Shown: one piece after another, positions 1-62,294 of the stretch
Numbering within the stretch: the stretch's first letter is position 1
Layout: the number at the start of each line of letters is the position of its first letter
DNA from: Lentisphaeria bacterium
Lineage (GTDB): Bacteria; Verrucomicrobiota; Lentisphaeria; Victivallales; UBA1829
NCBI GenBank assembly: GCA_017455665.1
Contig: JAFSZN010000115.1
Span: 1 to 62,294, forward strand
Length of the DNA stretch: 62,294 nt
Direction of reading: 5' to 3'
Translations under genes and position numbers: made by a program
Notes under the pieces: model-generated
The model's input: only the letters and a program-made list of their open reading frames with translations
What the model was told of the DNA's origin: nothing
The model's database searches: none

Positions 1-877
1 AGATCACGATCATTTCCTGTTTCTCGAACTGGTGGATGCGGTACACGCCGCGTTCCTCGATGCCGTGCGCGCCTTTCTCCTTGCGGAAGCAGGGGGAATA
101 GCTTGTGAGGGCGAGCGGGAGGGATTCCTCGGGGAGGATCTGGTCGATGAAACGTCCGATCATGGAGTGTTCGCTGGTACCGATGAGGTAGAGGTCTTCG
201 CCCTCGATCTTGTACATCATGGAATCCATCTCGGCGAAGCTCATGACGCCGGAGACGACGTTGCTGCGGATCATGAAGGGCGGGATGCAGTAGGTGAAGC
301 CGCGGTTGACCATGAAGTCGCGGGCGTAGGAGAGGATGCCGGAATGCAGGCGCGCGACGTCGCCGACGAGGTAGTAGAAGCCGTTTCCGGCGACGCGGCG
401 GGCGCTGTCCAGGTCGATGCCGCAGAAGCTCTCCATGATCTCGGTGTGGTACGGGATCTCGAAGTCGGGCACGACGGGCTCGCCGAAGCGTTCGAGCTCG
501 ACGTTCTCCGTGTCGTTCTTTCCGATGGGCACGGAGGGGTCGATGATGTTCGGGATGACCATCATGGTCTTGAGGAGTTCGTCCTCGACGAGGGTCTCCT
601 CGCAGGAGAGCTTGTCGATGAGTTCGGCGTCGCCCGCCATTTCCTCCTTGATCTTTTCGGCCTCGTCCTTCTTGCCCTGCGCCATGAGCTTGCCGATCTC
701 CTTGGAGACGGTCTTGCGCTTGGCGCGAAGGGATTCGACCTGGGTCTTGATCTCGCGGTTGCGGATGTCGAGGGTCAGGACCTTGTCGACGAGCGGGAGC
801 TTGCCGTCCTGGAATTTCTTGCGGATATTCTCGCGGACCAGTTCCGGATAATCGCGTACGAATTTGATGTCAAGCAT
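1..877 (-). CDS. serS: seryl-tRNA synthetase, N-terminal ~292 aa (gene continues past window start)
   Basis: Reverse translation from the ATG (rc of cat 875-877) reads MLDIKFVRDYPELVRENIRKKFQDG..., then a coiled-coil arm, then ...GTSEHSMIGRF...SPCFRKEKGAHGIEERGVYRIHQFEKQE. These are class II SerRS motifs. It is absent from the ORF track because there is no stop in the window. The listed 32..883 + ORF is its antisense shadow. Confidence 0.9.
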   Translation of the reverse strand, partial: MLDIKFVRDYPELVRENIRKKFQDGKLPLVDKVLTLDIRNREIKTQVESLRAKRKTVSKEIGKLMAQGKKDEAEKIKEEMAGDAELIDKLSCEETLVEDELLKTMMVIPNIIDPSVPIGKNDTENVELERFGEPVVPDFEIPYHTEIMESFCGIDLDSARRVAGNGFYYLVGDVARLHSGILSYARDFMVNRGFTYCIPPFMIRSNVVSGVMSFAEMDSMMYKIEGEDLYLIGTSEHSMIGRFIDQILPEESLPLALTSYSPCFRKEKGAHGIEERGVYRIHQFEKQEMIVI

Positions 878-899
878 GTCTGAAACCTCCTGTGTGAGC

Positions 900-2621
900 T
901 CAGAATTCCGGCATCGGGAAGTCGGCGCAGAAGTCGATCACCTCGGCGCGGATGGCGGCGAGCGCGGCATCGTCGTCCTTCGCGGCGGCGGCGCGGTCGA
1001 TGAAGTCGGCGATGCGGAGCATTTCCGGCTCCTTCATGCCGCGCGTGGTGACGGCGGGCGTGCCGATGCGGATGCCGCTGGTGACGAACGGCTTTTCGGG
1101 ATCGAACGGGATCATGTTCTTGTTGACGGTGATCGCGGCCTTGTCGAGGGCGGTGGCGATCTCCTTGCCCGTGGCGTGGCGCGGACGCAGGTCGACGAGC
1201 ATCAGGTGGTTGTCGGTGCCGCCGGAGACGATGCGGAATCCCTTGTCGGCGAGCGCGGCGGCGAGCGTGGAGGCGTTCTTCACGATCTGCTGCTGGTACG
1301 CCTTGAACTCGGGGGACATCGCTTCCTTGAAGCAGATCGCCTTCGCGGCGATCACGTGCATGAGCGGGCCGCCCTGGAGGCCGGGGAACACCTTGGAATT
1401 GATCGCCTTGAGGTATTTTTCCTTGCAGAGGATGAGGCCGGAACGCGGGCCGCGGAGGGTCTTGTGCGTGGTGGTGGTGACGACGTCGCAGTACGGGACC
1501 GGGTTCTGGTGGAGCCCGGCGGCGACGAGGCCGGCGATGTGCGCCATGTCGACGAAGAGGAAGGCGTTCGCCTTGTCGGCGATCTGGCGCAGGCGGGCGA
1601 AGTCGATGGCGCGCGGATAGGCGGAGGCGCCGGCGAGGATCATGCGCGGCTTGTGCTCCATGGCGAGGCGTTCGATCTCATCGTAGTCGAGGCGCTCGGT
1701 CTCGGCGGAGACGCCGTAGGGCACGATGTGGAAGAGGTTGCCGCTGAAGTTCATCGGATGGCCGTGCGTGAGGTGTCCGCCGTGGTCGAGGCTCATGGAG
1801 AGCACGGTGTCGCCGGGGTTCAGCAGCGCGAAATACACCGCCATGTTCGCCTGGCTGCCCGCGTGGGGCTGCACGTTGGCGGCTTCGGCGCCGAAGAGTT
1901 CCTTCGCGCGGTCGATCGCGAGCTGTTCCACCTCGTCCACGAATTCGCAGCCATTGTAGTAGCGCTTGCGCGGATAGCCTTCGGCGTACTTGTTGGTCAG
2001 GACGGAGCCCTGGGCGGCGCGGATGGCGGTGCTCGTGAAGTTCTCGGAGGCGATCAGCTCGATGCCGTTGAACTGGCGGTCGGCTTCCTTGTCGATCAGG
2101 GAGGCGATCTCCGGGTCCGCGGAACGGATCGCGGCGATGTCGTCGTAGGTGCGCTTTTCGAGGATCTCGAGACGGCGCACGTGGCGGGCGTCGCCGGAGA
2201 ACGGGGTGGAGAGCCATACCTCGATGAGCTCCTTCATCTTCGCCTCGTCCATGTAGTCGGCGGGGAGGACCAGCACGTTCGAGCAGTTGTGGGCGCGGCT
2301 GGCGGCGGCGTTCTCCTTGCAGAACGCGACGACGGCGCGGACGCCGTGGAAACGGTCGGCAGTGATGACCATGCCCGCGCCGCTGCGGCAGAGCAGCACG
2401 CCGAGCTGTATCTCGCCCTTGGAGACGGCTTTCGCCATCGCGGACCCGAAGACGGAGTAGTCGTCGCCGGCGTCGTACACGGTCGGTCCGAAGTCGCGGA
2501 CGGTGAAGCCCTTGCTTTCGAGGAACGGGATGAGTTTCGCTTTCAGTTCGAATCCGCCGTGGTCGGCGGCGATGCCCATGGTCAGCCCGGTGGAGCCGTA
2601 CCAGTCCGTGATCTTGTTCAT
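900..2621 (-). CDS. glyA: fusion protein: RpiB/LacAB-family sugar-phosphate isomerase (N-terminal ~150 aa) joined to serine hydroxymethyltransferase
   Basis: The track ORF is 900..2825. The likely start is Met69 (MNKITDW, rc cat 2619-2621). The N-terminal part has [19 protein letters not shown] and [12 protein letters not shown] (RpiB-like). The remainder has [25 protein letters not shown] and [14 protein letters not shown] (SHMT PLP-lysine region). Confidence 0.85.
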
Positions 2622-2865
2622 TTGTGTTTCCTTATTGATTGGCTGTTTGCCGTTGAAAAATGCGTGAGCCGCGCCCGTTTCCGCCTCAGTTATGATTTGC
2701 GGAAAAAAAACATCCATATAATATACAGCATTTTCCGGAAATAACCAGTCGTTTCCCTGCCTTTTTACAGAGTTTTTCGCGCACGGGTGCCCCCGATGCC
2801 CGCGCATGGAACGGTGCACGGGCATCCCGTTTCCGGAAAGAAGGATTTGTTGGCAGGGTGCGTTT

Positions 2866-3612
2866 TTACCGGACCGGATGATCGAAATAAGTGTCCGGGT
2901 ACGGTTCGTTTTCGAGCGTGAAGTGCCACCACTCCTCGTCGAGCGGCTTGAACCCGTGTTTCAGCATGACGGAACGGAGCAGCATGCGGTTACGGAACTG
3001 CGCGGCGGTGATCTTCCGGCTGTCCGGCGTACCGGCGGGGAAACTGCCCGTGAACGTCTTCGTTTCGGGATCGCCGCCCCAGTCGGGATGGCTTTCGCGC
3101 CCGAACCAGTCGAACGTGCCGCCCATGTCGACATCCTTTCCGGTCTTCATGTCGAACAGCGTGAGGTCGACGGTGCTGCCGCGGCTGTGTCCCGACTTCT
3201 CGGAGATGTATCCCTGGGGGAACAGGACGGATTTGTTGAGGTCGGGGTAGAAATACGCCTTCATCCGCGTGTCGTCCGTCCGTTTCGCCCATTCGACGAA
3301 GTGGTCGACGGCGCGCTGGGGGCGGTAGGAATCGTAGACCTTCAGTCGGTACCCCATCGGGAGCAGCTCGTCGCTGACGGCTTTCAGCGCCTTCGCCGCC
3401 TCGACGGTGAGCATGGGCGTCGGGCGTTCGTAGCCGCGGACGCGGTCCCCGATGAAATTGTACGTGGAGTAATAACGGACCTCCAGGATGGCGTCCGGCA
3501 CGGCCTCGGCGAGGTGCACGAATCCGGGCGGCGTCACGTCCGTGCAGTCCGTCCTGCACGCGGAAACGGCGAGCATGACCGCCGTCAGGAAGACGAACAG
3601 GGCGTTTTTCAT
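2866..3612 (-). CDS. D-alanyl-D-alanine dipeptidase (VanX/DdpX, peptidase M15D family), probable lipoprotein
   Basis: Start at [19 protein letters not shown] (signal peptide plus lipobox-like Cys; rc cat 3610-3612). Contains [21 protein letters not shown] and EWWHF, which are typical of VanX-type dipeptidases. Confidence 0.75.
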
Positions 3613-3758
3613 GGTGAACGACGACAACCCCTTTCGGGATGGAACAGGAGCGGAGGATGGGGATTTCATGCGATCGCCTTTCCTGAGGACCGGGCGTTTT
3701 TCTCGTTTGAAAGTTCAAAAAAGGCGGACCCGTTTTCGCGAGCCCGCCCGGATTCAGT

Positions 3759-4730
3759 TCATTTGTAGGGGAAGATCGTTATGATCCTGCCCGACGCGTC
3801 GAAGTTCAGCTCGGTGAACTTCACGTTGCGCCGGTGGTTGATGCCGTTCGACAGCTCGCAGTCGTGGTAGAAGAGGTACCACTTCCCGTGGTATTCCAGA
3901 ATGGAGTGGTGCGTGGTCCAGCCGAGCACGGGCTCGAGGATGCGGCCCTGATACGTGAACGGTCCGTACGGATTGTCCGCCACGGCATAGACGATGTAGT
4001 GCGTGGTGCCGGTGGAGTAGGTGAAATAATACTTGCCGTTGTACTTGAACATCCACGGGTCCTCGAAGTAGCGGCGGTCCTCGTCGCCCGCCTTGAGCGG
4101 CTCGCCGTTTTCGTCCAGGATCACAATATCGCGCGGCGTTTCGGCGAACTCAAGCATGTTGTCCTTCATGAGCGCGATCTTCGGGCAGACGGCATTTTCA
4201 TTCTTTGCGGGCTCCGTGCCGTTCGGATCGAACTTGCCGGTGCGGTATTTCTCGAGCTGACCGCCCCAGAGTCCGCCGAAGCACATGTAAACCTTGCCGT
4301 CCTCGTCCTCGAACGCGCACGGGTCGATGCTGAAACTGCCCTTGATGCATTCCGGTTCGGGCTTGAAGGGGCCTTCCGGCTTGTCGCTGATGGCGATGCC
4401 GAGACGGAAATTGCCGTCCTTGTCGCGGGCGGGGAAAACGAGGTAGTATTTGCCGTTTTTGAACGCGACGTCCGGGGCCCACATCTGAGTGCTGACCCAC
4501 GGCACATCGTATTGCGACAGCGCAAGTCCGCAGTCGACCGGATCGCTGGTCTCGTCGTCCATGCGGAAGACATGGTAATCCTCCATCTGGTACTCGTCGC
4601 CGTTGTCGTTGTCCTCGCCGTCGTGCGGGATGTCGTGCGACGGATAGATGTAGAGCTTGTCGTTGAAGACGTGGGCGGAGGGGTCCGCGGTGAACATGTG
4701 GGTGATGAGCGGCTTTCTCTGCTGGGCCAT
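3759..4730 (-). CDS. glycoside hydrolase family 43 (beta-xylosidase/alpha-L-arabinofuranosidase-like)
   Basis: The N-terminus HMFTADPSAHVFNDKLYIYPSHD, together with WAPDV..KYYLVF and CIDPCAFEDEDGKVYM blades, matches the GH43 five-bladed propeller pattern. Confidence 0.75.
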   Translation of the reverse strand: MAQQRKPLITHMFTADPSAHVFNDKLYIYPSHDIPHDGEDNDNGDEYQMEDYHVFRMDDETSDPVDCGLALSQYDVPWVSTQMWAPDVAFKNGKYYLVFPARDKDGNFRLGIAISDKPEGPFKPEPECIKGSFSIDPCAFEDEDGKVYMCFGGLWGGQLEKYRTGKFDPNGTEPAKNENAVCPKIALMKDNMLEFAETPRDIVILDENGEPLKAGDEDRRYFEDPWMFKYNGKYYFTYSTGTTHYIVYAVADNPYGPFTYQGRILEPVLGWTTHHSILEYHGKWYLFYHDCELSNGINHRRNVKFTELNFDASGRIITIFPYK

Positions 4731-5003
4731 GATGGATCTCCTTGTCGAAGCCCCGCCGGTTGCGGGCGGGGGATCTGTTTGATTTGCTGATGCGTGCGAA
4801 ATGATACAGGTTACTATAGCAGAAATCAGATGAAAATCAAGCGGGAAAACGCGTTATTGTCAGATTGTCGGTTTGTGTTTCGGGTGTTACAGGCGCGGCG
4901 CCGTTCGCAATTCACAGTTTTTTCCAGACTGCGCGGATTGTATTTTCAGGCAAATGGAGCTACATTATATCGTTATTCCGAACAGCAAATACAGGAGATC
5001 CGG

Positions 5004-7475
5004 ATGCAGAACAGAATGGTGGTGCGCGGGGCGCGCGTTCATAACCTGAAAAACATTGACGTCGAGATCCCGCTTTATCAGATCGTCGGGATCGCTGGTG
5101 TGTCCGGGTCCGGCAAATCGTCGCTCGCGCTCGGCGTACTGTACGCGGAAGGTTCGCGCCGTTACCTGGAATCCCTCTCGACCTACACGCGCCGGCGCAT
5201 GACGCAGGCGGCGAAGGCGCAGGTGGACGACGTGCTGTACGTCCCGGCGGCGCTGGCACTGCATCAGCGGCCGGGCGTGCCGGGCATCCGCAGTACGTTC
5301 GGCACCGGGACGGAACTGCTCAACAGCCTGAGATTGATGTTCTCGCGGCTCGCCTGTCACCGCTGTCCGAACGGGCATTACCACCCGCCGACGCTGGCGG
5401 TCGCGGCGGAACAGGAACTGGTCTGCCCAGTATGCGGCGCGAAGTTCTTCCCGCCGGGCGCGGAGGAACTGGCGTTCAACAGCCAGGGCGCATGCCGGAA
5501 GTGCGACGGGACGGGCATCGTGAACGTGGTGGACGAATCCACGCTGGTGCCGGATGAATCGCTGACGATCGACGAGGGGGCGGTGCGGCCGTGGCAGACG
5601 CTCATGTGGTCGCTGATGAAGGACATCGCGCGCGAACTCGGTGTGCGGACCGATGTGCCGTTCCGCGAGCTGACCGAAAAGGAGCGCGACATCGTGTTCC
5701 ACGGTCCCCCGGTCAAACAGCATATGATCTATCAGAACCGCACCAATGGCGCGGCGGGCGAGATGGATTTCACGTATTTCAACGCAACGTACACGGTGGA
5801 AAACGCCCTCGCGAAAGTCAAAGACGAAAACGGCATGAAGCGCGTGGAGAAATTCCTGCGTCAGAGCGTGTGCCCTGAGTGCGGCGGTTCGAGACTTTCG
5901 GACAAGGCGCGCGCGCCGCGTCTGCGCGGCGTCTCGCTCGCCGACGTCTGCCGGATGACGCTGCTTGAACTGATGGACTGGGTGGGCGGTGTGCCGGATT
6001 CCCTGCCGGAGCCGATGCGCCCGATGGCGGAAAGCATCTGCGACTCGTTTTTCTCCGCGGCGAAACGCCTGATCGACCTCGGGCTGGACTACCTCACACT
6101 CGACCGTGCAGCATCCACGCTTTCCACGGGCGAACGCCAGCGCATGCAGCTGGCGCGGGCCGTCCGCAACCGCACGACCGGTGTGCTGTACGTGCTGGAC
6201 GAACCGAGCATCGGGCTGCACCCGGCAAACATCGAGGGATTGAAAGGCGTGATGCGCGACCTCATCGCCGACGGGAACTCCGTGATCCTGGTCGATCACG
6301 ATACGCAGATTCTGTCCGAGGCGGACTATCTCATCGAAATGGGACCTGCCGCCGGCGCGGACGGCGGACGCGTGATCGCCGAGGGACCGATCGAAAACGT
6401 CATGCGGTCGAAGGATTCCAGGATCGCGCCGTTCCTGACCGGACGCGCGAAACTGAATCGGAGAAAGGCCGAAGGCGCGCTCTTTGAAAACGGCCGGATC
6501 CATCTCGAAACAAAGCAGATTCACACGGTAAAACCTTTGAGCGTGGATATTCCGAAAGGTCGGCTCACGGTCGTGACCGGGGTGTCCGGGTCCGGCAAGA
6601 CGACGCTGATCCTGGAAAGCCTGATCCCCGCACTGGAAGCGGCGACGGGGCAGGGGCGGATGCCGGACCACATCGTGACGGTCGACCCGGACGGCATCCG
6701 CCAGGTCAAACTCATCGACGCCACCCCCATCGGCATCAACGTGCGTTCGACCGTGGCGACCTACGCGAACGTCCACGACGAACTGCGGAAGATCTTCGCA
6801 CGGACGACCGATGCGAAGGCGCACGGGTTCAAGGCGGGCGATTTCAGCTACAACACCGGAAAACTCCGCTGCCCGGTCTGCGACGGCACGGGCGAGATCA
6901 ACCTTGACGTACAGTTCCTGCCGGACGTCGATATCCCCTGTCCCTCGTGCCGCGGCTCGCGTTACGGGAAGGAGGCCGGCGCGATCCGTCTCGCCGGGAA
7001 GAACGGCGAATCCCGCACGATGCCGGAACTGATGGATATGGACATCCATTCCGCGCTGGAATTCTGCAAGGGCATGAAGCTGGTCCACGAAAGGCTGAAG
7101 ACGCTCGACGACCTCGGTCTGGGATACCTGACCTTGGGCGAGGAGACGCCGAGTCTGTCCGGCGGCGAGGCGCAGCGGCTGAAACTTTCCGGCGAGATCG
7201 GACGCGGCCAGGCGGATGCCATGTTCGTCTTCGACGAGCCGACGATCGGGCTGCATCCGTTGGACGTGCAGACCTTGCTCGACGTGTTCCAGAAACTGAT
7301 CGACCGGGGGGCGACGGTCGTCGTGATCGAACACGACCTCGACGTGATCCGCAACGCGGATTATGTGATCGATATGGGGCCGGGCGGCGGCGAGGCGGGC
7401 GGACGGATCGTCGCATGCGGCACGCCGGACGAGATCAGGCGGTGCAAAGAAAGTCGGACCGGCGGATTCCTCTGA
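5004..7475 (+). CDS. UvrA-like ABC ATPase (short, class II-type UvrA paralogue)
   Basis: ATG at 5004 is preceded by AGGAG (4993-4997). Reads VRGARVHNLKNIDVEIP...GVSGSGKSSLA, has CxxC zinc modules, LSTGERQRMQLA, a second GVSGSGKTTL and LSGGEAQRLKL. At 823 aa it is shorter than canonical UvrA. Confidence 0.8.
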   Translation: MQNRMVVRGARVHNLKNIDVEIPLYQIVGIAGVSGSGKSSLALGVLYAEGSRRYLESLSTYTRRRMTQAAKAQVDDVLYVPAALALHQRPGVPGIRSTFGTGTELLNSLRLMFSRLACHRCPNGHYHPPTLAVAAEQELVCPVCGAKFFPPGAEELAFNSQGACRKCDGTGIVNVVDESTLVPDESLTIDEGAVRPWQTLMWSLMKDIARELGVRTDVPFRELTEKERDIVFHGPPVKQHMIYQNRTNGAAGEMDFTYFNATYTVENALAKVKDENGMKRVEKFLRQSVCPECGGSRLSDKARAPRLRGVSLADVCRMTLLELMDWVGGVPDSLPEPMRPMAESICDSFFSAAKRLIDLGLDYLTLDRAASTLSTGERQRMQLARAVRNRTTGVLYVLDEPSIGLHPANIEGLKGVMRDLIADGNSVILVDHDTQILSEADYLIEMGPAAGADGGRVIAEGPIENVMRSKDSRIAPFLTGRAKLNRRKAEGALFENGRIHLETKQIHTVKPLSVDIPKGRLTVVTGVSGSGKTTLILESLIPALEAATGQGRMPDHIVTVDPDGIRQVKLIDATPIGINVRSTVATYANVHDELRKIFARTTDAKAHGFKAGDFSYNTGKLRCPVCDGTGEINLDVQFLPDVDIPCPSCRGSRYGKEAGAIRLAGKNGESRTMPELMDMDIHSALEFCKGMKLVHERLKTLDDLGLGYLTLGEETPSLSGGEAQRLKLSGEIGRGQADAMFVFDEPTIGLHPLDVQTLLDVFQKLIDRGATVVVIEHDLDVIRNADYVIDMGPGGGEAGGRIVACGTPDEIRRCKESRTGGFL

Positions 7476-7592
7476 GCTCCGGTTGAGACGGCATCTGGGT
7501 CACAGAATCACCCTGATCCCATATTTGCGAGTTGTTTTCCGGGGAAGGGATGCTATATTAAAAAACAAAAGGGAAACAAAGGAGAACGGAAC

Positions 7593-8372
7593 ATGCAGGA
7601 TGTCGTATTGGGATTGCTGATCCCGTTGGCCGGGACGGTCGGCGGCGCGGGCTGTGTTTTCTTCATGCGGCGGGCGCTGAACGATACGCTGCAACGCGTG
7701 ATGACCGGGTTCGCCTCGGGTGTGATGGTGGCGGCGTCCGTATGGAGCCTGCTGATCCCCGCCATGGAACAATCGGGTAAACTGGGACGGCTCTCGTTTC
7801 TCCCGGCTGTGATCGGATTCCTGCTCGGGATCATGTTCCTGCTGCTTCTGGACCACCTGACGCCTCACCTGCATCGGAACTCCGCCAGTGCCGAGGGACC
7901 GGCGAGCCGCCTTTCGCGCACGGCGAAAATGGTACTGGCCGTGACGCTGCACAATATCCCGGAGGGTATGGCCGTGGGCGTGGTCTATGCGGGGCTTCTC
8001 GCCGGATCGGACGATATCACGGCGGGTGGCGCGCTCGCACTTTCGATCGGCATCGCCATTCAGAATTTCCCTGAAGGCGCGATCATCTCCATGCCGCTTC
8101 ATTTCGAGGGGAAAAACCGGACGAGGTCTTTTCTGTACGGCGGATTGTCCGGCATCGTGGAACCGGTCTTCGGCGCGTTGACCGTGGCCGCCGCGGGCCT
8201 CATCGTCCCGGCCATGCCGTATCTGCTGAGTTTCGCCGCGGGCGCGATGCTTTATGTGGTCGTCGAGGAATTGATCCCGGAGATGTCCGCGGGCAGGCAC
8301 TCCGACTGGGGCGTCGTCTCGTTCGCCGCCGGGTTTTCCCTGATGATGGCGCTTGACGTGGCGCTTGGTTGA
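7593..8372 (+). CDS. ZIP-family divalent metal transporter (ZupT/GufA-like)
   Basis: Multi-pass membrane protein with LHNIPEGMAVG and AIQNFPEGAIISMP signature helices. GGAG-type RBS lies upstream. Confidence 0.85.
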   Translation: MQDVVLGLLIPLAGTVGGAGCVFFMRRALNDTLQRVMTGFASGVMVAASVWSLLIPAMEQSGKLGRLSFLPAVIGFLLGIMFLLLLDHLTPHLHRNSASAEGPASRLSRTAKMVLAVTLHNIPEGMAVGVVYAGLLAGSDDITAGGALALSIGIAIQNFPEGAIISMPLHFEGKNRTRSFLYGGLSGIVEPVFGALTVAAAGLIVPAMPYLLSFAAGAMLYVVVEELIPEMSAGRHSDWGVVSFAAGFSLMMALDVALG

Positions 8373-8478
8373 CGCCGCGAGGGGCCGGATCGCCGCCGCG
8401 GGAAGAGGAACAGGAAAAAACGGGGCGGAAATGCGTGAAAATGGGGAAGAAATGGGGAAGAATGCCCGTTTTTGAGCG

Positions 8479-8510
8479 TAAAAATGGCGGAGAGAGGGGG
8501 ATTCGAACCC
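8479..8510. repeat. att core repeat (integrase-proximal): 6 nt plus the last 26 nt of tRNA-Ser
   Basis: TAAAAATGGCGGAGAGAGGGGGATTCGAACCC is identical to 48550..48581. The flanking bases differ on both sides (8478 g vs 48549 a; 8511 a vs 48582 c). Confidence 0.95.
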
Positions 8511-8557
8511 ACTCTTCTACCTCGAAAATCGGTTTGACACAAATCTTGACACATTTT

Positions 8558-9712
8558 TTAAGCATTTTCCTCTGTTTCTCCCAAGTCAACGTATGGAAGT
8601 TGTTGTATCTTGCGGGCGGATTCAAGGTCATGGGAATACAGGTCTGTCATTCTGTCCGACCTCTGCCCGACGATCCCCTTTGTGGCATGTCTGGGAACGT
8701 CGTGTTCATCACATGAAGTGATTAGGCTGTTTCTGAACGAATTGAAGTTGACGATTCCGCGCGCATCGTCCTTGATTCCGACCGAATCCAGAATGTCCCC
8801 GAACGCACGGCGGAATTTGATATCGTTCGGATTGTACGGCCACGCGCCAAGAATGCGCTCGTTCACGCGCGGGATGGTTTGAAGCTTCTCCATAATCTGC
8901 GGATGAAGCGGAATCTGAACGCCGCGCCCGAAACGCTTTGTTTTGGACGGGACTGTTTCTAAAACATCCCCTGTGATGTTATCCCAACGCGCGACAAAGA
9001 TATCTTTTTCGCGCATCCCTGTATGCCACGCGATAAGAGACGCGATTTTCCACGGCTGCGGCGCGGCCTTGTATATCCGGGTGAATTCCTTTTCCGTGAA
9101 TGGCCGTTGGTGCCGGCTGCATAACCGCCGCTGCGGAATCTTCTCAAACGGACTTTCCGCAAGCCCGGATTCCATAAGCGTCATTTTGTAGACCGTATGC
9201 AGGGCGGATCGCACGTTATTGAAGCGTTTCCCTGATTCTCCGGGACAATGTTCTTCAAGGTAATCAAAAGCGGCCTCTTTCGTCAACTGGTCCATGTATT
9301 TGATTTTGCATTCCCGCACGAACTTCCGCCAAATCTTTTTCTGTGATTCCCCGATTTCACGATGTTTTTCCGCGGCTTCAAGCGCACCAGCGACCAGCAA
9401 GCGGCGTTTCCGATGAACGCGCGCAGGAATCGAGTTGTTCGGAAATTCCGAACTGTTCCCATCTGCATCAAGAAGTTGTTGAACTCGCCGCCGCTGAATC
9501 GTCTCGCGATTCTTCCGCATCAATTCGGCTTCCAGCGCACGAGCGGCTTTCTTATCGGTCGTTCCGAGGTTGATGGTCGTCCGCACGGTACGCGGTCCGT
9601 CTTCCGTCTCGCGTATGGTGTCAAAATATGCGTGCCAGAAGCCCGCTTTACCTCGTTTTCTTAGGGCCATTGTCGTCTTCCACGGTGAGGTTAAAACGGT
9701 ATTTCCCAGCAT
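8558..9712 (-). CDS. int: phage integrase, tyrosine recombinase
   Basis: Catalytic pattern HTGMREKDI (Arg), FNSFRNSLIT (His-x-x-Arg) and DRMTDLYSH (Tyr). Adjacent to the att repeat. An alternative start MALRKRG lies at 9670. Confidence 0.9.
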   Translation of the reverse strand: MLGNTVLTSPWKTTMALRKRGKAGFWHAYFDTIRETEDGPRTVRTTINLGTTDKKAARALEAELMRKNRETIQRRRVQQLLDADGNSSEFPNNSIPARVHRKRRLLVAGALEAAEKHREIGESQKKIWRKFVRECKIKYMDQLTKEAAFDYLEEHCPGESGKRFNNVRSALHTVYKMTLMESGLAESPFEKIPQRRLCSRHQRPFTEKEFTRIYKAAPQPWKIASLIAWHTGMREKDIFVARWDNITGDVLETVPSKTKRFGRGVQIPLHPQIMEKLQTIPRVNERILGAWPYNPNDIKFRRAFGDILDSVGIKDDARGIVNFNSFRNSLITSCDEHDVPRHATKGIVGQRSDRMTDLYSHDLESARKIQQLPYVDLGETEENA

Positions 9713-10298
9713 TTACCCAAATATCTGTTTTATCATCCACAATCTTTCTGTATTGACCTTCAATATCATCCTTGTTATAGAAATATTTTATCCCGTACTT
9801 TTCCCACTCGTCTTTATTCTTTTCTAATCCTTCAAATATGTCCTGCAAATCAAAGTTCTTTAAATTCGTTATAACGTGAAAAACGAAAACTTCTTTCATG
9901 TCTTTATATCCATTCTTCAGCAGAAAATATATAACATACCCGAACAAAGGAATTACAAAGGCAATGCAACATCTGATAGCACAGAAGAGCCTATGTGCAA
10001 AATCAACATTGGAACCATCAAAGCGAACAAAGCATATACAAAAAGTAGCATGGAAAACAAGATACAAAACACATCCAATGGAAAGAATAATTGACAACCT
10101 TTTATACTCTTTTCTATCTTTTCTTTCATATCGGTTAAAAAAAGAATCCAAACGATGAATGCACTCCGTAGAACTTCTAATGCCGAACGGCTTAGTAAAT
10201 CTGCTGATTTCCGCAAGATTCTTATAGCAGTCTAACCAAACATATAAAATCAGCGAAACAGAAACAACAAAAGATAGCCAGCATGTAAACAGAATCAT
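9648..10298 (-). CDS. hypothetical membrane protein (about 3 TM helices plus ~90-aa soluble C-terminus), AT-rich moron
   Basis: 216-aa ORF with hydrophobic segments at roughly residues 2-22, 68-90 and 103-125. Strikingly AT-rich compared with the neighbouring int and repressor. Located between int and the repressor. Confidence 0.6.
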   Translation of the reverse strand: MILFTCWLSFVVSVSLILYVWLDCYKNLAEISRFTKPFGIRSSTECIHRLDSFFNRYERKDRKEYKRLSIILSIGCVLYLVFHATFCICFVRFDGSNVDFAHRLFCAIRCCIAFVIPLFGYVIYFLLKNGYKDMKEVFVFHVITNLKNFDLQDIFEGLEKNKDEWEKYGIKYFYNKDDIEGQYRKIVDDKTDIWVNAGKYRFNLTVEDDNGPKKTR

Positions 10299-10303
10299 AT
10301 CAA

Positions 10304-10675
10304 TTACTCCTTCAACTCTTTCAATGTTTTCAAGACGATCTTCATGGATTCCGGGGGAATATCCAAGTCAATAATTGCATTGATGGCGCGAACACGGAAA
10401 GATTCGGCTGTTTGCCCGGAAATCAAATGGTTGTTGTCGCCATCGACAATACCGACATTGCCAACAGAAACATGATTGTCGTGTATGTCGATAGTGGCGT
10501 ACGGAAAAAGCCTGAAAAGCTTTTCAAGGGACAGTTTTTCGGGTGGATTCTTTCCGTTTATAAGCCCGTGGATGTACGCATACGACATATCGGCATCCTT
10601 GGCGATATCAGTATAAGTTTTCCCGGAATGATACCGTTCTAAAAGGGCGGAAACAATCTTTTCGTAGATGTTCAT
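10304..10675 (-). CDS. CI-like HTH repressor (XRE-type), no peptidase S24 domain
   Basis: Start MNIYEKIV (rc cat 10673-10675) has AAGGAG 7 nt upstream. HTH segment is KTYTDIAKDADMSYAYIHGLINGK. Divergent from a Cro-like gene. Confidence 0.7.
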   Translation of the reverse strand: MNIYEKIVSALLERYHSGKTYTDIAKDADMSYAYIHGLINGKNPPEKLSLEKLFRLFPYATIDIHDNHVSVGNVGIVDGDNNHLISGQTAESFRVRAINAIIDLDIPPESMKIVLKTLKELKE

Positions 10676-10751
10676 GGCGTCTCCTTTGTGTTGTAACAAA
10701 GATAATTTACCCCCAAAAAACATTTTTTTCAATCTTTTTTATATTTTTTGC

Positions 10752-10781
10752 TTGACATTTATCGTTATGGCGATATATTAT
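10752..10781 (+). promoter_or_regulatory. putative sigma70-like early rightward promoter
   Basis: TTGACA (10752-10757), an 18-nt spacer, then TATTAT (10776-10781), about 35 nt upstream of the Cro-like ATG. The 7-bp inverted pair TGTTGTA (near 10690) and TACAACA (near 10784) flanks it. Confidence 0.4.
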
Positions 10782-10815
10782 CTCTACAACAACATCAAAC
10801 CAAAGGAGAAATGCC

Positions 10816-10995
10816 ATGGTGAAAAAAGAAAAAAAACATGTGGTGACGTTCGCCGCCACAAAGAGCGAAATGAAGATGATTGAACTCATCCGAAAAACAC
10901 TCCGGCGCAAAACGTACACAGACACGATTCGTGTACTCATCATGAAGGAGAGCGAAAAAATTTTATCTCAAAATATCGGTACAGCGATACGATAA
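10816..10995 (+). CDS. small Cro-like/ribbon-helix-helix-like regulator (59 aa, below ORF-track cutoff)
   Basis: AAAGGAGA RBS (10802-10809) is followed by an ATG at 10816. Translation is MVKKEKKHVVTFAATKSEMKMIELIRKTLRRKTYTDTIRVLIMKESEKILSQNIGTAIR, stop at 10993-10995. Divergent from the repressor. Confidence 0.55.
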   Translation: MVKKEKKHVVTFAATKSEMKMIELIRKTLRRKTYTDTIRVLIMKESEKILSQNIGTAIR

Positions 10996-11010
10996 GAAAG
11001 GCCGCCGCAC

Positions 11011-11265
11011 ATGCAAGCTGACGACATCATCACACTTGCCACGGTGATCGCGCAGAAACTCGAGGAAAGGCTTCGGGAAAACTTCACGATCATGCCGACC
11101 TTGACGCTGGACCAAGTTGCCGAACAGCTCGGCGTCTCCCACGAGAATGTCCGAAAACTCTGCCTGTCCGGTCAACTTCCCTACATCAAAATCGAAAAGC
11201 TGTATCGCATCAAGCCCGCAGACGTCAACGCGTATCTGAACCGCAATTACAGCGGACACCAATAA
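11011..11265 (+). CDS. excisionase-family HTH DNA-binding protein
   Basis: LTLDQVAEQLGVSHENVRKLCLSGQLPYIKIEKLYRIKPADVNAYL matches the MerR-like excisionase/'helix_turn_helix 17' pattern. Confidence 0.65.
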   Translation: MQADDIITLATVIAQKLEERLRENFTIMPTLTLDQVAEQLGVSHENVRKLCLSGQLPYIKIEKLYRIKPADVNAYLNRNYSGHQ

Positions 11266-11272
11266 CCAAACC

Positions 11273-11557
11273 ATGCGAAAGGAAACCGCTATGGAAATCA
11301 AAATCAAGACCCCGAAACGGACGTTTTCCGTGCCGGAAGGAAAGCCGGTCCTCATCCACTGGAAAGCAAAGAATAAATCGCGCTCCGGCCTCGGAATGGC
11401 TATGGGATGGATCCGGCGCGGAGACGACCAGAACACCGTCAAGGTGGTGCATTCCACGTTTCAGACATGGGACAAGCTGGAATCCGAGTATCCGGCCAGC
11501 TGGACGATCTGGAAAAGCCAAATCCTCGACATTCACGTTATGAAGAGAGCCGAATAA
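11273..11557 (+). CDS. hypothetical phage early protein
   Basis: 94-aa ORF, tightly packed with its neighbours on the same strand. Confidence 0.5.
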   Translation: MRKETAMEIKIKTPKRTFSVPEGKPVLIHWKAKNKSRSGLGMAMGWIRRGDDQNTVKVVHSTFQTWDKLESEYPASWTIWKSQILDIHVMKRAE

Positions 11558-12286
11558 ATGCAAGGCGAGAGGACATATTTTTACAAAATGTGGCACCAGC
11601 TGATTCAGACGCAGCCGAAATCTGTGCGTCTTGCTCTTTACGAGGCGATTTTAGATTTTGCGTTTAATGGTACGGAGACACCGCTCCCGCCAAAACAAAA
11701 ACAGATTTTCGATATTGCAAAACACATGATAGAAGTTTCGCAAAAAAGACGCGAAATCCAGCTCAATCGAAAAGATTTTGCTCGACCTCTGCCCGACCTC
11801 TGCCCGACCTCTGCCGAAGCAAAAGCGGAACCGGAAGCCGACCTTTTCGAAGCCTCTGCCCGACCTCTGCCCGACCATAGGTTAGGCGAGAAACAAGAGA
11901 AAGAAAAAGTTTCCCCCGCTTCCACCCCCTTCAAAAATCAAGAGAAAAAAGAGGGGGATTCCGCACACGCGGATACGGACGCACACGCATTAAAGGCAAC
12001 CGCCGAGATTTCCTCGGCAGTTGAAGGATTCGTTGACCTGATTCCCGAACACCTCAAAACGGATTCGGGATTTCTGGGCGAATGGCGCGAATGGCTGCGT
12101 TACAGGAAGCGCACACGAAGGGCTGTTTCGCGGGATGCCGCAGTTCGCCAGCTGAAAATGCTGGGAGAGTACAACGGGAACGATGCCATCCGAATTATCG
12201 AAACCAGCATACAAAACGACTGGCAGGGGTTGTTCCCGAACAGAACCAAAAACGTAAAACCGATGAAGGACTACACCGGAATATGA
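11558..12286 (+). CDS. putative replication initiator/replisome organiser (contains iterons)
   Basis: 242-aa ORF directly upstream of a DnaC-like loader, with an ATGA overlap at 12283-12286. Carries an internal 11-bp iteron cluster. The central region is acidic and low-complexity. Confidence 0.5.
   Translation: MQGERTYFYKMWHQLIQTQPKSVRLALYEAILDFAFNGTETPLPPKQKQIFDIAKHMIEVSQKRREIQLNRKDFARPLPDLCPTSAEAKAEPEADLFEASARPLPDHRLGEKQEKEKVSPASTPFKNQEKKEGDSAHADTDAHALKATAEISSAVEGFVDLIPEHLKTDSGFLGEWREWLRYRKRTRRAVSRDAAVRQLKMLGEYNGNDAIRIIETSIQNDWQGLFPNRTKNVKPMKDYTGI
11783..11876. repeat. iteron-like 11-bp direct repeats CGACCTCTGCC (candidate phage ori)
   Basis: Three perfect tandem copies at 11783-11815. 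One further full copy at 11861-11871 is flanked by partial copies at 11853-11860 and 11872-11876. Confidence 0.6.
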
Positions 12287-13050
12287 ATCACCCAGAGATA
12301 ATCAAGGTCAAAACGAACTGTACGCGCTGCGGCAAGGAGTTTGAAGCCGAGACGTTCCAGTTCGTGCTTGACAGTTTCGCGAAGAAGGGAAAACCGTACG
12401 CGGCTGCATGCGACGACTGTTTCAGAATCATCCGGCAGGAAGAGGAAGAAGCCATGGACCGCGCCTTTGCGGAGCGTCAGCAGAGCGAAGAGGAGCTGGA
12501 AGAGGCGATTGCCGCCGCGGGCGTTGCGCCGGATTACCGCCTGAAAACTGCTCCGGTCCCGTTCGTTGCGAAATGGCTTTGGAAGAACCGCGAAAAAAAC
12601 ATTCTTCTGTCCGGCCAGACCGGAACGGGGAAAAGCACCAGCGCGGGCGTCAATACGCGCTACATGATCCGCGACGACCACAAGACCGTCCGCGTCTGCT
12701 ATTTCGCCGCGCTGCTGGATGAATGGCGCGCCGCTCGTTGCGCGGATGCCGACCCCGGCGCAGTGAAAGACCTGTTCCGCCGTCTGGAAGCCGTGGATGT
12801 CCTTATCATCGATGAATGTGCTGGAAAAAGCGTCAATACGGATTCCAGTCGCGAGTTCATGTATCGCCTTATCGAGGATGTGCAGAACGGCTGCTGCCAC
12901 GCGAAGGTGTGGTTCCTCGGTAATTTCTACCGTGGATCCGTGGACGATGTTTTCGGGGACGCCGAGCCTACCTATCGGCGTTTGAAAGAAAAGTTCGTCT
13001 GCGGACGCATCGACCTTATCGAAAAACAGATCATCCCGATTTTCAAATAA
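12283..13050 (+). CDS. DnaC/IstB-like AAA+ helicase loader
   Basis: Start MNHPEII at 12283. N-terminal Cys pairs (CTRCG...CDDC), Walker A LLSGQTGTGKST and Walker B VLIIDE. Confidence 0.7.
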   Translation: MNHPEIIKVKTNCTRCGKEFEAETFQFVLDSFAKKGKPYAAACDDCFRIIRQEEEEAMDRAFAERQQSEEELEEAIAAAGVAPDYRLKTAPVPFVAKWLWKNREKNILLSGQTGTGKSTSAGVNTRYMIRDDHKTVRVCYFAALLDEWRAARCADADPGAVKDLFRRLEAVDVLIIDECAGKSVNTDSSREFMYRLIEDVQNGCCHAKVWFLGNFYRGSVDDVFGDAEPTYRRLKEKFVCGRIDLIEKQIIPIFK

Positions 13051-13071
13051 CCAAAACAGAAAGGAAACGCT

Positions 13072-13257
13072 ATGGACTCTGAAGATAAACTTTTTTGGTT
13101 TATTGCCATATTTTTCGTAATTGCCCTTACGACCATTGCCGTGATTTTTATCCCGCTTTCCATCCAAAAGGAAAAAGCATTCATCAACCTCTATAATGCC
13201 GCTGCAAAAGGCGAAGCCTCTGGCGTGATTATTCAGATCGGATCGCAAAGCAAATAA
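13072..13257 (+). CDS. small membrane protein
   Basis: 61 aa with a single TM segment, LFWFIAIFFVIALTTIAVIFIPL. Confidence 0.5.
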   Translation: MDSEDKLFWFIAIFFVIALTTIAVIFIPLSIQKEKAFINLYNAAAKGEASGVIIQIGSQSK

Positions 13258-13282
13258 CCAACCAAAAACAAGGAAAAATGCC

Positions 13283-13597
13283 ATGAAAATCAAAAAACTC
13301 ACTCAAAAACACCGGACTTTCCTGAAAGGGATTGCAAACACAAAACTCAAAATCGACCCGAAAAAGAGACATGTTTGTGTTTCGATTGCCGTGTACTCCA
13401 TAAACAATTCTGAAATCACCAAGTTTTATCATTGGGGATTTGATTCTGGGATTGGATGCAGAATGGAATTGAAAGGCGCAAATCCGTACAGCAAAAAATA
13501 TCCATATGGATACGCAAAAATGCACATTCCGGTTTCGGAAGAAACGTTTGCCAAGGTTATCGAAATAATCCAAAAAGAGCAGGGTGGCCAGAAATGA
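13283..13597 (+). CDS. hypothetical phage protein
   Basis: 104-aa ORF whose stop overlaps the next start (ATGA at 13594-13597). Confidence 0.5.
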   Translation: MKIKKLTQKHRTFLKGIANTKLKIDPKKRHVCVSIAVYSINNSEITKFYHWGFDSGIGCRMELKGANPYSKKYPYGYAKMHIPVSEETFAKVIEIIQKEQGGQK

Positions 13598-13755
13598 AAA
13601 AAATCCTCATCACCCTTATCATCGGAATCATGCTCGGCTATATGCTCGGCCTGATTCACCAGCTGGCACAGAAACGAACTGTTTCCAAAATGGAAAAAGT
13701 TCACAACGTGGTTATTTCCAAAATGGAAACAACCACCCCAGAGGTGCAGAAATGA
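13594..13755 (+). CDS. small membrane protein (53 aa)
   Basis: MKKILITLIIGIMLGYMLGLIHQL. ATGA coupling at both ends. Confidence 0.45.
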   Translation: MKKILITLIIGIMLGYMLGLIHQLAQKRTVSKMEKVHNVVISKMETTTPEVQK

Positions 13756-14138
13756 AAGGAATTCACAATTGCGAGCAAGTCAACGAAGAGTACGGGATAA
13801 AACTCTCCGAGGACGAATTCAAAGATGTCCTCGTCCCGGCATGGCTTTCTGTTATTGATGGTAAGCCCAAAACGCCCATGACAGATGATGAGTTTGTCAA
13901 ATGGTTCAAGAAGAGCAAGACAAACCGCCTGATTGCTGGTGCGCTGGCAAAGATGTGGAGCAAGTGCTTTTACCTGAAACAGGATCTTCATGACGCAAAA
14001 AACAATCTATTTTGTATTGCGCTTGACGATTTTCTGATAGATCAACTCAACGAAACCGAAAGGTTTATTGAACAAGCACGAGCAGTCATCAAAATCGTAA
14101 AAGCCGCGAAACAGGCAGAAAGAGAGGCGAAACCGTGA
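13752..14138 (+). CDS. hypothetical phage protein (128 aa)
   Basis: Start MKGIHNCEQ at 13752, coupled to the upstream stop. In frame with track ORF 13584..14138. Confidence 0.5.
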   Translation: MKGIHNCEQVNEEYGIKLSEDEFKDVLVPAWLSVIDGKPKTPMTDDEFVKWFKKSKTNRLIAGALAKMWSKCFYLKQDLHDAKNNLFCIALDDFLIDQLNETERFIEQARAVIKIVKAAKQAEREAKP

Positions 14139-14389
14139 AAAAGCGGGAACGTCTTACCTCGATTATAACTTTCAAGCCGATTTTACCTGACTGCAAGAAA
14201 TGCAAACGCGGCATCCCGGACGGCGAGGGACACACGTTCTGTACCGCTATCGGGGAATGGGGCGACGATGCGGAAACCGAAGAATACGGCGGCTGGTGCA
14301 AGTTCTTCAAAGAGAAAAAAAGCCTATTCCGAATTGGTTCAATATCTCCGCGATACAGAAAAAAATGCAAGGTGAAAAAATGCAAATAA
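14135..14389 (+). CDS. small Cys-rich (zinc-ribbon-like) protein
   Basis: GTG start overlaps the previous stop. Contains CKKC...C...C. Confidence 0.45.
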   Translation: MKKRERLTSIITFKPILPDCKKCKRGIPDGEGHTFCTAIGEWGDDAETEEYGGWCKFFKEKKSLFRIGSISPRYRKKCKVKKCK

Positions 14390-14691
14390 CAAAGACATTT
14401 TTGGAGCGCGCAAAATTCGACTTCGAGAAATACGCGGGCTATTACATGATTCGGGGATTCGCTTTTTCCGTAAAAGAGCATGAGAAAGGCATGAAAGCAA
14501 GTGTCTACGCGAGCATGGCGCGTGACTTGTTGTATATTGCCGTTCTCTGTCTCCGCGTGAAGAAGTATTACGTTGCGTTTCACCTCATCAACAGCGCGTC
14601 CTATGCAGTAAAACAGGCCGCCGCGCTGGAAAATCTCGAAAAATGCCTGAAACGATGCGAAAGCATCCTGAACGGAGAAGCACAAAAATGA
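14380..14691 (+). CDS. hypothetical helical protein (103 aa)
   Basis: MQITKTFLERAKFDFEKY... in the frame of track ORF 14200..14691. An alternative start lies at 14365. Confidence 0.45.
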   Translation: MQITKTFLERAKFDFEKYAGYYMIRGFAFSVKEHEKGMKASVYASMARDLLYIAVLCLRVKKYYVAFHLINSASYAVKQAAALENLEKCLKRCESILNGEAQK

Positions 14692-14834
14692 AGCCAATAA
14701 AACGCTTCAGGAAAACAACGCGTATTTTCCGCCAAAAAATATATTGGATAGCTGAAACACATTGGTATCCGCAACTCAATCTTATTGTCGTAAATTACAA
14801 GACATTAAAACCGGAAAAGAAAGGCAAAAAATGA
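14688..14834 (+). CDS. hypothetical basic peptide (48 aa)
   Basis: ATGA overlaps at both ends (14688-14691 and 14831-14834). Support is positional only. Confidence 0.35.
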   Translation: MKPIKRFRKTTRIFRQKIYWIAETHWYPQLNLIVVNYKTLKPEKKGKK

Positions 14835-15040
14835 AAAAATATCTCGTCCTCTACGGTGTCAAAATGAACCGTACAGAATACGGCTACGTCCTCGAAATGG
14901 AAGCGAAGAACGCGAAGGAAGCATGTGCGAAAACAAAGGAATATGTTTTCGCCGCGACTGGAAGAAATGCGTTCGGTCCAGTCATCTGCAAGCCGGAAGA
15001 AATCGGCAGATACATCAAAGGTCTCCCACCTCACAAATAA
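14831..15040 (+). CDS. hypothetical phage protein (69 aa)
   Basis: MKKYLVLYGVKMNRTEYGYVLEMEAKN..., coupled to the upstream ORF. Confidence 0.45.
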   Translation: MKKYLVLYGVKMNRTEYGYVLEMEAKNAKEACAKTKEYVFAATGRNAFGPVICKPEEIGRYIKGLPPHK

Positions 15041-15059
15041 CAAACAGAAAGGCAAACAA

Positions 15060-15473
15060 ATGAAAATCCCGTTCAAGAAACTCACCCCTGATGCCGTCGA
15101 ACCGCGCCGCGCTACTGCCGGGGCAGCTGGTTTCGACATGACCGCAACCGCGATAGAGGACACGCCGACCTGCTACAAGTACCACACGGGAATCGCGCTG
15201 GAACTCCCGCCCGGCTGGTCCGCCCTCGCGTTTCCGCGTTCCAGCATCGTCAAGAAAGGTGCGTGGCTCGGCAACGGTGTCGGCGTGATTGATTCCGACT
15301 ACCGCGGCGAAATCACGTTCTGCTTCTACAACTTCGGAAACGCTCCATACAAGGTGGGCGAACGCATCGGCCAGCTTGTGATTGTCCCTGTGCCGGACAT
15401 CGTTCTGGAAGAGGCCGTTGAACTCTCCGAAACGGCGCGCGGTGCCGGTGGCTACGGAAGCACGGGAGCGTAA
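15060..15473 (+). CDS. dut: dUTP diphosphatase
   Basis: Trimeric dUTPase motifs AGFDM, PRSS, GVIDSDYRGEI, RIGQLV and a C-terminal GGYGSTG. Confidence 0.85.
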   Translation: MKIPFKKLTPDAVEPRRATAGAAGFDMTATAIEDTPTCYKYHTGIALELPPGWSALAFPRSSIVKKGAWLGNGVGVIDSDYRGEITFCFYNFGNAPYKVGERIGQLVIVPVPDIVLEEAVELSETARGAGGYGSTGA

Positions 15474-15475
15474 CC

Positions 15476-15589
15476 ATGACAAGAGGCGAACAGAAAGAAA
15501 GATTCTCGTGCCTCGTCGTCCTCGTCAGCGCGGTCTTGCTGGCCGCGCTGGCTATCGTGCTTTGCGGGGTAATCCTATGGCGGGGATGA
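15476..15589 (+). CDS. possible 37-aa membrane peptide
   Basis: MTRGEQKERFSCLVVLVSAVLLAALAIVLCGVILWRG. Overlaps the next start. Positional support only. Confidence 0.3.
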   Translation: MTRGEQKERFSCLVVLVSAVLLAALAIVLCGVILWRG

Positions 15590-16176
15590 AAGCGGTTCCG
15601 TTAAAGCGGTTCAACGCCGTGCTGGATTCCATGCCGCCGAAATATGCGGCGATCTGCGCCATTGGCGTCACGACCGGATGCCGGATTTCAGAGGTGCTTT
15701 CCCTGCGCCGCTTTGACCTGTTAGAACGCGATGGACGATTAAAGGATAAGATTGCCTTCGTCCGTCTCAAGTCGCGCGGAAAAGGCGTCCTGCATCGTTT
15801 CTTGTCGATTCCTGCGGATTACAGGGGTTACATCCTGAATCATCTGCGGCAGGAAGAAGAACGCGGGTATGACCGCCCGGATGCTTTCGTCTTTCGCGGG
15901 AAACAGGGGCGGCATCTTTCCCGCCGCACCGCATGGGCGTTTTATCGTTCCATATTGGGATCGCGTCACGGGACCCACTGGATGCGGAAGACGTTCGCGA
16001 AGGAAATGTTCAAGGCTTTCTTGCGGGAGACGCCGGAAGACCCGATGCGCGCGCTGGAATTGACTCGCCGCGCCCTCTGTCATGCCCGCCTTGATACGAC
16101 CGTTCGATACCTCGGCATTGATTCGGACAAGATAGATTCTGTTCAAAATCAGATTTTCAGAAGGGGGAACCGATGA
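15577..16176 (+). CDS. second tyrosine recombinase, catalytic domain only (199 aa)
   Basis: Start MAGMKAV at 15577. Contains TGCRISEVL (Arg), RLKSRGKG (Lys), THWMRKTFA (His-x-x-Arg) and CHARLDTTVRYL (His...Tyr). No N-terminal arm-binding or core-binding domain. Confidence 0.7.
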   Translation: MAGMKAVPLKRFNAVLDSMPPKYAAICAIGVTTGCRISEVLSLRRFDLLERDGRLKDKIAFVRLKSRGKGVLHRFLSIPADYRGYILNHLRQEEERGYDRPDAFVFRGKQGRHLSRRTAWAFYRSILGSRHGTHWMRKTFAKEMFKAFLRETPEDPMRALELTRRALCHARLDTTVRYLGIDSDKIDSVQNQIFRRGNR

Positions 16177-16406
16177 AGAAGGAACCGGAAGAAGAACCGT
16201 ACGAACGCCCGCCGAACGCATTTCAGGGAGTTGGCGACCGCTGCCGCCTGTCGGAAAGGACCGTCAGGAATGCATTTTCGCGGAAGCCGATTACATGGGG
16301 AACCGCGCAAACGCTTTCCCACGTCCTGAAAATCCCTATGGGGTGTTTCCGCATAAAGGAAGACATGCGGGGCCGGAACAAAACCCGGAAACAGCAAGAC
16401 CAGTAA
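16173..16406 (+). CDS. small HTH-like DNA-binding protein
   Basis: ATGA-coupled to the recombinase. LSERTVRNAFSRKPITWGTAQTLSHVL resembles an XRE-type HTH. Confidence 0.45.
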   Translation: MKKEPEEEPYERPPNAFQGVGDRCRLSERTVRNAFSRKPITWGTAQTLSHVLKIPMGCFRIKEDMRGRNKTRKQQDQ

Positions 16407-16412
16407 ACAAAA

Positions 16413-16449
16413 CCCGGATGCGGCATGGGAAACCGTATCCGGGATTTTT
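16413..16449. terminator. bidirectional intrinsic terminator between convergent early and late arms
   Basis: CCCGGATGCGG / CCGTATCCGGG stem (11 bp, one G-U pair) with a 9-nt loop. A T-run follows on the + strand (16445-16449) and TTTTGTTT follows on the - strand. Confidence 0.65.
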
Positions 16450-16521
16450 CACACGAATCAAAAAGTGGAGTTAATTATGTCCGTTCTTGGCTAAGGCGGA
16501 ACTCTGTTCTGTTCAGGCGGG

Positions 16522-17094
16522 TCAAGGTTCCGAAGACGCGGGGACGTCTTCGGTCGATTCCTTCGCGTTTTCCACTGCCGCGCGCAGAACCTCGGAGACG
16601 GCGCGGATCACGTCGCCCACGTCGCCCGTGTCGGTCATGGTGATGCTCACGAACTGCTTCTTCGTGATGCTCTTTGCGTTCCAGATGCTTCCCGTGCTTT
16701 CGCTCCGGTACATGATGCTGTTCGTTCCGCTTTTCGCCGTGGCGAGGTCGCCGGAAACAAACGTGGTATGGATGCCGGGAATTTTGGATTCGGGATCGAT
16801 GCCGACGCTCGACTGTACGAATGTGCCGTTTCCGGTCACGTTTTTCGTGGCGATGCCCTCGGCCAGTTTTTCGGTCGTGCTGCACCCGGTCAGCGAGCAG
16901 ATCGCGAAAATCGCGATAACGAACAGAAGAACAAGCGCAAGGCCGCCCCACTCGAAGCGGTCGGACGGAGCCTTGTTTTCGAGGTGCGGAACATCCGGCA
17001 TTTCGCCGTTTCGTTTCCTGTTGGAATTGACAGTCGCGGAAATCACGGCGGCAAAGAGGGCGGGATTAACCATTGTACACCTCCCAATCTTCAA
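16522..17094 (-). CDS. phage lipoprotein (lipobox LTGC)
   Basis: GGLALVLLFVIAIFAICSLTGCSTT signal/lipobox. The true start may be the internal Met at 17001 (MPDVPHLEN...). Confidence 0.6.
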   Translation of the reverse strand: MKIGRCTMVNPALFAAVISATVNSNRKRNGEMPDVPHLENKAPSDRFEWGGLALVLLFVIAIFAICSLTGCSTTEKLAEGIATKNVTGNGTFVQSSVGIDPESKIPGIHTTFVSGDLATAKSGTNSIMYRSESTGSIWNAKSITKKQFVSITMTDTGDVGDVIRAVSEVLRAAVENAKESTEDVPASSEP

Positions 17095-17359
17095 ACAGGA
17101 TGTCAGACTGTGAGGCGAGCCATCCGGTCAGGATCGCTTTTCTTCCCGTGCTGTCGTGCGTGAACATGCAGATCGTTCCGAGCGCGAGGATTTCCCCGCC
17201 GTTTTCCTCGACGAGCTGTTTCAGAACGGGATCGTGGCAGATTTCAGCCGGGATTTGTGCGGCGGGTTTCAGCCAGAGGAACATACCCTTGCCGTTCCAA
17301 CCCTTGCGGGTCACTTTTTTGCCCTGTTTCAGGGCCTCGATTGCTTTTCCGAAGTCCAT
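17066..17359 (-). CDS. DUF2829-family protein (Tad2-like)
   Basis: MDFGKAIEALKQGKKVTRKGWNGKGMFLWLKP is the characteristic DUF2829 N-terminus, and the protein is 97 aa. Confidence 0.65.
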   Translation of the reverse strand: MDFGKAIEALKQGKKVTRKGWNGKGMFLWLKPAAQIPAEICHDPVLKQLVEENGGEILALGTICMFTHDSTGRKAILTGWLASQSDILFEDWEVYNG

Positions 17360-17373
17360 AATGGTCTCCTGTT

Positions 17374-17607
17374 TTAGTGTTTGAAGAATGCCGCATACGC
17401 GGCGATTCCGGTGGTTAATGCGTAGCCGAAAACTTCAATGAGAGTCCAGACAAGGCCTGTTCGCTCTTCGAGTTTTGCCACGCGGGAAACAAGCCCCTCT
17501 TCGCCATTCCCGTTGACTTTCTTGTCGAGTTTTTCAACGAACTTGAAGATTGTCTTCAATTTCTCGTTGATGGAAGAAATGGTTGATGTGAGTTCCTCGT
17601 TTGTCAT
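17374..17607 (-). CDS. holin-like small protein (coiled coil plus C-terminal TM)
   Basis: 77 aa with a C-terminal GLVWTLIEVFGYALTTGIAAYAAFF. The holin call is positional and topological only. Confidence 0.4.
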   Translation of the reverse strand: MTNEELTSTISSINEKLKTIFKFVEKLDKKVNGNGEEGLVSRVAKLEERTGLVWTLIEVFGYALTTGIAAYAAFFKH

Positions 17608-18002
17608 GGTTCCGGCTCCCGCAGTTTGCCGTTTTTATATGCTTTGTACCCGAAAAGCTGGCACAGAATCCCGGCGATCACGCCGTAGGGAATCAGAATC
17701 AGCCGCCTGTCGTAAACAGCGAACAGAAAAACATTCGTGGCCAGCCGGATATTGGCGTCCGTGAACATCCCGTAGGATTTGTATTCACGGGCGAATTCCC
17801 AATCATGAATCAGTGCAGCCGGCGCGAAAGGACGGAGAAGATACGAAACGAACTTTCTCACCCATTCCGGCCAGTCTTCCGGCCCGATTCCATTCCATGC
17901 CCGACACAGTTCTTCCATTGGCCGCGTCCAGAATTCAGGCGGCGCACTCGCGCGGATTTTGCAGCACAATTCCCATAGGAATCGAACTTCTCTTTCGCTC
18001 AT
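17604..18002 (-). CDS. hypothetical phage protein, DUF1353-like (HD motif plus C-terminal TM)
   Basis: GPEDWPEWV...PAALIHDWEF...TDANIRL resembles DUF1353 from my recollection. ATGA coupling at both ends. Confidence 0.4.
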   Translation of the reverse strand: MSEREVRFLWELCCKIRASAPPEFWTRPMEELCRAWNGIGPEDWPEWVRKFVSYLLRPFAPAALIHDWEFAREYKSYGMFTDANIRLATNVFLFAVYDRRLILIPYGVIAGILCQLFGYKAYKNGKLREPEP

Positions 18003-18343
18003 TTGACCTCGCTCCTTCCGAATTTATAGAAGTTGTCGATTTTTCGAATGACCGCCTTGAACATCCTCGGTTTCGTCTTGTCGCGCGCCGCCTCGTATGC
18101 CTCGATTTGAGAAATCAGCACATTGGAACCCGTGAACACGATATGATGCTGGCCGTTCCGTTCAAATTGAAGCGTTAGGCATTGTTCGTTTCCGGGCTTC
18201 TTGTGCTTGCTCGGACGGATTTCCCATCCGGTAAACACCAGCGGCACGTTCAGGATGCTGTCAATGCTCACTTTCGTACCATCCAGCGTCTCCCGGTCCG
18301 GGATGACGTCGGCAATCTCCGGGATGTCCGCGATGTCAGTCAT
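17999..18343 (-). CDS. hypothetical phage protein (114 aa)
   Basis: Start MTDIADIPE (rc cat 18341-18343) overlaps the upstream stop at 18336-18338. Confidence 0.5.
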   Translation of the reverse strand: MTDIADIPEIADVIPDRETLDGTKVSIDSILNVPLVFTGWEIRPSKHKKPGNEQCLTLQFERNGQHHIVFTGSNVLISQIEAYEAARDKTKPRMFKAVIRKIDNFYKFGRSEVK

Positions 18344-18941
18344 TGATGAAGAACTCCGACCAGTTCCGCCCGTTGCTTTGCGCGTCGACGTTGGCCAGCA
18401 CGAAGCGGAGCGTGTAGGACGCAATATCCGCAGCACTCATGCCGTTGTCTTTCGCGAAATCCATCATCATTTTGCTGTTGAAATAAGACGGCAAATCTTC
18501 GCGGGTCTTGTGAACGACGGCACACGCCTCGTCCACGAGGTCCCAGAAATCTTTCTTGACGTCATTCCAGCGCGCGATTCCTTCGGGCGGGTCAGACTGG
18601 CCGGGCTTGCGGATTGCATTCTTGACGGCGAGGATGTGAGCGGTTTTTGTGTGGTCGAATTCCATATCCGCCTGTGCTTCCGCCGAGCCGTAGAAGAATT
18701 CACGGACTTCCTTGTAGCTCTGCCGGACGCACTTATCGAAATCGCTGGTGTCCTGCCCCGTGTAGCGCACGGGGACGCGGAAGAAGCGGAAAGACGTTGC
18801 TTCCTCGCGCTGGACTTCCCGGACGAACATCGGGATGAAGAGCGTGTTGCCCTCGCGGACGATTTCCGGCATGGTGTCGGATTCGGTTTCAGGGAGATGC
18901 TTCGTCTGCATTCCTGCGGGGATGGTGTCGTTCATGTGCAT
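18336..18941 (-). CDS. hypothetical protein translationally coupled to the DGR RT (201 aa)
   Basis: Start MHMNDT (rc cat 18939-18941) with a GGAGG RBS inside the RT 3' end. Overlaps the RT stop (18932-18934) by 10 nt. Confidence 0.55.
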   Translation of the reverse strand: MHMNDTIPAGMQTKHLPETESDTMPEIVREGNTLFIPMFVREVQREEATSFRFFRVPVRYTGQDTSDFDKCVRQSYKEVREFFYGSAEAQADMEFDHTKTAHILAVKNAIRKPGQSDPPEGIARWNDVKKDFWDLVDEACAVVHKTREDLPSYFNSKMMMDFAKDNGMSAADIASYTLRFVLANVDAQSNGRNWSEFFIND

Positions 18942-19969
18942 GGTAATACCTCCAGTTGGTGAATTGGTTTGTCGAAGAAGGAATACCAGAACCGTTTCGA
19001 CCGGGAAATCCATTTCACGATTCCCCAATAGCTCGAAAGCGTCGCCCGGTTTCTGGCGGTTGGTTTTTCTTTGTATCGAGTTACCGCACGGCGAAAACGC
19101 CGTTCGGTTGTCCTGCGGAGAAAGATGCAAGTTCGGGTGAAGACGTAGCCCAAGAAATCTATGCCGCCGCGCTCAATGGGATATACCTGTTCGGCTGCTT
19201 TGAGTTTCAGGCCGAGTTTGGCGAGGTATTCCCGCGCGTAGGCGGCAAAGTCTTTCATTTTCTGTTTCGCCTTGTCCTTGATTCCTACTGCGAGCGCAAC
19301 AAGGTCGTCAAGGTATCTGTGATAACCCTTGATGTGGAACTTTTCTTTCGCGGCATGGTCAAGGCGGGTCAGGTGCAGATTCGCCAGCAGCGGACTGATC
19401 GCGTTTCCGATGGGAATCCCGCGCGGAAAACTGTCGATGATGCGGAACATAAGCCGCTGTGTCTTCCGCTCCTTGATAGCCCAGACGATATCATCTTTCA
19501 GCGGTTCGTGCTGGATGCTGTCGTAGAAATGATATACGTCGTCCTTTTTGACGTAGCAGGCGGAATCTGCCGGGACGCGGGAAAGGAAATCACGAAGACG
19601 GCGAACGCCGTCATGTGTTCCCCGCCGCTTGATGGATGCGTAGGTGTCGCGAATGAATTTCTTCTGGATTTTCTTTCCGAGCGTCCGAAGAATCGCGTGT
19701 TGCACTACGGAATCTTCATGTACCGGGGAATAGTAAATCTCGCGCCGTTTGCCGCGCTCGATGCGAACCATTCTCCGGTACGGGTGCATAGTCCAAGTTT
19801 CCGCCGCAAGTTCATCGTGAAGCCGTTGAAGATTCTCTTCAAGATGCTCCTCGTACTCGTTGGCGGCTTTTCTCCGATGCGGTTTCTTTGCGCGTTTAAC
19901 CTCAAAATGTGCCGCGCGCAGATTATCCACGGAGATTATGTCCTCGAAAATGTACCCGATTCGTTTCAT
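18932..19969 (-). CDS. diversity-generating retroelement reverse transcriptase
   Basis: 345 aa. RT motifs include KRREIYYSPVHEDSVVQHAI, TYASIKRRGTH, GIPIGNAISPLLANLHL, RYLDDLV and FLGYVF. Lies 118 nt downstream of a TR that has a matching VR. Confidence 0.9.
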   Translation of the reverse strand: MKRIGYIFEDIISVDNLRAAHFEVKRAKKPHRRKAANEYEEHLEENLQRLHDELAAETWTMHPYRRMVRIERGKRREIYYSPVHEDSVVQHAILRTLGKKIQKKFIRDTYASIKRRGTHDGVRRLRDFLSRVPADSACYVKKDDVYHFYDSIQHEPLKDDIVWAIKERKTQRLMFRIIDSFPRGIPIGNAISPLLANLHLTRLDHAAKEKFHIKGYHRYLDDLVALAVGIKDKAKQKMKDFAAYAREYLAKLGLKLKAAEQVYPIERGGIDFLGYVFTRTCIFLRRTTERRFRRAVTRYKEKPTARNRATLSSYWGIVKWISRSKRFWYSFFDKPIHQLEVLPCT

Positions 19970-20086
19970 TGTTTTGCCTGTGCGTAAGTTCGCCCAACTT
20001 ATTCCAGCGAGGTACTAAAGTTTTAGCGGGCCACCTCAATCCACCTGTATCGACGGTGCAGGGTGACGAACTCCAATCTGTCTTGT

Positions 20087-20210
20087 GTAGCCAGCCGGGC
20101 CCCGATGTTCGCGTTCGAGTTCGACAACGCGTTGTTGACGTTCGCGTAGCCCACGCCATCGTTAGCCCCGTTGTTAGCGTTCCCACCGAAGTAAACGACA
20201 CGCGCACCGG
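20087..20210 (-). repeat. DGR template repeat (TR)
   Basis: 124 nt, matching VR at 109/124 positions. All 15 mismatches are A on the coding (minus) strand of TR. Conceptual translation is Asn(AAY)-rich: GGNANNGANDGVGYANVNNALSNSNANIGARLA. Confidence 0.92.
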
Positions 20211-20233
20211 AACCGGCTGAAGTTCGCTCCCCG

Positions 20234-20264
20234 CCCTGCATCCCGCTTAGAGCGGAATGCAGGG
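20234..20264. other. strong hairpin between the target-gene stop and TR
   Basis: CCCTGCATCCCGC - TTAG - AGCGGAATGCAGGG, a ~13-bp stem with one mismatch. No T-run follows on the coding strand. Confidence 0.6.
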
Positions 20265-20316
20265 ATTTCGTGTTTCGCTTTTCGTTTCTCGCCCCTTTCG
20301 CCCCTTTCGCCCCACG

Positions 20317-21885
20317 TTATTCGTTTTCGCCGGACGCAGCCAGCCGGGCCCCGATGCCCGCGTGCGAGAGCGACAACGCGTAGTTGACGCCCGCGTAGCC
20401 CACGCCATCGGCAGCCCCGGTGCCAGCGTGCCCACCGAAGTAAACGACACGCGCACCGGCGTTAGCATCATTGTACACATAATCACCGAAATAAGTGTCC
20501 GCTCCGCCGCCAATCGTAATGGCAAAGAAGCTGTCCGTGTCGAACGTCTTGATGTAGCCCGCCGCTTTCGGCCAAGCGTGGTTGACCCACGCGTAGGAGT
20601 TACCCGTGTAGCCACGGGACGGGAACTTTTCGCCCTGCTGCCATGCGCCCATGTCGCTGTCGCAGTTGGAATAGATGCTGATGTCGTTGGTTGTCCAGTA
20701 GCCCGACTGCGAATAATCGTCCGCGGTCGCGTTCTGGTACTTCTGGCATCCGTCCGCAAATTCCCACTGTGCCGCCCACGGATTTTCAAGGCCGCGCCAG
20801 TTGAACGCCACGACGCGGCTTCCGCTGTTGTTCCAAATACTTCCGCCGTCCTTCATGGTGAGAAGGTCGAGGTCAAGCCCCGTTTCTTCCGTCTCGTCTG
20901 CGGTGACTTCGCCGTTTTGAAGCCCGAATGTTGCCGCGCGTCCGGTCTTGCGGAGCGAAGCGTAATCCCATGCGGAGCAGTTCGCGAAGCCGAAGGAAAT
21001 GGCCGCCTGACTGTTGAGATTGCCGCCGTCAATGGCGACCATGAGCGTCAGCCATTCGCGGAAAAGCATGTTCGTCAGGTTGCCGTGATTGTTCCCCGCC
21101 GCCGTGCGGAACGTTGCGCGGGTCATGGATCCTGCCGGGCGGTAGCCCATAATGGAGCGGAGACGGTCGCCGGAAGCAAACGAAACCGGGGTGCTTTCCG
21201 CGCTCTGCGTCTTCGGGGTTCCGGTCGAATCCGTCAGGACGCCTTTGAACATGCCGACGTACTGAACTTGCGCCGTCGCGCCGCCGCTTCCCGTGAAGAA
21301 CCACGGATGCGGAGCGGAATCAACGAACTGTTCGTTCGAAACGAGCCAGACGACAGGATTGTGGCCGCTTCCGTCCGTGTAGGTGTCCTTGCGCCAATAG
21401 GTGATCGGGATTCTCAACATGAAGTCCACGAGCGTCGTGCCGCCGCCGCTTTCCGTCCAGATTCCTTTCTTCTCGTTCTCGGTCAGCGCGGTGCCGTCCG
21501 CCTTGTGTGTGCTGTCGGAGACATCGAGGAAGCATTTATTCACGCCGTTTTCAAGGTCGCGGAGAACGCCTTGAAACGCATGCGCCGGGGTCTGCGCGAA
21601 ACTGTCGACTGCGTGATACCGCAGCGCGGTTGATGCTCCGGCGAAGTCGTAGGCGTGGTTCAACACGACTTTCGTGCCAGCCGTCGCCGTTGTTGCAAGG
21701 TCGAAGTCCAGCCCGTACACATACGCGCTTTCCTGCGATCTGTTGTGAAGCGGAACGCCGCCCTGTGTCGCGCCGTCGCCATAGTAAAGGGCTTTTTCGT
21801 CCTTATCGTAAAGGACCTCACCCGCCAGCGGGATTCCCGCCTTGCGGTCTTCGGATGTTGCTTTGGGTACTCCCCACTTTGCCAT
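20317..21885 (-). CDS. DGR target: Mtd-like receptor-binding tail fibre protein with C-terminal variable region
   Basis: The N-terminus AGEVLYDKDEKALYYGDGATQGGVPL resembles the Mtd_N/fibre motif. The C-terminus ARVVYFGGHAGTGAADGVGYAGVNYALSLSHAGIGARLA is the VR, a C-type-lectin-fold style VR ending 17 nt before the stop. Confidence 0.88.
   Translation of the reverse strand: MAKWGVPKATSEDRKAGIPLAGEVLYDKDEKALYYGDGATQGGVPLHNRSQESAYVYGLDFDLATTATAGTKVVLNHAYDFAGASTALRYHAVDSFAQTPAHAFQGVLRDLENGVNKCFLDVSDSTHKADGTALTENEKKGIWTESGGGTTLVDFMLRIPITYWRKDTYTDGSGHNPVVWLVSNEQFVDSAPHPWFFTGSGGATAQVQYVGMFKGVLTDSTGTPKTQSAESTPVSFASGDRLRSIMGYRPAGSMTRATFRTAAGNNHGNLTNMLFREWLTLMVAIDGGNLNSQAAISFGFANCSAWDYASLRKTGRAATFGLQNGEVTADETEETGLDLDLLTMKDGGSIWNNSGSRVVAFNWRGLENPWAAQWEFADGCQKYQNATADDYSQSGYWTTNDISIYSNCDSDMGAWQQGEKFPSRGYTGNSYAWVNHAWPKAAGYIKTFDTDSFFAITIGGGADTYFGDYVYNDANAGARVVYFGGHAGTGAADGVGYAGVNYALSLSHAGIGARLAASGENE
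20336..20459 (-). repeat. DGR variable repeat (VR)
   Basis: Offset +249 nt from TR. It differs from TR only opposite TR plus-strand T positions 20088, 20108, 20109, 20115, 20120, 20121, 20133, 20141, 20142, 20162, 20163, 20171, 20174, 20175 and 20181. Confidence 0.92.
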
Positions 21886-21925
21886 TTTTGCACCTCTTAT
21901 GTTGAGTTTTTGAGTTGGTTTTCTG

Positions 21926-22174
21926 TTATGCCGAGGCCGTCCACGCGCCGAACATCACGGTGTTGCCATCGTCCCAATCCGTCCAGTCGTTGCAGATGTA
22001 GGAACCCATGAGGATTTCCCCGCCCGCCTGAATGATTTGAACGGCCTCTTCCAGTGCAGTCAGACGCGCTTTCGCGCTGCTGATTTCCCCGGTCACGCCG
22101 AGGTATTCCATTTGATTCATTACGGTTTCATTCAGGATAAAATCCCGAATCGGAACCACGTCGCCCGTTGCCAT
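21926..22174 (-). CDS. hypothetical tail-associated protein (82 aa)
   Basis: ORF in the fibre gene cluster on the same strand. Confidence 0.45.
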   Translation of the reverse strand: MATGDVVPIRDFILNETVMNQMEYLGVTGEISSAKARLTALEEAVQIIQAGGEILMGSYICNDWTDWDDGNTVMFGAWTASA

Positions 22175-22175
22175 G

Positions 22176-22421
22176 TTACACCCCCGCGTTCAGGATTCTG
22201 TCGCTGCCGTAAGTCAGCGTCGTCCGGTCTGCCCAGTTGCCGACCGCCCAAGTGATCGTGTGCGTATTGTTGTCGATTTTCTGGATGACGCACGGATCAT
22301 TGTAATCCCCGCGGAGATAGGTCACGCCGGGCGTGGATGTGCTGTCCCACTCCACGGCGATGAACTTGTCCGCGCCGTAGTTGATGCTGTCCGGCGTCCG
22401 TCCGAATTTGTCTTTTTGCAT
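22176..22421 (-). CDS. hypothetical tail-associated protein (81 aa)
   Basis: ORF in the fibre gene cluster, 1 nt from the next gene. Confidence 0.45.
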   Translation of the reverse strand: MQKDKFGRTPDSINYGADKFIAVEWDSTSTPGVTYLRGDYNDPCVIQKIDNNTHTITWAVGNWADRTTLTYGSDRILNAGV

Positions 22422-22446
22422 GGTTGTTGTCTCCTATGTTGGATGG

Positions 22447-23658
22447 TTAATCGAGGTCGTCGTAGGGGAAAGGCGGCGCGGTCAGACTTACGCTGTGGTC
22501 GAATTTTACAAGGACCTCGCCCACCCAATCCCCGGATAGCGAATACACCTTGAAATCTGCCCCCATTGGAACCGGAAGGATTTGAGTTGCACCACGGAGA
22601 CAGCCAGAGCCACCGCCGCCCGCGGATTGCACATCAAACAAAGCGATTTCAACCCCGCCGATGGAACACCTTAAACAATCCAGTCCGTTCGCGGATGCGT
22701 TTTTGAGAGAGACGCGCAAATAGCCGTTATCCATTGCATAATACTTTGAACCGGAGCCAAGATTTGTTGTGGATGTAATCGTTGAAGTATTATTGCCCGC
22801 GCTGAAAATATAGTTATAGGCCGCGCCTGTTAGGCTTCCGTAATTCGGAAACTGCATCCCACCACCGCCGCCCGCGGATGCGACAGCGGAATCAATGACC
22901 TGTTGTTTCGTTGCGCCCTCCAACTTTGACGCGGATGTTGCACTGTTCACCGTGGAACTGCTTGCGGACGCGAGAAGTTGCGCTTTCGTTGCACCGCCTA
23001 CACGCGTCGCGCTCGTTGCGTACGTTGCGCTGTTCACCGTGGAACTGCTTGCGGACGCGAGAATCTGCGCTTTGGTTGCGCCGCCGAGATACTGCGCGCT
23101 CGTTGCAAAGGTCGCGCTTCGCACGACAAAATTGCTGTCGAGTGCTTCGGCATAGCCAGCCGATTCTACCCAAGTAATCGCGCCGCCACCGCCGCCACCG
23201 CCGCCCATGCCGGAAATGATGTCGCGGATGGAATCCAATGGCGTCAGCGTCCCGGACTGGCCGTAGGGGATTTTATAGCACAGTTTCACGGTTTCGTGAA
23301 GTTGCTGGATGGCTGCCGTGTTCTGGTCAAGTTGCGTTTCCAGCGATTCGCTCGGAATCTTTCCGAAGTTCGGCAGGGCTACGCGCTGCGCCGGGACCAC
23401 GGAACGGATGATGGTGAGTTTCCCGTTCGCGGGCTGTTCGGTCAGCAGGGTAATCCGCGCGCCGTTCTCGTAGTCCGTTGTGCCGGGTTTCAGGCCGACA
23501 GAAAAATCCGTCCCGCTGTTCAGCTGGTATTCCGTACTGGTGTCCGGGTCAAAGACGTAACAGGACACATCGGCGGGGTCGAAGATTTTTACGCCGAAAT
23601 CAAACACGGTATCCGTGCCGATTACGAACTGCTCTTTTACGATTGGGGATTCTAACAT
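22447..23658 (-). CDS. tail fibre protein with 29-aa Ser/Ala/Thr repeats
   Basis: 403 aa. Contains a GGGGGG linker and the repeats ATKAQILASASSSTVNSATYATSATRVGG / ATKAQLLASASSSTVNSATSASKLEG (87-nt DNA period, about 22925-23100). GGAG RBS upstream. Confidence 0.7.
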   Translation of the reverse strand: MLESPIVKEQFVIGTDTVFDFGVKIFDPADVSCYVFDPDTSTEYQLNSGTDFSVGLKPGTTDYENGARITLLTEQPANGKLTIIRSVVPAQRVALPNFGKIPSESLETQLDQNTAAIQQLHETVKLCYKIPYGQSGTLTPLDSIRDIISGMGGGGGGGGAITWVESAGYAEALDSNFVVRSATFATSAQYLGGATKAQILASASSSTVNSATYATSATRVGGATKAQLLASASSSTVNSATSASKLEGATKQQVIDSAVASAGGGGGMQFPNYGSLTGAAYNYIFSAGNNTSTITSTTNLGSGSKYYAMDNGYLRVSLKNASANGLDCLRCSIGGVEIALFDVQSAGGGGSGCLRGATQILPVPMGADFKVYSLSGDWVGEVLVKFDHSVSLTAPPFPYDDLD

Positions 23659-23683
23659 GTTTTCTTCTCCGGTTGTTGTGGTT

Positions 23684-23692
23684 AATATAGCA
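23684..23692 (-). promoter_or_regulatory. candidate extended -10 element TGCTATATT
   Basis: The rc of AATATAGCA, about 26 nt upstream of the fibre ATG (23658) and just after the giant-gene stop. Confidence 0.3.
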
Positions 23693-23703
23693 TGTTGCGC
23701 GCG

Positions 23704-26700
23704 TCATTTATTTCCGCCGTTTTCCTCGTCTCTGTTGAAGAGTTTCCAGATGCGTTTCCCCTGCGTCGCAAGGGCGGAAACCGCCGTCCCGATAGGTCCG
23801 GCCGGCGCGTACCATGCGCCGATTGCCATGCCGATGTCTCCGGCTGCCTTGATGCCGTCCATAGCCTCGTCCGCCGTGATTTCATCGTCTCCGGCCAGTT
23901 CGATAAGGTTGGAAACATCCCGCTCGATATCCTCGGCCAGCGGCACGGCGTTGAACGTGGACTTCACGCTGGACTTGCCGCGGATGATTTTGTCGGCGGC
24001 GATATTGACCAGTTTGTTTGCCAGCTGGAAATACAGGACGCCGCTTTCAAACGGGCCGAACAGCCACGCGATAAAGTAGTCCTCGATTTCCGCATCATCG
24101 AACACGTCAAGCCCGTACCGGAGCATATCCGTGACGAACTGCATCATGGTCGGGACTACGATGTGGTTCACGAGCAGCTGCCGCGCCAGTTTCTTCTTGG
24201 CCGCCGCCTTGTCCTCTCCGTATTTGAGTTCCCGGAGCGTCCGAAGTTCGAGGTTCATAAGCTGGATGGGATTCGCGCGGAACGCCGTGAGATACCGGAT
24301 TAAGCCCTGATTCTGCTGGAAATAGTTCAGGTCTTTCAGATACCCGCTTTGCTGTGTCTCGTCCGTTGCCCGCATCCATGCCCGGCGCGCTGCGCGCTCT
24401 GCCTCGGTTTCATTAAGGCCGCGCTGCTTCGCCTGTTCCTTCGCGTACTGGTAGACGGCATATCCGCCGTGAAGCGCGCTCCACACGTCCGCCGCTTTGG
24501 TTCCCCATGTGGAAGCCGCCAGAATCGCGTCCATCATCGGGCTGTACTGCTTGCTGTCTTTGGCGTCGCTCAACATGTAAATCAGATCGCGGTCGAGGCC
24601 GCCAGCTTTGCGGTTCTTGATGTAGTCGGAATCTTTCGCCCAGCGCACGAACTCGCGGAAATCCTTGTTCGTAAAATTCGCTTTAGAAAGGTTTTTCACG
24701 AACGGGATAATCGGCACATCGTTTGTGTAGGACAGGACGCCGAGGCCCTGCTTGATGATGCTGGAAAGGTTGACCGCGATTTTCGCCGGGACCCAATAGC
24801 GGTACAGTTCGTTGAAGATGTACTTGTTGTACCACTCGGACGAAATCATCTGTCCGCCGCGCGCCAGCGTCCCGATTTGCTCCACGATTTCCCGCGTCAC
24901 GTCCTTCCCGAAGTTGTCGTTGATTGCTTTCTGGACGCGCTGGTTGCCGTACACTTCCCGGAGTTGCCGGATGGTGTCGGACCACGCGAGGAAATGTGCC
25001 TGACCGATTTGGTTGTTGAAGAACGTCGTGAACGCATCCGCATCCATATCCAGCGGTTTCAGGTGGAATCTGCGCGCAATAAGGAAACTCGGATTTATGG
25101 TCATCATGCCCGCGCCGCGCGGCCCGCTGGTCGGTTCGTTGGCCATGCTTCCACGGAACACGCCCGGCCAGTAGTTCGGATTCTTCGGCAGATGCGCGCC
25201 GTATCGGTTGTAGACTTCCGCATCCAGAGCGTCGCGGTTCTTCGCGATATAGTCGCGCATCCATTCTCCCAACTTCTTCGTCTCCGGTTTCAGGAACTTT
25301 TTAATCTGCTCAATGCTTTCTTCCGTCCAGCCGTTCCAGAGCATGTTCGGGCGGAAATCTTCCTGTTCCCACGTCAGTAGGATTTGAAGCGCGGAGCCTT
25401 GTGAAAGCGGGACTTCCACCTTCGCCGCGCTCTCGTTCGCTGCGTGGCTTAGGAGCATGATTTTGTACGTCCCTTCTTCCTCTTGCAGTTTGTTATAGGC
25501 TTCCTGATCGCCTTTATCCGTGAAGACTTCATAAGTGCGCTTGATTCCGGCGTCATAGTCTTCCAGCTGCTTCCGCAGGAAGAAAACACCTGTTTCGTCC
25601 AACAGCAGTTCGCGCGTCCCGCCGAGTTTGGTGGGAATAAGCGCGGGTTCGCCGTTCTCGATTGCCCGCAGGATGCTACGCGCGCCCGGCATCTTCTGGC
25701 CCATGTATTCGTAATCATCCACAGGGACCATTTCGCGGACGACCTTGCGCCGCTGTCCTTCCGTAACGGCGGCCTCGTCCACCTTGACAATGCGGGAATA
25801 CTCCGTTTTGAAAACTCCGGTCTTCTTCGTAACGGTCTTCATTTCGCGGAGCAGTTTTCCCTTCTTCCGCATCTTGGCCAGAACGTTTCCGGTCACCCCG
25901 GCGTAGTCTTCCAGCGCGGCGTCAAAGTCGTTTTGAAGCCGTCTTGTGCTGGTCTGTTCCGTCTGGGTGCTGTCCTCGATTCGGTTCCAGAGTTTTCCCG
26001 CATAACTGTCGTCAAAGTCCTGTATGGATTTCCCGGACGCGATCCGCATCAAGTTCGAAAGCGAGGATGTTTTCAGCATGTAGGTCAGATGATTCTTCGC
26101 GTCCGAGTTGTCGGGAACATAGTTTTTCCCGAAAGTCGCGTCATCAATCGCCTGTCTGCGAAGTTTCTCCGCCTCGGCAAACCGCGCGCCCAACTGTGTT
26201 TTTAGGTCGATTTTGCCTTTCTTGATAAGGTTTTTCAGCATGTTTTCTGCTGTCTTCACCTGTTCGACCGGGAGATAAGGCAGATTCCCGAACATTTCCA
26301 GAAGCGCGTTGTCCTCGGTGTGCTGCTTGATTTCCGCCTCGATATCCGCGCGGTCCTCGTCAGCGGAAAGGCTGTCAAGTTGCATTTCCAGCGCGGCGAT
26401 TCGCTCGTTGTTGTAGTCCACGGCGTTCGCAACCGTCGCAGGATTCATGTCGACGATTTTGCGGATACGGTCAACGTGCGCCTGTTCGCTCGGAATGATG
26501 CTCACCGGAATACCCTTCCAGTTCCGTTTCATCTTCGCGGCGTCCAGCATTTCCCGGATGTTCTCGATGCTCGTTTCCGCGCGCTTCTTCTTGCTCGCCG
26601 TCAGGATGTCGTCCATGAGTTTGTGATACATGGCCAGACGCTTCCCTTCGGGGTATTTCTTGGTCGGGCTGGTCCCGTATTCCAGCAGCCGCACGATGCC

Positions 26701-29700
26701 GCGCGTGAATTCTCCGCGCAGTTCTTCGGGAAGATGCTCTTCCGCGAACTTGATGGCGTCGCGCTGTAACTGCGCCGTCTTCGCGTTTCCCTTCAAGAAC
26801 TCGTCGCGGAGTTCGCCCAGACGCTTCGAAAACTCTTTCCACGAGGCCGCGCGGGCGTCCTTGTACGCCGCCGCATATCCTTCTTCGCGGCCCTTCTCGT
26901 TTTGAAGCGCGGCGTTAATCGTTTCAAGGTTCAGTTCAGACGGCTTTTTGCTCTTCGGCGGTTCCTCTTCCATGAACTGCCTGTAAAGTTCATTGAACAC
27001 ATCCGGGTTTGCCTCGGCGTACTCCGGCGTAATCGGTTCCCCGCGAGAAATCAAATCCACTACGGTGTCCTCGACTTCCGCCTGTCTGGTCGCTTCTCGC
27101 TCCGCTTTCCATTCCTCTTCCGCCTGTTTGTCACGGAATTTTTCCTCTTCAACGTGTTTTTTGTACGCGGCATAGAGGTCGGGCTTTTTCAGGTAACGGA
27201 ACGTCTCAATCAGGGCTTCTTCGATATCCAGCGGGTCGCCGCCGTATTTATTGGCGATTTCCTGCGCCAGTTCGTCCGATGCTTTCCCGTCCGCGTGAGA
27301 CAGGGCAATATCACGATTCCGCAGATATTGACTGTACCGAAGTTCGCTTTCGCGGTTCCCGCGCGGCCTCTTCTTCCCCTTTTCGCGCCATTCTTTCGCG
27401 ATAAACGTGCCGGGCCATTCGTCCGCATCGTCAAAGCGCATACTCGGACGGATAACGATGTCAAGGCCGCCGTATCCCGTGAACTCCTGCGCCTTGTTAA
27501 TCATATCGTAGTTTTCAAGAATCCACTGGTCGCGCGCCCGTTCTTTTGCCTTTTTCTTCTGCGCGGCGATTTTTTGCTTCTCTTCCTTGATTTCCATTCC
27601 GGCCATTTGGTACAGGCTCCAAGCATCGTTCTCGTCATCAATTTGGATTCCGAGCGTGCCGAGATAGAATTTGACCTGGGACGGCTCCACAAAATCCGCG
27701 CCCTCGTACTTCGGTTTCAGGATGGCGACAATATCCCGCTTATCCTCGTCGCTCATGCTGTCGAGGCTGAAACGGAGTTTCTTTTCCTGCGTCACGAATT
27801 GAAGCGTCGCCTTTCGCGCCGCATCGTTCGCGTAGGTGAACACGTCTACGCCAGCCTCTTCCAGCGCGTTCAGGATATCTTTCGCCGTACCTTCCGGCAC
27901 GACTGCCGCCTTGAACTCGTTGAGATAAACGGCCCGCTGCGGTTTCGCCTCGAAAAGCGGCGTCGGCAAGTCGCGGAGTTTCAGCAGGAATTCAGCCATG
28001 TCCTTGTAGATCGGGTTGCTGAAATTACCCAATGCCTCGGTAAGCCATTCCCGGTTCTCCCCCTTGTTCGGACCTTCCGCCATGGCGCGGAGTAAATCGG
28101 CTGCCGTATCGTACGACGGGGAAATGTGGTCTCCGGTGATGTTCGCGTTGATGTGGTCCAGCAACTCGTTGAATTCCTGCGTGACATCCTCTTTGATTTT
28201 CTTGTAGTCTTCGCCGGAAACGATTTTGTCGCGGTTCTTTTGGATTTCCGAAATACTCTTGAACTGGCGGGCCATGTTCGCGCGGATGTTGCCGACGCCA
28301 TAGAAAAATCCCTCGCTGTCCTTTACTTTTCGCGTCATAAGCCTGACGATGGTTTCGAGGTTCGCGGGCAGATAACGCCGTCTTCCGGAATTTGTGAAGC
28401 CGTCAAAAATACGTTCGTCCGGGTGCAAATCCAGTTCCGGTTCTGCCACACGAATCCACCAGTCGGCGAAATTCTCGTCACCGTCGCGGGTGTCGACGTA
28501 CCAGTTCCGCACCGCGTCCGCGTCCTTTAGATCGTCCACGAAGTCGTGGCTCGTCATACCGCTGCGGTGCTTCTTGACGATGTACTGGATAGAATCGTGT
28601 GAGTCGGGCTCGTTCAGCTCGTGCGGCGCGATAACTTCCAGAGCGCGATCGAAATCCTGCTCCGTGTAGTTCCGCTGGATTTCAGGCCGGCGCACAGAGT
28701 AGATGTCCGCGTTGAAAACCTTGTTCTTCGGATGCTTCGGGTCAATCAGATCCCGGTCGCCCACGAGCGTGATGCGCCCGTAGTCCGTGAAATCGCTCTT
28801 CTCCGCGTCAATGATTCCCAGAGACGGCACGGGAAGCGCGCCGAGTTTGATGGCGTCCCGAAGTTTCTGTTCGCTCACGTTGTGAACGGCAATCAGATTT
28901 TCGTCTTCTCCGGCCAAGCTGAAACGGATATGCTCGTCTACGCGGATATCCTTGTCAGAAAACGCCACATAGTTCCGAGAACCGGAAGCGGTTCCAATAT
29001 AAGTTACCCCATCAATTCCAGCGCGATATAAAAATTCACTCGCGGATTTCGGTGAACCAAGCAACTCTGAAAGCATATCGTAATTATAATCAAAATCACG
29101 ATAATGGAACATATCATCCGGCAAGGTGATATTTTCTTTTTTCGCCTGTTCCTTGATTTGGAATCGTTGTGTAGCATTGAATCCTTCTTCCCAATAGATA
29201 AGATTTTGATTCCGATTAGGCCAGAAAGTCTGTTTATAAAGATTCTTTTTGTTCTCGATGACGGGATTATATGTCAAATTTCCTTTCTCTACCAAATCAA
29301 AAACGTCAAGAGCGGCAGCGCGATAATTTTCAAGGTCTTGCCCCGTATAGAATCCAACAACACGTTCGGCTGCTTTTTTAATATCAGGTTTACCGGAAGA
29401 TGAATACAGATTGTATGCATCTTGTCTTAAAACGCTTAAAATAATATGCAGGATACGGCTATCATATTCATTTTTATGCGGAGCGGAATCGTAAAATTCC
29501 GTCAGATTATCTAAAGGTTTTCCATTATAGTAAATGTATCCGGTTCCAAATTTTCTATTATAGTCTGCTTCTGCGTAATCACGCCCGACATCCTCGCTGG
29601 AAGAACCGTACAACCCCCACCCGTAGACTTGATTTCCTTCACCCGTCCCGACATAGTTCAGGCTCGGCTGGTCATAGTCCGCCGCGCTTCCGGTATAGAT

Positions 29701-32700
29701 AGGGGAAACGCTGAACCGCGTCTTGATGACGTCGCCTTTTTCCAGCCCGAACGATTCCAGATCAATCGCGCCGCCCTTCCGCTTATACGGTTTCCGTCCT
29801 GCTTTTTTCAGGATTTCTTCCACGTCGGCATCGTCAAGGATGCGCGTCACCCTCATGGCCCCGGTAATCATCCATGCTTCCGTCTTCGGGTCTGGGTTCG
29901 TCCGGTAGCGATAGAATCCGTCTTTCGGGACGCGCGGCAGTCCGGCTTTCGCGTGTTCGAAATTCCCGTTCTTGTTATATCCGTAGCTCATGGCCTCTTG
30001 CTGATAGTCCACGTCTGCGGCAATCTCGCACTCCGCCCACACGAAATTATCCGGGAAAAGGTCCTTTTCTCCTGTTTCCGGGTTTTTCGTCATAAACTGG
30101 TTCGCAACCGGGACTTCTCCAAGATGCCAGCCGGGACGATAGGCAAGTGTCTGTTTTCCAACGTTCGTTCCCTTGCCCCCGGCCTGTACCCGTTTCCGCC
30201 CCGTTTTGCTGTCTGCCGCGCGCGGTGCGGCGTCCGCGTTGAGCCAGATGCCGACCGGGGTAGATTCGCCGCCCGGATTTGCCACCATCGGCGGGAACAG
30301 TTCGCCCGGCTTACTCTTTTTTACTGCGAAAACCTTATAGCCCTTCAAGGTCTTCTTCGGCGGGTCTTCCTCGCGGATGCTGAAACGCACGTCCTCACCC
30401 GTTTCCGCCACGCTGAAACGAACAATCTGGTCTTCTCTCGGAACGTCCTCTGTCTCGCTCGGCGCGTGTTTGCGGTTGAATTCGGGATCGCTCCGCATTT
30501 TCAGATTCCGCATTTCCACGTTCCGCGCCTCGACTTCTCCCGCGCTTCTGCGATAACGGCTGAAATCGCTGGAAAGATATTTCATGCGCGCGTCAAGGGT
30601 GTGCAAATCCGTTGCCAACCACAGGAACGCGCTGAAATTATGAAATCTGTTGTCGGCGTTTTCGGGGACGGTTTTCTTGAAAAGGTCTGCCGCGTGTTGA
30701 TAGAAGTCGCGGTTCCCCTTGAAAACATCACGTTGAAGCCAGTCGTCAATCGTCCACAAGAGGCCGTACCCGCTGGGAATCTGGTCGGTCAGGGCCTTAA
30801 ATTCGTCATGCTTCCGGTTATATTCCGTCTTGGCTTGAAGAAATGCCGGGTCATCGTAATCGGTCATGGAACGGACGGAAACAAGATTCTGGCCGCCGGA
30901 GAATCCTTCCATGTGCTGAATTGCGTGCTGAACTTCATGAACAAGCACATTGTTGATACTTTCCTCGAAGTCTGCAAGCAAGTCCTTGATATTCGCCTCG
31001 ATGCGCGCGGCCTCTTCCGGCGTTTTCGCGTCGCGTTTGTCCGCTTCCATATCGTTCAGCGCGTCAAAGTCGTGGTCGGTCAGAAGCGTCTTGTTGATGG
31101 CGATAATCTTGTTTTTCTTGTCGTGATACCCCGCTTCCCCGCGAGGAAGCGGGACTACGGCGATACGGTATTGTTTCAGGTCGGGATATGCGCTGAAAAG
31201 TTCCGGTGCGCTGAAATATCCGTCCACAGGGCCGTCATAGTCGATCAGGGCGTTATAGTTCCCGCCCGCGGTCAGTTCGTCCGTTTTCAGGCGCACGTCC
31301 GGCGCTTCCATGCGCCAGTAGGTATCTTTCCCGCGTTCCCATCCGGTCGCCGCCCAGATTGTTTTCCGGTCGAATCCGGCCTTTTCCATTTCTTTCGCGC
31401 GGTTCAGATTGTCAAGATTCATCTGCGCTCTTGTCGCGCCGTCTTCCCCGATTAAGGCAAACCGGATATGTTCGTCTACGCGGATATCCTTGTCGGAAAA
31501 CGCGACATAGTTCTGTTCGCGGGACGAATCCCCGATGTACGTTATACCGTCAATCCCGGCACGATACAGGAATTCACTCGCTGCTTTGGGCGAATTGAAT
31601 ACGTCCGCAAGCTGTTTGTAGACATATTTCCCTTGTGCCTCGTAGAAATCAAGATATTTTTCCAGATAATCGCGCATCACGTCCGGCGCATAATAGAATT
31701 CTTTTTCGAATTCTTCCCCGTCAATCGCCGCGTCAACGCCGCGCTCTGCGTTTACATAATCAATCAGGCGGGGATTGTCATGCTCTTTCGCAAGGGCGTC
31801 AAGAATCTGGTTTGCCTGTTCTTCGGGAATAGTCTCATCCCAATCCAGCAGATTTTCTTCCTTGTCCGGCCAGAACGTTTGTTTATACAGGTTGTGCGGC
31901 TTCGTTTCCTCGATATCGGTAATCTCGATTTTCGACAGCACGTTTTCTGCTGCGGCAAATGTCTGTTCGCGGTCAACCTTTTCACCGAGGAATTTGGAAA
32001 AATTCAGATTGTCTTCCGTCTGTTGATACAGTTCGTTTTCAAGGTCGGCGCGGCTGATTCTGTTTCTGCGTCCGTAGATAATGTTCCAAGCCATTCGGAG
32101 AATGGAACGTTCTTCTTCGGAAAGATTCGGGAAGGATTTTTCGTCAATATCGGTCTTGTTTGAGATTGGAACGCCGTCAAAGACGAACTTGCGGAGCGTC
32201 CCGATTCCTTTTCTGTCAACATCGGTTTCCGCATACCACTCCGCAACCCCGCGCGAGGTGCTTCCGTACAGCCCCCAGCCGTACACTTGCGCGCCCTCTC
32301 CGGTGCCGACATAGTTCAGGCTTGGCTGGCCGTAATCCGCCGCGCTTCCCGTCCAAACCGGGGAAATGCTGAAACGTGCCGCGCCGGGATTCTTGCGCTG
32401 TGCGCGCATGGCGCGCGCGGATCGCATCAGCGCGTGTTCGATATCGGCGTCAGAGAAATGGATGTTCGGAAAGACCTTCCGCAGGAAGTCGCGTATTGTA
32501 GAAAGAAATTCTTTCCACCAACTCGGTTTGACATTCGATTCTGCAATCCTCGCCAGATATTCGTCCGCAAGATAACGCTGTCCTTCCACGGTTTCGTCTG
32601 TCGTGTTGTAAAGATCGGAAAGGCCGATTTTCGCAATTTCCTCGTGATGCGTTTTATACACGTCGTCAAGAAAACTGTCAAACTTCTCACCGAAAACGCG

Positions 32701-34512
32701 CCGAAGCCCAGCATGTCCTATGACTTCATGTAGAATCCGTTTTTCCACATCACTTGGCGGGGTTGTTTTCCCAACAACAAAGACATCACCGTCACACCAT
32801 GTGGCGCGAATATACGCGGGGTCAACGCCTCGAATCTGTGCGTCAAGTTTTGCCTCGTCCGGCAAATCATCAAATTTCTCAACGGCACGAATCTGAATCC
32901 CCGGAAACTGTTTTGCTACTTCGTTTACGCGGTCAATAGTGTCCTGAATATTCCATTTGACTTCATGCCGGTACAGATAACTGTTCAATCCCTCTTTTGC
33001 GTTTTGTTCCCGTTTGGCCGCCGCGCGTTTCTCGCGCTCTTCGTCCGTTAGTTCGGCGTCTTCTTCCTCTTCTTCGATTGCTCTGGCATCGTCCATAATG
33101 CCGAGTTCAATGGCGGCCTGTCTTGCTTGCATAGGGTCGCCGGAATCCTCGATTGTATGCAGTAAGCCAAGTTCCTTTTCCTCGTCTTCGGTCAGTTCGC
33201 CTTTTTCGGTCAGTTCGTGGATGCGGGTGCTGACTTTTTCCCGCGCCGCCTCGGTCGCCTCTGCGACTTCCCGAAGATTGTTATAGGAATCATAGGCCAG
33301 CGGTCCGCCAGTTACCGCGCCGAGAAACGCCGCTTCCGGGACGCCCTTGAAGATTGCCTTGATATAATCGGACTCTGTGAAATTGGTCGTGTCCGTCACG
33401 CCCATAGCAATATCGAGGATGTTTTCCGCGATCTCTTCAAGGGTTTCTTCTCCGCCCTCTTTCGCCGCCGCGAATCCGTAATGTTTCAGGAATCCGGCCA
33501 GCCCCTTCTTGATTCCTTCTTTCGCGACCTTTTCCGAAACTTTCCCTTCGACAATGCCGAGCGTAATCTTTTCGAGGACGCCGTTAATCAGGCCGATGCC
33601 GAAGCCATAAATTAACGCTTTCCCTTCGTCCATGCCGTATTCGTCCCGCGCGTCATAATACCCGCCGATGCCGTAAACCGCGCCGATTCCCGTGGCGCCG
33701 ACGCCTGTGGCCGCAAGACCGACTTGCGCGGCCAGCTGCGGGGTGTAATTCACAACGGCGATTCCGGCATTTGCCAGCCAGTCCCCGAACGAATCCGAAT
33801 TGGTCATCCAGTCTTCCGGCAAATCCATGTTCTGTGCCGCCCATTCCCGGATAGGTTCGTAATGCTCTTTGTAGACGCCTCGGATTTTATTTTCGACATC
33901 CTTCCCGGCCTTTTCGCCGGACGGAATCATTTCGGCGGCCTGCGGAAGCCCCTGCGCCATAAGTTCGGCGCGCGCGTTCTCGTTTGCGCCCCATACAAAG
34001 AGTTTTGCCAGAAACGCCGCCGTGTTGAACGTCGCCTTGGCAACTTCCCCTTCGCCCTCGACGACTGCCGCCACGGCGCGGTTCTCCCAAAAACCTTTCT
34101 CCGCTTTCGGCTGGTAAATCTGCGCGATACTGTTGTAAGCCTGTTCCACGGACATCGGTTTCCCCTCGAACTTCTCAATGGCCGCTTCAAGGTTGTCAAA
34201 AACGAAATCCGCCGCTTCCGGGTGGTTCATGCTGTAATAGCGGGACAGCGCGATACGCTTTTTCTTCTCTTCCGCGCCAGCTGGGTCGGACTGTAAAATT
34301 GCCTCGATAGCCGCGCGGTTCTCTGCCGGAACACATGCAAGCGGGTCTTCCACGAAACTGTCACGGATTGCCGCGCGCTCCCGCAGTGTCGGGCCGTTCT
34401 GCTGTTTCCGCTGCTCCGCGAAATATTCCCACGGCTTGACGTCTTCGCTGTTATCCTGCGCCGGCGCAGTTCCGCCGCCGAACATTTCCCACGGTTTGAT
34501 GTTGTTATCCAT
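23704..34512 (-). CDS. giant (3602 aa) internal-virion/polyvalent-type protein with two HExxH zincin motifs
   Basis: Single uninterrupted 10.8-kb ORF at the T7 gp16 position. HEVIGH lies at 32713-32730 and HEVQHAIQH at 30925-30939. Has a Gly-rich hydrophobic N-terminal segment and duplicated modules (SP[VI][WY]TGSAADY.QPSLNYVGTGEG...SPK.ASEFLYRAGIDG.TYIG...YVAFSDKDIRVDEHIRF). Confidence 0.85.
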   Translation of the reverse strand: MDNNIKPWEMFGGGTAPAQDNSEDVKPWEYFAEQRKQQNGPTLRERAAIRDSFVEDPLACVPAENRAAIEAILQSDPAGAEEKKKRIALSRYYSMNHPEAADFVFDNLEAAIEKFEGKPMSVEQAYNSIAQIYQPKAEKGFWENRAVAAVVEGEGEVAKATFNTAAFLAKLFVWGANENARAELMAQGLPQAAEMIPSGEKAGKDVENKIRGVYKEHYEPIREWAAQNMDLPEDWMTNSDSFGDWLANAGIAVVNYTPQLAAQVGLAATGVGATGIGAVYGIGGYYDARDEYGMDEGKALIYGFGIGLINGVLEKITLGIVEGKVSEKVAKEGIKKGLAGFLKHYGFAAAKEGGEETLEEIAENILDIAMGVTDTTNFTESDYIKAIFKGVPEAAFLGAVTGGPLAYDSYNNLREVAEATEAAREKVSTRIHELTEKGELTEDEEKELGLLHTIEDSGDPMQARQAAIELGIMDDARAIEEEEEDAELTDEEREKRAAAKREQNAKEGLNSYLYRHEVKWNIQDTIDRVNEVAKQFPGIQIRAVEKFDDLPDEAKLDAQIRGVDPAYIRATWCDGDVFVVGKTTPPSDVEKRILHEVIGHAGLRRVFGEKFDSFLDDVYKTHHEEIAKIGLSDLYNTTDETVEGQRYLADEYLARIAESNVKPSWWKEFLSTIRDFLRKVFPNIHFSDADIEHALMRSARAMRAQRKNPGAARFSISPVWTGSAADYGQPSLNYVGTGEGAQVYGWGLYGSTSRGVAEWYAETDVDRKGIGTLRKFVFDGVPISNKTDIDEKSFPNLSEEERSILRMAWNIIYGRRNRISRADLENELYQQTEDNLNFSKFLGEKVDREQTFAAAENVLSKIEITDIEETKPHNLYKQTFWPDKEENLLDWDETIPEEQANQILDALAKEHDNPRLIDYVNAERGVDAAIDGEEFEKEFYYAPDVMRDYLEKYLDFYEAQGKYVYKQLADVFNSPKAASEFLYRAGIDGITYIGDSSREQNYVAFSDKDIRVDEHIRFALIGEDGATRAQMNLDNLNRAKEMEKAGFDRKTIWAATGWERGKDTYWRMEAPDVRLKTDELTAGGNYNALIDYDGPVDGYFSAPELFSAYPDLKQYRIAVVPLPRGEAGYHDKKNKIIAINKTLLTDHDFDALNDMEADKRDAKTPEEAARIEANIKDLLADFEESINNVLVHEVQHAIQHMEGFSGGQNLVSVRSMTDYDDPAFLQAKTEYNRKHDEFKALTDQIPSGYGLLWTIDDWLQRDVFKGNRDFYQHAADLFKKTVPENADNRFHNFSAFLWLATDLHTLDARMKYLSSDFSRYRRSAGEVEARNVEMRNLKMRSDPEFNRKHAPSETEDVPREDQIVRFSVAETGEDVRFSIREEDPPKKTLKGYKVFAVKKSKPGELFPPMVANPGGESTPVGIWLNADAAPRAADSKTGRKRVQAGGKGTNVGKQTLAYRPGWHLGEVPVANQFMTKNPETGEKDLFPDNFVWAECEIAADVDYQQEAMSYGYNKNGNFEHAKAGLPRVPKDGFYRYRTNPDPKTEAWMITGAMRVTRILDDADVEEILKKAGRKPYKRKGGAIDLESFGLEKGDVIKTRFSVSPIYTGSAADYDQPSLNYVGTGEGNQVYGWGLYGSSSEDVGRDYAEADYNRKFGTGYIYYNGKPLDNLTEFYDSAPHKNEYDSRILHIILSVLRQDAYNLYSSSGKPDIKKAAERVVGFYTGQDLENYRAAALDVFDLVEKGNLTYNPVIENKKNLYKQTFWPNRNQNLIYWEEGFNATQRFQIKEQAKKENITLPDDMFHYRDFDYNYDMLSELLGSPKSASEFLYRAGIDGVTYIGTASGSRNYVAFSDKDIRVDEHIRFSLAGEDENLIAVHNVSEQKLRDAIKLGALPVPSLGIIDAEKSDFTDYGRITLVGDRDLIDPKHPKNKVFNADIYSVRRPEIQRNYTEQDFDRALEVIAPHELNEPDSHDSIQYIVKKHRSGMTSHDFVDDLKDADAVRNWYVDTRDGDENFADWWIRVAEPELDLHPDERIFDGFTNSGRRRYLPANLETIVRLMTRKVKDSEGFFYGVGNIRANMARQFKSISEIQKNRDKIVSGEDYKKIKEDVTQEFNELLDHINANITGDHISPSYDTAADLLRAMAEGPNKGENREWLTEALGNFSNPIYKDMAEFLLKLRDLPTPLFEAKPQRAVYLNEFKAAVVPEGTAKDILNALEEAGVDVFTYANDAARKATLQFVTQEKKLRFSLDSMSDEDKRDIVAILKPKYEGADFVEPSQVKFYLGTLGIQIDDENDAWSLYQMAGMEIKEEKQKIAAQKKKAKERARDQWILENYDMINKAQEFTGYGGLDIVIRPSMRFDDADEWPGTFIAKEWREKGKKRPRGNRESELRYSQYLRNRDIALSHADGKASDELAQEIANKYGGDPLDIEEALIETFRYLKKPDLYAAYKKHVEEEKFRDKQAEEEWKAEREATRQAEVEDTVVDLISRGEPITPEYAEANPDVFNELYRQFMEEEPPKSKKPSELNLETINAALQNEKGREEGYAAAYKDARAASWKEFSKRLGELRDEFLKGNAKTAQLQRDAIKFAEEHLPEELRGEFTRGIVRLLEYGTSPTKKYPEGKRLAMYHKLMDDILTASKKKRAETSIENIREMLDAAKMKRNWKGIPVSIIPSEQAHVDRIRKIVDMNPATVANAVDYNNERIAALEMQLDSLSADEDRADIEAEIKQHTEDNALLEMFGNLPYLPVEQVKTAENMLKNLIKKGKIDLKTQLGARFAEAEKLRRQAIDDATFGKNYVPDNSDAKNHLTYMLKTSSLSNLMRIASGKSIQDFDDSYAGKLWNRIEDSTQTEQTSTRRLQNDFDAALEDYAGVTGNVLAKMRKKGKLLREMKTVTKKTGVFKTEYSRIVKVDEAAVTEGQRRKVVREMVPVDDYEYMGQKMPGARSILRAIENGEPALIPTKLGGTRELLLDETGVFFLRKQLEDYDAGIKRTYEVFTDKGDQEAYNKLQEEEGTYKIMLLSHAANESAAKVEVPLSQGSALQILLTWEQEDFRPNMLWNGWTEESIEQIKKFLKPETKKLGEWMRDYIAKNRDALDAEVYNRYGAHLPKNPNYWPGVFRGSMANEPTSGPRGAGMMTINPSFLIARRFHLKPLDMDADAFTTFFNNQIGQAHFLAWSDTIRQLREVYGNQRVQKAINDNFGKDVTREIVEQIGTLARGGQMISSEWYNKYIFNELYRYWVPAKIAVNLSSIIKQGLGVLSYTNDVPIIPFVKNLSKANFTNKDFREFVRWAKDSDYIKNRKAGGLDRDLIYMLSDAKDSKQYSPMMDAILAASTWGTKAADVWSALHGGYAVYQYAKEQAKQRGLNETEAERAARRAWMRATDETQQSGYLKDLNYFQQNQGLIRYLTAFRANPIQLMNLELRTLRELKYGEDKAAAKKKLARQLLVNHIVVPTMMQFVTDMLRYGLDVFDDAEIEDYFIAWLFGPFESGVLYFQLANKLVNIAADKIIRGKSSVKSTFNAVPLAEDIERDVSNLIELAGDDEITADEAMDGIKAAGDIGMAIGAWYAPAGPIGTAVSALATQGKRIWKLFNRDEENGGNK

Positions 34513-36146
34513 TATTTTTTACTCCAACTTCTTTCATCGGCGGGGTCGCCGCCCTTGAAAATGTAGCCGCCGAACGTGTCGCCCGGCTGCGGTCTGAATC
34601 CGGTCTGCGCCTTGTCGCGGATGTAGCGCGGCGTCATGATGAACTTGATTTCGCCGTCATTCAGCTGACCAACGCGCTTCTTTACTTCCTCGATGACTTC
34701 GGTTCCGGTTTTCCCTTTGCGGAGCATTTCCCGCGCCATTTCGTGGATTTCGTAATACCGGGCTTGCATAAACTTCTGGTCTTTGACTTTGTTGAAAAGG
34801 CCGGACGGGTCATAAGAAAGCCCCTTGATTTGAACGCCGTCCCGATAGGACTTTTCGATATACTGCTGAACCAGTTTCCCGTCCGGGGTCGTGAACTCGC
34901 TCTTGCCGGATAGTCCGTCCTGCATCTGCGAATCAAGATGTTTCATCAGCTCGTTCAAATCAGAGGAATCATTGACGGATTTCAGGATTTCGCTCCAAAT
35001 CTGCTCACGCTGCGCCCATGCCGCGTTCGGGTCGCTGGAAAACCATGTGTTGGAGATTTTATAATTCCAGTGGTCTTTCTCGATAGTTTCCTGTTCACGC
35101 TGCAAACGCTTCGCTTCGTTGGCCGCCTGTTTCGCCTCGTTCTTCTCCGCTTTCGCCTCGGCTTTTGCGGCCTTTTCCGCGCTGGCGATTGCCGAGTTGT
35201 AGGACTTCACCCACCCCATATAGCGGTTAAATTGTTCCTCGGTGATGATATCGGCGTCCTTCGCGGCGATAAGACTGTCTTCGGTCGGGACGCGGCCTTG
35301 ATTGATTTCCGCCAGAACATGGGCGTCCCGCTCCGTTTCCTTCTGCGTCTTGGCGGTCTTTGCCACGCGAATAAGCTGGTCGCGGTAGTCTTCCGTGATG
35401 TTCTTGAAGTTCACGAAATTGCCGTCCGAATCGCGCTCTTTCAGGCGTTCCAGAATCGATTTGGCTTGAACCGGAGATTCGGAATCAGCCGCCGCGTCAA
35501 CCAGCCGTTTCGCCGCCGCGCTGTCGGCCAGTTTGCCGTATTCCACGTTGCGGATGTTGTATTCCTCTTCCGAAATCAGCGTTCCCTTGTGTTCGTCCAG
35601 AATCCGCTTATATTCCGCCTCGTCTCCGCGCTGTGCCGCGTCTTTCAGGAGCGTTTGCATCATGTTGTAGTCAGCCGTGACTTTCGCCTGAATCCCGATT
35701 TTTCTCCGCTGGCTTAAACTGTCGATGCGGATACCTTCCATTTCCGCGTTGAACTGGTTGCGGAAAGGCGTCGTCATCTGTTCCGTGTACTGCCGCACCT
35801 CGTCAAGATACCGCTGGTCGGCCTCGTCCGCCCATTTGGAATATTCCTTGAAATCGGCTGGATTCGAGGCCATTCTGTTTTCCAGTTCCTCGTTGATGGC
35901 GCGGTACAGATTACGCGCGTTTGTCGCGGCCAGCTTGTTTTGTGTGTCAGCCTCGCGCTCCACGAATTCCCGCCCGGCTGCATATAACTCCAGCGCACCG
36001 CGTCCGAGATCTTCGAGGCCGTTTCCGGCATCCCGCAAGGCGCGGGACGTATCCATACCGAAGTCCATGCCCGGCGCGCCGCGCATACGGACACCGTTTT
36101 CAACATGCGGGACATACCCGCGTTCGCTCATCGGAATTCTCGGCAT
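34512..36146 (-). CDS. internal virion (ejection) protein, gp15-position, coiled-coil rich
   Basis: 544 aa, Lys/Glu/Ala-rich helical. Its stop overlaps the giant gene's ATG (TAATG). The call is positional. Confidence 0.55.
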   Translation of the reverse strand: MPRIPMSERGYVPHVENGVRMRGAPGMDFGMDTSRALRDAGNGLEDLGRGALELYAAGREFVEREADTQNKLAATNARNLYRAINEELENRMASNPADFKEYSKWADEADQRYLDEVRQYTEQMTTPFRNQFNAEMEGIRIDSLSQRRKIGIQAKVTADYNMMQTLLKDAAQRGDEAEYKRILDEHKGTLISEEEYNIRNVEYGKLADSAAAKRLVDAAADSESPVQAKSILERLKERDSDGNFVNFKNITEDYRDQLIRVAKTAKTQKETERDAHVLAEINQGRVPTEDSLIAAKDADIITEEQFNRYMGWVKSYNSAIASAEKAAKAEAKAEKNEAKQAANEAKRLQREQETIEKDHWNYKISNTWFSSDPNAAWAQREQIWSEILKSVNDSSDLNELMKHLDSQMQDGLSGKSEFTTPDGKLVQQYIEKSYRDGVQIKGLSYDPSGLFNKVKDQKFMQARYYEIHEMAREMLRKGKTGTEVIEEVKKRVGQLNDGEIKFIMTPRYIRDKAQTGFRPQPGDTFGGYIFKGGDPADERSWSKK

Positions 36147-36149
36147 AGC

Positions 36150-36737
36150 TCACCCCCAGATGCTTCTTCCCCAAAGTCCATTGGATTTCAGTTCGGCGCG
36201 CTGCGTCACATAGTTCCCGGCGATTCCGGCCACTTTCCCGGTCGTTCCGGCTGCCTGTCCGACCAGAGACAGGGCAAGGGAAGAACCGGACGGCTTTTGT
36301 GCGCGCGCGACGCCAGCCTGATACTGGTACATTTTCGCCTGTTCCCTGTGGTTCTGAACAGCCTGATACCCGCCAACATGCGCGTCCTGTACTTTCAGTT
36401 CCTCGTTCATGGCCGTTGCGCCGAGGATCGCCAGCGGGCTTCCGCTGGTCATGGCTGCGCCGGATTTGCCGAGTAAAGCCCGCTGCTGGGCTTTCAGGTA
36501 TTCGCTTTGCTCGCGCTGCCGCCGCGCGTTTTCATCGTTTTCCCGTTCCAGACGGCTCGCTTCGCGCTCTTCGAGGCGTTTATTGTATTCGGCCTGTTCC
36601 GCTTGCATTTCCGCATTGGCGCGCGCCTGATTGTGCTGCTGGATGCCAGCGACGCCGCCGACCACACCGCCGACGATTGCCGTGGTTGCGGCCACCGCCG
36701 TCGCGATTGTCAAAGCTGTACCAAGTGAGATAGCCAT
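36150..36737 (-). CDS. internal virion protein, gp14-position (N-terminal TM plus coiled coil)
   Basis: MAISLGTALTIATAVAATTAIVGGVVGGVAG TM segment followed by a charged coiled coil. The call is positional. Confidence 0.55.
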   Translation of the reverse strand: MAISLGTALTIATAVAATTAIVGGVVGGVAGIQQHNQARANAEMQAEQAEYNKRLEEREASRLERENDENARRQREQSEYLKAQQRALLGKSGAAMTSGSPLAILGATAMNEELKVQDAHVGGYQAVQNHREQAKMYQYQAGVARAQKPSGSSLALSLVGQAAGTTGKVAGIAGNYVTQRAELKSNGLWGRSIWG

Positions 36738-36740
36738 ATT

Positions 36741-37181
36741 TTATCCTTTCTCGTTAAGAAGTTTGAATTTCGTTTCGCATGTTTCTCCGTTTTGGAATCC
36801 CGAACGGTCAAGAATCCGGTTTAATCCGCGGTTCCCGTAGCACGTCAGCAGGCATTTCGCTCCGTTCTGCCGCGCATAGGCCGGAATCGCGTTTACCAGA
36901 AGCCGGATTGCCCTGTGGGATTCCAGCGGGGTATTCCTCGGATTCGCCACCAGCCAGCCGCAATATGCGATAGCCGCCGTTTTCTCGAAGTAGACGAACG
37001 CCACGGCCAGAAGTTCGTGTTTCTCGTTCATCACCACAAGCCCGGTCTGCGGAATCCACATACGCGGGAAATGATAGTTCGCCGCGTGTTCGCCGCACTC
37101 CGCACGAACGCGGGCGTCCATCCATTCCATGGACTGTTCCGCGTCTTCCTGCGTCATGTTGTCGATAAGGAATCCGCTCAT
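36741..37181 (-). CDS. GNAT-like acetyltransferase fold protein (at the T7 gp13 position)
   Basis: LLAVAFVYFEKTAAIAYCGWLVANP...AIRLLVNAIPAYARQNGAKCLL...NRGLNRILDRSGF resembles GNAT motif A/B. Read by eye only. Confidence 0.4.
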   Translation of the reverse strand: MSGFLIDNMTQEDAEQSMEWMDARVRAECGEHAANYHFPRMWIPQTGLVVMNEKHELLAVAFVYFEKTAAIAYCGWLVANPRNTPLESHRAIRLLVNAIPAYARQNGAKCLLTCYGNRGLNRILDRSGFQNGETCETKFKLLNEKG

Positions 37182-39439
37182 TTCTCCACCACCTCGTAGG
37201 TCACGACAATGCTGGTCAGATTGAACGGCATCGGGTCTTTCTGCCGGACGCTCACGTTCGACACCATGGAATATCCGCTGGATGGATTCAGAAGCGAGAC
37301 GTCGCTTTTCAGGGTGATGGCACTGTCAAGGTTATCCAGAATCACGTCGCGGGACTGAATCATCTGCCATTCAGATTCCCCGCTCTTCGCCTCGCCGCCG
37401 ACGCTGTTGTAGTACCGGAGCCGGATTTCTCCGACCGTCTTCTTCCGAAGTAGGCTTTGACCGTTCTGCATCTCGATTTCAAGCGGCATGGTCGTCAGTT
37501 CGCTGGTGTAGCCGAGGCCGTAGACGACAGAAGACGCCGCCGCATGGTCAAGCGTCACGGTCGTCCCGCTCCGCGTGTAGTTGAGTTCTGTCGCGCCGTC
37601 TGCCACCACCTGAATATCCTCTTCGGACAGATAGCTTTCCAGTGTAAAGCCGGAAATGCCGCTTCCCGTGGTCCTCTTCCCGTAGTCCACAAAGAACGTG
37701 TCGTTCCGCGACGCCATTTTCAGGATGCGGACGCTGTCGTTCAGCGAGGCGGCCAGATACAGCACGTCTTCGCTTCCATTCGGCACCACCGCGATAGAAA
37801 GAATCTGTCCTGCGGCCAGTTCATGCCGATGCCATCCGACTACTTCCTGTTCGCGCTCGTAGGTCAGCGCGGCCAGCGTTCCGTTCGACAGCAGACACCA
37901 TAGAATCGTGTCGGGGAGTTGCATCAACGCCGTTTCAACCACGCCGCCCGCCGTGATATGGTCGGCCAGAATCGTCATGTCCGGGCAGTTGTAGCCCTCT
38001 TTTTCCCAGCTGTACACGAATTCCCGCACCTTGCGCGCGCCGCGCTGCACAAATAGAATAGTCTCCCCGGCCATCAGCGCGGGGATTTTGCTTGTTCCGT
38101 AGACGCTTTGCCGCTTCACTTGGAAATTGGTCGGCGTCAGCGCGGAATCGTTGCTGGATGCTGACAGCGTCCATTCCGAATCCGCCGTTCCGATCACCAG
38201 CGCGTTATGCTGGCACATCCAGCCGATTTCATTTATCGTGTCGCTGGCCAGAGTGAAACACAGCCCGTTATCGTCCTTGTCGCCCAGAAGGAAGTTGTCC
38301 CAATCCCCGGTCTTGCTTCCCCATACGGTTTGAGGCTTGAACGCCGTCCCGCCGAACATCATGCGCTCTTCATAATACGCGATACTGCGCGGGAAGCCTC
38401 GGAGCGTGCTGAATGCGCCCTCGCTCCATTCCGCCGTTGCCGCCGTGTCGCCCAGCTTCTTGATGACCGTTGCCGTCGCGCTCGTGCCGGACGACACCGC
38501 CGTAATCTTCACAACGCCCGTCTGCATGAAGCCCGGATTGACGAAGCGGGCTTTGCAAGCCTTGATTGTCCCGGTGCTGGACGCGGAGTAGTCTTCCATT
38601 TTCAGGCGGTACAGAACGCCGTCTTCCTCTTCCTCGCCGCTGGTGGACGTGTTCGTGTCGTTCGTGCTGGAATATGTCCTGAACGGAATCCATGTGTCCC
38701 CGCCGTCAAAACTGCGCTCGATGCTGATGTTTCCCGTCCATGTTCCATGTGTGGAGAACGACCAGAATCCTTTGACTTCAAGGGTGCTGCTCGTGCCATT
38801 TGCGGTGAAGGTCTTGTTGATGTTGTTGTTCTTCCGGGGATGAATCAGTTCGAAAAACGCATTGACGTGACCGGACAGGAATATACTGCTGGTTGCCGTC
38901 AGCGTAACCGTCCCGGTAAGGTCGGACGCCGAGATTTTCAGGGTGTCGTCATTGTTCGGGTCCAGCATCGGCGGGTATTCCCAATCCTTTAGGGTCAGCG
39001 TGAAAACGTCCTCGGCGGTCCGGCGCAGTTCATAGACCGGATGCGCCGGATGAACAATGGTCATCACGTCCGCGCTCTGCACAAACTGGATGTCGCCAAG
39101 TTCGGATTCCGTGTAGACGCTCACCAGTTCAAGCCTCGTTCCGGTCGCCGGGACGGGCGCGCCGTCTTTCCAGAACCGCACATACAGGTTGCCGAACTCG
39201 CAGATATAGGAAATCGTGCTGGAAACCACGAACCGGATAAGCCGAACCGCGCCGCTTCCTTTTGCCTCGCCGCAGTCGAATGTTCCCGGTCGCCGTTCCA
39301 CGCTGCCGTAGGGAGTCACAAAAAAATTCAGAAGACGTTCGCAGCCCTTTCCGTACTGTGAAACGTCATTTCTCCCCAGCATCTTCGGGGAGAGTTCGCC
39401 AGCGTTGAACGAATTGAGGGAGAGATAAAGGGAAGACAT
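37178..39439 (-). CDS. tail tubular protein B / nozzle (T7 gp12-like)
   Basis: The N-terminus LNSFNAGELSPKMLGRNDVSQYGKGCERLLNFFVTPYGSVERRPG parallels the gp12-type N-terminal pattern. 753 aa, directly downstream of the adaptor. Confidence 0.7.
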   Translation of the reverse strand: MSSLYLSLNSFNAGELSPKMLGRNDVSQYGKGCERLLNFFVTPYGSVERRPGTFDCGEAKGSGAVRLIRFVVSSTISYICEFGNLYVRFWKDGAPVPATGTRLELVSVYTESELGDIQFVQSADVMTIVHPAHPVYELRRTAEDVFTLTLKDWEYPPMLDPNNDDTLKISASDLTGTVTLTATSSIFLSGHVNAFFELIHPRKNNNINKTFTANGTSSTLEVKGFWSFSTHGTWTGNISIERSFDGGDTWIPFRTYSSTNDTNTSTSGEEEEDGVLYRLKMEDYSASSTGTIKACKARFVNPGFMQTGVVKITAVSSGTSATATVIKKLGDTAATAEWSEGAFSTLRGFPRSIAYYEERMMFGGTAFKPQTVWGSKTGDWDNFLLGDKDDNGLCFTLASDTINEIGWMCQHNALVIGTADSEWTLSASSNDSALTPTNFQVKRQSVYGTSKIPALMAGETILFVQRGARKVREFVYSWEKEGYNCPDMTILADHITAGGVVETALMQLPDTILWCLLSNGTLAALTYEREQEVVGWHRHELAAGQILSIAVVPNGSEDVLYLAASLNDSVRILKMASRNDTFFVDYGKRTTGSGISGFTLESYLSEEDIQVVADGATELNYTRSGTTVTLDHAAASSVVYGLGYTSELTTMPLEIEMQNGQSLLRKKTVGEIRLRYYNSVGGEAKSGESEWQMIQSRDVILDNLDSAITLKSDVSLLNPSSGYSMVSNVSVRQKDPMPFNLTSIVVTYEVVEK

Positions 39440-39442
39440 GGT

Positions 39443-40081
39443 TTATCCCTCCACAATCTGTTTACCTTCTGTCCCTTCGGTCCAGACGGTGTTCCCGCGC
39501 CGATAGGGGATTCCGCCGCCGCCTCGCGCCTCAATCCAATGGCTGCGCCGCGGGCGCGGTTTCATGTCGTGCCTGTTCTCCGCGCTGTCGATGCTGCGCG
39601 CCACAATAAGACGCCGTTCGTATTCGTTTCGGTAGAAGTTCGCAAGTTGGACGTCTCGCGTGTTTGTTATCACGATTTCGGCGGCAAGCGCGTACTGCAA
39701 GGCCTCAATAAAAAGTTCATCGAACTGCTCCGGGTCTTCCACGCGCCGCACATATTTAATCCGCGCGCCACTCCGCTTCGTCAGAACGCGGTTTCCGACC
39801 AGCCTGTATTCCTCGCCGTCATCCACTTCCAGAATGCGGATAAGGTCGAAAGGCTTGGCGCAGACAAACGGGAAATCAGGCTCCGGGCTTGTTTCCGTGG
39901 TTGTGTTCATATCCTCGTAGGAAAGGGCGAAACTCCACGAGTGATCCCGAAGCACTCTGTCCCGGATTACGGGAAAGAAATTCTTGCACATCCGCGCGTT
40001 TGTGTTTTCATCATCGAATGACGTAATAATTGGCATCCCAATCATCATTAAGGAAAGATTGCAGATTTCAACGGAATTCAA
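39443..40081 (-). CDS. tail tubular protein A / adaptor (T7 gp11-like)
   Basis: ICNLSLMMIGMPIITSFDDENTNARMCKNFFPVIRDRVLRDHSWSFA is the typical adaptor N-terminus. 212 aa. Confidence 0.7.
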   Translation of the reverse strand: MNSVEICNLSLMMIGMPIITSFDDENTNARMCKNFFPVIRDRVLRDHSWSFALSYEDMNTTTETSPEPDFPFVCAKPFDLIRILEVDDGEEYRLVGNRVLTKRSGARIKYVRRVEDPEQFDELFIEALQYALAAEIVITNTRDVQLANFYRNEYERRLIVARSIDSAENRHDMKPRPRRSHWIEARGGGGIPYRRGNTVWTEGTEGKQIVEG

Positions 40082-40107
40082 TTTGCACCTCGCGGACGTT
40101 AAAATGG

Positions 40108-40155
40108 AAAAAAGGGGGCCGTAGGAAACGAGCTGGACCAGAGCTCACGGCCCCC
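40108..40155 (-). terminator. intrinsic terminator after the capsid/decoration unit
   Basis: On the minus strand: GGGGGCCGT...(inner GAGCT/AGCTC stem)...ACGGCCCCC followed by TTTTTT (plus-strand A-run at 40108-40113). Confidence 0.7.
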
Positions 40156-40163
40156 GAGGGGTC

Positions 40164-40595
40164 TTAGTCGATGACGTAGAAAAGATCGAAGGTGATCTTC
40201 TTGTTCGCCGTCAGGGCCTGTGCGCCGGTGGTCATGAAGACCATCGTTTCTTCCGGGCAGACGTAATCGTTGAGAACGTTTGCCGTCAGATTCTTGCTGG
40301 TCTGGCTTGCGCCGGGTGCGGCCGCCGCGAAATACCGGTCATCGTCCAGAGCGTCGCCCACTTTCACCGTGAGGCTGGCATTCTGCCCGGCCTCGAAGTG
40401 AATCTGGGACTGCGGAAGGAGACGCGCGCCTTTCGGCAGACGCGCCAGTTCGATGATGGTTCCGGCTGCGCCGTTCGTGGTCGTGACGACGCCGTGAATC
40501 AGGCGGACGCGTCCGCCGAATTCCGTGGTGCCGAGCTTCGAATCAAGGGCGATCGTGGTCTGTTTGGCCGCGACATTGGACTGGATAATTGCCAT
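40164..40595 (-). CDS. putative capsid decoration/cement protein
   Basis: 143-aa beta-rich protein immediately after the major capsid gene and before a strong terminator. The call is positional. Confidence 0.45.
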   Translation of the reverse strand: MAIIQSNVAAKQTTIALDSKLGTTEFGGRVRLIHGVVTTTNGAAGTIIELARLPKGARLLPQSQIHFEAGQNASLTVKVGDALDDDRYFAAAAPGASQTSKNLTANVLNDYVCPEETMVFMTTGAQALTANKKITFDLFYVID

Positions 40596-40611
40596 GGTTC
40601 AGCTCCTTTCC

Positions 40612-41514
40612 TTAGGCTTCTTCGCAGAAGACCTGAATGACTTTTGCGTCCTCGATGCGGGTGGCGCCGGCCTTCATCTTCGCGAGGGCCTGCCAGTTGT
40701 CGCACTTGTCGGCGCGGGTTTCGACCTTCATGCTGATTTCCTTCGGGATGCAGAGGATGATTCCGCTCTTGCACCACGCGGCACAGGTACGGATGAATCC
40801 GGTTCCGCCGTCCGAAACCTTTTTCAGGCGTCCGGTCGTCACAAATTCGATGCCGTAGAAGCTGTTCGTGCGTCCTTCGCCCAGCGCGCGGATGGCGTCG
40901 TAGTCGCGGGACTTGATATCCGTGCCGCGAACGAGGTCATCAATCTGCTTCTGGGTGACGGCCATGTAGACCTTGTTTTCGGGATCGTCAAGGTCGATGT
41001 CGGCAAGGCCGAATTTGCTGCGGACCTGAATGAGTTTTTCCACGTTCAGGCCGACGTTGCTGGCGGAGCCGCCAGTCGTCACGTCAATCTTCTGCGCGTC
41101 CGGGAAAGCCACGGTCGTCAGGCCGTCTTTGCCTTCATAGGAAACGCCGTCGAAAGCGTTCTCGATGATGATGTCGTCGATAATCCTTCCGAGCGCGAAA
41201 CCGCCCATGCGGACGATGTTGCTGGTCGGGTCGATGAACAGATTGAGGTCGTCCTGCCAATCGACCATATCCGCCCAGATGTATTCACGGGCGTGGATGG
41301 TTCTGCGGTCGAACTGCGTGGGAATCAGCGGGGTGTCGCCGTACTTGCTGTCGCTGCGGACGGCGGCGGTCGGGTGGACGCGGTCGAAGTGTCTCTTCTC
41401 ACCGCGCATTTCTTCGATAGTCACGAAAGAACGGAGACGGCTGCCTTTCTGCTGCGCCATCGTATAGACGTTGCTCCCGTACTGCTTGGCAAAGTTGAGT
41501 TCAAGTTCTGCCAT
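40612..41514 (-). CDS. major capsid protein (HK97-fold type)
   Basis: Start MAELELNFAKQYG (rc cat 41512-41514) with an AGGAG RBS. 300 aa. Position between scaffold and adaptor, with typical capsid-protein composition. Confidence 0.75.
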   Translation of the reverse strand: MAELELNFAKQYGSNVYTMAQQKGSRLRSFVTIEEMRGEKRHFDRVHPTAAVRSDSKYGDTPLIPTQFDRRTIHAREYIWADMVDWQDDLNLFIDPTSNIVRMGGFALGRIIDDIIIENAFDGVSYEGKDGLTTVAFPDAQKIDVTTGGSASNVGLNVEKLIQVRSKFGLADIDLDDPENKVYMAVTQKQIDDLVRGTDIKSRDYDAIRALGEGRTNSFYGIEFVTTGRLKKVSDGGTGFIRTCAAWCKSGIILCIPKEISMKVETRADKCDNWQALAKMKAGATRIEDAKVIQVFCEEA

Positions 41515-41669
41515 TGTTGGGGTCTCCTGATGTAGAGAGGTTTGGTTTTTGCGTGATGACTTTCGTGGTTGCCCGGTTTGCCGGATCACTATTCGGAACC
41601 GCCGTCCCGAATAGAACCGCCGTCAGGGATTCACGCTGGAGTTGCCCCCTTTGTGGTCGTTCTGCTATC

Positions 41670-41678
41670 AATATAGCA
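41670..41678 (-). promoter_or_regulatory. candidate extended -10 element TGCTATATT upstream of the capsid gene
   Basis: The rc of AATATAGCA, embedded in the 6-bp inverted repeat TGCTAT-CAAT-ATAGCA. Lies downstream of two terminators. Confidence 0.3.
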
Positions 41679-41704
41679 TCACGCCCGCATCAAATATTTC
41701 AACG

Positions 41705-41787
41705 AAAAAGGCCAGCCGGAGAAATGCCAAAAATCCGACTGGCCGACTGCATAAGACGATTCGCAAAAATGCGGTGCAGTGCCGCAT
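41705..41787 (-). terminator. two tandem intrinsic terminators after the scaffold gene
   Basis: On the minus strand: ATGCGG...CCGCAT followed by TTTTT (41765-41787), and GGCCAGTCGGA...TCCGGCTGGCC followed by TTTTT (41705-41744). Confidence 0.55.
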
Positions 41788-41872
41788 CAAGGAATGTACC
41801 CGGACCGCGCATCGTCTCGCCGCGCGCCTATGGCTGAATCCGGGCCTCTTCTCGTTCCCCGGTTAAGGCGGG

Positions 41873-42820
41873 TCACTTCTTGCTTGCGTTTGCTTTCGCT
41901 GTGAGAATGCTTGTAACCTCGCGTACACGGGCCTCGTGCATCGGGTGTTCTTTGTTATAGTACGGGTCGTTCATATTGCCGAGGATTTCGTTCAGGCGGG
42001 CGTCCGGGTCGGAAGTCAGATGCGGAGCATCGTTCCCCTTGATGCGGCTTTCGCTCATGCTTGCGCCGATTCCGGCCATAGCACGAATAAACTGGTAGTT
42101 GTTCAGAAGTCCGGCTTTCGCCGCCACTTCCGTCAGCCCGAACGTCTGCATGGCCTTGTTGCACTGCTTGATTACAGCGTCCATCGTGGCGAAGTCGTTG
42201 CCGTACTGCCGCCGCAGTTCTCCGCTCGTTTCGTCCGTTTTCAGTTTCGTCAGCGTCTCGTTGTACTCAACTTGCGCCGCCGCTTCCGCTTCTGCGCTCT
42301 GCCGCTGGACGCGCTCGACATCGAACGCAAGCGCGGCGTTGAACATTTTCTGGTTGAATCCGTTGGCGAACGCGAATTTGCGGAACTCGTTCACCTTGTC
42401 GGCGTCCAGCGTGATTCCTTCCGGCAGTTTCACGCCGTCCGTGGTGTAGTCGTTTTCTCCGTCAGGACGCCCGCAAGCCTTGTAAAAGGCCGCCCAATCC
42501 TCTTCCGTGCTGTTCTCGTTCGGCAGGGCCACTTTGTTCGCGCCGATTGCCCGCTGTGCGTGAACATACGAATTCGCCAGCGCGCCGATGTTCTTGATAT
42601 TGTCAAGGCAGCGTTCGCCGCGGATTCCTTCCGGCAGTCCTTCCCGCCAGTTCGCGGAGAATTCCCCCGCGTCTCCCAGCATCGTCTTGAAATCGAACGG
42701 CGCGGTCTGCGGCGGCGGATTGGTCTGCTGTTCCCCGCCCGTAATGGTCTGATTCGGCTGTACGACCGTCTGCGCTGGTTCAGGTGTTCCGTTCAAAAGT
42801 GTTTCCGGCATGTTTACCAT
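41873..42820 (-). CDS. scaffolding protein
   Basis: 315 aa, helical and acidic, between portal and capsid. The more likely start is the second Met at 42811, which has an AAGGA RBS. Confidence 0.6.
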   Translation of the reverse strand: MVNMPETLLNGTPEPAQTVVQPNQTITGGEQQTNPPPQTAPFDFKTMLGDAGEFSANWREGLPEGIRGERCLDNIKNIGALANSYVHAQRAIGANKVALPNENSTEEDWAAFYKACGRPDGENDYTTDGVKLPEGITLDADKVNEFRKFAFANGFNQKMFNAALAFDVERVQRQSAEAEAAAQVEYNETLTKLKTDETSGELRRQYGNDFATMDAVIKQCNKAMQTFGLTEVAAKAGLLNNYQFIRAMAGIGASMSESRIKGNDAPHLTSDPDARLNEILGNMNDPYYNKEHPMHEARVREVTSILTAKANASKK

Positions 42821-43287
42821 CCTTTCATGTGGCGGATTCTCTTAATAAGAGCTTCCGTCTGTTCCTTGTTTAGTTTGTGTTTTTTGATGTAATCTCCGAA
42901 GCCCGGAGTGTTGACGCCCATTTGTGCGCTGTACGGCGGAAGTTCCTCTTCCGGTATCGAATCAACCAGCCATTCCGCTTCCGTCTGAGGCGCGTCCTGC
43001 TGCTTCGCGGCATTGACGTGTTCAATCGGAATATCCCCGACAAAAACTTTCGCCTTGAACTCGCCCGGAGTTTCCGCTTCCTCTGCGTCCGCGTGGTCTG
43101 TGCTATTATTGCACGAACCACTTTCCTCGACCGGGATGCTGTCCGCGCCGCCGTTTTCCTGAAGGAACGCACGGACTTTCGTTTCCTGCGATTTCTTGCC
43201 CGGTGCCATGACGAGCGTATCGCCGTTCAGTGTCGCCACCAGAACGCCGCGTTCCGACCGGATTTCATTTCCGTTTTTTTGGTACAT
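42814..43287 (-). CDS. hypothetical head-module protein (157 aa)
   Basis: ORF between portal and scaffold on the same strand. Confidence 0.5.
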   Translation of the reverse strand: MYQKNGNEIRSERGVLVATLNGDTLVMAPGKKSQETKVRAFLQENGGADSIPVEESGSCNNSTDHADAEEAETPGEFKAKVFVGDIPIEHVNAAKQQDAPQTEAEWLVDSIPEEELPPYSAQMGVNTPGFGDYIKKHKLNKEQTEALIKRIRHMKGW

Positions 43288-43297
43288 GGTGTTTTCC

Positions 43298-43495
43298 TTA
43301 TTTCAGGAGTTTTTGAATGTGAAGCATGACCGAACGTCTCCCCTGCATATACGCATCTTTGCGGGCGTCCGCGCAGTATTCGGCTTCATCTGCCCGCGTG
43401 AAGTTCGCAAGCTCCGCCAAAACTGCGCGTCCGTTGTCCGTGTCAAATGCGAGGTGAAACGCCAGCCTCAATTTGTTCAGTTCGTCTTCGCTCAT
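43298..43495 (-). CDS. hypothetical small head-module protein (65 aa)
   Basis: ATGA-coupled to the portal stop (43492-43495). Confidence 0.5.
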   Translation of the reverse strand: MSEDELNKLRLAFHLAFDTDNGRAVLAELANFTRADEAEYCADARKDAYMQGRRSVMLHIQKLLK

Positions 43496-45132
43496 ACGCC
43501 CTGGCCCGACATAACCGCGTCAAGCGGACTGCCTTTCTCCGGCGTCTTGCCGAGGTTCGCGCCGAGCGCGGAAGTTCCGGCAAGGAGTTGTTCCGCTGCT
43601 TGCTGCTGCTGCGCCGCTTCCGCCCGTGCCGCCCGCGTGTTGTCGCGGTCTTTCTCGTTCACCAGCCAGTTCGGAGCGCATCCGTTGGCCAAGGCCATAC
43701 TCCGCGCGATTTCGTCCGTATCGAAGTTGTCGATGATATCCGGCTTCACCTGTGCGATATTCATAAGCGAGGCTTCCGTTTGCAGCCAACCCAGCGTTTC
43801 CAGTTTCTTGATGGAAAGCGCGATCTTGCTCACGAACTCGACCTTGTAATCCGGGTTCTCGGCCAGTCTCGGCGGCGGCTGCGGCAGCATCCCGCGCCGA
43901 CAGCATATCCCATAGACGCGATGAATGATGACGCGGAATAGTTCGCTGTGCAGATTCCCGGCGATAGGCGCGAACGGAATCATCTTCCCTTCATTCCTGA
44001 TTTCCGCCTCGGTCGCGGTAATCTGTTTCAGGTCGCCCAGCGGGTCGAAAATATCCCAATAAAAACCATATTTGATTTTCTCGTCAATGGCGGCGATATC
44101 CTCGAACAACGTCCCGAAATTGATGTTGTTCGGGAGCATTTCCGGCTTGCTGCCGTTGATATCCGGCTTGTACGGGATGACCGCGCCGGGGTCACGGTTG
44201 AAATCCTTTGCGATAAGGGAACCGTCCGGCACAAGATAGGTCGGGTCGCTCTGATGTTCGCGCCCCAGAATGTACGCCTCGGACATCCGGTTGGCCATTT
44301 TGATGGTCGGCAGCATGTTCACGCCCGGACCGCGCCCGTAAGTTTCGTTGTCGCTCTTCTCGAAACGGCAGACCGCAAACGGATATTCCTCAAATCCGCC
44401 CTCGTAGATGATGGTGCTGGATTCCTCGTCAATGTAGACGTCAGCGAACGGCATGTTCTTCCGGTCGAGACAGCCTTTTTCGCGGTCGTGGCGCGGAAAG
44501 ACGCCGTGCAGGATTTTGTGTTTCGTGTCCTTCTTGTCCGGGTTTCCGGCCTCTTCGCGGATTTTGTCAGGAAGATGGTCTTCCTCGAACTCCTGCATCA
44601 GCTGGCGCGCCGTCATTTCCACTTCACGGAAAAGCGTATCGACATGCCCGCGCGAATCCTCGCTGTAACACACCGTTTCAATCGGGAACGAGGTGAAACT
44701 CAATACGCTCTGGTCGCCGCCGTCCTCGCAGTAGACTACGGCATCAAGGCCGCAAGCGATGTTGTTCAACGCCTGAATCAGGATGGACGCCCAATTACTG
44801 TTCGCCAGAGATACGGCAACAATCCGCGTCACCTCTCCGAAGTAGTCCTTGACCTCTTCATCCTTCGCCAGTTCGTTGTCCTGCGGGACCAGTTCAAACC
44901 ATCGTTTATCAGGCGGAGCCATCCAGTTGAACATCCCGGCAGCAAGGCGTTCCCTCGCCTCGATTGCGGTGGTGTCGAAGAGGTATTTCCCGCGTACTCC
45001 CCCCTCGGTCTTAAAGTCCGAGTAGGTCGGCATACAGTAACGGCGCGCCTCGCGCCACACTTCCAGCCATAGCCCGTCACGCTTGGCTTTCAGCGCGTTG
45101 TATCGCCGGATGATATCTTTCGGTTCAAGCAT
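43492..45132 (-). CDS. portal (head-to-tail connector) protein, podovirus type
   Basis: 546 aa. The N-terminus DIIRRYNALKAKRDGLWLEVWREARRYCMP...FDTTAIEARERLAAGM is typical of T7-type connector proteins. Confidence 0.8.
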   Translation of the reverse strand: MLEPKDIIRRYNALKAKRDGLWLEVWREARRYCMPTYSDFKTEGGVRGKYLFDTTAIEARERLAAGMFNWMAPPDKRWFELVPQDNELAKDEEVKDYFGEVTRIVAVSLANSNWASILIQALNNIACGLDAVVYCEDGGDQSVLSFTSFPIETVCYSEDSRGHVDTLFREVEMTARQLMQEFEEDHLPDKIREEAGNPDKKDTKHKILHGVFPRHDREKGCLDRKNMPFADVYIDEESSTIIYEGGFEEYPFAVCRFEKSDNETYGRGPGVNMLPTIKMANRMSEAYILGREHQSDPTYLVPDGSLIAKDFNRDPGAVIPYKPDINGSKPEMLPNNINFGTLFEDIAAIDEKIKYGFYWDIFDPLGDLKQITATEAEIRNEGKMIPFAPIAGNLHSELFRVIIHRVYGICCRRGMLPQPPPRLAENPDYKVEFVSKIALSIKKLETLGWLQTEASLMNIAQVKPDIIDNFDTDEIARSMALANGCAPNWLVNEKDRDNTRAARAEAAQQQQAAEQLLAGTSALGANLGKTPEKGSPLDAVMSGQGV

Positions 45133-45135
45133 GGG

Positions 45136-45339
45136 TCAGCCCCCCAGAATGGTTTTCTTCTGCTGGTTGTCCTGCGCCGTGTTTCCGGCCAGTATCGTTT
45201 GATTCCGCCCGTAGTTCCTTGCGTTTTTCTTCCGCTCGGCGCGCGCGGCTCCGGCCACTTCCTGCGTGGAATCGCTCGCGGTCATCGGGGTGGGGTCAGG
45301 GTCGTCAGGGGTTTTCACTTTTGCGGCTTTGGTTCCCAT
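45136..45339 (-). CDS. small basic virion-module protein (67 aa)
   Basis: ORF directly upstream of the portal. An alternative start at 45285 would remove the overlap with the upstream gene. Confidence 0.4.
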   Translation of the reverse strand: MGTKAAKVKTPDDPDPTPMTASDSTQEVAGAARAERKKNARNYGRNQTILAGNTAQDNQQKKTILGG

Positions 45340-45775
45340 TGGTCAGCTCCTTTCGCTGTTGGTTGGTTTCTGTATTACAATAGCATAAAGAACGCCCGTA
45401 ATATTTCAGCAGCGTCACCGGAACGCCGTCCCGCGTCCAGCCGCCGCCGTCAATGATTTCGAATCCCAGAAGGATAGCCGTGCGGATTAGTTTCTGATTC
45501 CGCGTCTCGATGCTGGCAAAGATAACGTCGCACTCCGCCGACAGCATCCGCATGGCTTTCTTCATGATGGCCAAAATAATCACGCCGGGGACGTGCATGT
45601 ACTTTCCGGCCTTGAAATGGATAAAGCACCCGTCTCCGCATAACAGCGTACAGAACAGCGTCCCGACAAAAACGTTGTCTACGTCAATGTTCCACAGCCA
45701 GCCGTGTTCAGCATGCCACATTGTGACTTCATCCCGAACGAACGGTTCCTTGCTCGGCACGAACGTGATATTCAT
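45305..45775 (-). CDS. GNAT-like protein coupled to the large terminase
   Basis: Start MNITFVPSKE (rc cat 45773-45775) overlaps the TerL stop (ATGA). IFASIETRNQKLIRTAILLGFEIIDGG resembles a GNAT C-terminal motif. Confidence 0.4.
   Translation of the reverse strand: MNITFVPSKEPFVRDEVTMWHAEHGWLWNIDVDNVFVGTLFCTLLCGDGCFIHFKAGKYMHVPGVIILAIMKKAMRMLSAECDVIFASIETRNQKLIRTAILLGFEIIDGGGWTRDGVPVTLLKYYGRSLCYCNTETNQQRKELTNGNQSRKSENP
45377..45385 (-). promoter_or_regulatory. candidate extended -10 element TGCTATTGT
   Basis: The rc of ACAATAGCA, about 38 nt upstream of the ATG at 45339. Confidence 0.25.
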
Positions 45776-47268
45776 TTTCTGTTCAATCCCCCTGTTACTT
45801 TGAGACGCGCCGGAGACGTCGCATCCCCGCACAAGCCTTGTTTCCATGCTTGCGCCATTGTTCTGAACGCATCCGCGCCGTGGGACGCCCAATCGTGAAG
45901 CGGCTGGGTCTTGTAGCAATTATGCTTCTCATCCCATTCTTTTTTGTACGCTTCGAGGCATTTCCGCCCCTCGTCCGTCTTCACTTCATCGAACCAGCAA
46001 TACCCCAGCATTTCGCGGCAGTTCTCGATTCCGCCCATCACGTCCAGATTCGTCCTGATGCGCTCGAAATTGATGCCGAGTTTCTTGGCCGATTCAAGGC
46101 GGGAAATACCGGACGCCAGTTCGCGGACTGCGATATCGTGCGGCGCGAAATGCCGCCCGTATCTGTACCCCTTTTCCCGTAGGATTCGGGCATAATGCGG
46201 CAGACCCTCGCCGTTGTTCGCGTAGTAGTCGATAACGCGGACTTCCTTGCCGAGAAACTGGCAAAACCAAATGGAAGTCTCGTCCGACATGCCGAGGTCC
46301 CACGCCGTGAACACGGGTAAATCCGGCTCGTATGGGACGCGGCAGATGCGGTTTTCCCGGTGGATATCGTTGAAGCAGCGGCCATAATACGCGCCGTCCT
46401 GCGCCACCTTAAAGGCTTCCTCGACATAGGACGGATATTCCGCCCACATATCTTCATGCTGCGTACGCTCCTGAACCGCGTACCATGCTTGTTGTTCATC
46501 GGTCAACTCGATGCCGTGCCGGGAATACAGGTCATCGAAATACTTGTTCAGCCGACCGGGAATCACGATATCCGTCTGGTCGATTTTGTATTCAGGATTC
46601 AGCCACCACGGGAAAAAGTGCAGTTTGAATTCCTGCTCGCCCAGCGTCCGCCCGGCCAGCCGCTTCGCGTTCGCTTCCATGACCATATCGTAGAAGTATC
46701 CGCTGTTCCCCATGGCGGTCGATTCCACGAAACACATGCTTCCCGCGTGAACTGCGGGCAGGGAGCCTGTCTTGATTTCCCTCGCTTTCGCTGGCTGTCT
46801 CGCGCAGACCGGGCCGTATTCGGAGATATGGAGAAACTGGCACGTCCCCGAACGTGCGGAAACCATAACTTCGATGGTGCTGCCGTTCTTGAATGACATC
46901 TTGCCGTCCGCCGAACTCGCAACGACCGGACACCATTCTTTTAGTTCGCTCGGCAGATGCTCGTATGGATAGGCTATTTTCCGCCCGAAGATATCCGCCG
47001 CCTTTTCCCTCGTTTCCGCTATAATGACCGCCGTGAAGTTCTGCCGGAACAGCACCATATCCAATCCGATCAGGTCGATAAGCGTGGTAAAGCCCAGCTG
47101 CCGCGCTTTCAGCACGATGTTGTAGTACCACATGGAATCAAAAAAGGCTTCCTGCGCCGGACGCATCTTAAACTCAACGTCCTGCCCCTGCTCGTCAATG
47201 ATATGGTACAGGTGATTCAATCGCCATTTCTGGCTGCCGAATTCAGTTTCGCCCATTGTTTGCTCCAT
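45772..47268 (-). CDS. terL: terminase large subunit
   Basis: 498 aa. ARQLGFTT (Walker A-like), IIAET.. and nuclease-domain DLG.SD.TS/ WFCQ patterns. Follows TerS. Confidence 0.85.
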   Translation of the reverse strand: MEQTMGETEFGSQKWRLNHLYHIIDEQGQDVEFKMRPAQEAFFDSMWYYNIVLKARQLGFTTLIDLIGLDMVLFRQNFTAVIIAETREKAADIFGRKIAYPYEHLPSELKEWCPVVASSADGKMSFKNGSTIEVMVSARSGTCQFLHISEYGPVCARQPAKAREIKTGSLPAVHAGSMCFVESTAMGNSGYFYDMVMEANAKRLAGRTLGEQEFKLHFFPWWLNPEYKIDQTDIVIPGRLNKYFDDLYSRHGIELTDEQQAWYAVQERTQHEDMWAEYPSYVEEAFKVAQDGAYYGRCFNDIHRENRICRVPYEPDLPVFTAWDLGMSDETSIWFCQFLGKEVRVIDYYANNGEGLPHYARILREKGYRYGRHFAPHDIAVRELASGISRLESAKKLGINFERIRTNLDVMGGIENCREMLGYCWFDEVKTDEGRKCLEAYKKEWDEKHNCYKTQPLHDWASHGADAFRTMAQAWKQGLCGDATSPARLKVTGGLNRK

Positions 47269-47693
47269 TCATCGAACATGTTGGCCGCCCGCTCGCTTAC
47301 GGTGTTTTCGACCTCGACTTTCTCCCTGTAATGCTCCGCCGCGTTGTTCTTTAACATGAACTGCGCGAAACTCGGATTCTGCTTCCCGTCCAGCGCGCCC
47401 GTGATGCGGTTCGCCGTGATTTTCAGGTGGACTTTCTCCGCACGTTCGCCCAGCGCATCCTTCCGCTTCCGCCAGCCGTCAAACTCCCGCCTCGTGATGT
47501 CAAGGTACACGCACAGCCCTTCAATGCTGTACGGTTCAGGATTCGCCACCTCGTAGCCGCATCCATCCTTGTCGTATTCCGTCTTTGTCCGGGCGTCGCA
47601 CTTGTCGAAATACTCCCTCGAACGCTCCGCCAGCAATTCCGCCGTCCAGTTTTTCGCCAGTCTTGGCCGCCCTCGTTTCGTTTTTTTCTCCAT
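47217..47693 (-). CDS. terS: terminase small subunit
   Basis: 158 aa. KRGRPRLAKNWT...IEGLCVYLDITRREFDGW is an HTH typical of TerS. Overlaps the TerL start by 52 nt. Confidence 0.7.
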   Translation of the reverse strand: MEKKTKRGRPRLAKNWTAELLAERSREYFDKCDARTKTEYDKDGCGYEVANPEPYSIEGLCVYLDITRREFDGWRKRKDALGERAEKVHLKITANRITGALDGKQNPSFAQFMLKNNAAEHYREKVEVENTVSERAANMFDEWSKQWAKLNSAARNGD

Positions 47694-47799
47694 ATCGTAA
47701 CCCCTTTGTGCAATATTTCACATGGTTTATTGTTTTGACTTGAAACGCAGTACAACTATTTTCAAGTTTCTTGGTGAAATTTATTTGACATTTCAGGTT

Positions 47800-48000
47800 T
47801 CACGGTTCTTTGACGCATATCCGGTTTTCCAGATACGCCCGCAGCATCCACCCCGTAATCAGATAGCCGCCCCTGTCGCACTTCGCCGGGATGTCCCCGC
47901 GCTTGCACAGCGCGCGCACCGTCTTTGTGTTCCGGTGGATAATCTTCGCCACCTGTTCCGTGGTGTAAACCGCGTTTTCCTTAAATTCGACCTCGTCCAT
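47800..48000 (-). CDS. excisionase-family HTH protein (66 aa)
   Basis: YTTEQVAKIIHRNTKTVRALCKRGDIPAKCDRGGYLITGWMLRAYL. Confidence 0.55.
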   Translation of the reverse strand: MDEVEFKENAVYTTEQVAKIIHRNTKTVRALCKRGDIPAKCDRGGYLITGWMLRAYLENRICVKEP

Positions 48001-48038
48001 GCTCGTTTCCGTTTCCTTGTTAAGTTACGATTCCGTTT

Positions 48039-48304
48039 CCGTCTATGGGAATCTATTGCCAGATGATAGCGGAATATAACGGAATCTATGACCGTTTATA
48101 GGAAAATATAGCACATCGGCAAAAATAAAAATTCTCTGCCCTCTCCGTTCAAATGCTTACATGCACGAAACTGTTTAGAGAAACCCGCGCCCGTTTATCG
48201 GCAAATGGAACCGTCTACGGGAATCTAATGCCACGGCGAACGCGCGCGCGGAGATGCTTTCTATCGCCCTTTATGGTGCTTTCGTGTACCGTCTATGGGA
48301 ATCT
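48039..48304 (+). repeat. three direct copies of the 16-mer CCGTCTAYGGGAATCT in the att-proximal arm
   Basis: Copies at 48039-48054, 48211-48226 and 48289-48304. Extra GGAAT[CA]T half-motifs occur near 48070, 48080 and 48470. Confidence 0.8.
48105..48113 (-). promoter_or_regulatory. candidate extended -10 element TGCTATATT
   Basis: The rc of AATATAGCA, about 105 nt upstream of the HTH gene ATG (48000). Confidence 0.25.
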
Positions 48305-48549
48305 GTTTCTCAAAAGGAAACGTTTGCCCATTTTGTTTGGATTTGCGTTACAGCATGGCGTGAAACCGGAAAATCGAACCCTTAAGAAATCCTTAGTAGT
48401 TGCCCGGTTCAACCCGTTACAATTTGTAACCAGTTGGAAGTCAGGAGTAGTTAAGTAATACTTTACAACTGGAATCTGACACAGTTTTAGGCACAAACGA
48501 TTTAATCCCGTTTCTCCCATTTCACAGGATTTTGTGCTCAAATTTAAAA

Positions 48550-48581
48550 TAAAAATGGCGGAGAGAGGGGGATTCGAACCC
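48550..48581. repeat. att core repeat (tRNA-proximal)
   Basis: Identical to 8479..8510. Forms the 3' end of the intact tRNA-Ser. Confidence 0.95.
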
Positions 48582-48647
48582 CCGGTAGAGTTTGACCCCT
48601 ACGACGGTTTAGCAAACCGTTCCTTTCGGCCACTCAGGCATCTCTCC
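48556..48647 (-). tRNA. tRNA-Ser (anticodon GCU), 92 nt with encoded CCA
   Basis: rc = GGAGAGA-UG-...-ACGGU UUGCUAA ACCGU-long variable arm (GUAG..CUAC)-GGGGG UUCGAAU CCCCC-UCUCUCC-G-CCA. The cloverleaf folds by hand. Confidence 0.93.
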
Positions 48648-48980
48648 GCTACAGTTCAAAAGGTATGTTTTATACTATACTCCGTTTTCTGGTAAAATCA
48701 AGGCGCTTTCCCAAAAAAAAGCGAAAATGAATGCTTGATGCGGTATCCATCCGCGTTGAAAGGCTGCCTCATTCATCAAATCTTTTCCTGTACGCCCTGC
48801 AAATAAAGAAAGGTCCCGACTTGACTTTTCTTCAAAAAAATGCTAAAGTATTTTTGTGTCACTCATTGCAACATTGTTCCCTCCCGTTTGCCGACCGGAT
48901 GTGGAGATATGCCGGAAAAGAAACGACCGGCGCCGTCCGTCCTTCTCGGACAGCCGGTGCTTTTGTCATAAGGACTAGAA

Positions 48981-51900
48981 ATGTCGATCAAGGATTTTAT
49001 TCGGAACCCCATTCTGCGCAGATGCCTCACCGTTCTCATTGTCGCGGTCGCTCTGCTGCAGTGCGTTTTCGTTTTCTCGGGAATGTTTTTTCTGGCAGTG
49101 GACGTCTCGACGGAATCCCCTGGCGAGCTTTATGTGGTTTCGAAAAACCGCCAGGCGCGGGAGGAAATCAGCCGCTGCACGTTGGCGGGCGGCGGGAAAG
49201 AGGAATATTTCGAAACTTTTTTCTTTGCCCGGAGCAGAAAAGACGTGGAGCTGGAATTCCGCGGAGACGGGCAATGCACGATCCGGCGCATCTCGTTCCT
49301 GCACCGGAGCCTGATCTTCAGGTTTGAGAAGATCAAGCGGTATCTCTTCCGGGACCAGGTTCAGACAGAGGATAAAACGTTTGAACTGGAACCCGGCCGT
49401 CCGTCCGTTCTGCCCCTGGACATTCAGGATTATTCCCGCAAGATGAATGTCCCGGGCGTCATCAGCCTGTGGATCCTGCAGATCTGTTTGCTGGTGCGTT
49501 TTTTCGACCTTCTCTGCCGGCTTTTCAAGTGGACGGGGATCAGATTTGTCTGTCTGTTGAAATCCTGCGCCGCAATCGACACAAAACGATTCACCGGACT
49601 TGATTCCAAGTTCAGGATTCAGGAGATCCTTCTTCTTTCGACGGTGCTTCCGGTCGTTTTTCTGGACTATTACACGGAGAAAGCGGCAATCTTCGTCCTT
49701 GTCGTAATTCTGGAATTCCTTGCGTTTGCCTTTTCTCTTTTCGGCGCCGTCGAGAATGCAAAGGCTGGGGAAAAATGCTGTGGTCCGAACGATTGCGCGG
49801 ATGCCACAGTCGACAAGAAACGTTACACCGGATTTAACTACAGATTCAGGATTCAGGAGATCCTTCTTCTTTCGACAGTGCTTCCGGTCGTTTTCCTGGA
49901 CTATTACACGGAGAAAGCGACAATCTTCGCCCTTGTCGTAATCTTGGAATTCCTTGCGTTTGTTTTTTCTCTTTTCGGCGCCGTCGAGAATGCAAAGGCT
50001 GGGGAAAAGCATCCGTACAAAGGTCTGCTGCTGTTCCTGCTTGTCACGGCGCTCGTCGATTTGTGTCTGCTGGAAGTATGCAGATTGAAATATACGAATC
50101 TGTTTGGTGACGAATCGGAAAAATTCATGCTGCCGTATTTTCTGCATAACGGGTACAAACTGTATGATACGGCGTTCTGCCATCACGGTCCGTTCATGAC
50201 GATCCTGCCCCACCTCATTTATATATTGCATCCGGTGAACGACATCGGCGTTTTCCGCGCCTCGGGCTTCCTTGTCCTGCTGCTGCCGACTATCCTGTTC
50301 CTTTTTACGGATATCGTCCCGAAAAGGAGCATCCGGATCGCTGTCTCTCTTATGTTCCCCTGCTTATATCTTCTGGTCGTTTTTATCTATTCTTATTATG
50401 GGGAAGGCTTTTTGCCCTGCAGTATAGTCCTTTATCAGTTTTTTGGCGCGGTCTTTATCGGATGCGCCCTGATCCTGCTGTATCCGCTTCTGTTTCAGGA
50501 GAAATACAATATGAAATACCTGTTCTGGGCGGGGTTGTTCTTGTCATTTTCATTCTTCTGCGCGATTTCCTTTTCCATCTCCGTCTTTATTGTTTGTCTG
50601 ATGGTCCTGCTTTTCTGCATCTACAATTTCCACCAGGCGATAAAAAAATACTCCACACTGCTGTTTTTCGTTTATGGCGGAGTGGCGGGAATCATCCTGG
50701 TCCTGCTCTGGCTGATGGTGTTCGGTTCCGTCCGCGGGTTCATCGAGCAGCATATTCTGTTCAATCTGCAGGTCTATTCGAAGTATATTCAAATGAATGA
50801 TCCCACCTCCAGTTTTACCTTGACGGTCAAAGGAATACCGAAATGGATCCTGGAAGGAACGCTTTGCTTTGTCCTGTTGACTTCTTTATTCGTTTTTGCT
50901 CCTTTGTCCTTTTTATTCCGTTTCGGCAATGTCAAACGCGCTCTTCTGCATTTTGTATTTTGCGCCATGATGTTTCTTACAGCATTTCTTTCCTGCAGAA
51001 TCGCTTCATATTACGGTTTCGGTTTTATGTTTTCTCCGTTGGGGCAGTCCGGATATGTCATCCTGACCATAGTGGCATGTGTTCTGCTGTCCGATTTGGA
51101 TTTAAGAAGAACGGCACTTGTCATTGCCGCAGGATTGTTCTGTGCCTTGCTGATGAAGGAGTATGTACGGTTCCATATTCCGGAATCCAGTCGTTTCCTT
51201 CAGTTGCAACAAAAAGAGATCAAGTCCACGGAGATCGTTCAGAAACTCACGCTTCCCGAGGATCCGGTTTTGTTTTACATGGGCGGGTTTGCCGATTATG
51301 TCGGAGATCAGCGTTTGCCCGGCGGTGTCTCTTTTCCTTTTATTACATTGCCGATTTACGAATATGGCAAAGAACGCCTTTATGCCGAGCTGCAGAAAAC
51401 CATGCCGGTCATAATCTCTTTTTTCTATGAGGACTATAAAGAATCCTTTTCTTCTTCTCAAGAGCCGCTGATTTCCGAGTTCCTTGATTTTATAAAGGAT
51501 GAGGGATACATGCAGATCCTCGGAACCGATTATTATGTCCTTCCGGAACGGTGCTCCAGACAGGAGGAACTCGCCCAATACGAACTTGTCCCGATTATTC
51601 GGCATAATCAGAGTGTTTCAAAACTCCATCCTTTCATGGAGATCAACCGTGAAAACCGGTATTGCGGCAAACTTGTCTATTCTGACAAATTGGGAGACAG
51701 TCCGGTGACCGGCATCGCGATCAGCTTCCCCACATTCAGCCGCTCGGGTTCGGAACTTGACGGAGAGATGAACGTTCAATTCCTCAGCGAACAGGGCGAG
51801 ATCATGTACGAGTATTCGATGGACTGTACACGACTGATCGACAATAAGACTTTTCGTTTTGCCTTTGACAGTCCCTGCCGCCCCGCGTCGGTTTGCGTCT

Positions 51901-52064
51901 CTTCGACATCTTCTCCCGGGAAAGGCTTTTCCGTCTGGCTCAATCAGGATGAACGATTGAGAGTGGGCGCCTTCCTGGATCCCATAGCGCAGTCTTCCAC
52001 CGTCCGCAGAGTGTTTCCCTCTGAGGGGGAACACCCGGAGACCGGGGGCGGTTCGCTGCCTTGA
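48981..52064 (+). CDS. large polytopic membrane protein (1027 aa) with an internal tandem duplication, function unknown
   Basis: Many hydrophobic helices through the central ~600 aa and a soluble C-terminal ~300 aa. Visibly lower GC than the neighbouring host genes. Confidence 0.7.
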   Translation: MSIKDFIRNPILRRCLTVLIVAVALLQCVFVFSGMFFLAVDVSTESPGELYVVSKNRQAREEISRCTLAGGGKEEYFETFFFARSRKDVELEFRGDGQCTIRRISFLHRSLIFRFEKIKRYLFRDQVQTEDKTFELEPGRPSVLPLDIQDYSRKMNVPGVISLWILQICLLVRFFDLLCRLFKWTGIRFVCLLKSCAAIDTKRFTGLDSKFRIQEILLLSTVLPVVFLDYYTEKAAIFVLVVILEFLAFAFSLFGAVENAKAGEKCCGPNDCADATVDKKRYTGFNYRFRIQEILLLSTVLPVVFLDYYTEKATIFALVVILEFLAFVFSLFGAVENAKAGEKHPYKGLLLFLLVTALVDLCLLEVCRLKYTNLFGDESEKFMLPYFLHNGYKLYDTAFCHHGPFMTILPHLIYILHPVNDIGVFRASGFLVLLLPTILFLFTDIVPKRSIRIAVSLMFPCLYLLVVFIYSYYGEGFLPCSIVLYQFFGAVFIGCALILLYPLLFQEKYNMKYLFWAGLFLSFSFFCAISFSISVFIVCLMVLLFCIYNFHQAIKKYSTLLFFVYGGVAGIILVLLWLMVFGSVRGFIEQHILFNLQVYSKYIQMNDPTSSFTLTVKGIPKWILEGTLCFVLLTSLFVFAPLSFLFRFGNVKRALLHFVFCAMMFLTAFLSCRIASYYGFGFMFSPLGQSGYVILTIVACVLLSDLDLRRTALVIAAGLFCALLMKEYVRFHIPESSRFLQLQQKEIKSTEIVQKLTLPEDPVLFYMGGFADYVGDQRLPGGVSFPFITLPIYEYGKERLYAELQKTMPVIISFFYEDYKESFSSSQEPLISEFLDFIKDEGYMQILGTDYYVLPERCSRQEELAQYELVPIIRHNQSVSKLHPFMEINRENRYCGKLVYSDKLGDSPVTGIAISFPTFSRSGSELDGEMNVQFLSEQGEIMYEYSMDCTRLIDNKTFRFAFDSPCRPASVCVSSTSSPGKGFSVWLNQDERLRVGAFLDPIAQSSTVRRVFPSEGEHPETGGGSLP
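49611..50008 (+). repeat. 234-nt (78-aa) tandem duplication inside the membrane protein gene
   Basis: Units 49611-49774 and 49845-50008 differ at 8 of 164 positions. They encode FRIQEILLLSTVLPVVFLDYYTEKA.IF.LVVILEFLAF.FSLFGAVENAKAGEK twice. Confidence 0.9.
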
Positions 52065-52169
52065 CCTTCCGTTTTCCTTTTGGATGAAACGTTCCTTTTA
52101 ATTCTGCTCAGCTCGAGACGGCCCCCAGGCATTGACGTCTTCCGGGAAGCAGCAGGAATGCGTCAAAGG

Positions 52170-53177
52170 TCAGTCGTGCCCGCCGAAGCCGGCGAGCGCG
52201 GCGGCGAACGCCCGGTCCTGTTCGATCTCGCGTCCGCGCGTGGTCAGATAGCCGCCCGTCATGAGGCTGTTCAGCCCGGAGAGCATCAGCAGCCCCTGGA
52301 AATCCTTCATGACCGTCTCGCGTCCGGCGCAGAATTTGAGCGTCTTTGCCGGATTGACGAGGCGGAAGATGGCGAAGATCTTCGCGGCGTCTGCGGGTGT
52401 CACGTGCGCCTGGTGTTCGAGCGGGGTGCCGGGGATCGGCAGGAGGATGTTCAACGGCGTGCCCTCCACGTCCAGCTCGCGGATCGCGAACGCCATGTCG
52501 ACGCGGTCCGCCCAGGTCTCGCCGAGCCCGAAGATGCCGCCCGTGCAGTTCGTGATGCCGTACTTCTTCATCAGGCGGATGGTGTCGAGCTTCTGTTCAA
52601 TGGTGTGCGTGGTGGCGATGAGGTCGGCGTAGCGCGCCGGGCTGGTCTGCAGGTTCATGTTGTAGCGCCACACATGGTGCTCCGCGAGGAGCTTCACGCA
52701 TTCTTCGGAGAGGATGCCGAGCGAGGCGCAGAGGCGCATGTCCGGGTATTTCGCGTGCAGGAGGTCCATCGTGTCGAGGATGACGCGGAAATCGCGGTCG
52801 GGCTTCTCCCAGCCGCGTCCGCTGGTCACATAGCCGAACGTGCGGACGCCCTCGGCGTAGGCTTTTCCGGCGGCTTCCAGCACGGCTTCCGGCGCGAGGA
52901 TCGGGTAGGTGTCGATCCCGGTGTGGTGTGCGGCGCTCTGGGCGCAGAAGCGGCAGTTCTCGCGGCATTTGCCGGACTTCGCGTTGATGATGGAACAGCT
53001 GTGGAGAGCTGGCGCGAATTTCAGCCGGACCTTGTTCGCGAGGGAGACCAGGTCGAGGAGGTCGGCGCCGTGGACGGTTTCGGCGATGGCGAGCGCGTCT
53101 GCGCGGCTGATCGGCTGTCCGTCCAGGACGGAATACGCTTTGCGGATGAGCGGATGGATGAGATTGTCGGGGGTCAT
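52170..53177 (-). CDS. bioB: biotin synthase
   Basis: Radical-SAM CRENCRFCAQS, plus a downstream YNMNLQTS / GGIFGLGE pattern typical of BioB. Confidence 0.85.
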   Translation of the reverse strand: MTPDNLIHPLIRKAYSVLDGQPISRADALAIAETVHGADLLDLVSLANKVRLKFAPALHSCSIINAKSGKCRENCRFCAQSAAHHTGIDTYPILAPEAVLEAAGKAYAEGVRTFGYVTSGRGWEKPDRDFRVILDTMDLLHAKYPDMRLCASLGILSEECVKLLAEHHVWRYNMNLQTSPARYADLIATTHTIEQKLDTIRLMKKYGITNCTGGIFGLGETWADRVDMAFAIRELDVEGTPLNILLPIPGTPLEHQAHVTPADAAKIFAIFRLVNPAKTLKFCAGRETVMKDFQGLLMLSGLNSLMTGGYLTTRGREIEQDRAFAAALAGFGGHD

Positions 53178-53343
53178 GTGCGGCTCCTGAAAAAGGGTGG
53201 TGGGATGTTCAAAAGACCAATATAATATAGTCCGTGCGAATCAAAACTTAAAATAATCGTTCGGCATGGATTGATAAAGAAAGGTTATGGATGTATAGTA
53301 TATGCGGCAAATGATTTGACAAGACCACAATTTGAGGTGCGAC

Positions 53344-54255
53344 ATGATCGAACGAAGCCTGAAGCTTTTCCGCACGGCGGCCGCCGTGTGCAATTTCACG
53401 GAAGTCGCCGCGATGAGCGGGATGACCCAGCCGAACGTCACGAAGCAGATCGCGAATCTGGAACGGCATCTCGGCGTCCAGCTGTTCCAGCGCACGGGCC
53501 GGAGCGTGCGCCTGACGCCCGCGGGCGAGGTCCTGCGCGATGAGTGCGAACACCTGTTCGCCGTGGAGTCGGACATCCTGCGGAAACTGCGGAGCGCGAA
53601 CGAACGGAGCCGGTCGTATTTCGTCGGCGGGACGGCGACCGCCGGGAGTTTTCTGCTGATCGGCATGAACGCCGTGTACCAGAAGGCGCATCCGAACCGT
53701 GCGCTGCACCTGAAGATCGAACGTCCGGAGGTGCTTCACCGGATGCTTGCGGCGGGCGAACTCGCGCTCGCGCTGACCGACGCGCCGTACGACCGCGCCT
53801 ATTTCCTGTCCGAACCGTACTGCATGGACCGTCTGACCCCGGTCTTCGCGCCGGGTTACCTCAAACGGAAGACGTTTTCGCTGGGCGAGTACATCCGCGG
53901 GGGAGGGGCGTTCATCCTCGACGAATCCGGGTCCGGCGGACGCGCGGAGCTGGAGCGTTTTGCGAGGGAACACGGCCTGCCGGAGATCGACCCGGCGAAG
54001 ATCACCGAAGTGTGCTCGCTTGACGCCGTGAAAATTCTGGTGCAGGCGGGCGGCGGCATCTCGGTGCTGTCGGAGCTCGCCGTGGAAAACGAGGTCAAGG
54101 CGGGCGTGCTCCAGGCGGGGACGCTCGTCGAGGGGGAGATCCTGCGGCGCGTGGACTTCATCTACACGGCGGACGGCGACCAGCGGTTCATCCACGAATT
54201 CATCCATTTCAGCCGGAAACACATCGGGCGTTCGCTGATCCGCGCGCAGGCGTGA
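53344..54255 (+). CDS. LysR-family transcriptional regulator
   Basis: MIERSLKLFRTAAAVCNFTEVAAMSGMTQPNVTKQIANLERHLGVQLFQRTGRSVRLTPAG. Divergent from bioB. Confidence 0.85.
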   Translation: MIERSLKLFRTAAAVCNFTEVAAMSGMTQPNVTKQIANLERHLGVQLFQRTGRSVRLTPAGEVLRDECEHLFAVESDILRKLRSANERSRSYFVGGTATAGSFLLIGMNAVYQKAHPNRALHLKIERPEVLHRMLAAGELALALTDAPYDRAYFLSEPYCMDRLTPVFAPGYLKRKTFSLGEYIRGGGAFILDESGSGGRAELERFAREHGLPEIDPAKITEVCSLDAVKILVQAGGGISVLSELAVENEVKAGVLQAGTLVEGEILRRVDFIYTADGDQRFIHEFIHFSRKHIGRSLIRAQA

Positions 54256-54345
54256 GCGATTTCTCCGGTTTTTCCGCGGGCGGGGTTGACAAACGCGGAA
54301 ACCTGTGGTATTGTTTTGCGGACAACAGACAAGGAGAACCATGCC

Positions 54346-55299
54346 ATGACGATCGACCCCGAAGACTATCTGGAGCCTCGATGCCCGCTGGAAGAGCCCT
54401 GCGGATGCAGGCACGAACATGCGCCCGGCAGCGGCCCCGGCGCGGAATACACGCACGGAAACGGCTGCGAGTGCGAGCACGACGACGATTGCGGCGAGCA
54501 CGACGACTGCTGCTGCGACCATGACCACGCCCACGGCGCGACGCCGCACCGGAACGCGAAGCGGCGCATCCCGATGCGCGAGGTCATCGAGGAGTGCGAC
54601 CGGCTGTTCAACGCGGAAAATATGGCCGGGCTCGGCGATCATCTCCGCAAATGGCTTGAGGAGGCGCGGAGCATCGGCGACCGCGAGGGCGAACTCGGCA
54701 TCCTGAGCGAGCTCATGGGGCATTACCGGATGGTCGGCGACCGCGAACGCGGCCTGATGGCGGTGCGCGACGGATTCGCACTGCTGGGGCAGGTCGGGAT
54801 CGCGGGAAGCGTGACCGCCGGGACCATCCTCATCAACGGCGCGACCGCGTTGCAGGCGTTCGGCGACATCGACGGTGCGCTGAACTACTACAAGGAGGCG
54901 TTCCGGTGCTACGGTGCGCACCTCGACCCGAACGACTGGCGGTTCGCCGGACTGCTCAACAACATGGCGGCGGCGTACGCGGCGAAACACGACGTGAAGT
55001 ACGCCGAGGCGTATTACCGCAAGGCGCTGGACGTGCTGAAGGCGTGCGGAAACCTGATGGACGCGGCGGTCACGCACGTGAACCTGGCGCAGATGTACGC
55101 GGCGGAGGACCGCTCCGACCCGCGGGTCGCGTCCGAACTCGAGCTCGCCGTGTCGTGTTTCGACGACCCGGCGGCGGTGCGCGACGGCTACTACGCCCAC
55201 ACCTGCCGCAAATGCGCCCCGGCGTTCGGTCCGCTCGGATTCCCGGAGGTCGAGGAGGAACTCAACTGGCGCGCGGATGAATACTATGTGGGGCATTGA
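54346..55299 (+). CDS. TPR-like protein with a Cys/His/Asp-rich N-terminal tract
   Basis: AAGGAG RBS, start MTIDPEDY. Residues ~12-70 read CPLEEPCGCRHEH...GCECEHDDDCGEHDDCCCDHDHAHG, followed by TPR-like helices (ALNYYKEAF, AEAYYRKAL). Confidence 0.6.
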   Translation: MTIDPEDYLEPRCPLEEPCGCRHEHAPGSGPGAEYTHGNGCECEHDDDCGEHDDCCCDHDHAHGATPHRNAKRRIPMREVIEECDRLFNAENMAGLGDHLRKWLEEARSIGDREGELGILSELMGHYRMVGDRERGLMAVRDGFALLGQVGIAGSVTAGTILINGATALQAFGDIDGALNYYKEAFRCYGAHLDPNDWRFAGLLNNMAAAYAAKHDVKYAEAYYRKALDVLKACGNLMDAAVTHVNLAQMYAAEDRSDPRVASELELAVSCFDDPAAVRDGYYAHTCRKCAPAFGPLGFPEVEEELNWRADEYYVGH

Positions 55300-56218
55300 C
55301 GCGGCGCGGAAGTGGTACGAGACGGCTGGCGCACCGATGCTGGAACGCGAGTTCGGCGGCGTGGCGTCGCGGATCGCCGTCGGGCGCGCCGGGCACGGCT
55401 CGGAGTGTTTCGGCTACGACGACGCGGTGTCGCGCGACCACGATTATTTCACCGGGTTCCAGCTCTGGATCACCGAGGCGGACGAACGCGAATTCGGGTT
55501 TCGGCTGGAGCGCGCGTACGCCCGGCTGCGGAAGGAATTCCCGCCCGACGGGGGCGCGGACACGGCCAGCAGCGAGCTCGGCGATGCAGAAGACGGCGTG
55601 GTCACGATCGGGGATTTCTACCGGCGGCACCTCGGATTTCCCGGCGCGCCGGAGAACTGGCAGCAGTGGCTCTACACCCCGGACCACGCGTTCGCCGAGG
55701 CGACGAACGGCGCGGTGTTCCGCGACGACCTCGGCGTGTTTTCGGGCGTCCGCGACACGATTCTGAACGGCATGCCGGAGGACGTGCGCCGGAAGAAGAT
55801 CGCCGCGCGCGCCGTCTTCATGGCGCAGAGCGGGCAGTACAACTACATGCGGTGTCTGCGGCACGGCGAACCCGGGGCGGCGGCGCTCGCGCTGGACGAA
55901 TTCGTGCGGAACGCCGCGCGGATGGCGTTTCTGCTGAACCGCCGGTTCGCGCCGTACTACAAATGGGTGTTCCGCGCGATGCGGGACCTGCCGAAACTCG
56001 GCGATCTTTCCGGAAAATTGACCGATCTCTTGACTGTGCGCGAATCCGGCGAGGCGACGCTGGAACGGATCGAGGCGGTCTGCGCGGTCGTCGCGTCCGA
56101 ACTGCGCGCGCAGGGGTTGAGCGACCGCGACGACGTCTATCTGGAGCCGCACGCGTTCGCCGTGCAGTCCGGCATCGTCGACCGCGAGATCCGCGCCCTG
56201 CACATCATGGAAGGCTGA
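55277..56218 (+). CDS. DUF4037-like (nucleotidyltransferase-associated) protein
   Basis: GHGSECFGYDDAVSRDHDY and APYYKWVFRAM patterns, as I recall for DUF4037. Overlaps the upstream gene by 23 nt. Confidence 0.55.
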   Translation: MNTMWGIDAARKWYETAGAPMLEREFGGVASRIAVGRAGHGSECFGYDDAVSRDHDYFTGFQLWITEADEREFGFRLERAYARLRKEFPPDGGADTASSELGDAEDGVVTIGDFYRRHLGFPGAPENWQQWLYTPDHAFAEATNGAVFRDDLGVFSGVRDTILNGMPEDVRRKKIAARAVFMAQSGQYNYMRCLRHGEPGAAALALDEFVRNAARMAFLLNRRFAPYYKWVFRAMRDLPKLGDLSGKLTDLLTVRESGEATLERIEAVCAVVASELRAQGLSDRDDVYLEPHAFAVQSGIVDREIRALHIMEG

Positions 56219-56296
56219 ACACGCGGCTTCCGCCCGCTTCGCGCTTGCAAAAACGGGCGGGACGGTGTAAATTATTAGAATAAACCCGTCCGCTTT

Positions 56297-57235
56297 TTGA
56301 TGGGGAGAAAGCCGTCCATGTCAGTCAAAGAAGTCACGAAAAACGCCCTCGTCACGGGCTGTCTCTGCGCCGCCGGGGCCGAGGTCCTGCACGGCATGAG
56401 CTATGCGTTCACCAAGCAGTCGACGAACACGGCGGGCGTCTTTTTCATCCTCGGCTGGCGGTTCCTGATCGCCGCCGTCGTGATGACGCTCTGCATCGCA
56501 GCCGGACTCATCAAGGTGCGTTTCCGGGGCAAGCCGCTGATGCCGCTTCTTCGCGTGATCCTGCTCTGTCCGTGCGTGTATTTCCTCGGCGAGACGCTCG
56601 GCATCAGCCGGGCCACGTCCACGGAGTGCGGCATCTTCGTCGCCAGCATCCCGGTCGTCTCCGTGATCGCCTCCGCCCTGATCCTGAAAAACCGGCCGTC
56701 GCGGCTCCAGGTCGCCGGGATCGCGACCACGCTCGTCGGCATGGTGATCTGCGTGACCGCCGTCGGCATGACGGCAAGCCTGTCCGTGCCCGGTTACCTC
56801 TTTATGTCGCTCGGCGTGATCTCCTATTCTCTGTACCTCGTCTGCGTGGACAAGGCGTCCGTCTACACGAGCGCGGAGCTGGCGTACGCCATGCAGATCT
56901 CCGGCGCGGTGCTGTTCACGGCGCTGGCGCTGATCGAAGCCGTCCACGACGGAAACGTCGGCACGCTCGTCGCCCTGCCGTTCCGGAACCGGGGGTTCCT
57001 GATCGCCGTGCTTTACCTCGGGATCGGGTGCTCCGTGTTCGCGTTCTGGCTCTCGAACGCCGCCATCGAAAAGCTCGGCGTGAACCGCGCGGCGTCGTTC
57101 ATCGGCGTGGCGACGCTGGTGTCCGTGCTGACCGGCACGCTGATGCTCCGCGAACCGCTCACGCTCCTTCAGACCGTCGGCGCGGTCCTGATCGTCCTCG
57201 GCGTCTACATGGTCAACGCCGTCCGCTCGCGCTGA
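56297..57235 (+). CDS. DMT-superfamily (EamA-like) transporter
   Basis: About 10 TM helices in two halves. An alternative start MSVKEV lies at 56318. Confidence 0.75.
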   Translation: MMGRKPSMSVKEVTKNALVTGCLCAAGAEVLHGMSYAFTKQSTNTAGVFFILGWRFLIAAVVMTLCIAAGLIKVRFRGKPLMPLLRVILLCPCVYFLGETLGISRATSTECGIFVASIPVVSVIASALILKNRPSRLQVAGIATTLVGMVICVTAVGMTASLSVPGYLFMSLGVISYSLYLVCVDKASVYTSAELAYAMQISGAVLFTALALIEAVHDGNVGTLVALPFRNRGFLIAVLYLGIGCSVFAFWLSNAAIEKLGVNRAASFIGVATLVSVLTGTLMLREPLTLLQTVGAVLIVLGVYMVNAVRSR

Positions 57236-57361
57236 AGTTTTTTCTATAAGAAAACGGTAAAAAAGATACCCGTCGGGGCTTGAAAAAAAAGAACATGGAT
57301 GTATTGTTATGCAACAGGAGAAGGATGTTTCTTTTCTTCGAGCATTCATGAGGAACAAACC

Positions 57362-57565
57362 ATGAGCGAGCTTTCTTTTCAGACATTCTGCATCGAATTC
57401 TACAGCCGTCATATTCAGAAACCGGGTCCCGAGGTCTACAGGCTTTTCCGGGAAAGCGGTCTGCTGGATATGCTGAAAACCGATTATGAAGACCTTCACG
57501 GGCTGGGACAGGAAGCGCTGATGCAGTTTTTCGATGAATACCTCGCAAAGGAGCTGGTCCGATGA
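57362..57565 (+). CDS. DUF3791-like small protein
   Basis: MSELSFQTFCIEFYSRHIQKPGPEVYRLFRESGLLDML.. . ATGA-coupled to the next gene. Confidence 0.55.
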   Translation: MSELSFQTFCIEFYSRHIQKPGPEVYRLFRESGLLDMLKTDYEDLHGLGQEALMQFFDEYLAKELVR

Positions 57566-58071
57566 AGCTTTATCACGGTGGGATTCAAACGGTCGAAACA
57601 CCCCGGATCATCAGGAGCGAGATCGGGCGCGACTTCGGATTTGCGTTTTACACGACGGATATCCGGGAGCAGGCGGAACGCTGGGCATGGAGGCGCTGCC
57701 GGGCGGCACAGCGGAACGGCCTGCTGTCGGCACAGGCGGTGGTCTCGGTTTTCCGTTTTGACGATATTACTGCGCGGCAGGAGCTCAGTTTCCGCGACTT
57801 CCCCGACGTTTCGATGGACTGGCTCGATATGGTCGTCGCCTGCCGTTCCAATCCCGGCTATGCGCATGGCTTCGACGTTGTCACGGGAAAGATCGCCAAC
57901 GACAACGTCGGCGAGATGATCGCCTATGTCGTCGCCGATGTCATGCGGAAAGAAGACGCGCTGGAACGCCTCAGATTCCAGCAGATCAACAACCAGTTCG
58001 CATTCTGCACGGAAAAAGCGCTGTCTTACCTTACGTTCGAATCCTCCTGCACTGTGGAGAAACAGCCATGA
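57562..58071 (+). CDS. DUF3990-like protein
   Basis: MKLYHGGIQTVETPRIIRSEIGRDFGFAFYTT... is a typical DUF3990 N-terminus as I recall it. Confidence 0.6.
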   Translation: MKLYHGGIQTVETPRIIRSEIGRDFGFAFYTTDIREQAERWAWRRCRAAQRNGLLSAQAVVSVFRFDDITARQELSFRDFPDVSMDWLDMVVACRSNPGYAHGFDVVTGKIANDNVGEMIAYVVADVMRKEDALERLRFQQINNQFAFCTEKALSYLTFESSCTVEKQP

Positions 58072-58295
58072 TCGAACATTGTCTTGTCCGGGCGACCGTA
58101 ACGCCGCAGATCGTGACAATCCTCAGCCGGTACTACAACGCCGGCGTTGACGAGATGCTGCGCCGCTTCTACGAATCCAGGACGGCGGCGAACTATGCCG
58201 ACGACGAAACGGGTCTTTACGGCCAGTCGGCGCTGTGCATCGCCGGGATGTTCATCATGGAACAGGACGGGCAGATCGACGAGAAACGGCTCTGA
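58068..58295 (+). CDS. DUF3791-like small protein (second copy)
   Basis: ATGA-coupled to the upstream gene. ...YESRTAANYADDETGLYGQSALCIAGMF. Confidence 0.5.
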   Translation: MIEHCLVRATVTPQIVTILSRYYNAGVDEMLRRFYESRTAANYADDETGLYGQSALCIAGMFIMEQDGQIDEKRL

Positions 58296-58320
58296 TCCGT
58301 AAAAACACAGGAAACCTGAA

Positions 58321-58454
58321 ATGAACAGGGAAAGACTGCTGGAATGCACCATGGTCGTACCGCCGAGGCCTCTCACCGACGAACGATCGCGGCTGCAGAG
58401 GCGAAACTGGACCTGCGGTTTCCTTCCGACATCAGGTGTCTCTTTATGAAATGA
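58321..58454 (+). pseudogene. frameshifted/truncated SMI1/KNR4-family fragment
   Basis: The ATG frame gives MNRERLLECTMVVPPRPLTDE. A frame shift at about 58381-58383 continues TIAAAEAKLDLRFPSDIRCLFMK* (the classic SMI1 'aE..L...lP.d...f' motif), then stops at about 44 codons. Confidence 0.45.
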
Positions 58455-58887
58455 AACGGCGCAGGGGTACAATGATCGAGTTCCTCATAAATCTCTACGA
58501 GTTCTTTTGCCGGAGGGTTCTTTATACCGTCATCGCGCTTTTGCTTATTTATCTCTTTCTGCACCGTCTCATGCGGCATTTCGGCACGAGGAATATCATC
58601 GACGAATACGTGTGCATGGTCATGGAATGGATCCGGGACGCATTCCGGGATTGACCGCGGTTGTAAAACGTCTCCCGTGTTTGAGTTCAGGCGCACCCGT
58701 CGCAACGGAGGCAGTGGTTTTCACGCACAAAAAACCGTGTTTTTTCCGTTCGCGGCTTGTTTTCCCGCGCGGGCGGGATTATATTAGAAAAGTCCGGTCG
58801 ATGTGCGCGCACGTTTCTTTCGCGCATCCGCCGGAACGCCCGGCTTTTTCATCAAATTCAACCATAATTCCAAACGCGCAGATCATC

Positions 58888-60942
58888 ATGGATAAACAGA
58901 ACGCAACCCCCACTACCCCCGCTCCCGCCGCTCCGGCGAAACCCGTTTCCGCCGCGAAATCGAAGATCAAAGCAGAATTCGACCCCGAAACGAAATACGG
59001 GCCGATTTTCGAAAACCCGGAGAAACCGAAAGCGCGTCTGCCGCGCCTCGGATGCTTCTGGATCTTCGGCATCTTCTTCCTCATCGCCGCGGCGCTCGCG
59101 ACGGGGTACTATCACTCCATGGGCGAGGTGGCGACGTCGTTCGGGATCCCGGAGGGCGCCGTCACGGTCTACGATCCGGAGGGCGTGCTGCCGGAGGCGG
59201 ACCAGACGAAGCTCGAATCGCTCGCGGGCGAAATCGCGAAGCTGGCGGACTGCGGCGTGGCGCTGATGTTCTTCGACGAACGTTTCGCGGAGCCGAAGGA
59301 CGTGTTCGAGCAGATCGCGGCGGACTGGGCGCCGGGGAAGGGCGTGCTGCTGGTGCAGGACGTCCGCGGCACCTCGATCCGGTTCGGCCTGATCGGCGAC
59401 GGCTGGCGTCTGGCGGACTGGGATTACAACACGGTCGACAAGGAGATCGCCAAATACAGAGTCCTGGAACGCGGCGCGCGGGCGGTCGCGCTGCTGGAAC
59501 GCCTGAAGCACTCGATCCTGACGGCGGCGAAGATCCCCGCCGGGGCTGACAAGGCGGACGCGCAGGCCGCGCAGCAGGCGGGTCAGGTCCCGGCGAAGAA
59601 CCCCGCCAACATGACCGACGAAGAGATCGAAAAGCAGATGGAGGCGGAGGAGAAGGCGGCGGAGGCCGCGCTCGACGCCGAGCTTGCCGACGATGACGAT
59701 GCGTTCGACGGCGAGGACGAGGAATCCGTCGGGATGAGGGCGTACGCCGAGAAGAACAAGGACAGGAAGCTGACCGGCATCCTGTATTCGAGGATCGTGA
59801 GCCGCGGCGAGGAGGGTGCTCCGATGCGCTACGCGCTCGTCTTCCTGGGGATCTGCGCCCTCGTGGCGGTGATCTCGCTCAAAACCGGCAAAAGCCAGCG
59901 TGCCCGCGACCTGAAGAAAGGCCCGGAGATCCTGACGGAATACAAACGGAAACACGCGAAGAATCCGCGTCTGACCCTGACCGACACCAACGAGTTCGAC
60001 GACGACGGCATCCTGCGCAAGAAATTCCTGCGGGTCGTCGCCGCCGTGCTCGGCATCCTCTTCGCGCTCGGGTTCGTCAGCTCGACCGTGAGCGAGCCGC
60101 CGGAGAAGGACGTGGAGCGCCCCGAAAGCGAACTGATCCCCGCCGCGCCGCTCGACGGCTGGCGGATCGTCGACAAGGCGGAGGTGTTCGGCGAGGACGG
60201 CACGGCGAAGCTCGCGGCCGCGATCCGACACCTCGAAGCGCAGACCGGCGGCGAGATGATGGTGCTGACGGTCCCGACCATCGGGATGTCGACCATCGAG
60301 GATTTCGGGCTCGAAACCGCCTCGAAATGGAAGATCGGCAAGGCGGGCGTGGACAACGGCGCGCTGCTCGTGCTCGCGATCAACGACCACAGGTCGCGCC
60401 TGGAGATCGGCTACGGCTGGGAAGGCCCGGTCAACGACGCCCGCGCGGGCGACCTGCTCCGTCTGATCGTGCCGGAGCTTCAGGCGGAGAAATACGCCGA
60501 GGCGGCGATCAAGGTCGTGCAGGGGATCGAGTCCTACGTGACGGGCGTCCGTCCGGACGGCGTGACCGTCGATCCGCAGGCCGCGCCGAAGACCGTCTAC
60601 GAGCCGGAGGTGCGCGAATATCCGAACATCGCATACACCCAGCCCGAACACGACCCGCGCATCCTGAATCCCATGGATTCCATGTGGGGCGCGGTCGGCG
60701 TCTTCGGATGCCTGATCGCCATTCTGCTCGCCTACTGGGGACGCATCGTCGGCACGTCCGCGCCGCATCTGGTCATCTTCGACCCGACCATCGTCCGCAC
60801 GTATTCCGGTTCCGGCGGCGGTTCGTCCGGCTCGTCGCGTTCGTCCGGCTCGTCCCGTTCGTATTCCAGCCATTCCAGCTCGCATTCGTCGGGCGGAGGC
60901 GGCGGATCGTTCGGAGGCGGCGGCGCGTCCGGCAGGTGGTGA
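58888..60942 (+). CDS. TPM-domain (YgcG-like) membrane protein
   Basis: Start MDKQNATP. TM segment CFWIFGIFFLIAAALATGYY. The C-terminal TPM domain reads EMMVLTVPTIG..IEDFGLETASKWKIGKAGVDNGALLVLAINDHRSRLEIGYGWEG. Gly/Ser-rich tail ...GGGGGSFGGGGASGRW. Confidence 0.7.
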   Translation: MDKQNATPTTPAPAAPAKPVSAAKSKIKAEFDPETKYGPIFENPEKPKARLPRLGCFWIFGIFFLIAAALATGYYHSMGEVATSFGIPEGAVTVYDPEGVLPEADQTKLESLAGEIAKLADCGVALMFFDERFAEPKDVFEQIAADWAPGKGVLLVQDVRGTSIRFGLIGDGWRLADWDYNTVDKEIAKYRVLERGARAVALLERLKHSILTAAKIPAGADKADAQAAQQAGQVPAKNPANMTDEEIEKQMEAEEKAAEAALDAELADDDDAFDGEDEESVGMRAYAEKNKDRKLTGILYSRIVSRGEEGAPMRYALVFLGICALVAVISLKTGKSQRARDLKKGPEILTEYKRKHAKNPRLTLTDTNEFDDDGILRKKFLRVVAAVLGILFALGFVSSTVSEPPEKDVERPESELIPAAPLDGWRIVDKAEVFGEDGTAKLAAAIRHLEAQTGGEMMVLTVPTIGMSTIEDFGLETASKWKIGKAGVDNGALLVLAINDHRSRLEIGYGWEGPVNDARAGDLLRLIVPELQAEKYAEAAIKVVQGIESYVTGVRPDGVTVDPQAAPKTVYEPEVREYPNIAYTQPEHDPRILNPMDSMWGAVGVFGCLIAILLAYWGRIVGTSAPHLVIFDPTIVRTYSGSGGGSSGSSRSSGSSRSYSSHSSSHSSGGGGGSFGGGGASGRW

Positions 60943-61126
60943 CACCCCTCCGCGGACAACCGGTGCGCGGGCGCATCCGCTCCGATTCCGTCCGCGTTTT
61001 TGAAAGAAAAAGCCGCTTCCCGTTTGCATTTTCGCGCTTGCCGTGGTATGTTATGGCGAGGGCAGGGGGAATCGCGTCCGTTCGGACGCCGCTGCCCGGA
61101 CCATCAACCAGAATGAGGGGAATGCC

Positions 61127-61663
61127 ATGAAACATCATCTGATCACCGGGATCATCTCGTCGGTCGCGGCGGCGCTGACCGGATGCGGGAGCACATCGGA
61201 CATCGCGGCGGTGCGGAACTTCGAGCCGGACCGCTACATGGGCACATGGTACGAGATCGCGCGCCTGCCGCAGTATTTCGAACGCGACCTGGACGAGGTG
61301 ACGGCGCAGTACACGCTGAACGACGACGGCACGGTCAGGGTCGTGAACAGCGGTGTGCGGGACGGCGAACCGACGTCCATCACGGGCAAGGCAAGGCTTA
61401 AATACCCGGACGCGGATCCGCAGACCGGCGAACTGCGCGTGTCGTTCTTCTGGCCGTTCTACTCCGACTACCGCGTGATCGAGCTCGCGCCGGATTACAG
61501 CTACGCGGTCGTGACCGCCGGAAGCCGGGATTACCTGTGGGTGCTCGCCCGCAAGCCGACGATGCCGAAGGAACAGCTCGACGGCATCATGGAGCGCGTG
61601 AAGGCGCTCGGATTCGAGATCGATAAACTGGAGTATCCGAAGCCCGTGAAGACATCACCGTGA
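61127..61663 (+). CDS. blc: outer-membrane lipocalin lipoprotein
   Basis: Lipobox LTGCGS, then FEPDRYMGTWYEIARLP and YLWVLARKP, which are hallmark Blc motifs. Confidence 0.85.
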   Translation: MKHHLITGIISSVAAALTGCGSTSDIAAVRNFEPDRYMGTWYEIARLPQYFERDLDEVTAQYTLNDDGTVRVVNSGVRDGEPTSITGKARLKYPDADPQTGELRVSFFWPFYSDYRVIELAPDYSYAVVTAGSRDYLWVLARKPTMPKEQLDGIMERVKALGFEIDKLEYPKPVKTSP

Positions 61664-61717
61664 ACTCACTTTCCTTTGAAAATATCATACAACCAACCCC
61701 GAAAGGAACCCCTCGAA

Positions 61718-62067
61718 ATGACGAAACAGGAACTCATCGAAACCGCAAAAGCCATGATCGCCGCACCGTCGTGATGCCAGGACCTCAAGACCGTTGCACA
61801 GGCGTGAATCGACGCCGTCGGGACCGCCGGCGAAAAGGCCGCCGCGGACGCGCTTCTGGCGGAACTGAAGGAAGACGTCTGCACGATCGACGACGTGATC
61901 CCGTTCTTCGAATCGCCGCGCGCCGTGCAGTATTTCGGCGAGGAAAAGGCGAAGGAACTTGCCGCGCTGGCGCACAAGATCAAGGCGGACGGCGGGAAAT
62001 GGTGTTTCTGCGACGCCTGCGCCGCCGGATCGAAACTGCTGGAAAACGCGGAGTCGTTCTCCCTCTG
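61718..62067 (+). CDS. small Cys-rich protein with two in-frame UGA codons (selenoprotein candidate or fresh pseudogene)
   Basis: MTKQELIETAKAMIAAPS-UGA(61772)-CQDLKTVAQA-UGA(61805)-IDAVGTAGEKAAADALLAELKEDVCTIDDVIPFFESPRAVQYFGEEKAKELAALAHKIKADGGKWCFCDACAAGSKLLENAESFSL*. The 87 protein-like codons after the second UGA contain no start codon. Confidence 0.45.
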
Positions 62068-62087
62068 ACATCTCTTCCATAAAAGAA

Positions 62088-62130
62088 GTCCTCCGCGGTC
62101 ATGGACGGCTGCGGAGGACTCTGTTTGTCT
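62088..62130 (+). terminator. intrinsic terminator
   Basis: GTCCTCCGC-14 nt loop-GCGGAGGAC (62088-62119) followed by a T-rich TCTGTTTGTCT. Confidence 0.65.
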
Positions 62131-62171
62131 GCGGTGTGCCGGACTTGTCCGAACCGGCACGGTATCGGTTT

Positions 62172-62294
62172 TTATGCGATCGTGCCGATGGTCTTCCAGT
62201 TATTCCCGTTATTGTTATCGGGGTCAATCTGTATGTTGTAAGTCGACCAGTAGTTGACGCTGTTGGTGGAGTTGTTGCACCACGCGATATCGTC
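62172..62294 (-). CDS. C-terminal 40 codons of an unidentified gene entering from the window end
   Basis: The rc reads DDIAWCNNSTNSVNYWSTYNIQIDPDNNNGNNWKTIGTIA*, with the stop at 62172-62174. Confidence 0.4.
   Translation of the reverse strand, partial: DDIAWCNNSTNSVNYWSTYNIQIDPDNNNGNNWKTIGTIA

Follow-up and report, generated by a model that had tools for sequence, protein, structure and literature searches.

The question raised by this locus, which lies in a 62,294 nt stretch of contig JAFSZN010000115.1 (the window) from a Lentisphaeria bacterium, is whether it holds a diversity-generating retroelement (DGR), whether the set of parts recognised in it is complete, and whether the element is active. 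A first-pass annotation, made from the sequence, described a complete DGR that diversifies the tail fibre of a phage. In our assessment, the locus is, with a probability of roughly 0.95, an active DGR borne by a podovirus-like temperate prophage that resides in a Victivallales bacterium from the rumen, with differences between assemblies from separate samples as the evidence for activity. The repeats, the spacers and the genes considered below between 17999 and 21885 are on the minus strand.

The template repeat (TR) and the variable repeat (VR) had been described as 124 nt repeats differing at 15 positions, each of them a TR adenine. Base-by-base realignment of the minus strand (TR, 20210 to 20087; VR, 20459 to 20336) gave the same result, with 15/15 differences at a TR A (A to G, eight; A to C, five; A to T, two) and none at the 99 positions that are not A. 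As the TR includes 25 adenines, the hypergeometric probability of all 15 mismatches falling on A is 4e-13. A repeat search returned an ungapped repeat of 122 nt (TR, 20089–20210; VR, 20338–20459), and the fifteenth mismatch (A at 20088 in the TR, G at 20337 in the VR) lies at the outermost edge of the homology, at a site that is G in every relative examined. Hence, judging from the sequences, this site is more likely to mark the boundary of the repeats (IMH versus IMH*) than to have been hit by mutagenesis, and only 14 of the 15 positions first thought to be mutagenised were retained. The more robust count is, thus, 14 mismatches among the 24 adenines of the core (P = 2e-12), with the TR/VR mismatches confined to TR adenines as in known DGRs. 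The TR is rich in AAC, and nine of its ten AAC codons are altered in the VR, with all 14 core mismatches at position 1 or 2 of AAC codons. The TR and VR translations match those originally given. The final ~40 residues of the target protein are encoded by the VR, and 18 nt separate the VR from the stop codon; a spacer of about 127 nt lies between VR and TR. A GC-rich 3' end (GGGGCCCGGCTGGCT) is common to both repeats, which diverge past that point. A search of the window for a second VR found none.

The reverse transcriptase (RT) gene (18932–19969), correctly identified at the outset as encoding a 345 aa protein close to the TR, starts 117 nt past the last TR base (20087). The RT matches Pfam RVT_1 (1e-11) and phrog_1423 (3.5e-79), and its best match in the PDB is the Bordetella phage RT, bRT (8ub7_A, 4.5e-23), whereas the strongest match to a group II intron RT is at 1.4e-13. 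The YLDD catalytic box aligns with the YMDD of bRT, and the protein adjoining the TR is, thus, on sequence grounds an RT of the DGR clade with a YxDD box. A motif 4 signature, [ILV]GxxxSQ, is commonly cited as specific to DGRs. In the window RT this motif is IGNAISP and not the canonical IGxxxSQ. Among 121 aligned sequences (120 homologues and bRT) SQ was found in 73, one of which is bRT, and SP in 47. As A-only mutagenesis is retained in the RT subclade with SP, the SQ of motif 4 is not strictly defining of DGRs. In a search of NCBIfam, the top match of the window RT, which is sub-threshold, was a group II intron maturase model.

The target, a 522 aa tail-fibre or receptor-binding protein that carries the VR near its C-terminus as first proposed, is encoded by the ORF at 20317–21885 and matches phrog_5302, annotated as 'tail protein' (3.7e-36). 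An AlphaFold2 (AF2) model (pLDDT 88) was compared to the PDB using Foldseek, and the first match was TaqVP (5vf4, 1.8e-10), with Mtd (1yu0–1yu4, 1e-8 to 1e-6, best 1.7e-8) and then FGEs and TvpA following. The model, thus, supports a C-terminal C-type lectin (FGE-like) fold closest to those of TaqVP and Mtd, and places the VR, with the TR adenines at codon positions 1 and 2, at the 3' end of a C-type lectin ORF, as in other DGRs. The description of the target as Mtd-like holds at the level of the predicted fold only. In the Foldseek alignments, the target and the Mtd structures have TM scores of 0.23–0.32 and share 10–12 % identity, and a phmmer search of all PDB chains with the target found no Mtd match at E ≤1. 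The Mtd_N-like N-terminus that had been reported corresponds to a match to Pfam Mtd_N (PF18454) that covers only residues 17–40 and scores 17.5 bits (E = 0.0038), below the gathering score of 26.3 bits. One homologue (P0009) has a precomputed match to PF18454.

Though phage genes are indeed present, as the first-pass annotation had assumed, they belong to an integrated Victivallales prophage and not to a free phage genome. The prophage (8479–48581, ~40.1 kb) lies in a tRNA-Ser(GCT) gene and is bounded by a 32 nt direct repeat (8479–8510 and 48550–48581), the second copy of which is the 3' end of the tRNA (48556–48647). The flanking bacterial genes encode UvrA, SHMT, VanX and Blc, and the prophage genes include those for a T7-type portal, a capsid, a gp3 small terminase, gp14-like and Bbp19-like proteins and an integrase. 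Related viral contigs are 39.7–40.0 kb long, and in its portal the prophage has no more than ~31 % identity to any catalogued phage.

This prophage extends the phage-borne DGRs to the rumen Victivallales. It shares with the temperate phage BPP-1 (mtd-avd-TR-brt) podovirus-like hallmark genes (T7-type portal, gp14-like, Bbp19-like), a C-terminal C-type lectin domain of a tail-fibre protein as the target, a TR just 5' of the RT gene with a structured spacer between them, A-specific mutagenesis at AAC codons, and an RT whose closest solved relative is bRT. It differs from BPP-1 in its Victivallales host, in the short gap between VR and TR, in the SP of RT motif 4, in a target that shares the fold of Mtd with no detectable sequence homology and has TaqVP as its best structural match, in a gene downstream of the RT gene that belongs to a family here called p114, and in the lack of avd.

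Synthesis of cDNA in BPP-1 needs Avd. A search of the 50 ORFs in the window using the Avd profile (PF05635) found no match, a weak negative in that the presumed avd-position ORF of a distant locus (L007) was also missed by Pfam Avd. VR and TR are just 127 nt apart, and TR and RT 117 nt. An avd gene is typical but not universal, being found in 74 % of DGRs, and 29 % of DGRs are catalogued without an accessory gene (Wu et al. 2018, PMC5758913). The cassette in the window matches the known Avd-less 'architecture A', and by description is like Architecture A1/Lineage 3 of the same study, with target, TR and RT on one strand and no avd, HRDC or MSL. [quoted passage not shown] Hence, though TR, VR, RT and target are all present, the element called complete in the first-pass annotation has no detected Avd, and a conserved RT-associated gene at 17999–18343, outside the coordinates given there, is probably also part of the cassette.

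That gene encodes p114 (114 aa, pI 7.9), which was modelled by AF2 (pLDDT 89.5) as five strands and one main helix in the order β-β-β-helix-β-β. The model has no significant match among PDB folds, and its best matches in BFVD are parts of phage RT proteins. The p114 family includes 1084 representative clusters; the median length is ~100 aa and the median pI 7.8. In 94 of 97 IMG/VR loci the p114 gene lies no more than 653 nt from a DGR RT gene and on the same strand, and in these its start usually overlaps the RT stop codon. The order VR-TR-RT-p114 was found in 75 of the 76 loci with a detected TR/VR pair, and in at least 13 proteins p114 is fused to the C-terminus of the RT. The gene is directly 3' of the RT gene in the archaeal virus ANMV-1 and in a Methanosarcinales virus.

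Avd is a basic protein of ~128 aa (pI ~9.5) that forms a four-helix bundle and assembles into pentamers. Like Avd, p114 is small (~100–130 aa) and encoded in the DGR cassette, and in two loci (L106 and L202) its gene occupies the exact position of avd, between target and TR. However, p114 is predicted to be β-rich with a single helix, has a pI of 7.9 (family median 7.8) and has no Pfam or PDB fold match, and the possibility that p114 is Avd was rejected. The gene order in ANMV-1 (Paul et al. 2015, PMC4372165; KP703175) is similar to that in the window, with target (adtA), TR and RT followed by a p114-family ORF (AJP62065.1, 98 aa, 38 % identical to p114 of the window, E = 4e-7), and its target is also a tail-fibre-associated C-type lectin protein. 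It differs in that ANMV-1 is an archaeal virus and its p114 gene starts 3 nt past the RT stop codon with no other gene between them. The ORF downstream of the RT gene is not discussed in that paper; according to its figure legends, the ANMV-1 cassette has an ORF named 'Avd', and Avd-like ORFs lie between RT and target in nanoarchaeal DGRs.

From its gene neighbourhood, its fusions to the RT and a predicted fold with no informative structural match, p114 is a candidate accessory factor, most likely a partner of the RT in the handling of RNA or cDNA in an Avd-less lineage. We see about even odds that the family is an unrecognised and widespread DGR accessory module of bacterial and archaeal viruses that replaces Avd in 'architecture A'. 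A less probable but still serious reading is that the DGR is real and p114 is a passenger or a phage late gene, the RT acting alone or with a host factor. The proportion of DGRs catalogued without an accessory gene is consistent with this, as are a relative (L090) that has an RT 55 % identical to that of the window and A-biased repeats but no p114, the gene that parts p114 from the RT in the window, the three of 97 p114 loci without an intact RT, and a predicted fold that offers no clue to function. Against this reading, one of those three loci (L193) keeps an RT remnant, and p114 neighbours the RT gene on the same strand in 94/97 loci, the stop and start codons of the pair overlapping in most. 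The linkage is kept on podo-, myo- and sipho-like backbones and in archaeal viruses, in three gene orders, and that p114 has repeatedly been joined covalently to the C-terminus of the RT is hard to explain for a passenger. The mechanism of DGRs that lack Avd is a recognised gap, and the p114 family provides a concrete candidate for the missing partner. If p114 is such a partner, the question of Avd-independent mutagenic retrohoming (Wu et al. 2018, PMC5758913) would become directly testable, and a compact two-protein or single-fusion system could be available for engineered hypermutation. Existing reconstitution assays are suitable, and p114 could simplify DGR-based directed-evolution tools.

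The intervening gene (18336–18941), the start of which overlaps the RT stop codon by 10 nt, encodes an acidic 201 aa protein (p201, pI 5.1) for which family searches returned no matches. Homologues lie 3' of the RT gene in several relatives. However, in three phages that lack an RT (L098, L100 and L102) the p201 homologue directly follows the target homologue, which argues against a DGR-specific role, and p201 probably belongs to the tail-fibre region or phage backbone. The CH1 class of proteins that flank Avd-less DGRs is also acidic (pI ~4.7), but at 160–169 aa its members are shorter than p201, and the likeness is by description only (Wu et al. 2018, PMC5758913).

Whether the element is active was addressed by comparing the window with near-identical phages from three other metagenomes (L001, L002 and L003). 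Their TRs are 100 % identical to that of the window and the 1400 nt upstream of the VR is 97.1–99.9 % identical, whereas the VRs are only 82–85 % identical. The VR-versus-TR mismatches on A number 19/19, 18/20 and 15/15, respectively, and the VRs of these phages differ from one another at TR-A sites only, bar two sites in one sample. When five VR variants were pooled, all 24 core adenines were found to be substituted at least once, as against 2 of the 98 other positions. An invariant TR is, thus, accompanied by a variable VR in the population, and the differences between VRs in otherwise near-identical target genes indicate that the element is active, as the first-pass annotation had claimed. 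TR/VR pairs are also present in all nine of the more distant relatives (L005/L093, L006, L089–L092, L094, L096 and L099; RT identity 41–85 %), with 92–100 % of the mismatches on TR adenines. Though the DGR itself is one more well-documented example, the evidence of natural activity across four samples is unusually clean.

It is very unlikely that the VR was diversified in the past by an element that is now inactive. Each assembly includes one VR sequence per sample, and DGR activity can be low in lysogens such as the one that carries this integrated prophage. However, the RT ORF is intact with its YLDD box, and the TR is perfectly conserved in four samples while the VR differs at 14–19 A positions in targets that are otherwise 97.1–99.9 % identical, a combination for which retrohoming must be ongoing or very recent. 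One member of the cluster (P0052) has the exact VR of the window, and the remaining members each differ. An alternative in which the fibre gene's 3' end was tandemly duplicated or recombined and then diverged through chance or selection, beside an unrelated RT of retron or group II intron type, is effectively refuted. Direct repeats are common near tail-fibre genes and the sub-threshold NCBIfam match is to a maturase, but the mismatches all fall on one base (probability below 1e-11), the A-only pattern recurs in at least nine relatives of differing sequence, bRT is a nearer relative of the RT than any retron or group II RT is, and an Rfam search turned up neither intron RNA nor retron msr/msd.

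By analogy with BPP-1, the active DGR would operate through an RNA intermediate that primes its own copying from the spacer and a cDNA that homes to the VR. A minus-strand RNA spanning the TR and the structured ~118 nt spacer would be transcribed and then reverse transcribed by the RT, with fidelity lost only opposite adenines, where any nucleotide could enter the cDNA. At the 3' end of the gene for the tail fibre, this cDNA would then replace the homologous VR, with the direction set by the GC-rich 3' end common to both repeats and the sequence that diverges right after it. Randomisation would affect some ten to twelve residues of the C-type lectin domain, on the face that binds the ligand, with no stop codons created because the adenines are in the ten AAC codons at codon positions 1 and 2, and through these residues the phage could re-tune receptor binding.

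The spacer between TR and RT (19970–20088) probably forms the 3' portion of the DGR RNA, and a role in priming is suggested by that of its counterpart in BPP-1. An alignment of ten relatives analysed with RNAalifold includes a conserved CACC/GGUG hairpin (20055–20058 with 20042–20045) and a helix formed by 20018–20022 and 19996–20000, and the GCCC near the 3' end of the TR (20097–20100) pairs with GGGC at 19992–19995. Positions in these helices are paired in 87.7 % of cases, compared with 34–47 % when the partners were slid, and in one helix four of the five pairs include compensatory changes. An Rfam search of this spacer returned no match. In the VR-to-TR spacer, a GC-rich hairpin of 14 bp (20234–20264) lies ~72 nt downstream of the end of the VR, farther than in BPP-1, and may serve as a target-site hairpin, as a terminator or as the 5' boundary of the TR RNA; it is not followed by a T-run, and a terminator scan made no call there. 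The sequence of this hairpin is not conserved, but RNAfold predicts a strong hairpin at the matching place in all nine of the relatives folded.

Base-by-base comparison of the template repeat (TR, 20210 to 20087 on the minus strand) with the variable repeat (VR, 20459 to 20336) gave a gapless alignment of 124 nt with 15 mismatches, and at all 15 the TR base is an adenine, replaced by G in eight cases, by C in five and by T in two. With 25 adenines among the 124 TR bases, the probability that all 15 mismatches would fall on A by chance is 4e-13 (hypergeometric). A separate repeat search returned a 122-nt repeat (20089-20210 and 20338-20459), and the 15th mismatch (TR 20088, VR 20337) lies at the edge of the homology, where every relative carries a G. 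This position is treated as the putative TR/VR boundary; when it is set aside, 14 of 24 TR adenines are changed (P = 2e-12), and the A-only mismatches reported in the first-pass annotation therefore stand with or without it. All 14 core mismatches are at codon position 1 or 2, and nine of the ten AAC codons of the TR are altered in the VR. No second VR turned up when the window was searched with a TR made degenerate at each adenine. A 72-aa ORF (20023-20241) spans the TR and has been annotated as a gene in relatives; it is the translation of the TR and was rejected as a protein gene.

Variants in the 90 % identity cluster of the target, the 522-aa tail-fibre protein, are near-identical except in the last ~40 residues, and the contigs of three of them, each from another sample (L001, L002 and L003), were compared with the window. 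All three match the window exactly over the TR and both spacers, and at 97.1-99.9 % over the 1400 nt upstream of the VR, but their VRs share only 82-85 % identity with that of the window. Mismatches between each VR and its TR fall on A in 19 of 19 cases in L001, 18 of 20 in L002 and 15 of 15 in L003. When five variants were pooled, all 24 core adenines had been substituted at least once, compared to 2 of the 98 other positions. The two differences at non-A template positions, G to A and T to G (matching window positions 20201 and 20176), were found in the L002 VR in one sample, and may reflect either ordinary mutation or rare errors made by the reverse transcriptase (RT) at non-A positions. 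More distant relatives, with RT identities from 85 % down to 41 %, all have TR/VR pairs with mismatches almost entirely at TR adenines. The population signature to which the first-pass annotation had pointed, an identical TR accompanied by VRs that differ at TR adenines between samples, is present, and as read from these alignments the pattern shows recent or ongoing mutagenic retrohoming.

The RT (18932-19969, minus strand, 345 aa) matches RVT_1 and the phage RT family phrog_1423 (3.5e-79). Its closest solved relative is bRT, the Bordetella phage diversity-generating retroelement (DGR) enzyme (8ub7, 4.5e-23), and group II intron and retron RTs rank behind it (~1e-13). The YLDD of the RT aligns with the YMDD of bRT. 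Motif 4 (19381-19401, minus strand, residues ~190-196) reads IGNAISP, where the canonical DGR form is IGxxxSQ. Among 121 aligned sequences (120 homologues and bRT), 47 have SP and 73, including bRT, have SQ. A-only TR/VR differences are retained in relatives with SP and, hence, SP is a trait of a subclade rather than a defect. An RT-based scan of genome contigs gave no match.

The target (20317-21885, minus strand) belongs to the phage tail-protein family phrog_5302 (3.7e-36). Though it had been described as Mtd-like, its match to Mtd_N is weak and below threshold (E = 0.0038) and no sequence match to any solved structure was found, so that the likeness to Mtd, the target of the Bordetella phage BPP-1 DGR, holds for fold and role and not for sequence family. 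In a Foldseek search, an AlphaFold2 model built from 40 homologues (mean pLDDT 88) matched TaqVP (1.8e-10) and Mtd (1.7e-8 to 9e-7) best, both of them DGR variable proteins, with formylglycine-generating enzymes and TvpA ranking next. The predicted fold is that of a C-type lectin, as expected for a DGR target. Taken together, the A-only mismatches, the bRT-like RT, the modelled target and the VR diversity confirm the earlier identification of a real and active DGR acting on the C-type lectin tip of a prophage tail fibre.

The 127 nt spacer between VR and TR holds a purine-rich tract (20285-20315, minus strand) in which the unit GGGGCGAAA occurs three times in tandem and which lies between the target stop codon and a 14-bp hairpin (20234-20264, minus strand). 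A strong hairpin of different sequence occupies the equivalent position in nine of nine relatives. The spacer between TR and RT is conserved across ten relatives, and in it RNAalifold predicted a CACC/GGUG hairpin, a 5-bp helix in which four pairs show compensatory changes, and pairing of the GCCC at the 3' end of the TR with a downstream GGGC. Of the cells in these helices, 87.7 % are paired; sliding the partners lowers this to 34-47 %, and the covariation score was reached by none of 500 shuffles. Based on ten related sequences only, this RNA structure is suggestive and, by analogy with the BPP-1 DGR RNA, the region probably positions the priming site. Rfam gave no match in 17500-22500, which includes this spacer, and a promoter and terminator scan found nothing that exceeded shuffled expectation.

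Two genes follow the RT on the minus strand, p201 (18336-18941, 201 aa), which overlaps the RT stop codon, and p114 (17999-18343, 114 aa). The usual DGR accessory protein, Avd (PF05635), was not detected using Pfam in the ORFs neighbouring the DGR, in 50 ORFs of the window or, at 21 p114-positive loci, in 136 ORFs surrounding the RT. However, a 169-aa ORF at the avd position of a related locus (L007), intended as the positive control, was also negative. Hence, the Pfam result is weak, and the absence of Avd rests mainly on the lack of room for it between VR, TR and RT. The DGR is of the known accessory-free, Avd-less 'Architecture A'. Wu et al. 2018 (PMC5758913) assigned 29 % of DGRs to this class and proposed an Avd-independent mechanism for it. 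Alone, the element is ordinary, its minor peculiarities being the SP motif and the Victivallales host; its added interest lies in p114, whose RT-linked family provides a testable accessory candidate for Avd-independent DGRs.

The acidic p201 (pI 5.1), with its overlap of the RT stop codon, was considered as an accessory and rejected: in three phages that have neither RT nor TR (L098, L100 and L102), its homologues (6001-6606) directly follow a target homologue, marking it as a probable fibre or phage backbone gene. The TR-RT unit thus looks like an insertion between a fibre gene and p201, its usual downstream partner.

In contrast to p201, p114 tracks with DGRs. Distant homologues (35-45 % identity) adjoin DGR RTs in phages whose backbones are unrelated, and the gene order takes three forms, namely RT-p114-p201 in a Baseplate_J phage (L091), RT-119aa-XkdX-p114 (L103) and target-p114-TR-RT, i.e. 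the avd position (L106). In a further locus (L108) p114 overlaps the RT, and all four have A-biased TR/VR pairs. When p114 alone was used, as two narrow alignments, 97 IMG/VR loci were retrieved. In 94 of them a DGR-type RT lies no more than 653 nt away on the same strand, and p114 mostly starts in the interval from 29 nt ahead of the point where the RT match ends to 24 nt beyond it. A-biased TR/VR pairs were detectable in 76 loci, with the order VR-TR-RT-p114 in 75 and a median VR-TR gap of 85 nt. The three contigs that include no intact RT (L193, L151 and L175) may be decaying DGRs; an RT remnant is present in L193 (4318-4482). A C-terminal p114 domain is fused to the RT in 10 of the 120 RT homologues and in library proteins P0402, P0438 and P0448, and RT proteins with this fusion were the closest matches of the p114 model in a viral structure library. 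Among annotated phage records, a p114-family ORF directly follows the RT of a Methanosarcinales virus and that of the published DGR of archaeal virus ANMV-1; the ANMV-1 ORF (AJP62065.1) is left undiscussed in the ANMV-1 paper (PMC4372165). One related RT-bearing locus (L090) is without p114.

In all, 1084 representative clusters make up the family, and their median length is ~100 aa. The protein is not Avd, has a near-neutral pI and matches no Pfam or PHROG family. In its model (pLDDT 89.5) three strands precede a helix and two follow it, and Foldseek found no significant PDB match (best E 0.38); hence an OB fold is not claimed, only a similar strand order. The accessory classes named in DGR reviews are limited to Avd, HRDC, MSL and CH1, and the literature searched gave no earlier account of this family or of a beta-rich, OB-like or new DGR accessory, though a prior description is possible. 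On this comparative evidence of linkage and fusion, p114 very probably works as a partner of the RTs in this DGR clade, and its family is a candidate for the accessory factor still missing from Avd-independent DGRs.

The DGR lies in a lower-GC block flanked by bacterial genes (an RpiB-SHMT ORF, VanX, UvrA and Blc). A 32-nt direct repeat (8479-8510 and 48550-48581), corresponding to the 3' end of tRNA-Ser(GCT) (48556-48647), delimits a predicted prophage of ~40.1 kb, matching related viral contigs of 39.7-40.0 kb. The flanking UvrA is 90-95 % identical to those of rumen Victivallales/Lentisphaerae MAGs, and the window is a bacterial contig with rumen Victivallales-like flanks, not a free phage. 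The prophage encodes portal (T7-type), capsid, small terminase (gp3-like), internal (gp14-like) and Bbp19-like proteins, together with integrases, a dUTPase and a Tad2-like protein. The portal shares only ~31 % identity with that of any catalogued phage, and megablast against the phage collection gave no DNA-level match to the DGR region.

A 3602-aa ORF (23704-34512, minus strand), downstream of the gp14-like gene (36150-36737), encodes a 'polyvalent protein' that combines an LPD23 domain (aa 1027-1074) with a PBECR5 Barnase/EndoU-like nuclease domain (aa 1869-2007) and occupies the place of a T7 gp16-like ejected internal virion protein. The 97-aa Tad2-like protein (17066-17359, minus strand; PF11195, 6.8e-22, annotated as a Thoeris anti-defence sponge) is encoded just downstream of the DGR and lysis-like genes. 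Immediately beyond the tRNA-Ser, a low-GC block (48700-53300, 0.47-0.48) holds a 1027-aa ORF (48981-52064) and a 381-aa ORF, neither with an NCBIfam match, and could represent another integrated element or else a defence island. In the host flank, the 641-aa RpiB-SHMT ORF (900-2825, minus strand) joins an RpiB domain (aa 83-224) to a full serine hydroxymethyltransferase (aa 237-638), and represents a gene fusion or else an ORF that was extended too far.

Follow-up and report, generated by a model that had tools for sequence, protein, structure and literature searches.

The locus analyzed here raises the question of what a 3602-aa protein does in a Lentisphaeria prophage at the position where phage T7 encodes its third core protein, gp16. 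We analyzed a stretch of 62,294 nucleotides of contig JAFSZN010000115.1, hereafter called the window. With a probability of roughly 0.6, we propose that the giant protein is a polyvalent protein that replaces gp16 and joins a carrier to cargo, and that it is ejected and possibly cut by its own peptidases. The phage would be a temperate podovirus of Lentisphaerota with Victivallaceae-like hosts.

A single gene in the gp16 slot

The giant ORF is uninterrupted over 10,809 nt, as described in the initial annotation of the locus. It begins with ATG, its sole stop codon is the terminal one, and the window contains no ambiguous bases. Its ATG overlaps the stop codon of the preceding 544-aa ORF (TAATG), with a GGAG sequence 11–14 nt upstream. 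An independent IMG/VR contig (L009) carries an uninterrupted orthologue of 3599 aa with 91% identity, and single-ORF orthologues of 2385–3099 aa occupy the equivalent slot in five other loci (L004, L005, L006, L010, and L011). The dN/dS values against L009 are 0.04–0.29 in all ten segments, indicating purifying selection across every module. The initial annotation had allowed for sequencing errors that mask several genes; the uninterrupted orthologues and low dN/dS refute this, and we confirm that the ORF is a genuine single gene and exclude a sequencing artefact. The gene also occurs broken or out of context: it is split across two frames in L001, and the L002/L003 pair of gp15-slot and giant genes contains an in-frame amber codon.

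A 32-bp direct repeat (8479–8510 and 48550–48581), which corresponds to the 3' end of tRNA-Ser, marks both ends of the prophage. The prophage is therefore 40.1 kb long and lies in tRNA-Ser, and with these ends the ORF accounts for 27% of it, the fraction estimated earlier. The giant gene is located among late virion genes. The gene order is TerS, TerL, T7-type portal (PF12236), scaffold, capsid, tubular A, tubular B, a 146-aa ORF in the gp13 slot, the gp14-like gene, the 544-aa ORF in the gp15 slot, the giant gene, and a gene with a tail-fibre N-terminus, corresponding one-for-one to T7 genes 11–17. The order around the giant gene is kept at seven related loci (L001, L004–L006, and L009–L011), which bears out the assignment to the gp16 position. 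Two internal virion proteins, gp14-like and gp15-like, had been said to precede the giant. The former matches phrog_418 at 7e-14 (and PF24072 at 1e-4, under the cut-off of that model), whereas the latter is assigned by position, with no similarity to T7 gp15 detected. The tail-fibre gene matches phrog_1640 and phrog_6518 in its N-terminal 125 aa. Coordinates of all features are listed in Table 1.

Table 1 Features of the giant ORF and its neighbors in the window.
Feature	Position	Strand	Description
Giant ORF	23704..34512	minus	3602 aa, 408.6 kDa, pI 5.1 (ORF listing and translation)
N-module part 1, conserved carrier head	32929..34512	minus	aa 1–528, without family match
Gly-rich hydrophobic hairpin, candidate membrane-inserting	33547..33735	minus	aa 260–284 and 299–322
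HEXXXH zincin-like domain	32377..32928	minus	aa 529–712
Cargo 1, duplicated module copy 1	31465..32376	minus	aa 713–1016
Cargo 2, LPD23 and HEXXH zincin	30388..31464	minus	aa 1017–1375
Cargo 3, phrog_30118 module	29719..30387	minus	aa 1376–1598
Cargo 4, duplicated module copy 2	28927..29718	minus	aa 1599–1862
Cargo 5, PBECR5 predicted RNase and extension	27775..28926	minus	aa 1863–2246
C-module proximal part	25477..27774	minus	aa 2247–3012; helical, small beta domain near aa 2901–3033
Cc domain	24013..25476	minus	aa 3013–3500; all-alpha
C-terminal tail	23704..24012	minus	aa 3501–3602; Gly/Ala-rich hydrophobic end
gp15-slot ORF	34512..36146	minus	544 aa, translationally coupled to giant ORF
gp14-like internal virion protein	36150..36737	minus	195 aa
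Tail-fibre gene, gp17-like N-terminal adaptor	22447..23658	minus	Immediately downstream of giant; conserved in relatives

Cysteine is nearly missing from the giant protein, at 3 of 3602 residues (0.08%); for 13 other proteins of the prophage the figure is 1.17%. Both the gp14-like and the gp15-slot protein are free of Cys, and the same is true of T7 gp15, T7 gp16, and N4 gp50, while phi24B gp47 contains 2 in 2807 residues. A near-absence of Cys may serve as a simple compositional marker of ejected phage proteins. The position and composition of the giant suggest that it is packaged and ejected.

A conserved carrier with a variable cargo region

The giant consists of a conserved N-module (aa 1–712), a variable cargo region (aa 713–2246), and a conserved C-module (aa 2247–3602). 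A single-sequence scan of genome contigs detected no loci, and a profile scan detected five loci in Lentisphaeria/Victivallaceae MAGs. All relatives keep the N-module (aa ~1–716) and C-module (aa ~2240–3600) and vary in the middle, where LPD3, LPD23, ART-PolyVal, PBECR3, and metallopeptidase domains are found. Eighteen carrier-type representatives hold PBECR5, ART-PolyVal, LPD3, MuF_C, methyltransferase, LPD13, and PBECR1. Versions without cargo exist: in L002, aa 716 is joined straight to aa 2231, and in P0036 the C-module begins at 782, shortly after the end of the metallopeptidase domain at 763.

The motif RF[SA][ILVA] occurs seven times in the giant, where 0.37 copies would be expected and 2000 shuffles gave at most three. 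All seven copies (aa 713, 1017, 1365, 1376, 1599, 1863, and 2247) lie at module boundaries. In the representatives, an RF[SA] motif is located just past the metallopeptidase domain and exactly at the start of the C-module. The dS values against L009 range from 0.03 to 1.1 by module, which is module-wise mosaicism.

Domains of the carrier

N-module part 1 is conserved in L001, L002, L004–L006, L010, and L011 and in approximately 33 representative clusters. It has no matches in Pfam, PHROG, or NCBIfam; the NCBIfam search of the giant as a whole gave nothing usable, and a word-based search with the N-module gave two partial matches. The Gly-rich hydrophobic stretch noted earlier near the N-terminus is present, with GLAATGVGATGIGAVYGIGGYY at aa 265–286 and GFGIGLING at aa 303–311. 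This hairpin is only moderately hydrophobic (Kyte-Doolittle peaks of 1.3–1.45), and its Gly-rich hydrophobic nature is retained among relatives.

The initial annotation also described two separate zincin motifs. Both strings are present and invariant in homologues, but the first, ILHEVIGHAG (aa 593–602, window 32707–32736), has the pattern HEXXXH (H595-E596-x-x-G599-H600) rather than HEXXH, and the positions given for the two lie within the motif ranges while falling a few bases short at both ends. H595, E596, G599, and H600 are invariant in homologues, as is a Glu downstream in an xxEEFLA motif. By tblastn, the HEXXXH domain matches the 'DarB-like' giant of Bacteroides phage BKO1-TP3, an Achromobacter phage, and MetMV. 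Its HMM matches the BKO1-TP3 giant at 1e-22 and phi24B gp47 (aa 1532–1654) at 6e-13. The domain also matches phrog_14770 and phrog_873, the latter labelled 'endolysin', and has no match in Pfam or among PDB sequences. Neither zincin matches Pfam MPTase-PolyVal (PF18818) at E ≤ 1 in searches with 500-aa segments.

The long C-terminal part was correctly described as helical: AF2 models of it are helical, and the Cc domain is all-alpha. The proximal part of the C-module is restricted to the carrier subfamily. In contrast, Cc is found in 2271 representative clusters at E ≤ 1e-3, and it is located at or near the C-terminus in 157 of the 157 collected matching sequences, including the window's own cluster. 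By these profile matches, Cc is common to a wide range of giant polyvalent proteins of phages. Cc has no Pfam model, and its HMM gave no matches to phi24B gp47, N4 gp50, or the C-terminal 4179 aa of the BKO1-TP3 giant. The AF2 model of Cc (pLDDT 74.7, pTM 0.61) has 63 matches in BFVD at E ≤ 1e-3, with TMq of 0.6–0.72 among the best. A Foldseek search of this model against PDB returned insignificant matches to helical membrane proteins (E ≥ 0.13, TM ≤ 0.15), and that of a poor model of aa 2403–3602 (pLDDT 54) returned none. A MuF-like domain in the C-module, considered because of an RATDETQQSG motif, lacks Pfam Phage_Mu_F support and was rejected.

Cargo modules

Several unrelated domains are combined in one ORF: PBECR5, LPD23, two zincin-like domains, the phrog_30118 module, and the duplicated module. 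That the protein would contain modules of large polyvalent proteins is borne out by PBECR5 (1e-23) and LPD23 (1e-11), both over their cut-offs. Among the domains suggested for checking, an LPD family and a nuclease (PBECR5) were found; MPTase-PolyVal, ART, transglycosylase, and nucleases other than PBECR5 were not detected in the Pfam search. A tape-measure-like protein made of repeats without enzymes, the other case against the initial annotation, is contradicted by the presence of enzymatic-type domains and of only one duplicated module.

The two copies of that module (cargo 1 and aa 1598–1879) are 42% identical and approximately 580 aa apart. Motifs of copy 1 are SPxWTGSAADY...GTGEGxQVYGWGLY ... 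GIDGITYIG...NYVAFSDKDIRV, and this copy is also found in L010, L011, and 19 representatives. A weak local hhalign match to ART-PolyVal (E 0.003, probability 9%) gives a faint indication that the module may be a degenerate ART-PolyVal; if the similarity is real, Thr stands at the position of the catalytic His. Copy 2 (cargo 4) has a dS of only 0.03 against L009.

LPD23 (PF18838) in cargo 2 was detected at 4e-13 to 1e-11 with 44.8–49.3 bits (gathering cut-off 27). The accompanying zincin string VLVHEVQHAIQHMEGF (aa 1189–1204, window 30901–30948) contains HEVQH at aa 1192, the lone canonical HEXXH of the protein. Within the motif L[IV]HE[IV]QHxIQxxEGF ... AGEVEARN, HEVQH, EGF, and AGEVEARN do not vary across nine homologues. 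This zincin has weak matches to SprT-like (0.048) and M91 (0.075), and a homologue weakly matches DUF6782 (5e-4). The pair of LPD23 and zincin recurs in giants of F116-like Pseudomonas phages. Cargo 3 matches phrog_30118 at 1e-39 with invariant RPGWH and W.E.E.AAD.DY, and its identity is 67% in L010 and 28% in L005. In cargo 5, PBECR5 (PF18814) matches at 1e-23 with 84.6 bits (gathering cut-off 25) over aa 1869–2007, spanning only positions 12–152 of the 239-position model; phrog_22978 also matches. Acinetobacter phage Ab9 and Bacteroides phage BF1-TP2 have tblastn matches to cargo 5. This module is only 65–74% identical to L009, compared to at least 94% in its flanks. Each cargo module has a dN/dS of 0.05–0.21 against L009. 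PDB sequence searches were empty for the whole protein, the LPD23 and zincin region, the phrog_30118 module, and PBECR5 with its extension.

Comparison with known systems

The giant clearly exemplifies an established concept, the phage polyvalent proteins, which were predicted in 2017 to be bundles of injected effectors (Iyer, Burroughs, Anand, de Souza, and Aravind; PMC5512222, available text). It shares with them a giant chain of unrelated domains (PBECR RNase, LPDs, and zincin-like metallopeptidases including HEXXXH), a late virion gene setting, domain shuffling between orthologues, and predicted delivery with DNA. The HEXXXH variant of polyvalent metallopeptidases and a processing role for these peptidases are already proposed in the available text of that paper. 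Several architectural features of the giant were not found in the same text: the fixed carrier whose two conserved ends are a head of 712 aa and a tail of 1356 aa, the RF[SA] motif at every junction, the T7 gp16 slot, and the C-terminal Cc domain without a Pfam (LPD) model. Our literature search yielded no paper combining an internal virion protein with a polyvalent protein.

Like T7 gp16, the giant is the largest internal protein at the identical gene position and is poor in Cys, as is gp15. Its C-module is similar in size to gp16, but the whole protein is 2.7 times longer and has an enzymatic cargo region. Unlike gp16, it contains no lytic transglycosylase, SLT, lysozyme, or other peptidoglycan hydrolase domain in Pfam. 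No sequence similarity to T7 gp16, gp15, or solved ejection proteins was detected, and Foldseek searches of the C-terminal models against PDB found no such protein. The hhalign probability of the C-module profile against gp16 is 0.2%, and the Cc HMM has an E-value of 0.39. The PHROG search of the giant gave unannotated giant-protein families and phrog_873, and none of the matched families bears an internal virion protein annotation.

Because the HEXXXH-domain HMM matches phi24B gp47, the giant is tied to a virion-verified protein. Proteomics identified this 2811-aa polyvalent protein of Stx phage phi24B (LPD5, LPD1, LPD38, and MuF_C) in virions, and it has been put forward as an ejection protein (bioRxiv 10.64898/2026.04.10.717836). 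Both are nearly Cys-free podovirus giants, and the homologous HEXX(X)H domain lies in a stretch of gp47 without a Pfam model. However, gp47 has no Cc domain, N-module head, or RF[SA][ILVA] motif, and its gene, rather than belonging to a T7-type gp14-gp15-gp16 array, is located at the genome end past accessory genes. N4 vRNAP is the precedent for a 'beads-on-a-string' protein of ~3500 aa that is able to traverse a tail channel (PMC13434306). N4-like vRNAP gp50 is Cys-free. This multi-domain protein is packaged and, together with two smaller ejection proteins, expelled through the tail of a podovirus (PMC13434306). Unlike gp50, the giant has no RNA polymerase domain in Pfam or PHROG, and there is no significant HMM match between them. 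P1 DarB/DdrB and 'DarB-like' giants are anti-defence proteins packaged in the capsid. The 5553-aa BKO1-TP3 giant, whose gene adjoins a portal gene, has the HEXXXH domain in common with our protein but not Cc (in the part tested), and our protein has no methylase or helicase modules.

Proposed role and alternative explanations

We propose the following pathway for the giant. The protein would be packaged on the portal-proximal core with the gp14-like and gp15-slot proteins and expelled through the tail, largely unfolded, at infection. The conserved end modules may help build or anchor a trans-envelope conduit, in which membrane insertion of the hairpin is presumed, and the cargo string would enter the cytoplasm before or together with the DNA. 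The five cassettes bounded by RF[SA] (the duplicated module twice, LPD23 with HEXXH, the phrog_30118 module, and the predicted PBECR5 RNase) could then be freed by the resident metallopeptidases, if these cleave the RF[SA] junctions. The predicted RNase and other modules would act on host or defence components.

The RF[SA] motif could alternatively link the modules structurally or mark sites of recombination. In the main competitor of the pathway, the protein is packaged and ejected but stays uncut, an intact 409-kDa chain that remains tethered where it enters, in the manner of N4 vRNAP or full-length ArdC/TraC1, with RF[SA] as flexible linkers or DNA-level recombination joints and zincins that hit host proteins or peptidoglycan-associated targets instead of the giant. 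We regard this as a serious possibility, although clearly the less probable one. N4 vRNAP is packaged unprocessed despite a metallopeptidase domain, ArdC and TraC1 are transferred at full length (available text of PMC5512222), the module-wise dS and cassette shuffling suit recombination junctions, and the phi24B authors suggested that the gp47 peptidase aids wall crossing (bioRxiv 10.64898/2026.04.10.717836). However, R-F-S/A followed by an aliphatic residue is conserved as protein even where the flanking modules differ, and cargo targets need not be co-located, as argued in the accessible part of PMC5512222.

It is improbable that the giant serves chiefly as a structural component of the core or as a scaffold, with N- and C-modules that build core and conduit and middle modules that are largely inactive passengers or spacers, devoid of effector function. 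Cargo-less versions exist and are presumably functional, an activity is predicted for only two of the five cassettes, and the duplicated module, if its weak similarity is real, would have Thr for the catalytic His of ART-PolyVal. Yet all cargo modules are under purifying selection, the catalytic-type HEXXH...E motifs are invariant, and the cargo of relatives is mostly enzymes (ART-PolyVal, PBECR, and methyltransferase). Most improbable of all is that the giant is not a virion protein but a late cytoplasmic multi-enzyme, or a prophage superinfection-exclusion or toxin protein, among structural genes. The L002/L003 pair, which has regulators, an integrase, and ParA as neighbors and lacks virion genes such as tail or capsid genes in 5.7 kb of upstream sequence, would fit such a role, as would the capture of polyvalent proteins by hosts noted in the available text of PMC5512222. 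Against it stand the translational coupling to the gp15-slot gene, the strict synteny from internal-protein to tail-fibre genes at seven loci, and the Cys scarcity common to the gp14-like, gp15-slot, and proven ejection proteins and not to other prophage proteins.

Beyond the ejected and possibly self-cut polyvalent protein that we favor, we tentatively consider, as a broader and rather doubtful extension, that the head, the Cc tail, and the RF[SA] junctions form a general self-processing chassis for protein delivery by podoviruses, with Cc as a capsid- or portal-docking or conduit-forming element. If so, the phage would package and inject any cassette flanked by a pair of RF[SA] junctions, the resident peptidase would then release it, and Cc would define a class of injected giants.

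The Cc domain is a large protein family, with more than 2,000 clusters, that is absent from current domain libraries. The locus is an unusually clean natural experiment, with a carrier without cargo, varied cargo, module-by-module replacement, and junctions marked by a motif. These carrier variants and marked junctions make the docking of an end module to the capsid, the cutting of junctions by the peptidases, and the effects of the cassettes on the host directly testable. The locus therefore bears on how polyvalent proteins are loaded, delivered, and separated.

Position of the giant gene in the prophage

Two identical 32-bp copies of a direct repeat, at 8479-8510 and 48550-48581, match the 3' end of tRNA-Ser(GCT) (48556-48647, minus strand). 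As the att sites, they delimit a prophage of 40.1 kb, of which the giant ORF occupies 27%, as first estimated. G+C content is approximately 0.60-0.67 in the flanks and falls to 0.45-0.59 inside. The structural gene order corresponds one for one to T7 genes 11-17, and the block from tubular tail protein B to the tail fibre is kept in seven related loci (L001, L004-L006, and L009-L011). Therefore, the giant ORF occupies the gp16 slot, in agreement with the initial annotation. Its neighbours had been called gp14-like and gp15-like; the former is supported by a PHROGs match, whereas the latter resembles gp15 in position only. No T7-like RNA or DNA polymerase was identified among the sample of non-structural ORFs scanned, and the structural genes together with the retroelement leave little free space. 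Thus, the T7 likeness appears confined to the structural module.

Features of the prophage, with the structural genes from the tail fibre back to the terminase
Feature	Coordinates	Strand	Match or remark
Integrase	8558-9712		
Reverse transcriptase	18932-19969	minus	phrog_1423, 3.5e-79
Template repeat TR	20089-20210		122 nt, 89% identity to VR
Variable repeat VR	20338-20459		122 nt
Retroelement target ORF	20317-21885	minus	522-aa tail protein, phrog_5302
Tail fibre		minus	gp17-type N-terminus; after giant ORF
Giant ORF	23704-34512	minus	3602 codons, ATG start, one terminal stop
gp15-slot ORF	34512-36146	minus	544 aa, no family match; between gp14-like gene and giant ORF
gp14-like protein	36150-36737	minus	phrog_418, 7e-14; PF24072, 1e-4 (below cut-off)
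146-aa ORF		minus	after tubular tail B
Tubular tail B		minus	after tubular tail A
Tubular tail A		minus	after major capsid protein
Major capsid protein		minus	PF19821; after scaffold
Scaffold/protease-like protein		minus	after portal
T7-type portal		minus	PF12236, 7e-107; after TerL
TerL		minus	after TerS
TerS		minus	first in structural order

The tail genes are followed closely by a complete diversity-generating retroelement (18932-21885). Each of the 14 TR/VR mismatches involves a position that is adenine in TR, and VR is placed at the C-terminal end of the target protein; the reverse transcriptase is also present in L009 and L010. A second, shorter integrase/recombinase-like ORF (15382-16176, plus strand, 264 aa, phrog_216, 1.5e-16) is located near the retroelement, and the tail-fibre gene adjoining the giant ORF contains two tandem 87-nt copies with 85% identity (22931-23104, a 29-aa repeat).

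The window has no ambiguous bases. The giant ORF's ATG overlaps the stop of the upstream 544-aa ORF (TAATG), with GGAG 11-14 nt upstream, indicating translational coupling. That the gene is a single uninterrupted ORF was confirmed by a copy in the IMG/VR contig L009 (3599 aa, unbroken, 91% identity) and by five further loci (two viral contigs and three Lentisphaeria/Victivallaceae MAGs), where this slot holds one ORF of 2385-3099 aa. In a codon-level comparison with L009, dN/dS was 0.04-0.29 in each of ten segments, which indicates purifying selection across the entire reading frame. An identical protein sequence is present in NCBI nr. The L001 homologue is broken, being split over two frames.

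Modular architecture of the giant protein

Regions aa ~1-716 and ~2240-3600 are common to all relatives, and the intervening stretch varies in content and length; we refer to them as the N-module (aa 1-712), C-module (aa 2247-3602), and cargo region (aa 713-2246). The anticipated polyvalent-protein modules are present, since PBECR5 (aa 1869-2007, 1e-23) and LPD23 (aa 1027-1074, 1e-11) both exceed Pfam gathering cut-offs; both families were defined from polyvalent proteins. PHROGs searches added a match to phrog_30118 at aa 1387-1590, together with several families that carry no annotation and have profiles of 1.3-3.5 kb. A ~300-aa module is duplicated (aa 712-1033 and 1598-1879, 42% identity), and its apparent weak sequence resemblance to ART-PolyVal is unproven.

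The L010 giant lacks aa 716-1372 and carries ART-PolyVal, which also occurs in the L005 middle, and LPD3 is found in the L001 and L004 middles. The middles of 18 carrier-type cluster representatives, which share the N- and C-modules around differing cargo, contain PBECR5 (5), ART-PolyVal (5), LPD3 (5), MuF_C (4), methyltransferase (2), LPD13, and PBECR1. In L002 and L003 (Logan SRR21376882/3), aa 716 is joined directly to aa 2231; these giants are thus without cargo. A single TAG interrupts their gene in frame, at a codon that reads Tyr in the window. The gene and its gp15-slot partner are flanked by regulators, DnaB, an integrase, and ParA (L002 5731-13759, and L003), and the 5.7 kb of sequence available upstream shows no tail or capsid genes. 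Possible explanations are a degraded prophage, an amber mutant, or a phage-plasmid whose genes are ordered differently.

The motif RF[SA][ILVA] occurs seven times (aa 713, 1017, 1365, 1376, 1599, 1863, and 2247), against a chance expectation of 0.37 and a maximum of three in 2000 shuffles. All seven copies are at module boundaries, the first and last bounding the cargo region exactly. In carrier-type representatives, it is found just past the HEXXXH domain described below and again no more than a few residues from where the C-module begins.

The Gly-rich hydrophobic stretch noted initially was located in the N-module at aa 265-286 and 303-311; by hydropathy it forms a pair of segments, aa 260-284 and 299-322, both rich in Gly and moderately hydrophobic. 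Both proposed zincin motifs were located, ILHEVIGHAG at aa 593-602 and VLVHEVQHAIQHMEGF at aa 1189-1204, but the first is HEXXXH, not HEXXH. It lies in a ~180-aa domain with invariant H595, E596, G599, and H600 and an invariant Glu further downstream (xxEEFLA). Pfam MPTase-PolyVal did not match this domain; PMC5512222 describes a HEXXXH clade among polyvalent-protein metallopeptidases. Other giant phage proteins also have this domain, among them the 'DarB-like' protein (5553 aa) of Bacteroides phage BKO1-TP3, and the domain HMM matches aa 1532-1654 of phi24B gp47 (6e-13), a stretch without a Pfam model.

Identity to L009 is at least 95% over most of the protein, falling to 49-68% in the HEXXXH region (aa 500-700, dS 1.1) and 65-74% in PBECR5 and its extension (aa 1900-2200, dS 0.76). 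Outside these regions dS is 0.03-0.4 (0.03 in the second copy of the duplicated module). This uneven divergence indicates module-wise replacement, and the HEXXXH domain and PBECR5 look like products of recent recombinational replacement.

A word-indexed search returned only eight close homologues of the C-module, and in a full HMMER search against 1.84 billion cluster representatives 2271 clusters reached E<=1e-3, of which 322 reached E<=1e-30. About 35-45 of the best 150 matches have the N- and C-modules in full. The feature common to the matches is a ~490-aa domain (Cc, aa 3013-3500) near the C-terminus of 1800-5200-aa proteins. Among 13 distant Cc-bearing giants, seven contain ART-PolyVal, and further domains include InPase, SNF2 helicase, LPD1/3/5/14/37, MuF_C, RadC, radical SAM, and GNAT, marking them as polyvalent proteins. 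One, in L015, adjoins a P22-type portal gene. Two related phage contigs, L001 (17640-17960) and L015 (24746-25336), have Tad2-like (PF11195) genes near the polyvalent gene, a recurrence that merits attention. In its AF2 model (pLDDT 74.7, pTM 0.61), Cc is all-alpha. The model matched 63 BFVD entries at E<=1e-3 (TMq 0.6-0.72 among the best); almost all matches listed are pieces of uncultured-phage giant proteins (mostly with _2 or _3 suffixes), several named ART-PolyVal, LPD, or MuF-C. Foldseek with this model found no PDB neighbour, and no Pfam model for Cc was found. An example from an isolated phage is a Cc-bearing 4012-aa protein of Nostoc phage Nsp-JY18 annotated as 'lysin'.

Relation to ejection proteins and proposed delivery

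Although its gene position equals that of T7 gp16, the giant protein has no detectable homology to it (hhalign probability 0.2%; HMMs negative). Foldseek with the Cc and larger C-module models gave no gp16 match, the latter a weak negative because the model is poor, and a transglycosylase domain, raised as a possibility at the outset, was not found by Pfam. The giant is a positional replacement of gp16 and not a demonstrable member of its family; it probably replaces gp16 functionally as well. Cysteine content is an independent signature. Only three of the giant's 3602 residues are Cys (0.08%), and neither the gp14-like nor the gp15-slot protein has any, against an average of 1.17% in 13 other prophage proteins. 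The counts are 0/747 in T7 gp15, 0/1318 in T7 gp16, 0/3500 in N4 gp50, and 2/2807 in phi24B gp47, all four of which are ejected or virion-detected. By this comparison, Cys depletion places the giant among proteins that exit the capsid by way of the tail.

We propose that the giant is probably loaded into the capsid alongside the two smaller internal proteins and ejected upon infection. The N4 vRNAP is a precedent, a ~3500-aa beads-on-a-string protein able to traverse a ~35 A channel (PMC13434306). Of the giant's parts, the two conserved ends likely dock the protein in the capsid and serve as a conduit or at the membrane, and the string of cargo modules would enter the cell. PBECR5 is a predicted RNase; PMC5512222 predicts PBECR domains to be metal-independent RNases against host or defence RNAs. 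Domain searches predicted no activity for the duplicated module, the phrog_30118 module, or LPD23. Both zincin-like domains are candidates for self-processing, which the same source proposes generally for polyvalent proteins, and the RF[SA] junctions would be the obvious candidate cleavage sites.

The polyvalent-protein category is already defined (PMC5512222), and a 2026 preprint identified giant gp47 of phi24B as a virion protein by proteomics and proposed it as an ejection protein (bioRxiv 10.64898/2026.04.10.717836). In the literature read or searched, we found no description of gp16 replacement in a T7-type internal-protein array, a carrier whose head and tail are fixed and whose cargo may be exchanged or missing, the RF[SA] junction motif, or the very widespread Cc domain, unmodelled by any library. 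We regard the giant carrier as a variation on the known polyvalent-protein category with four apparently undescribed features. Near-absence of Cys may be a general marker of ejected phage proteins.
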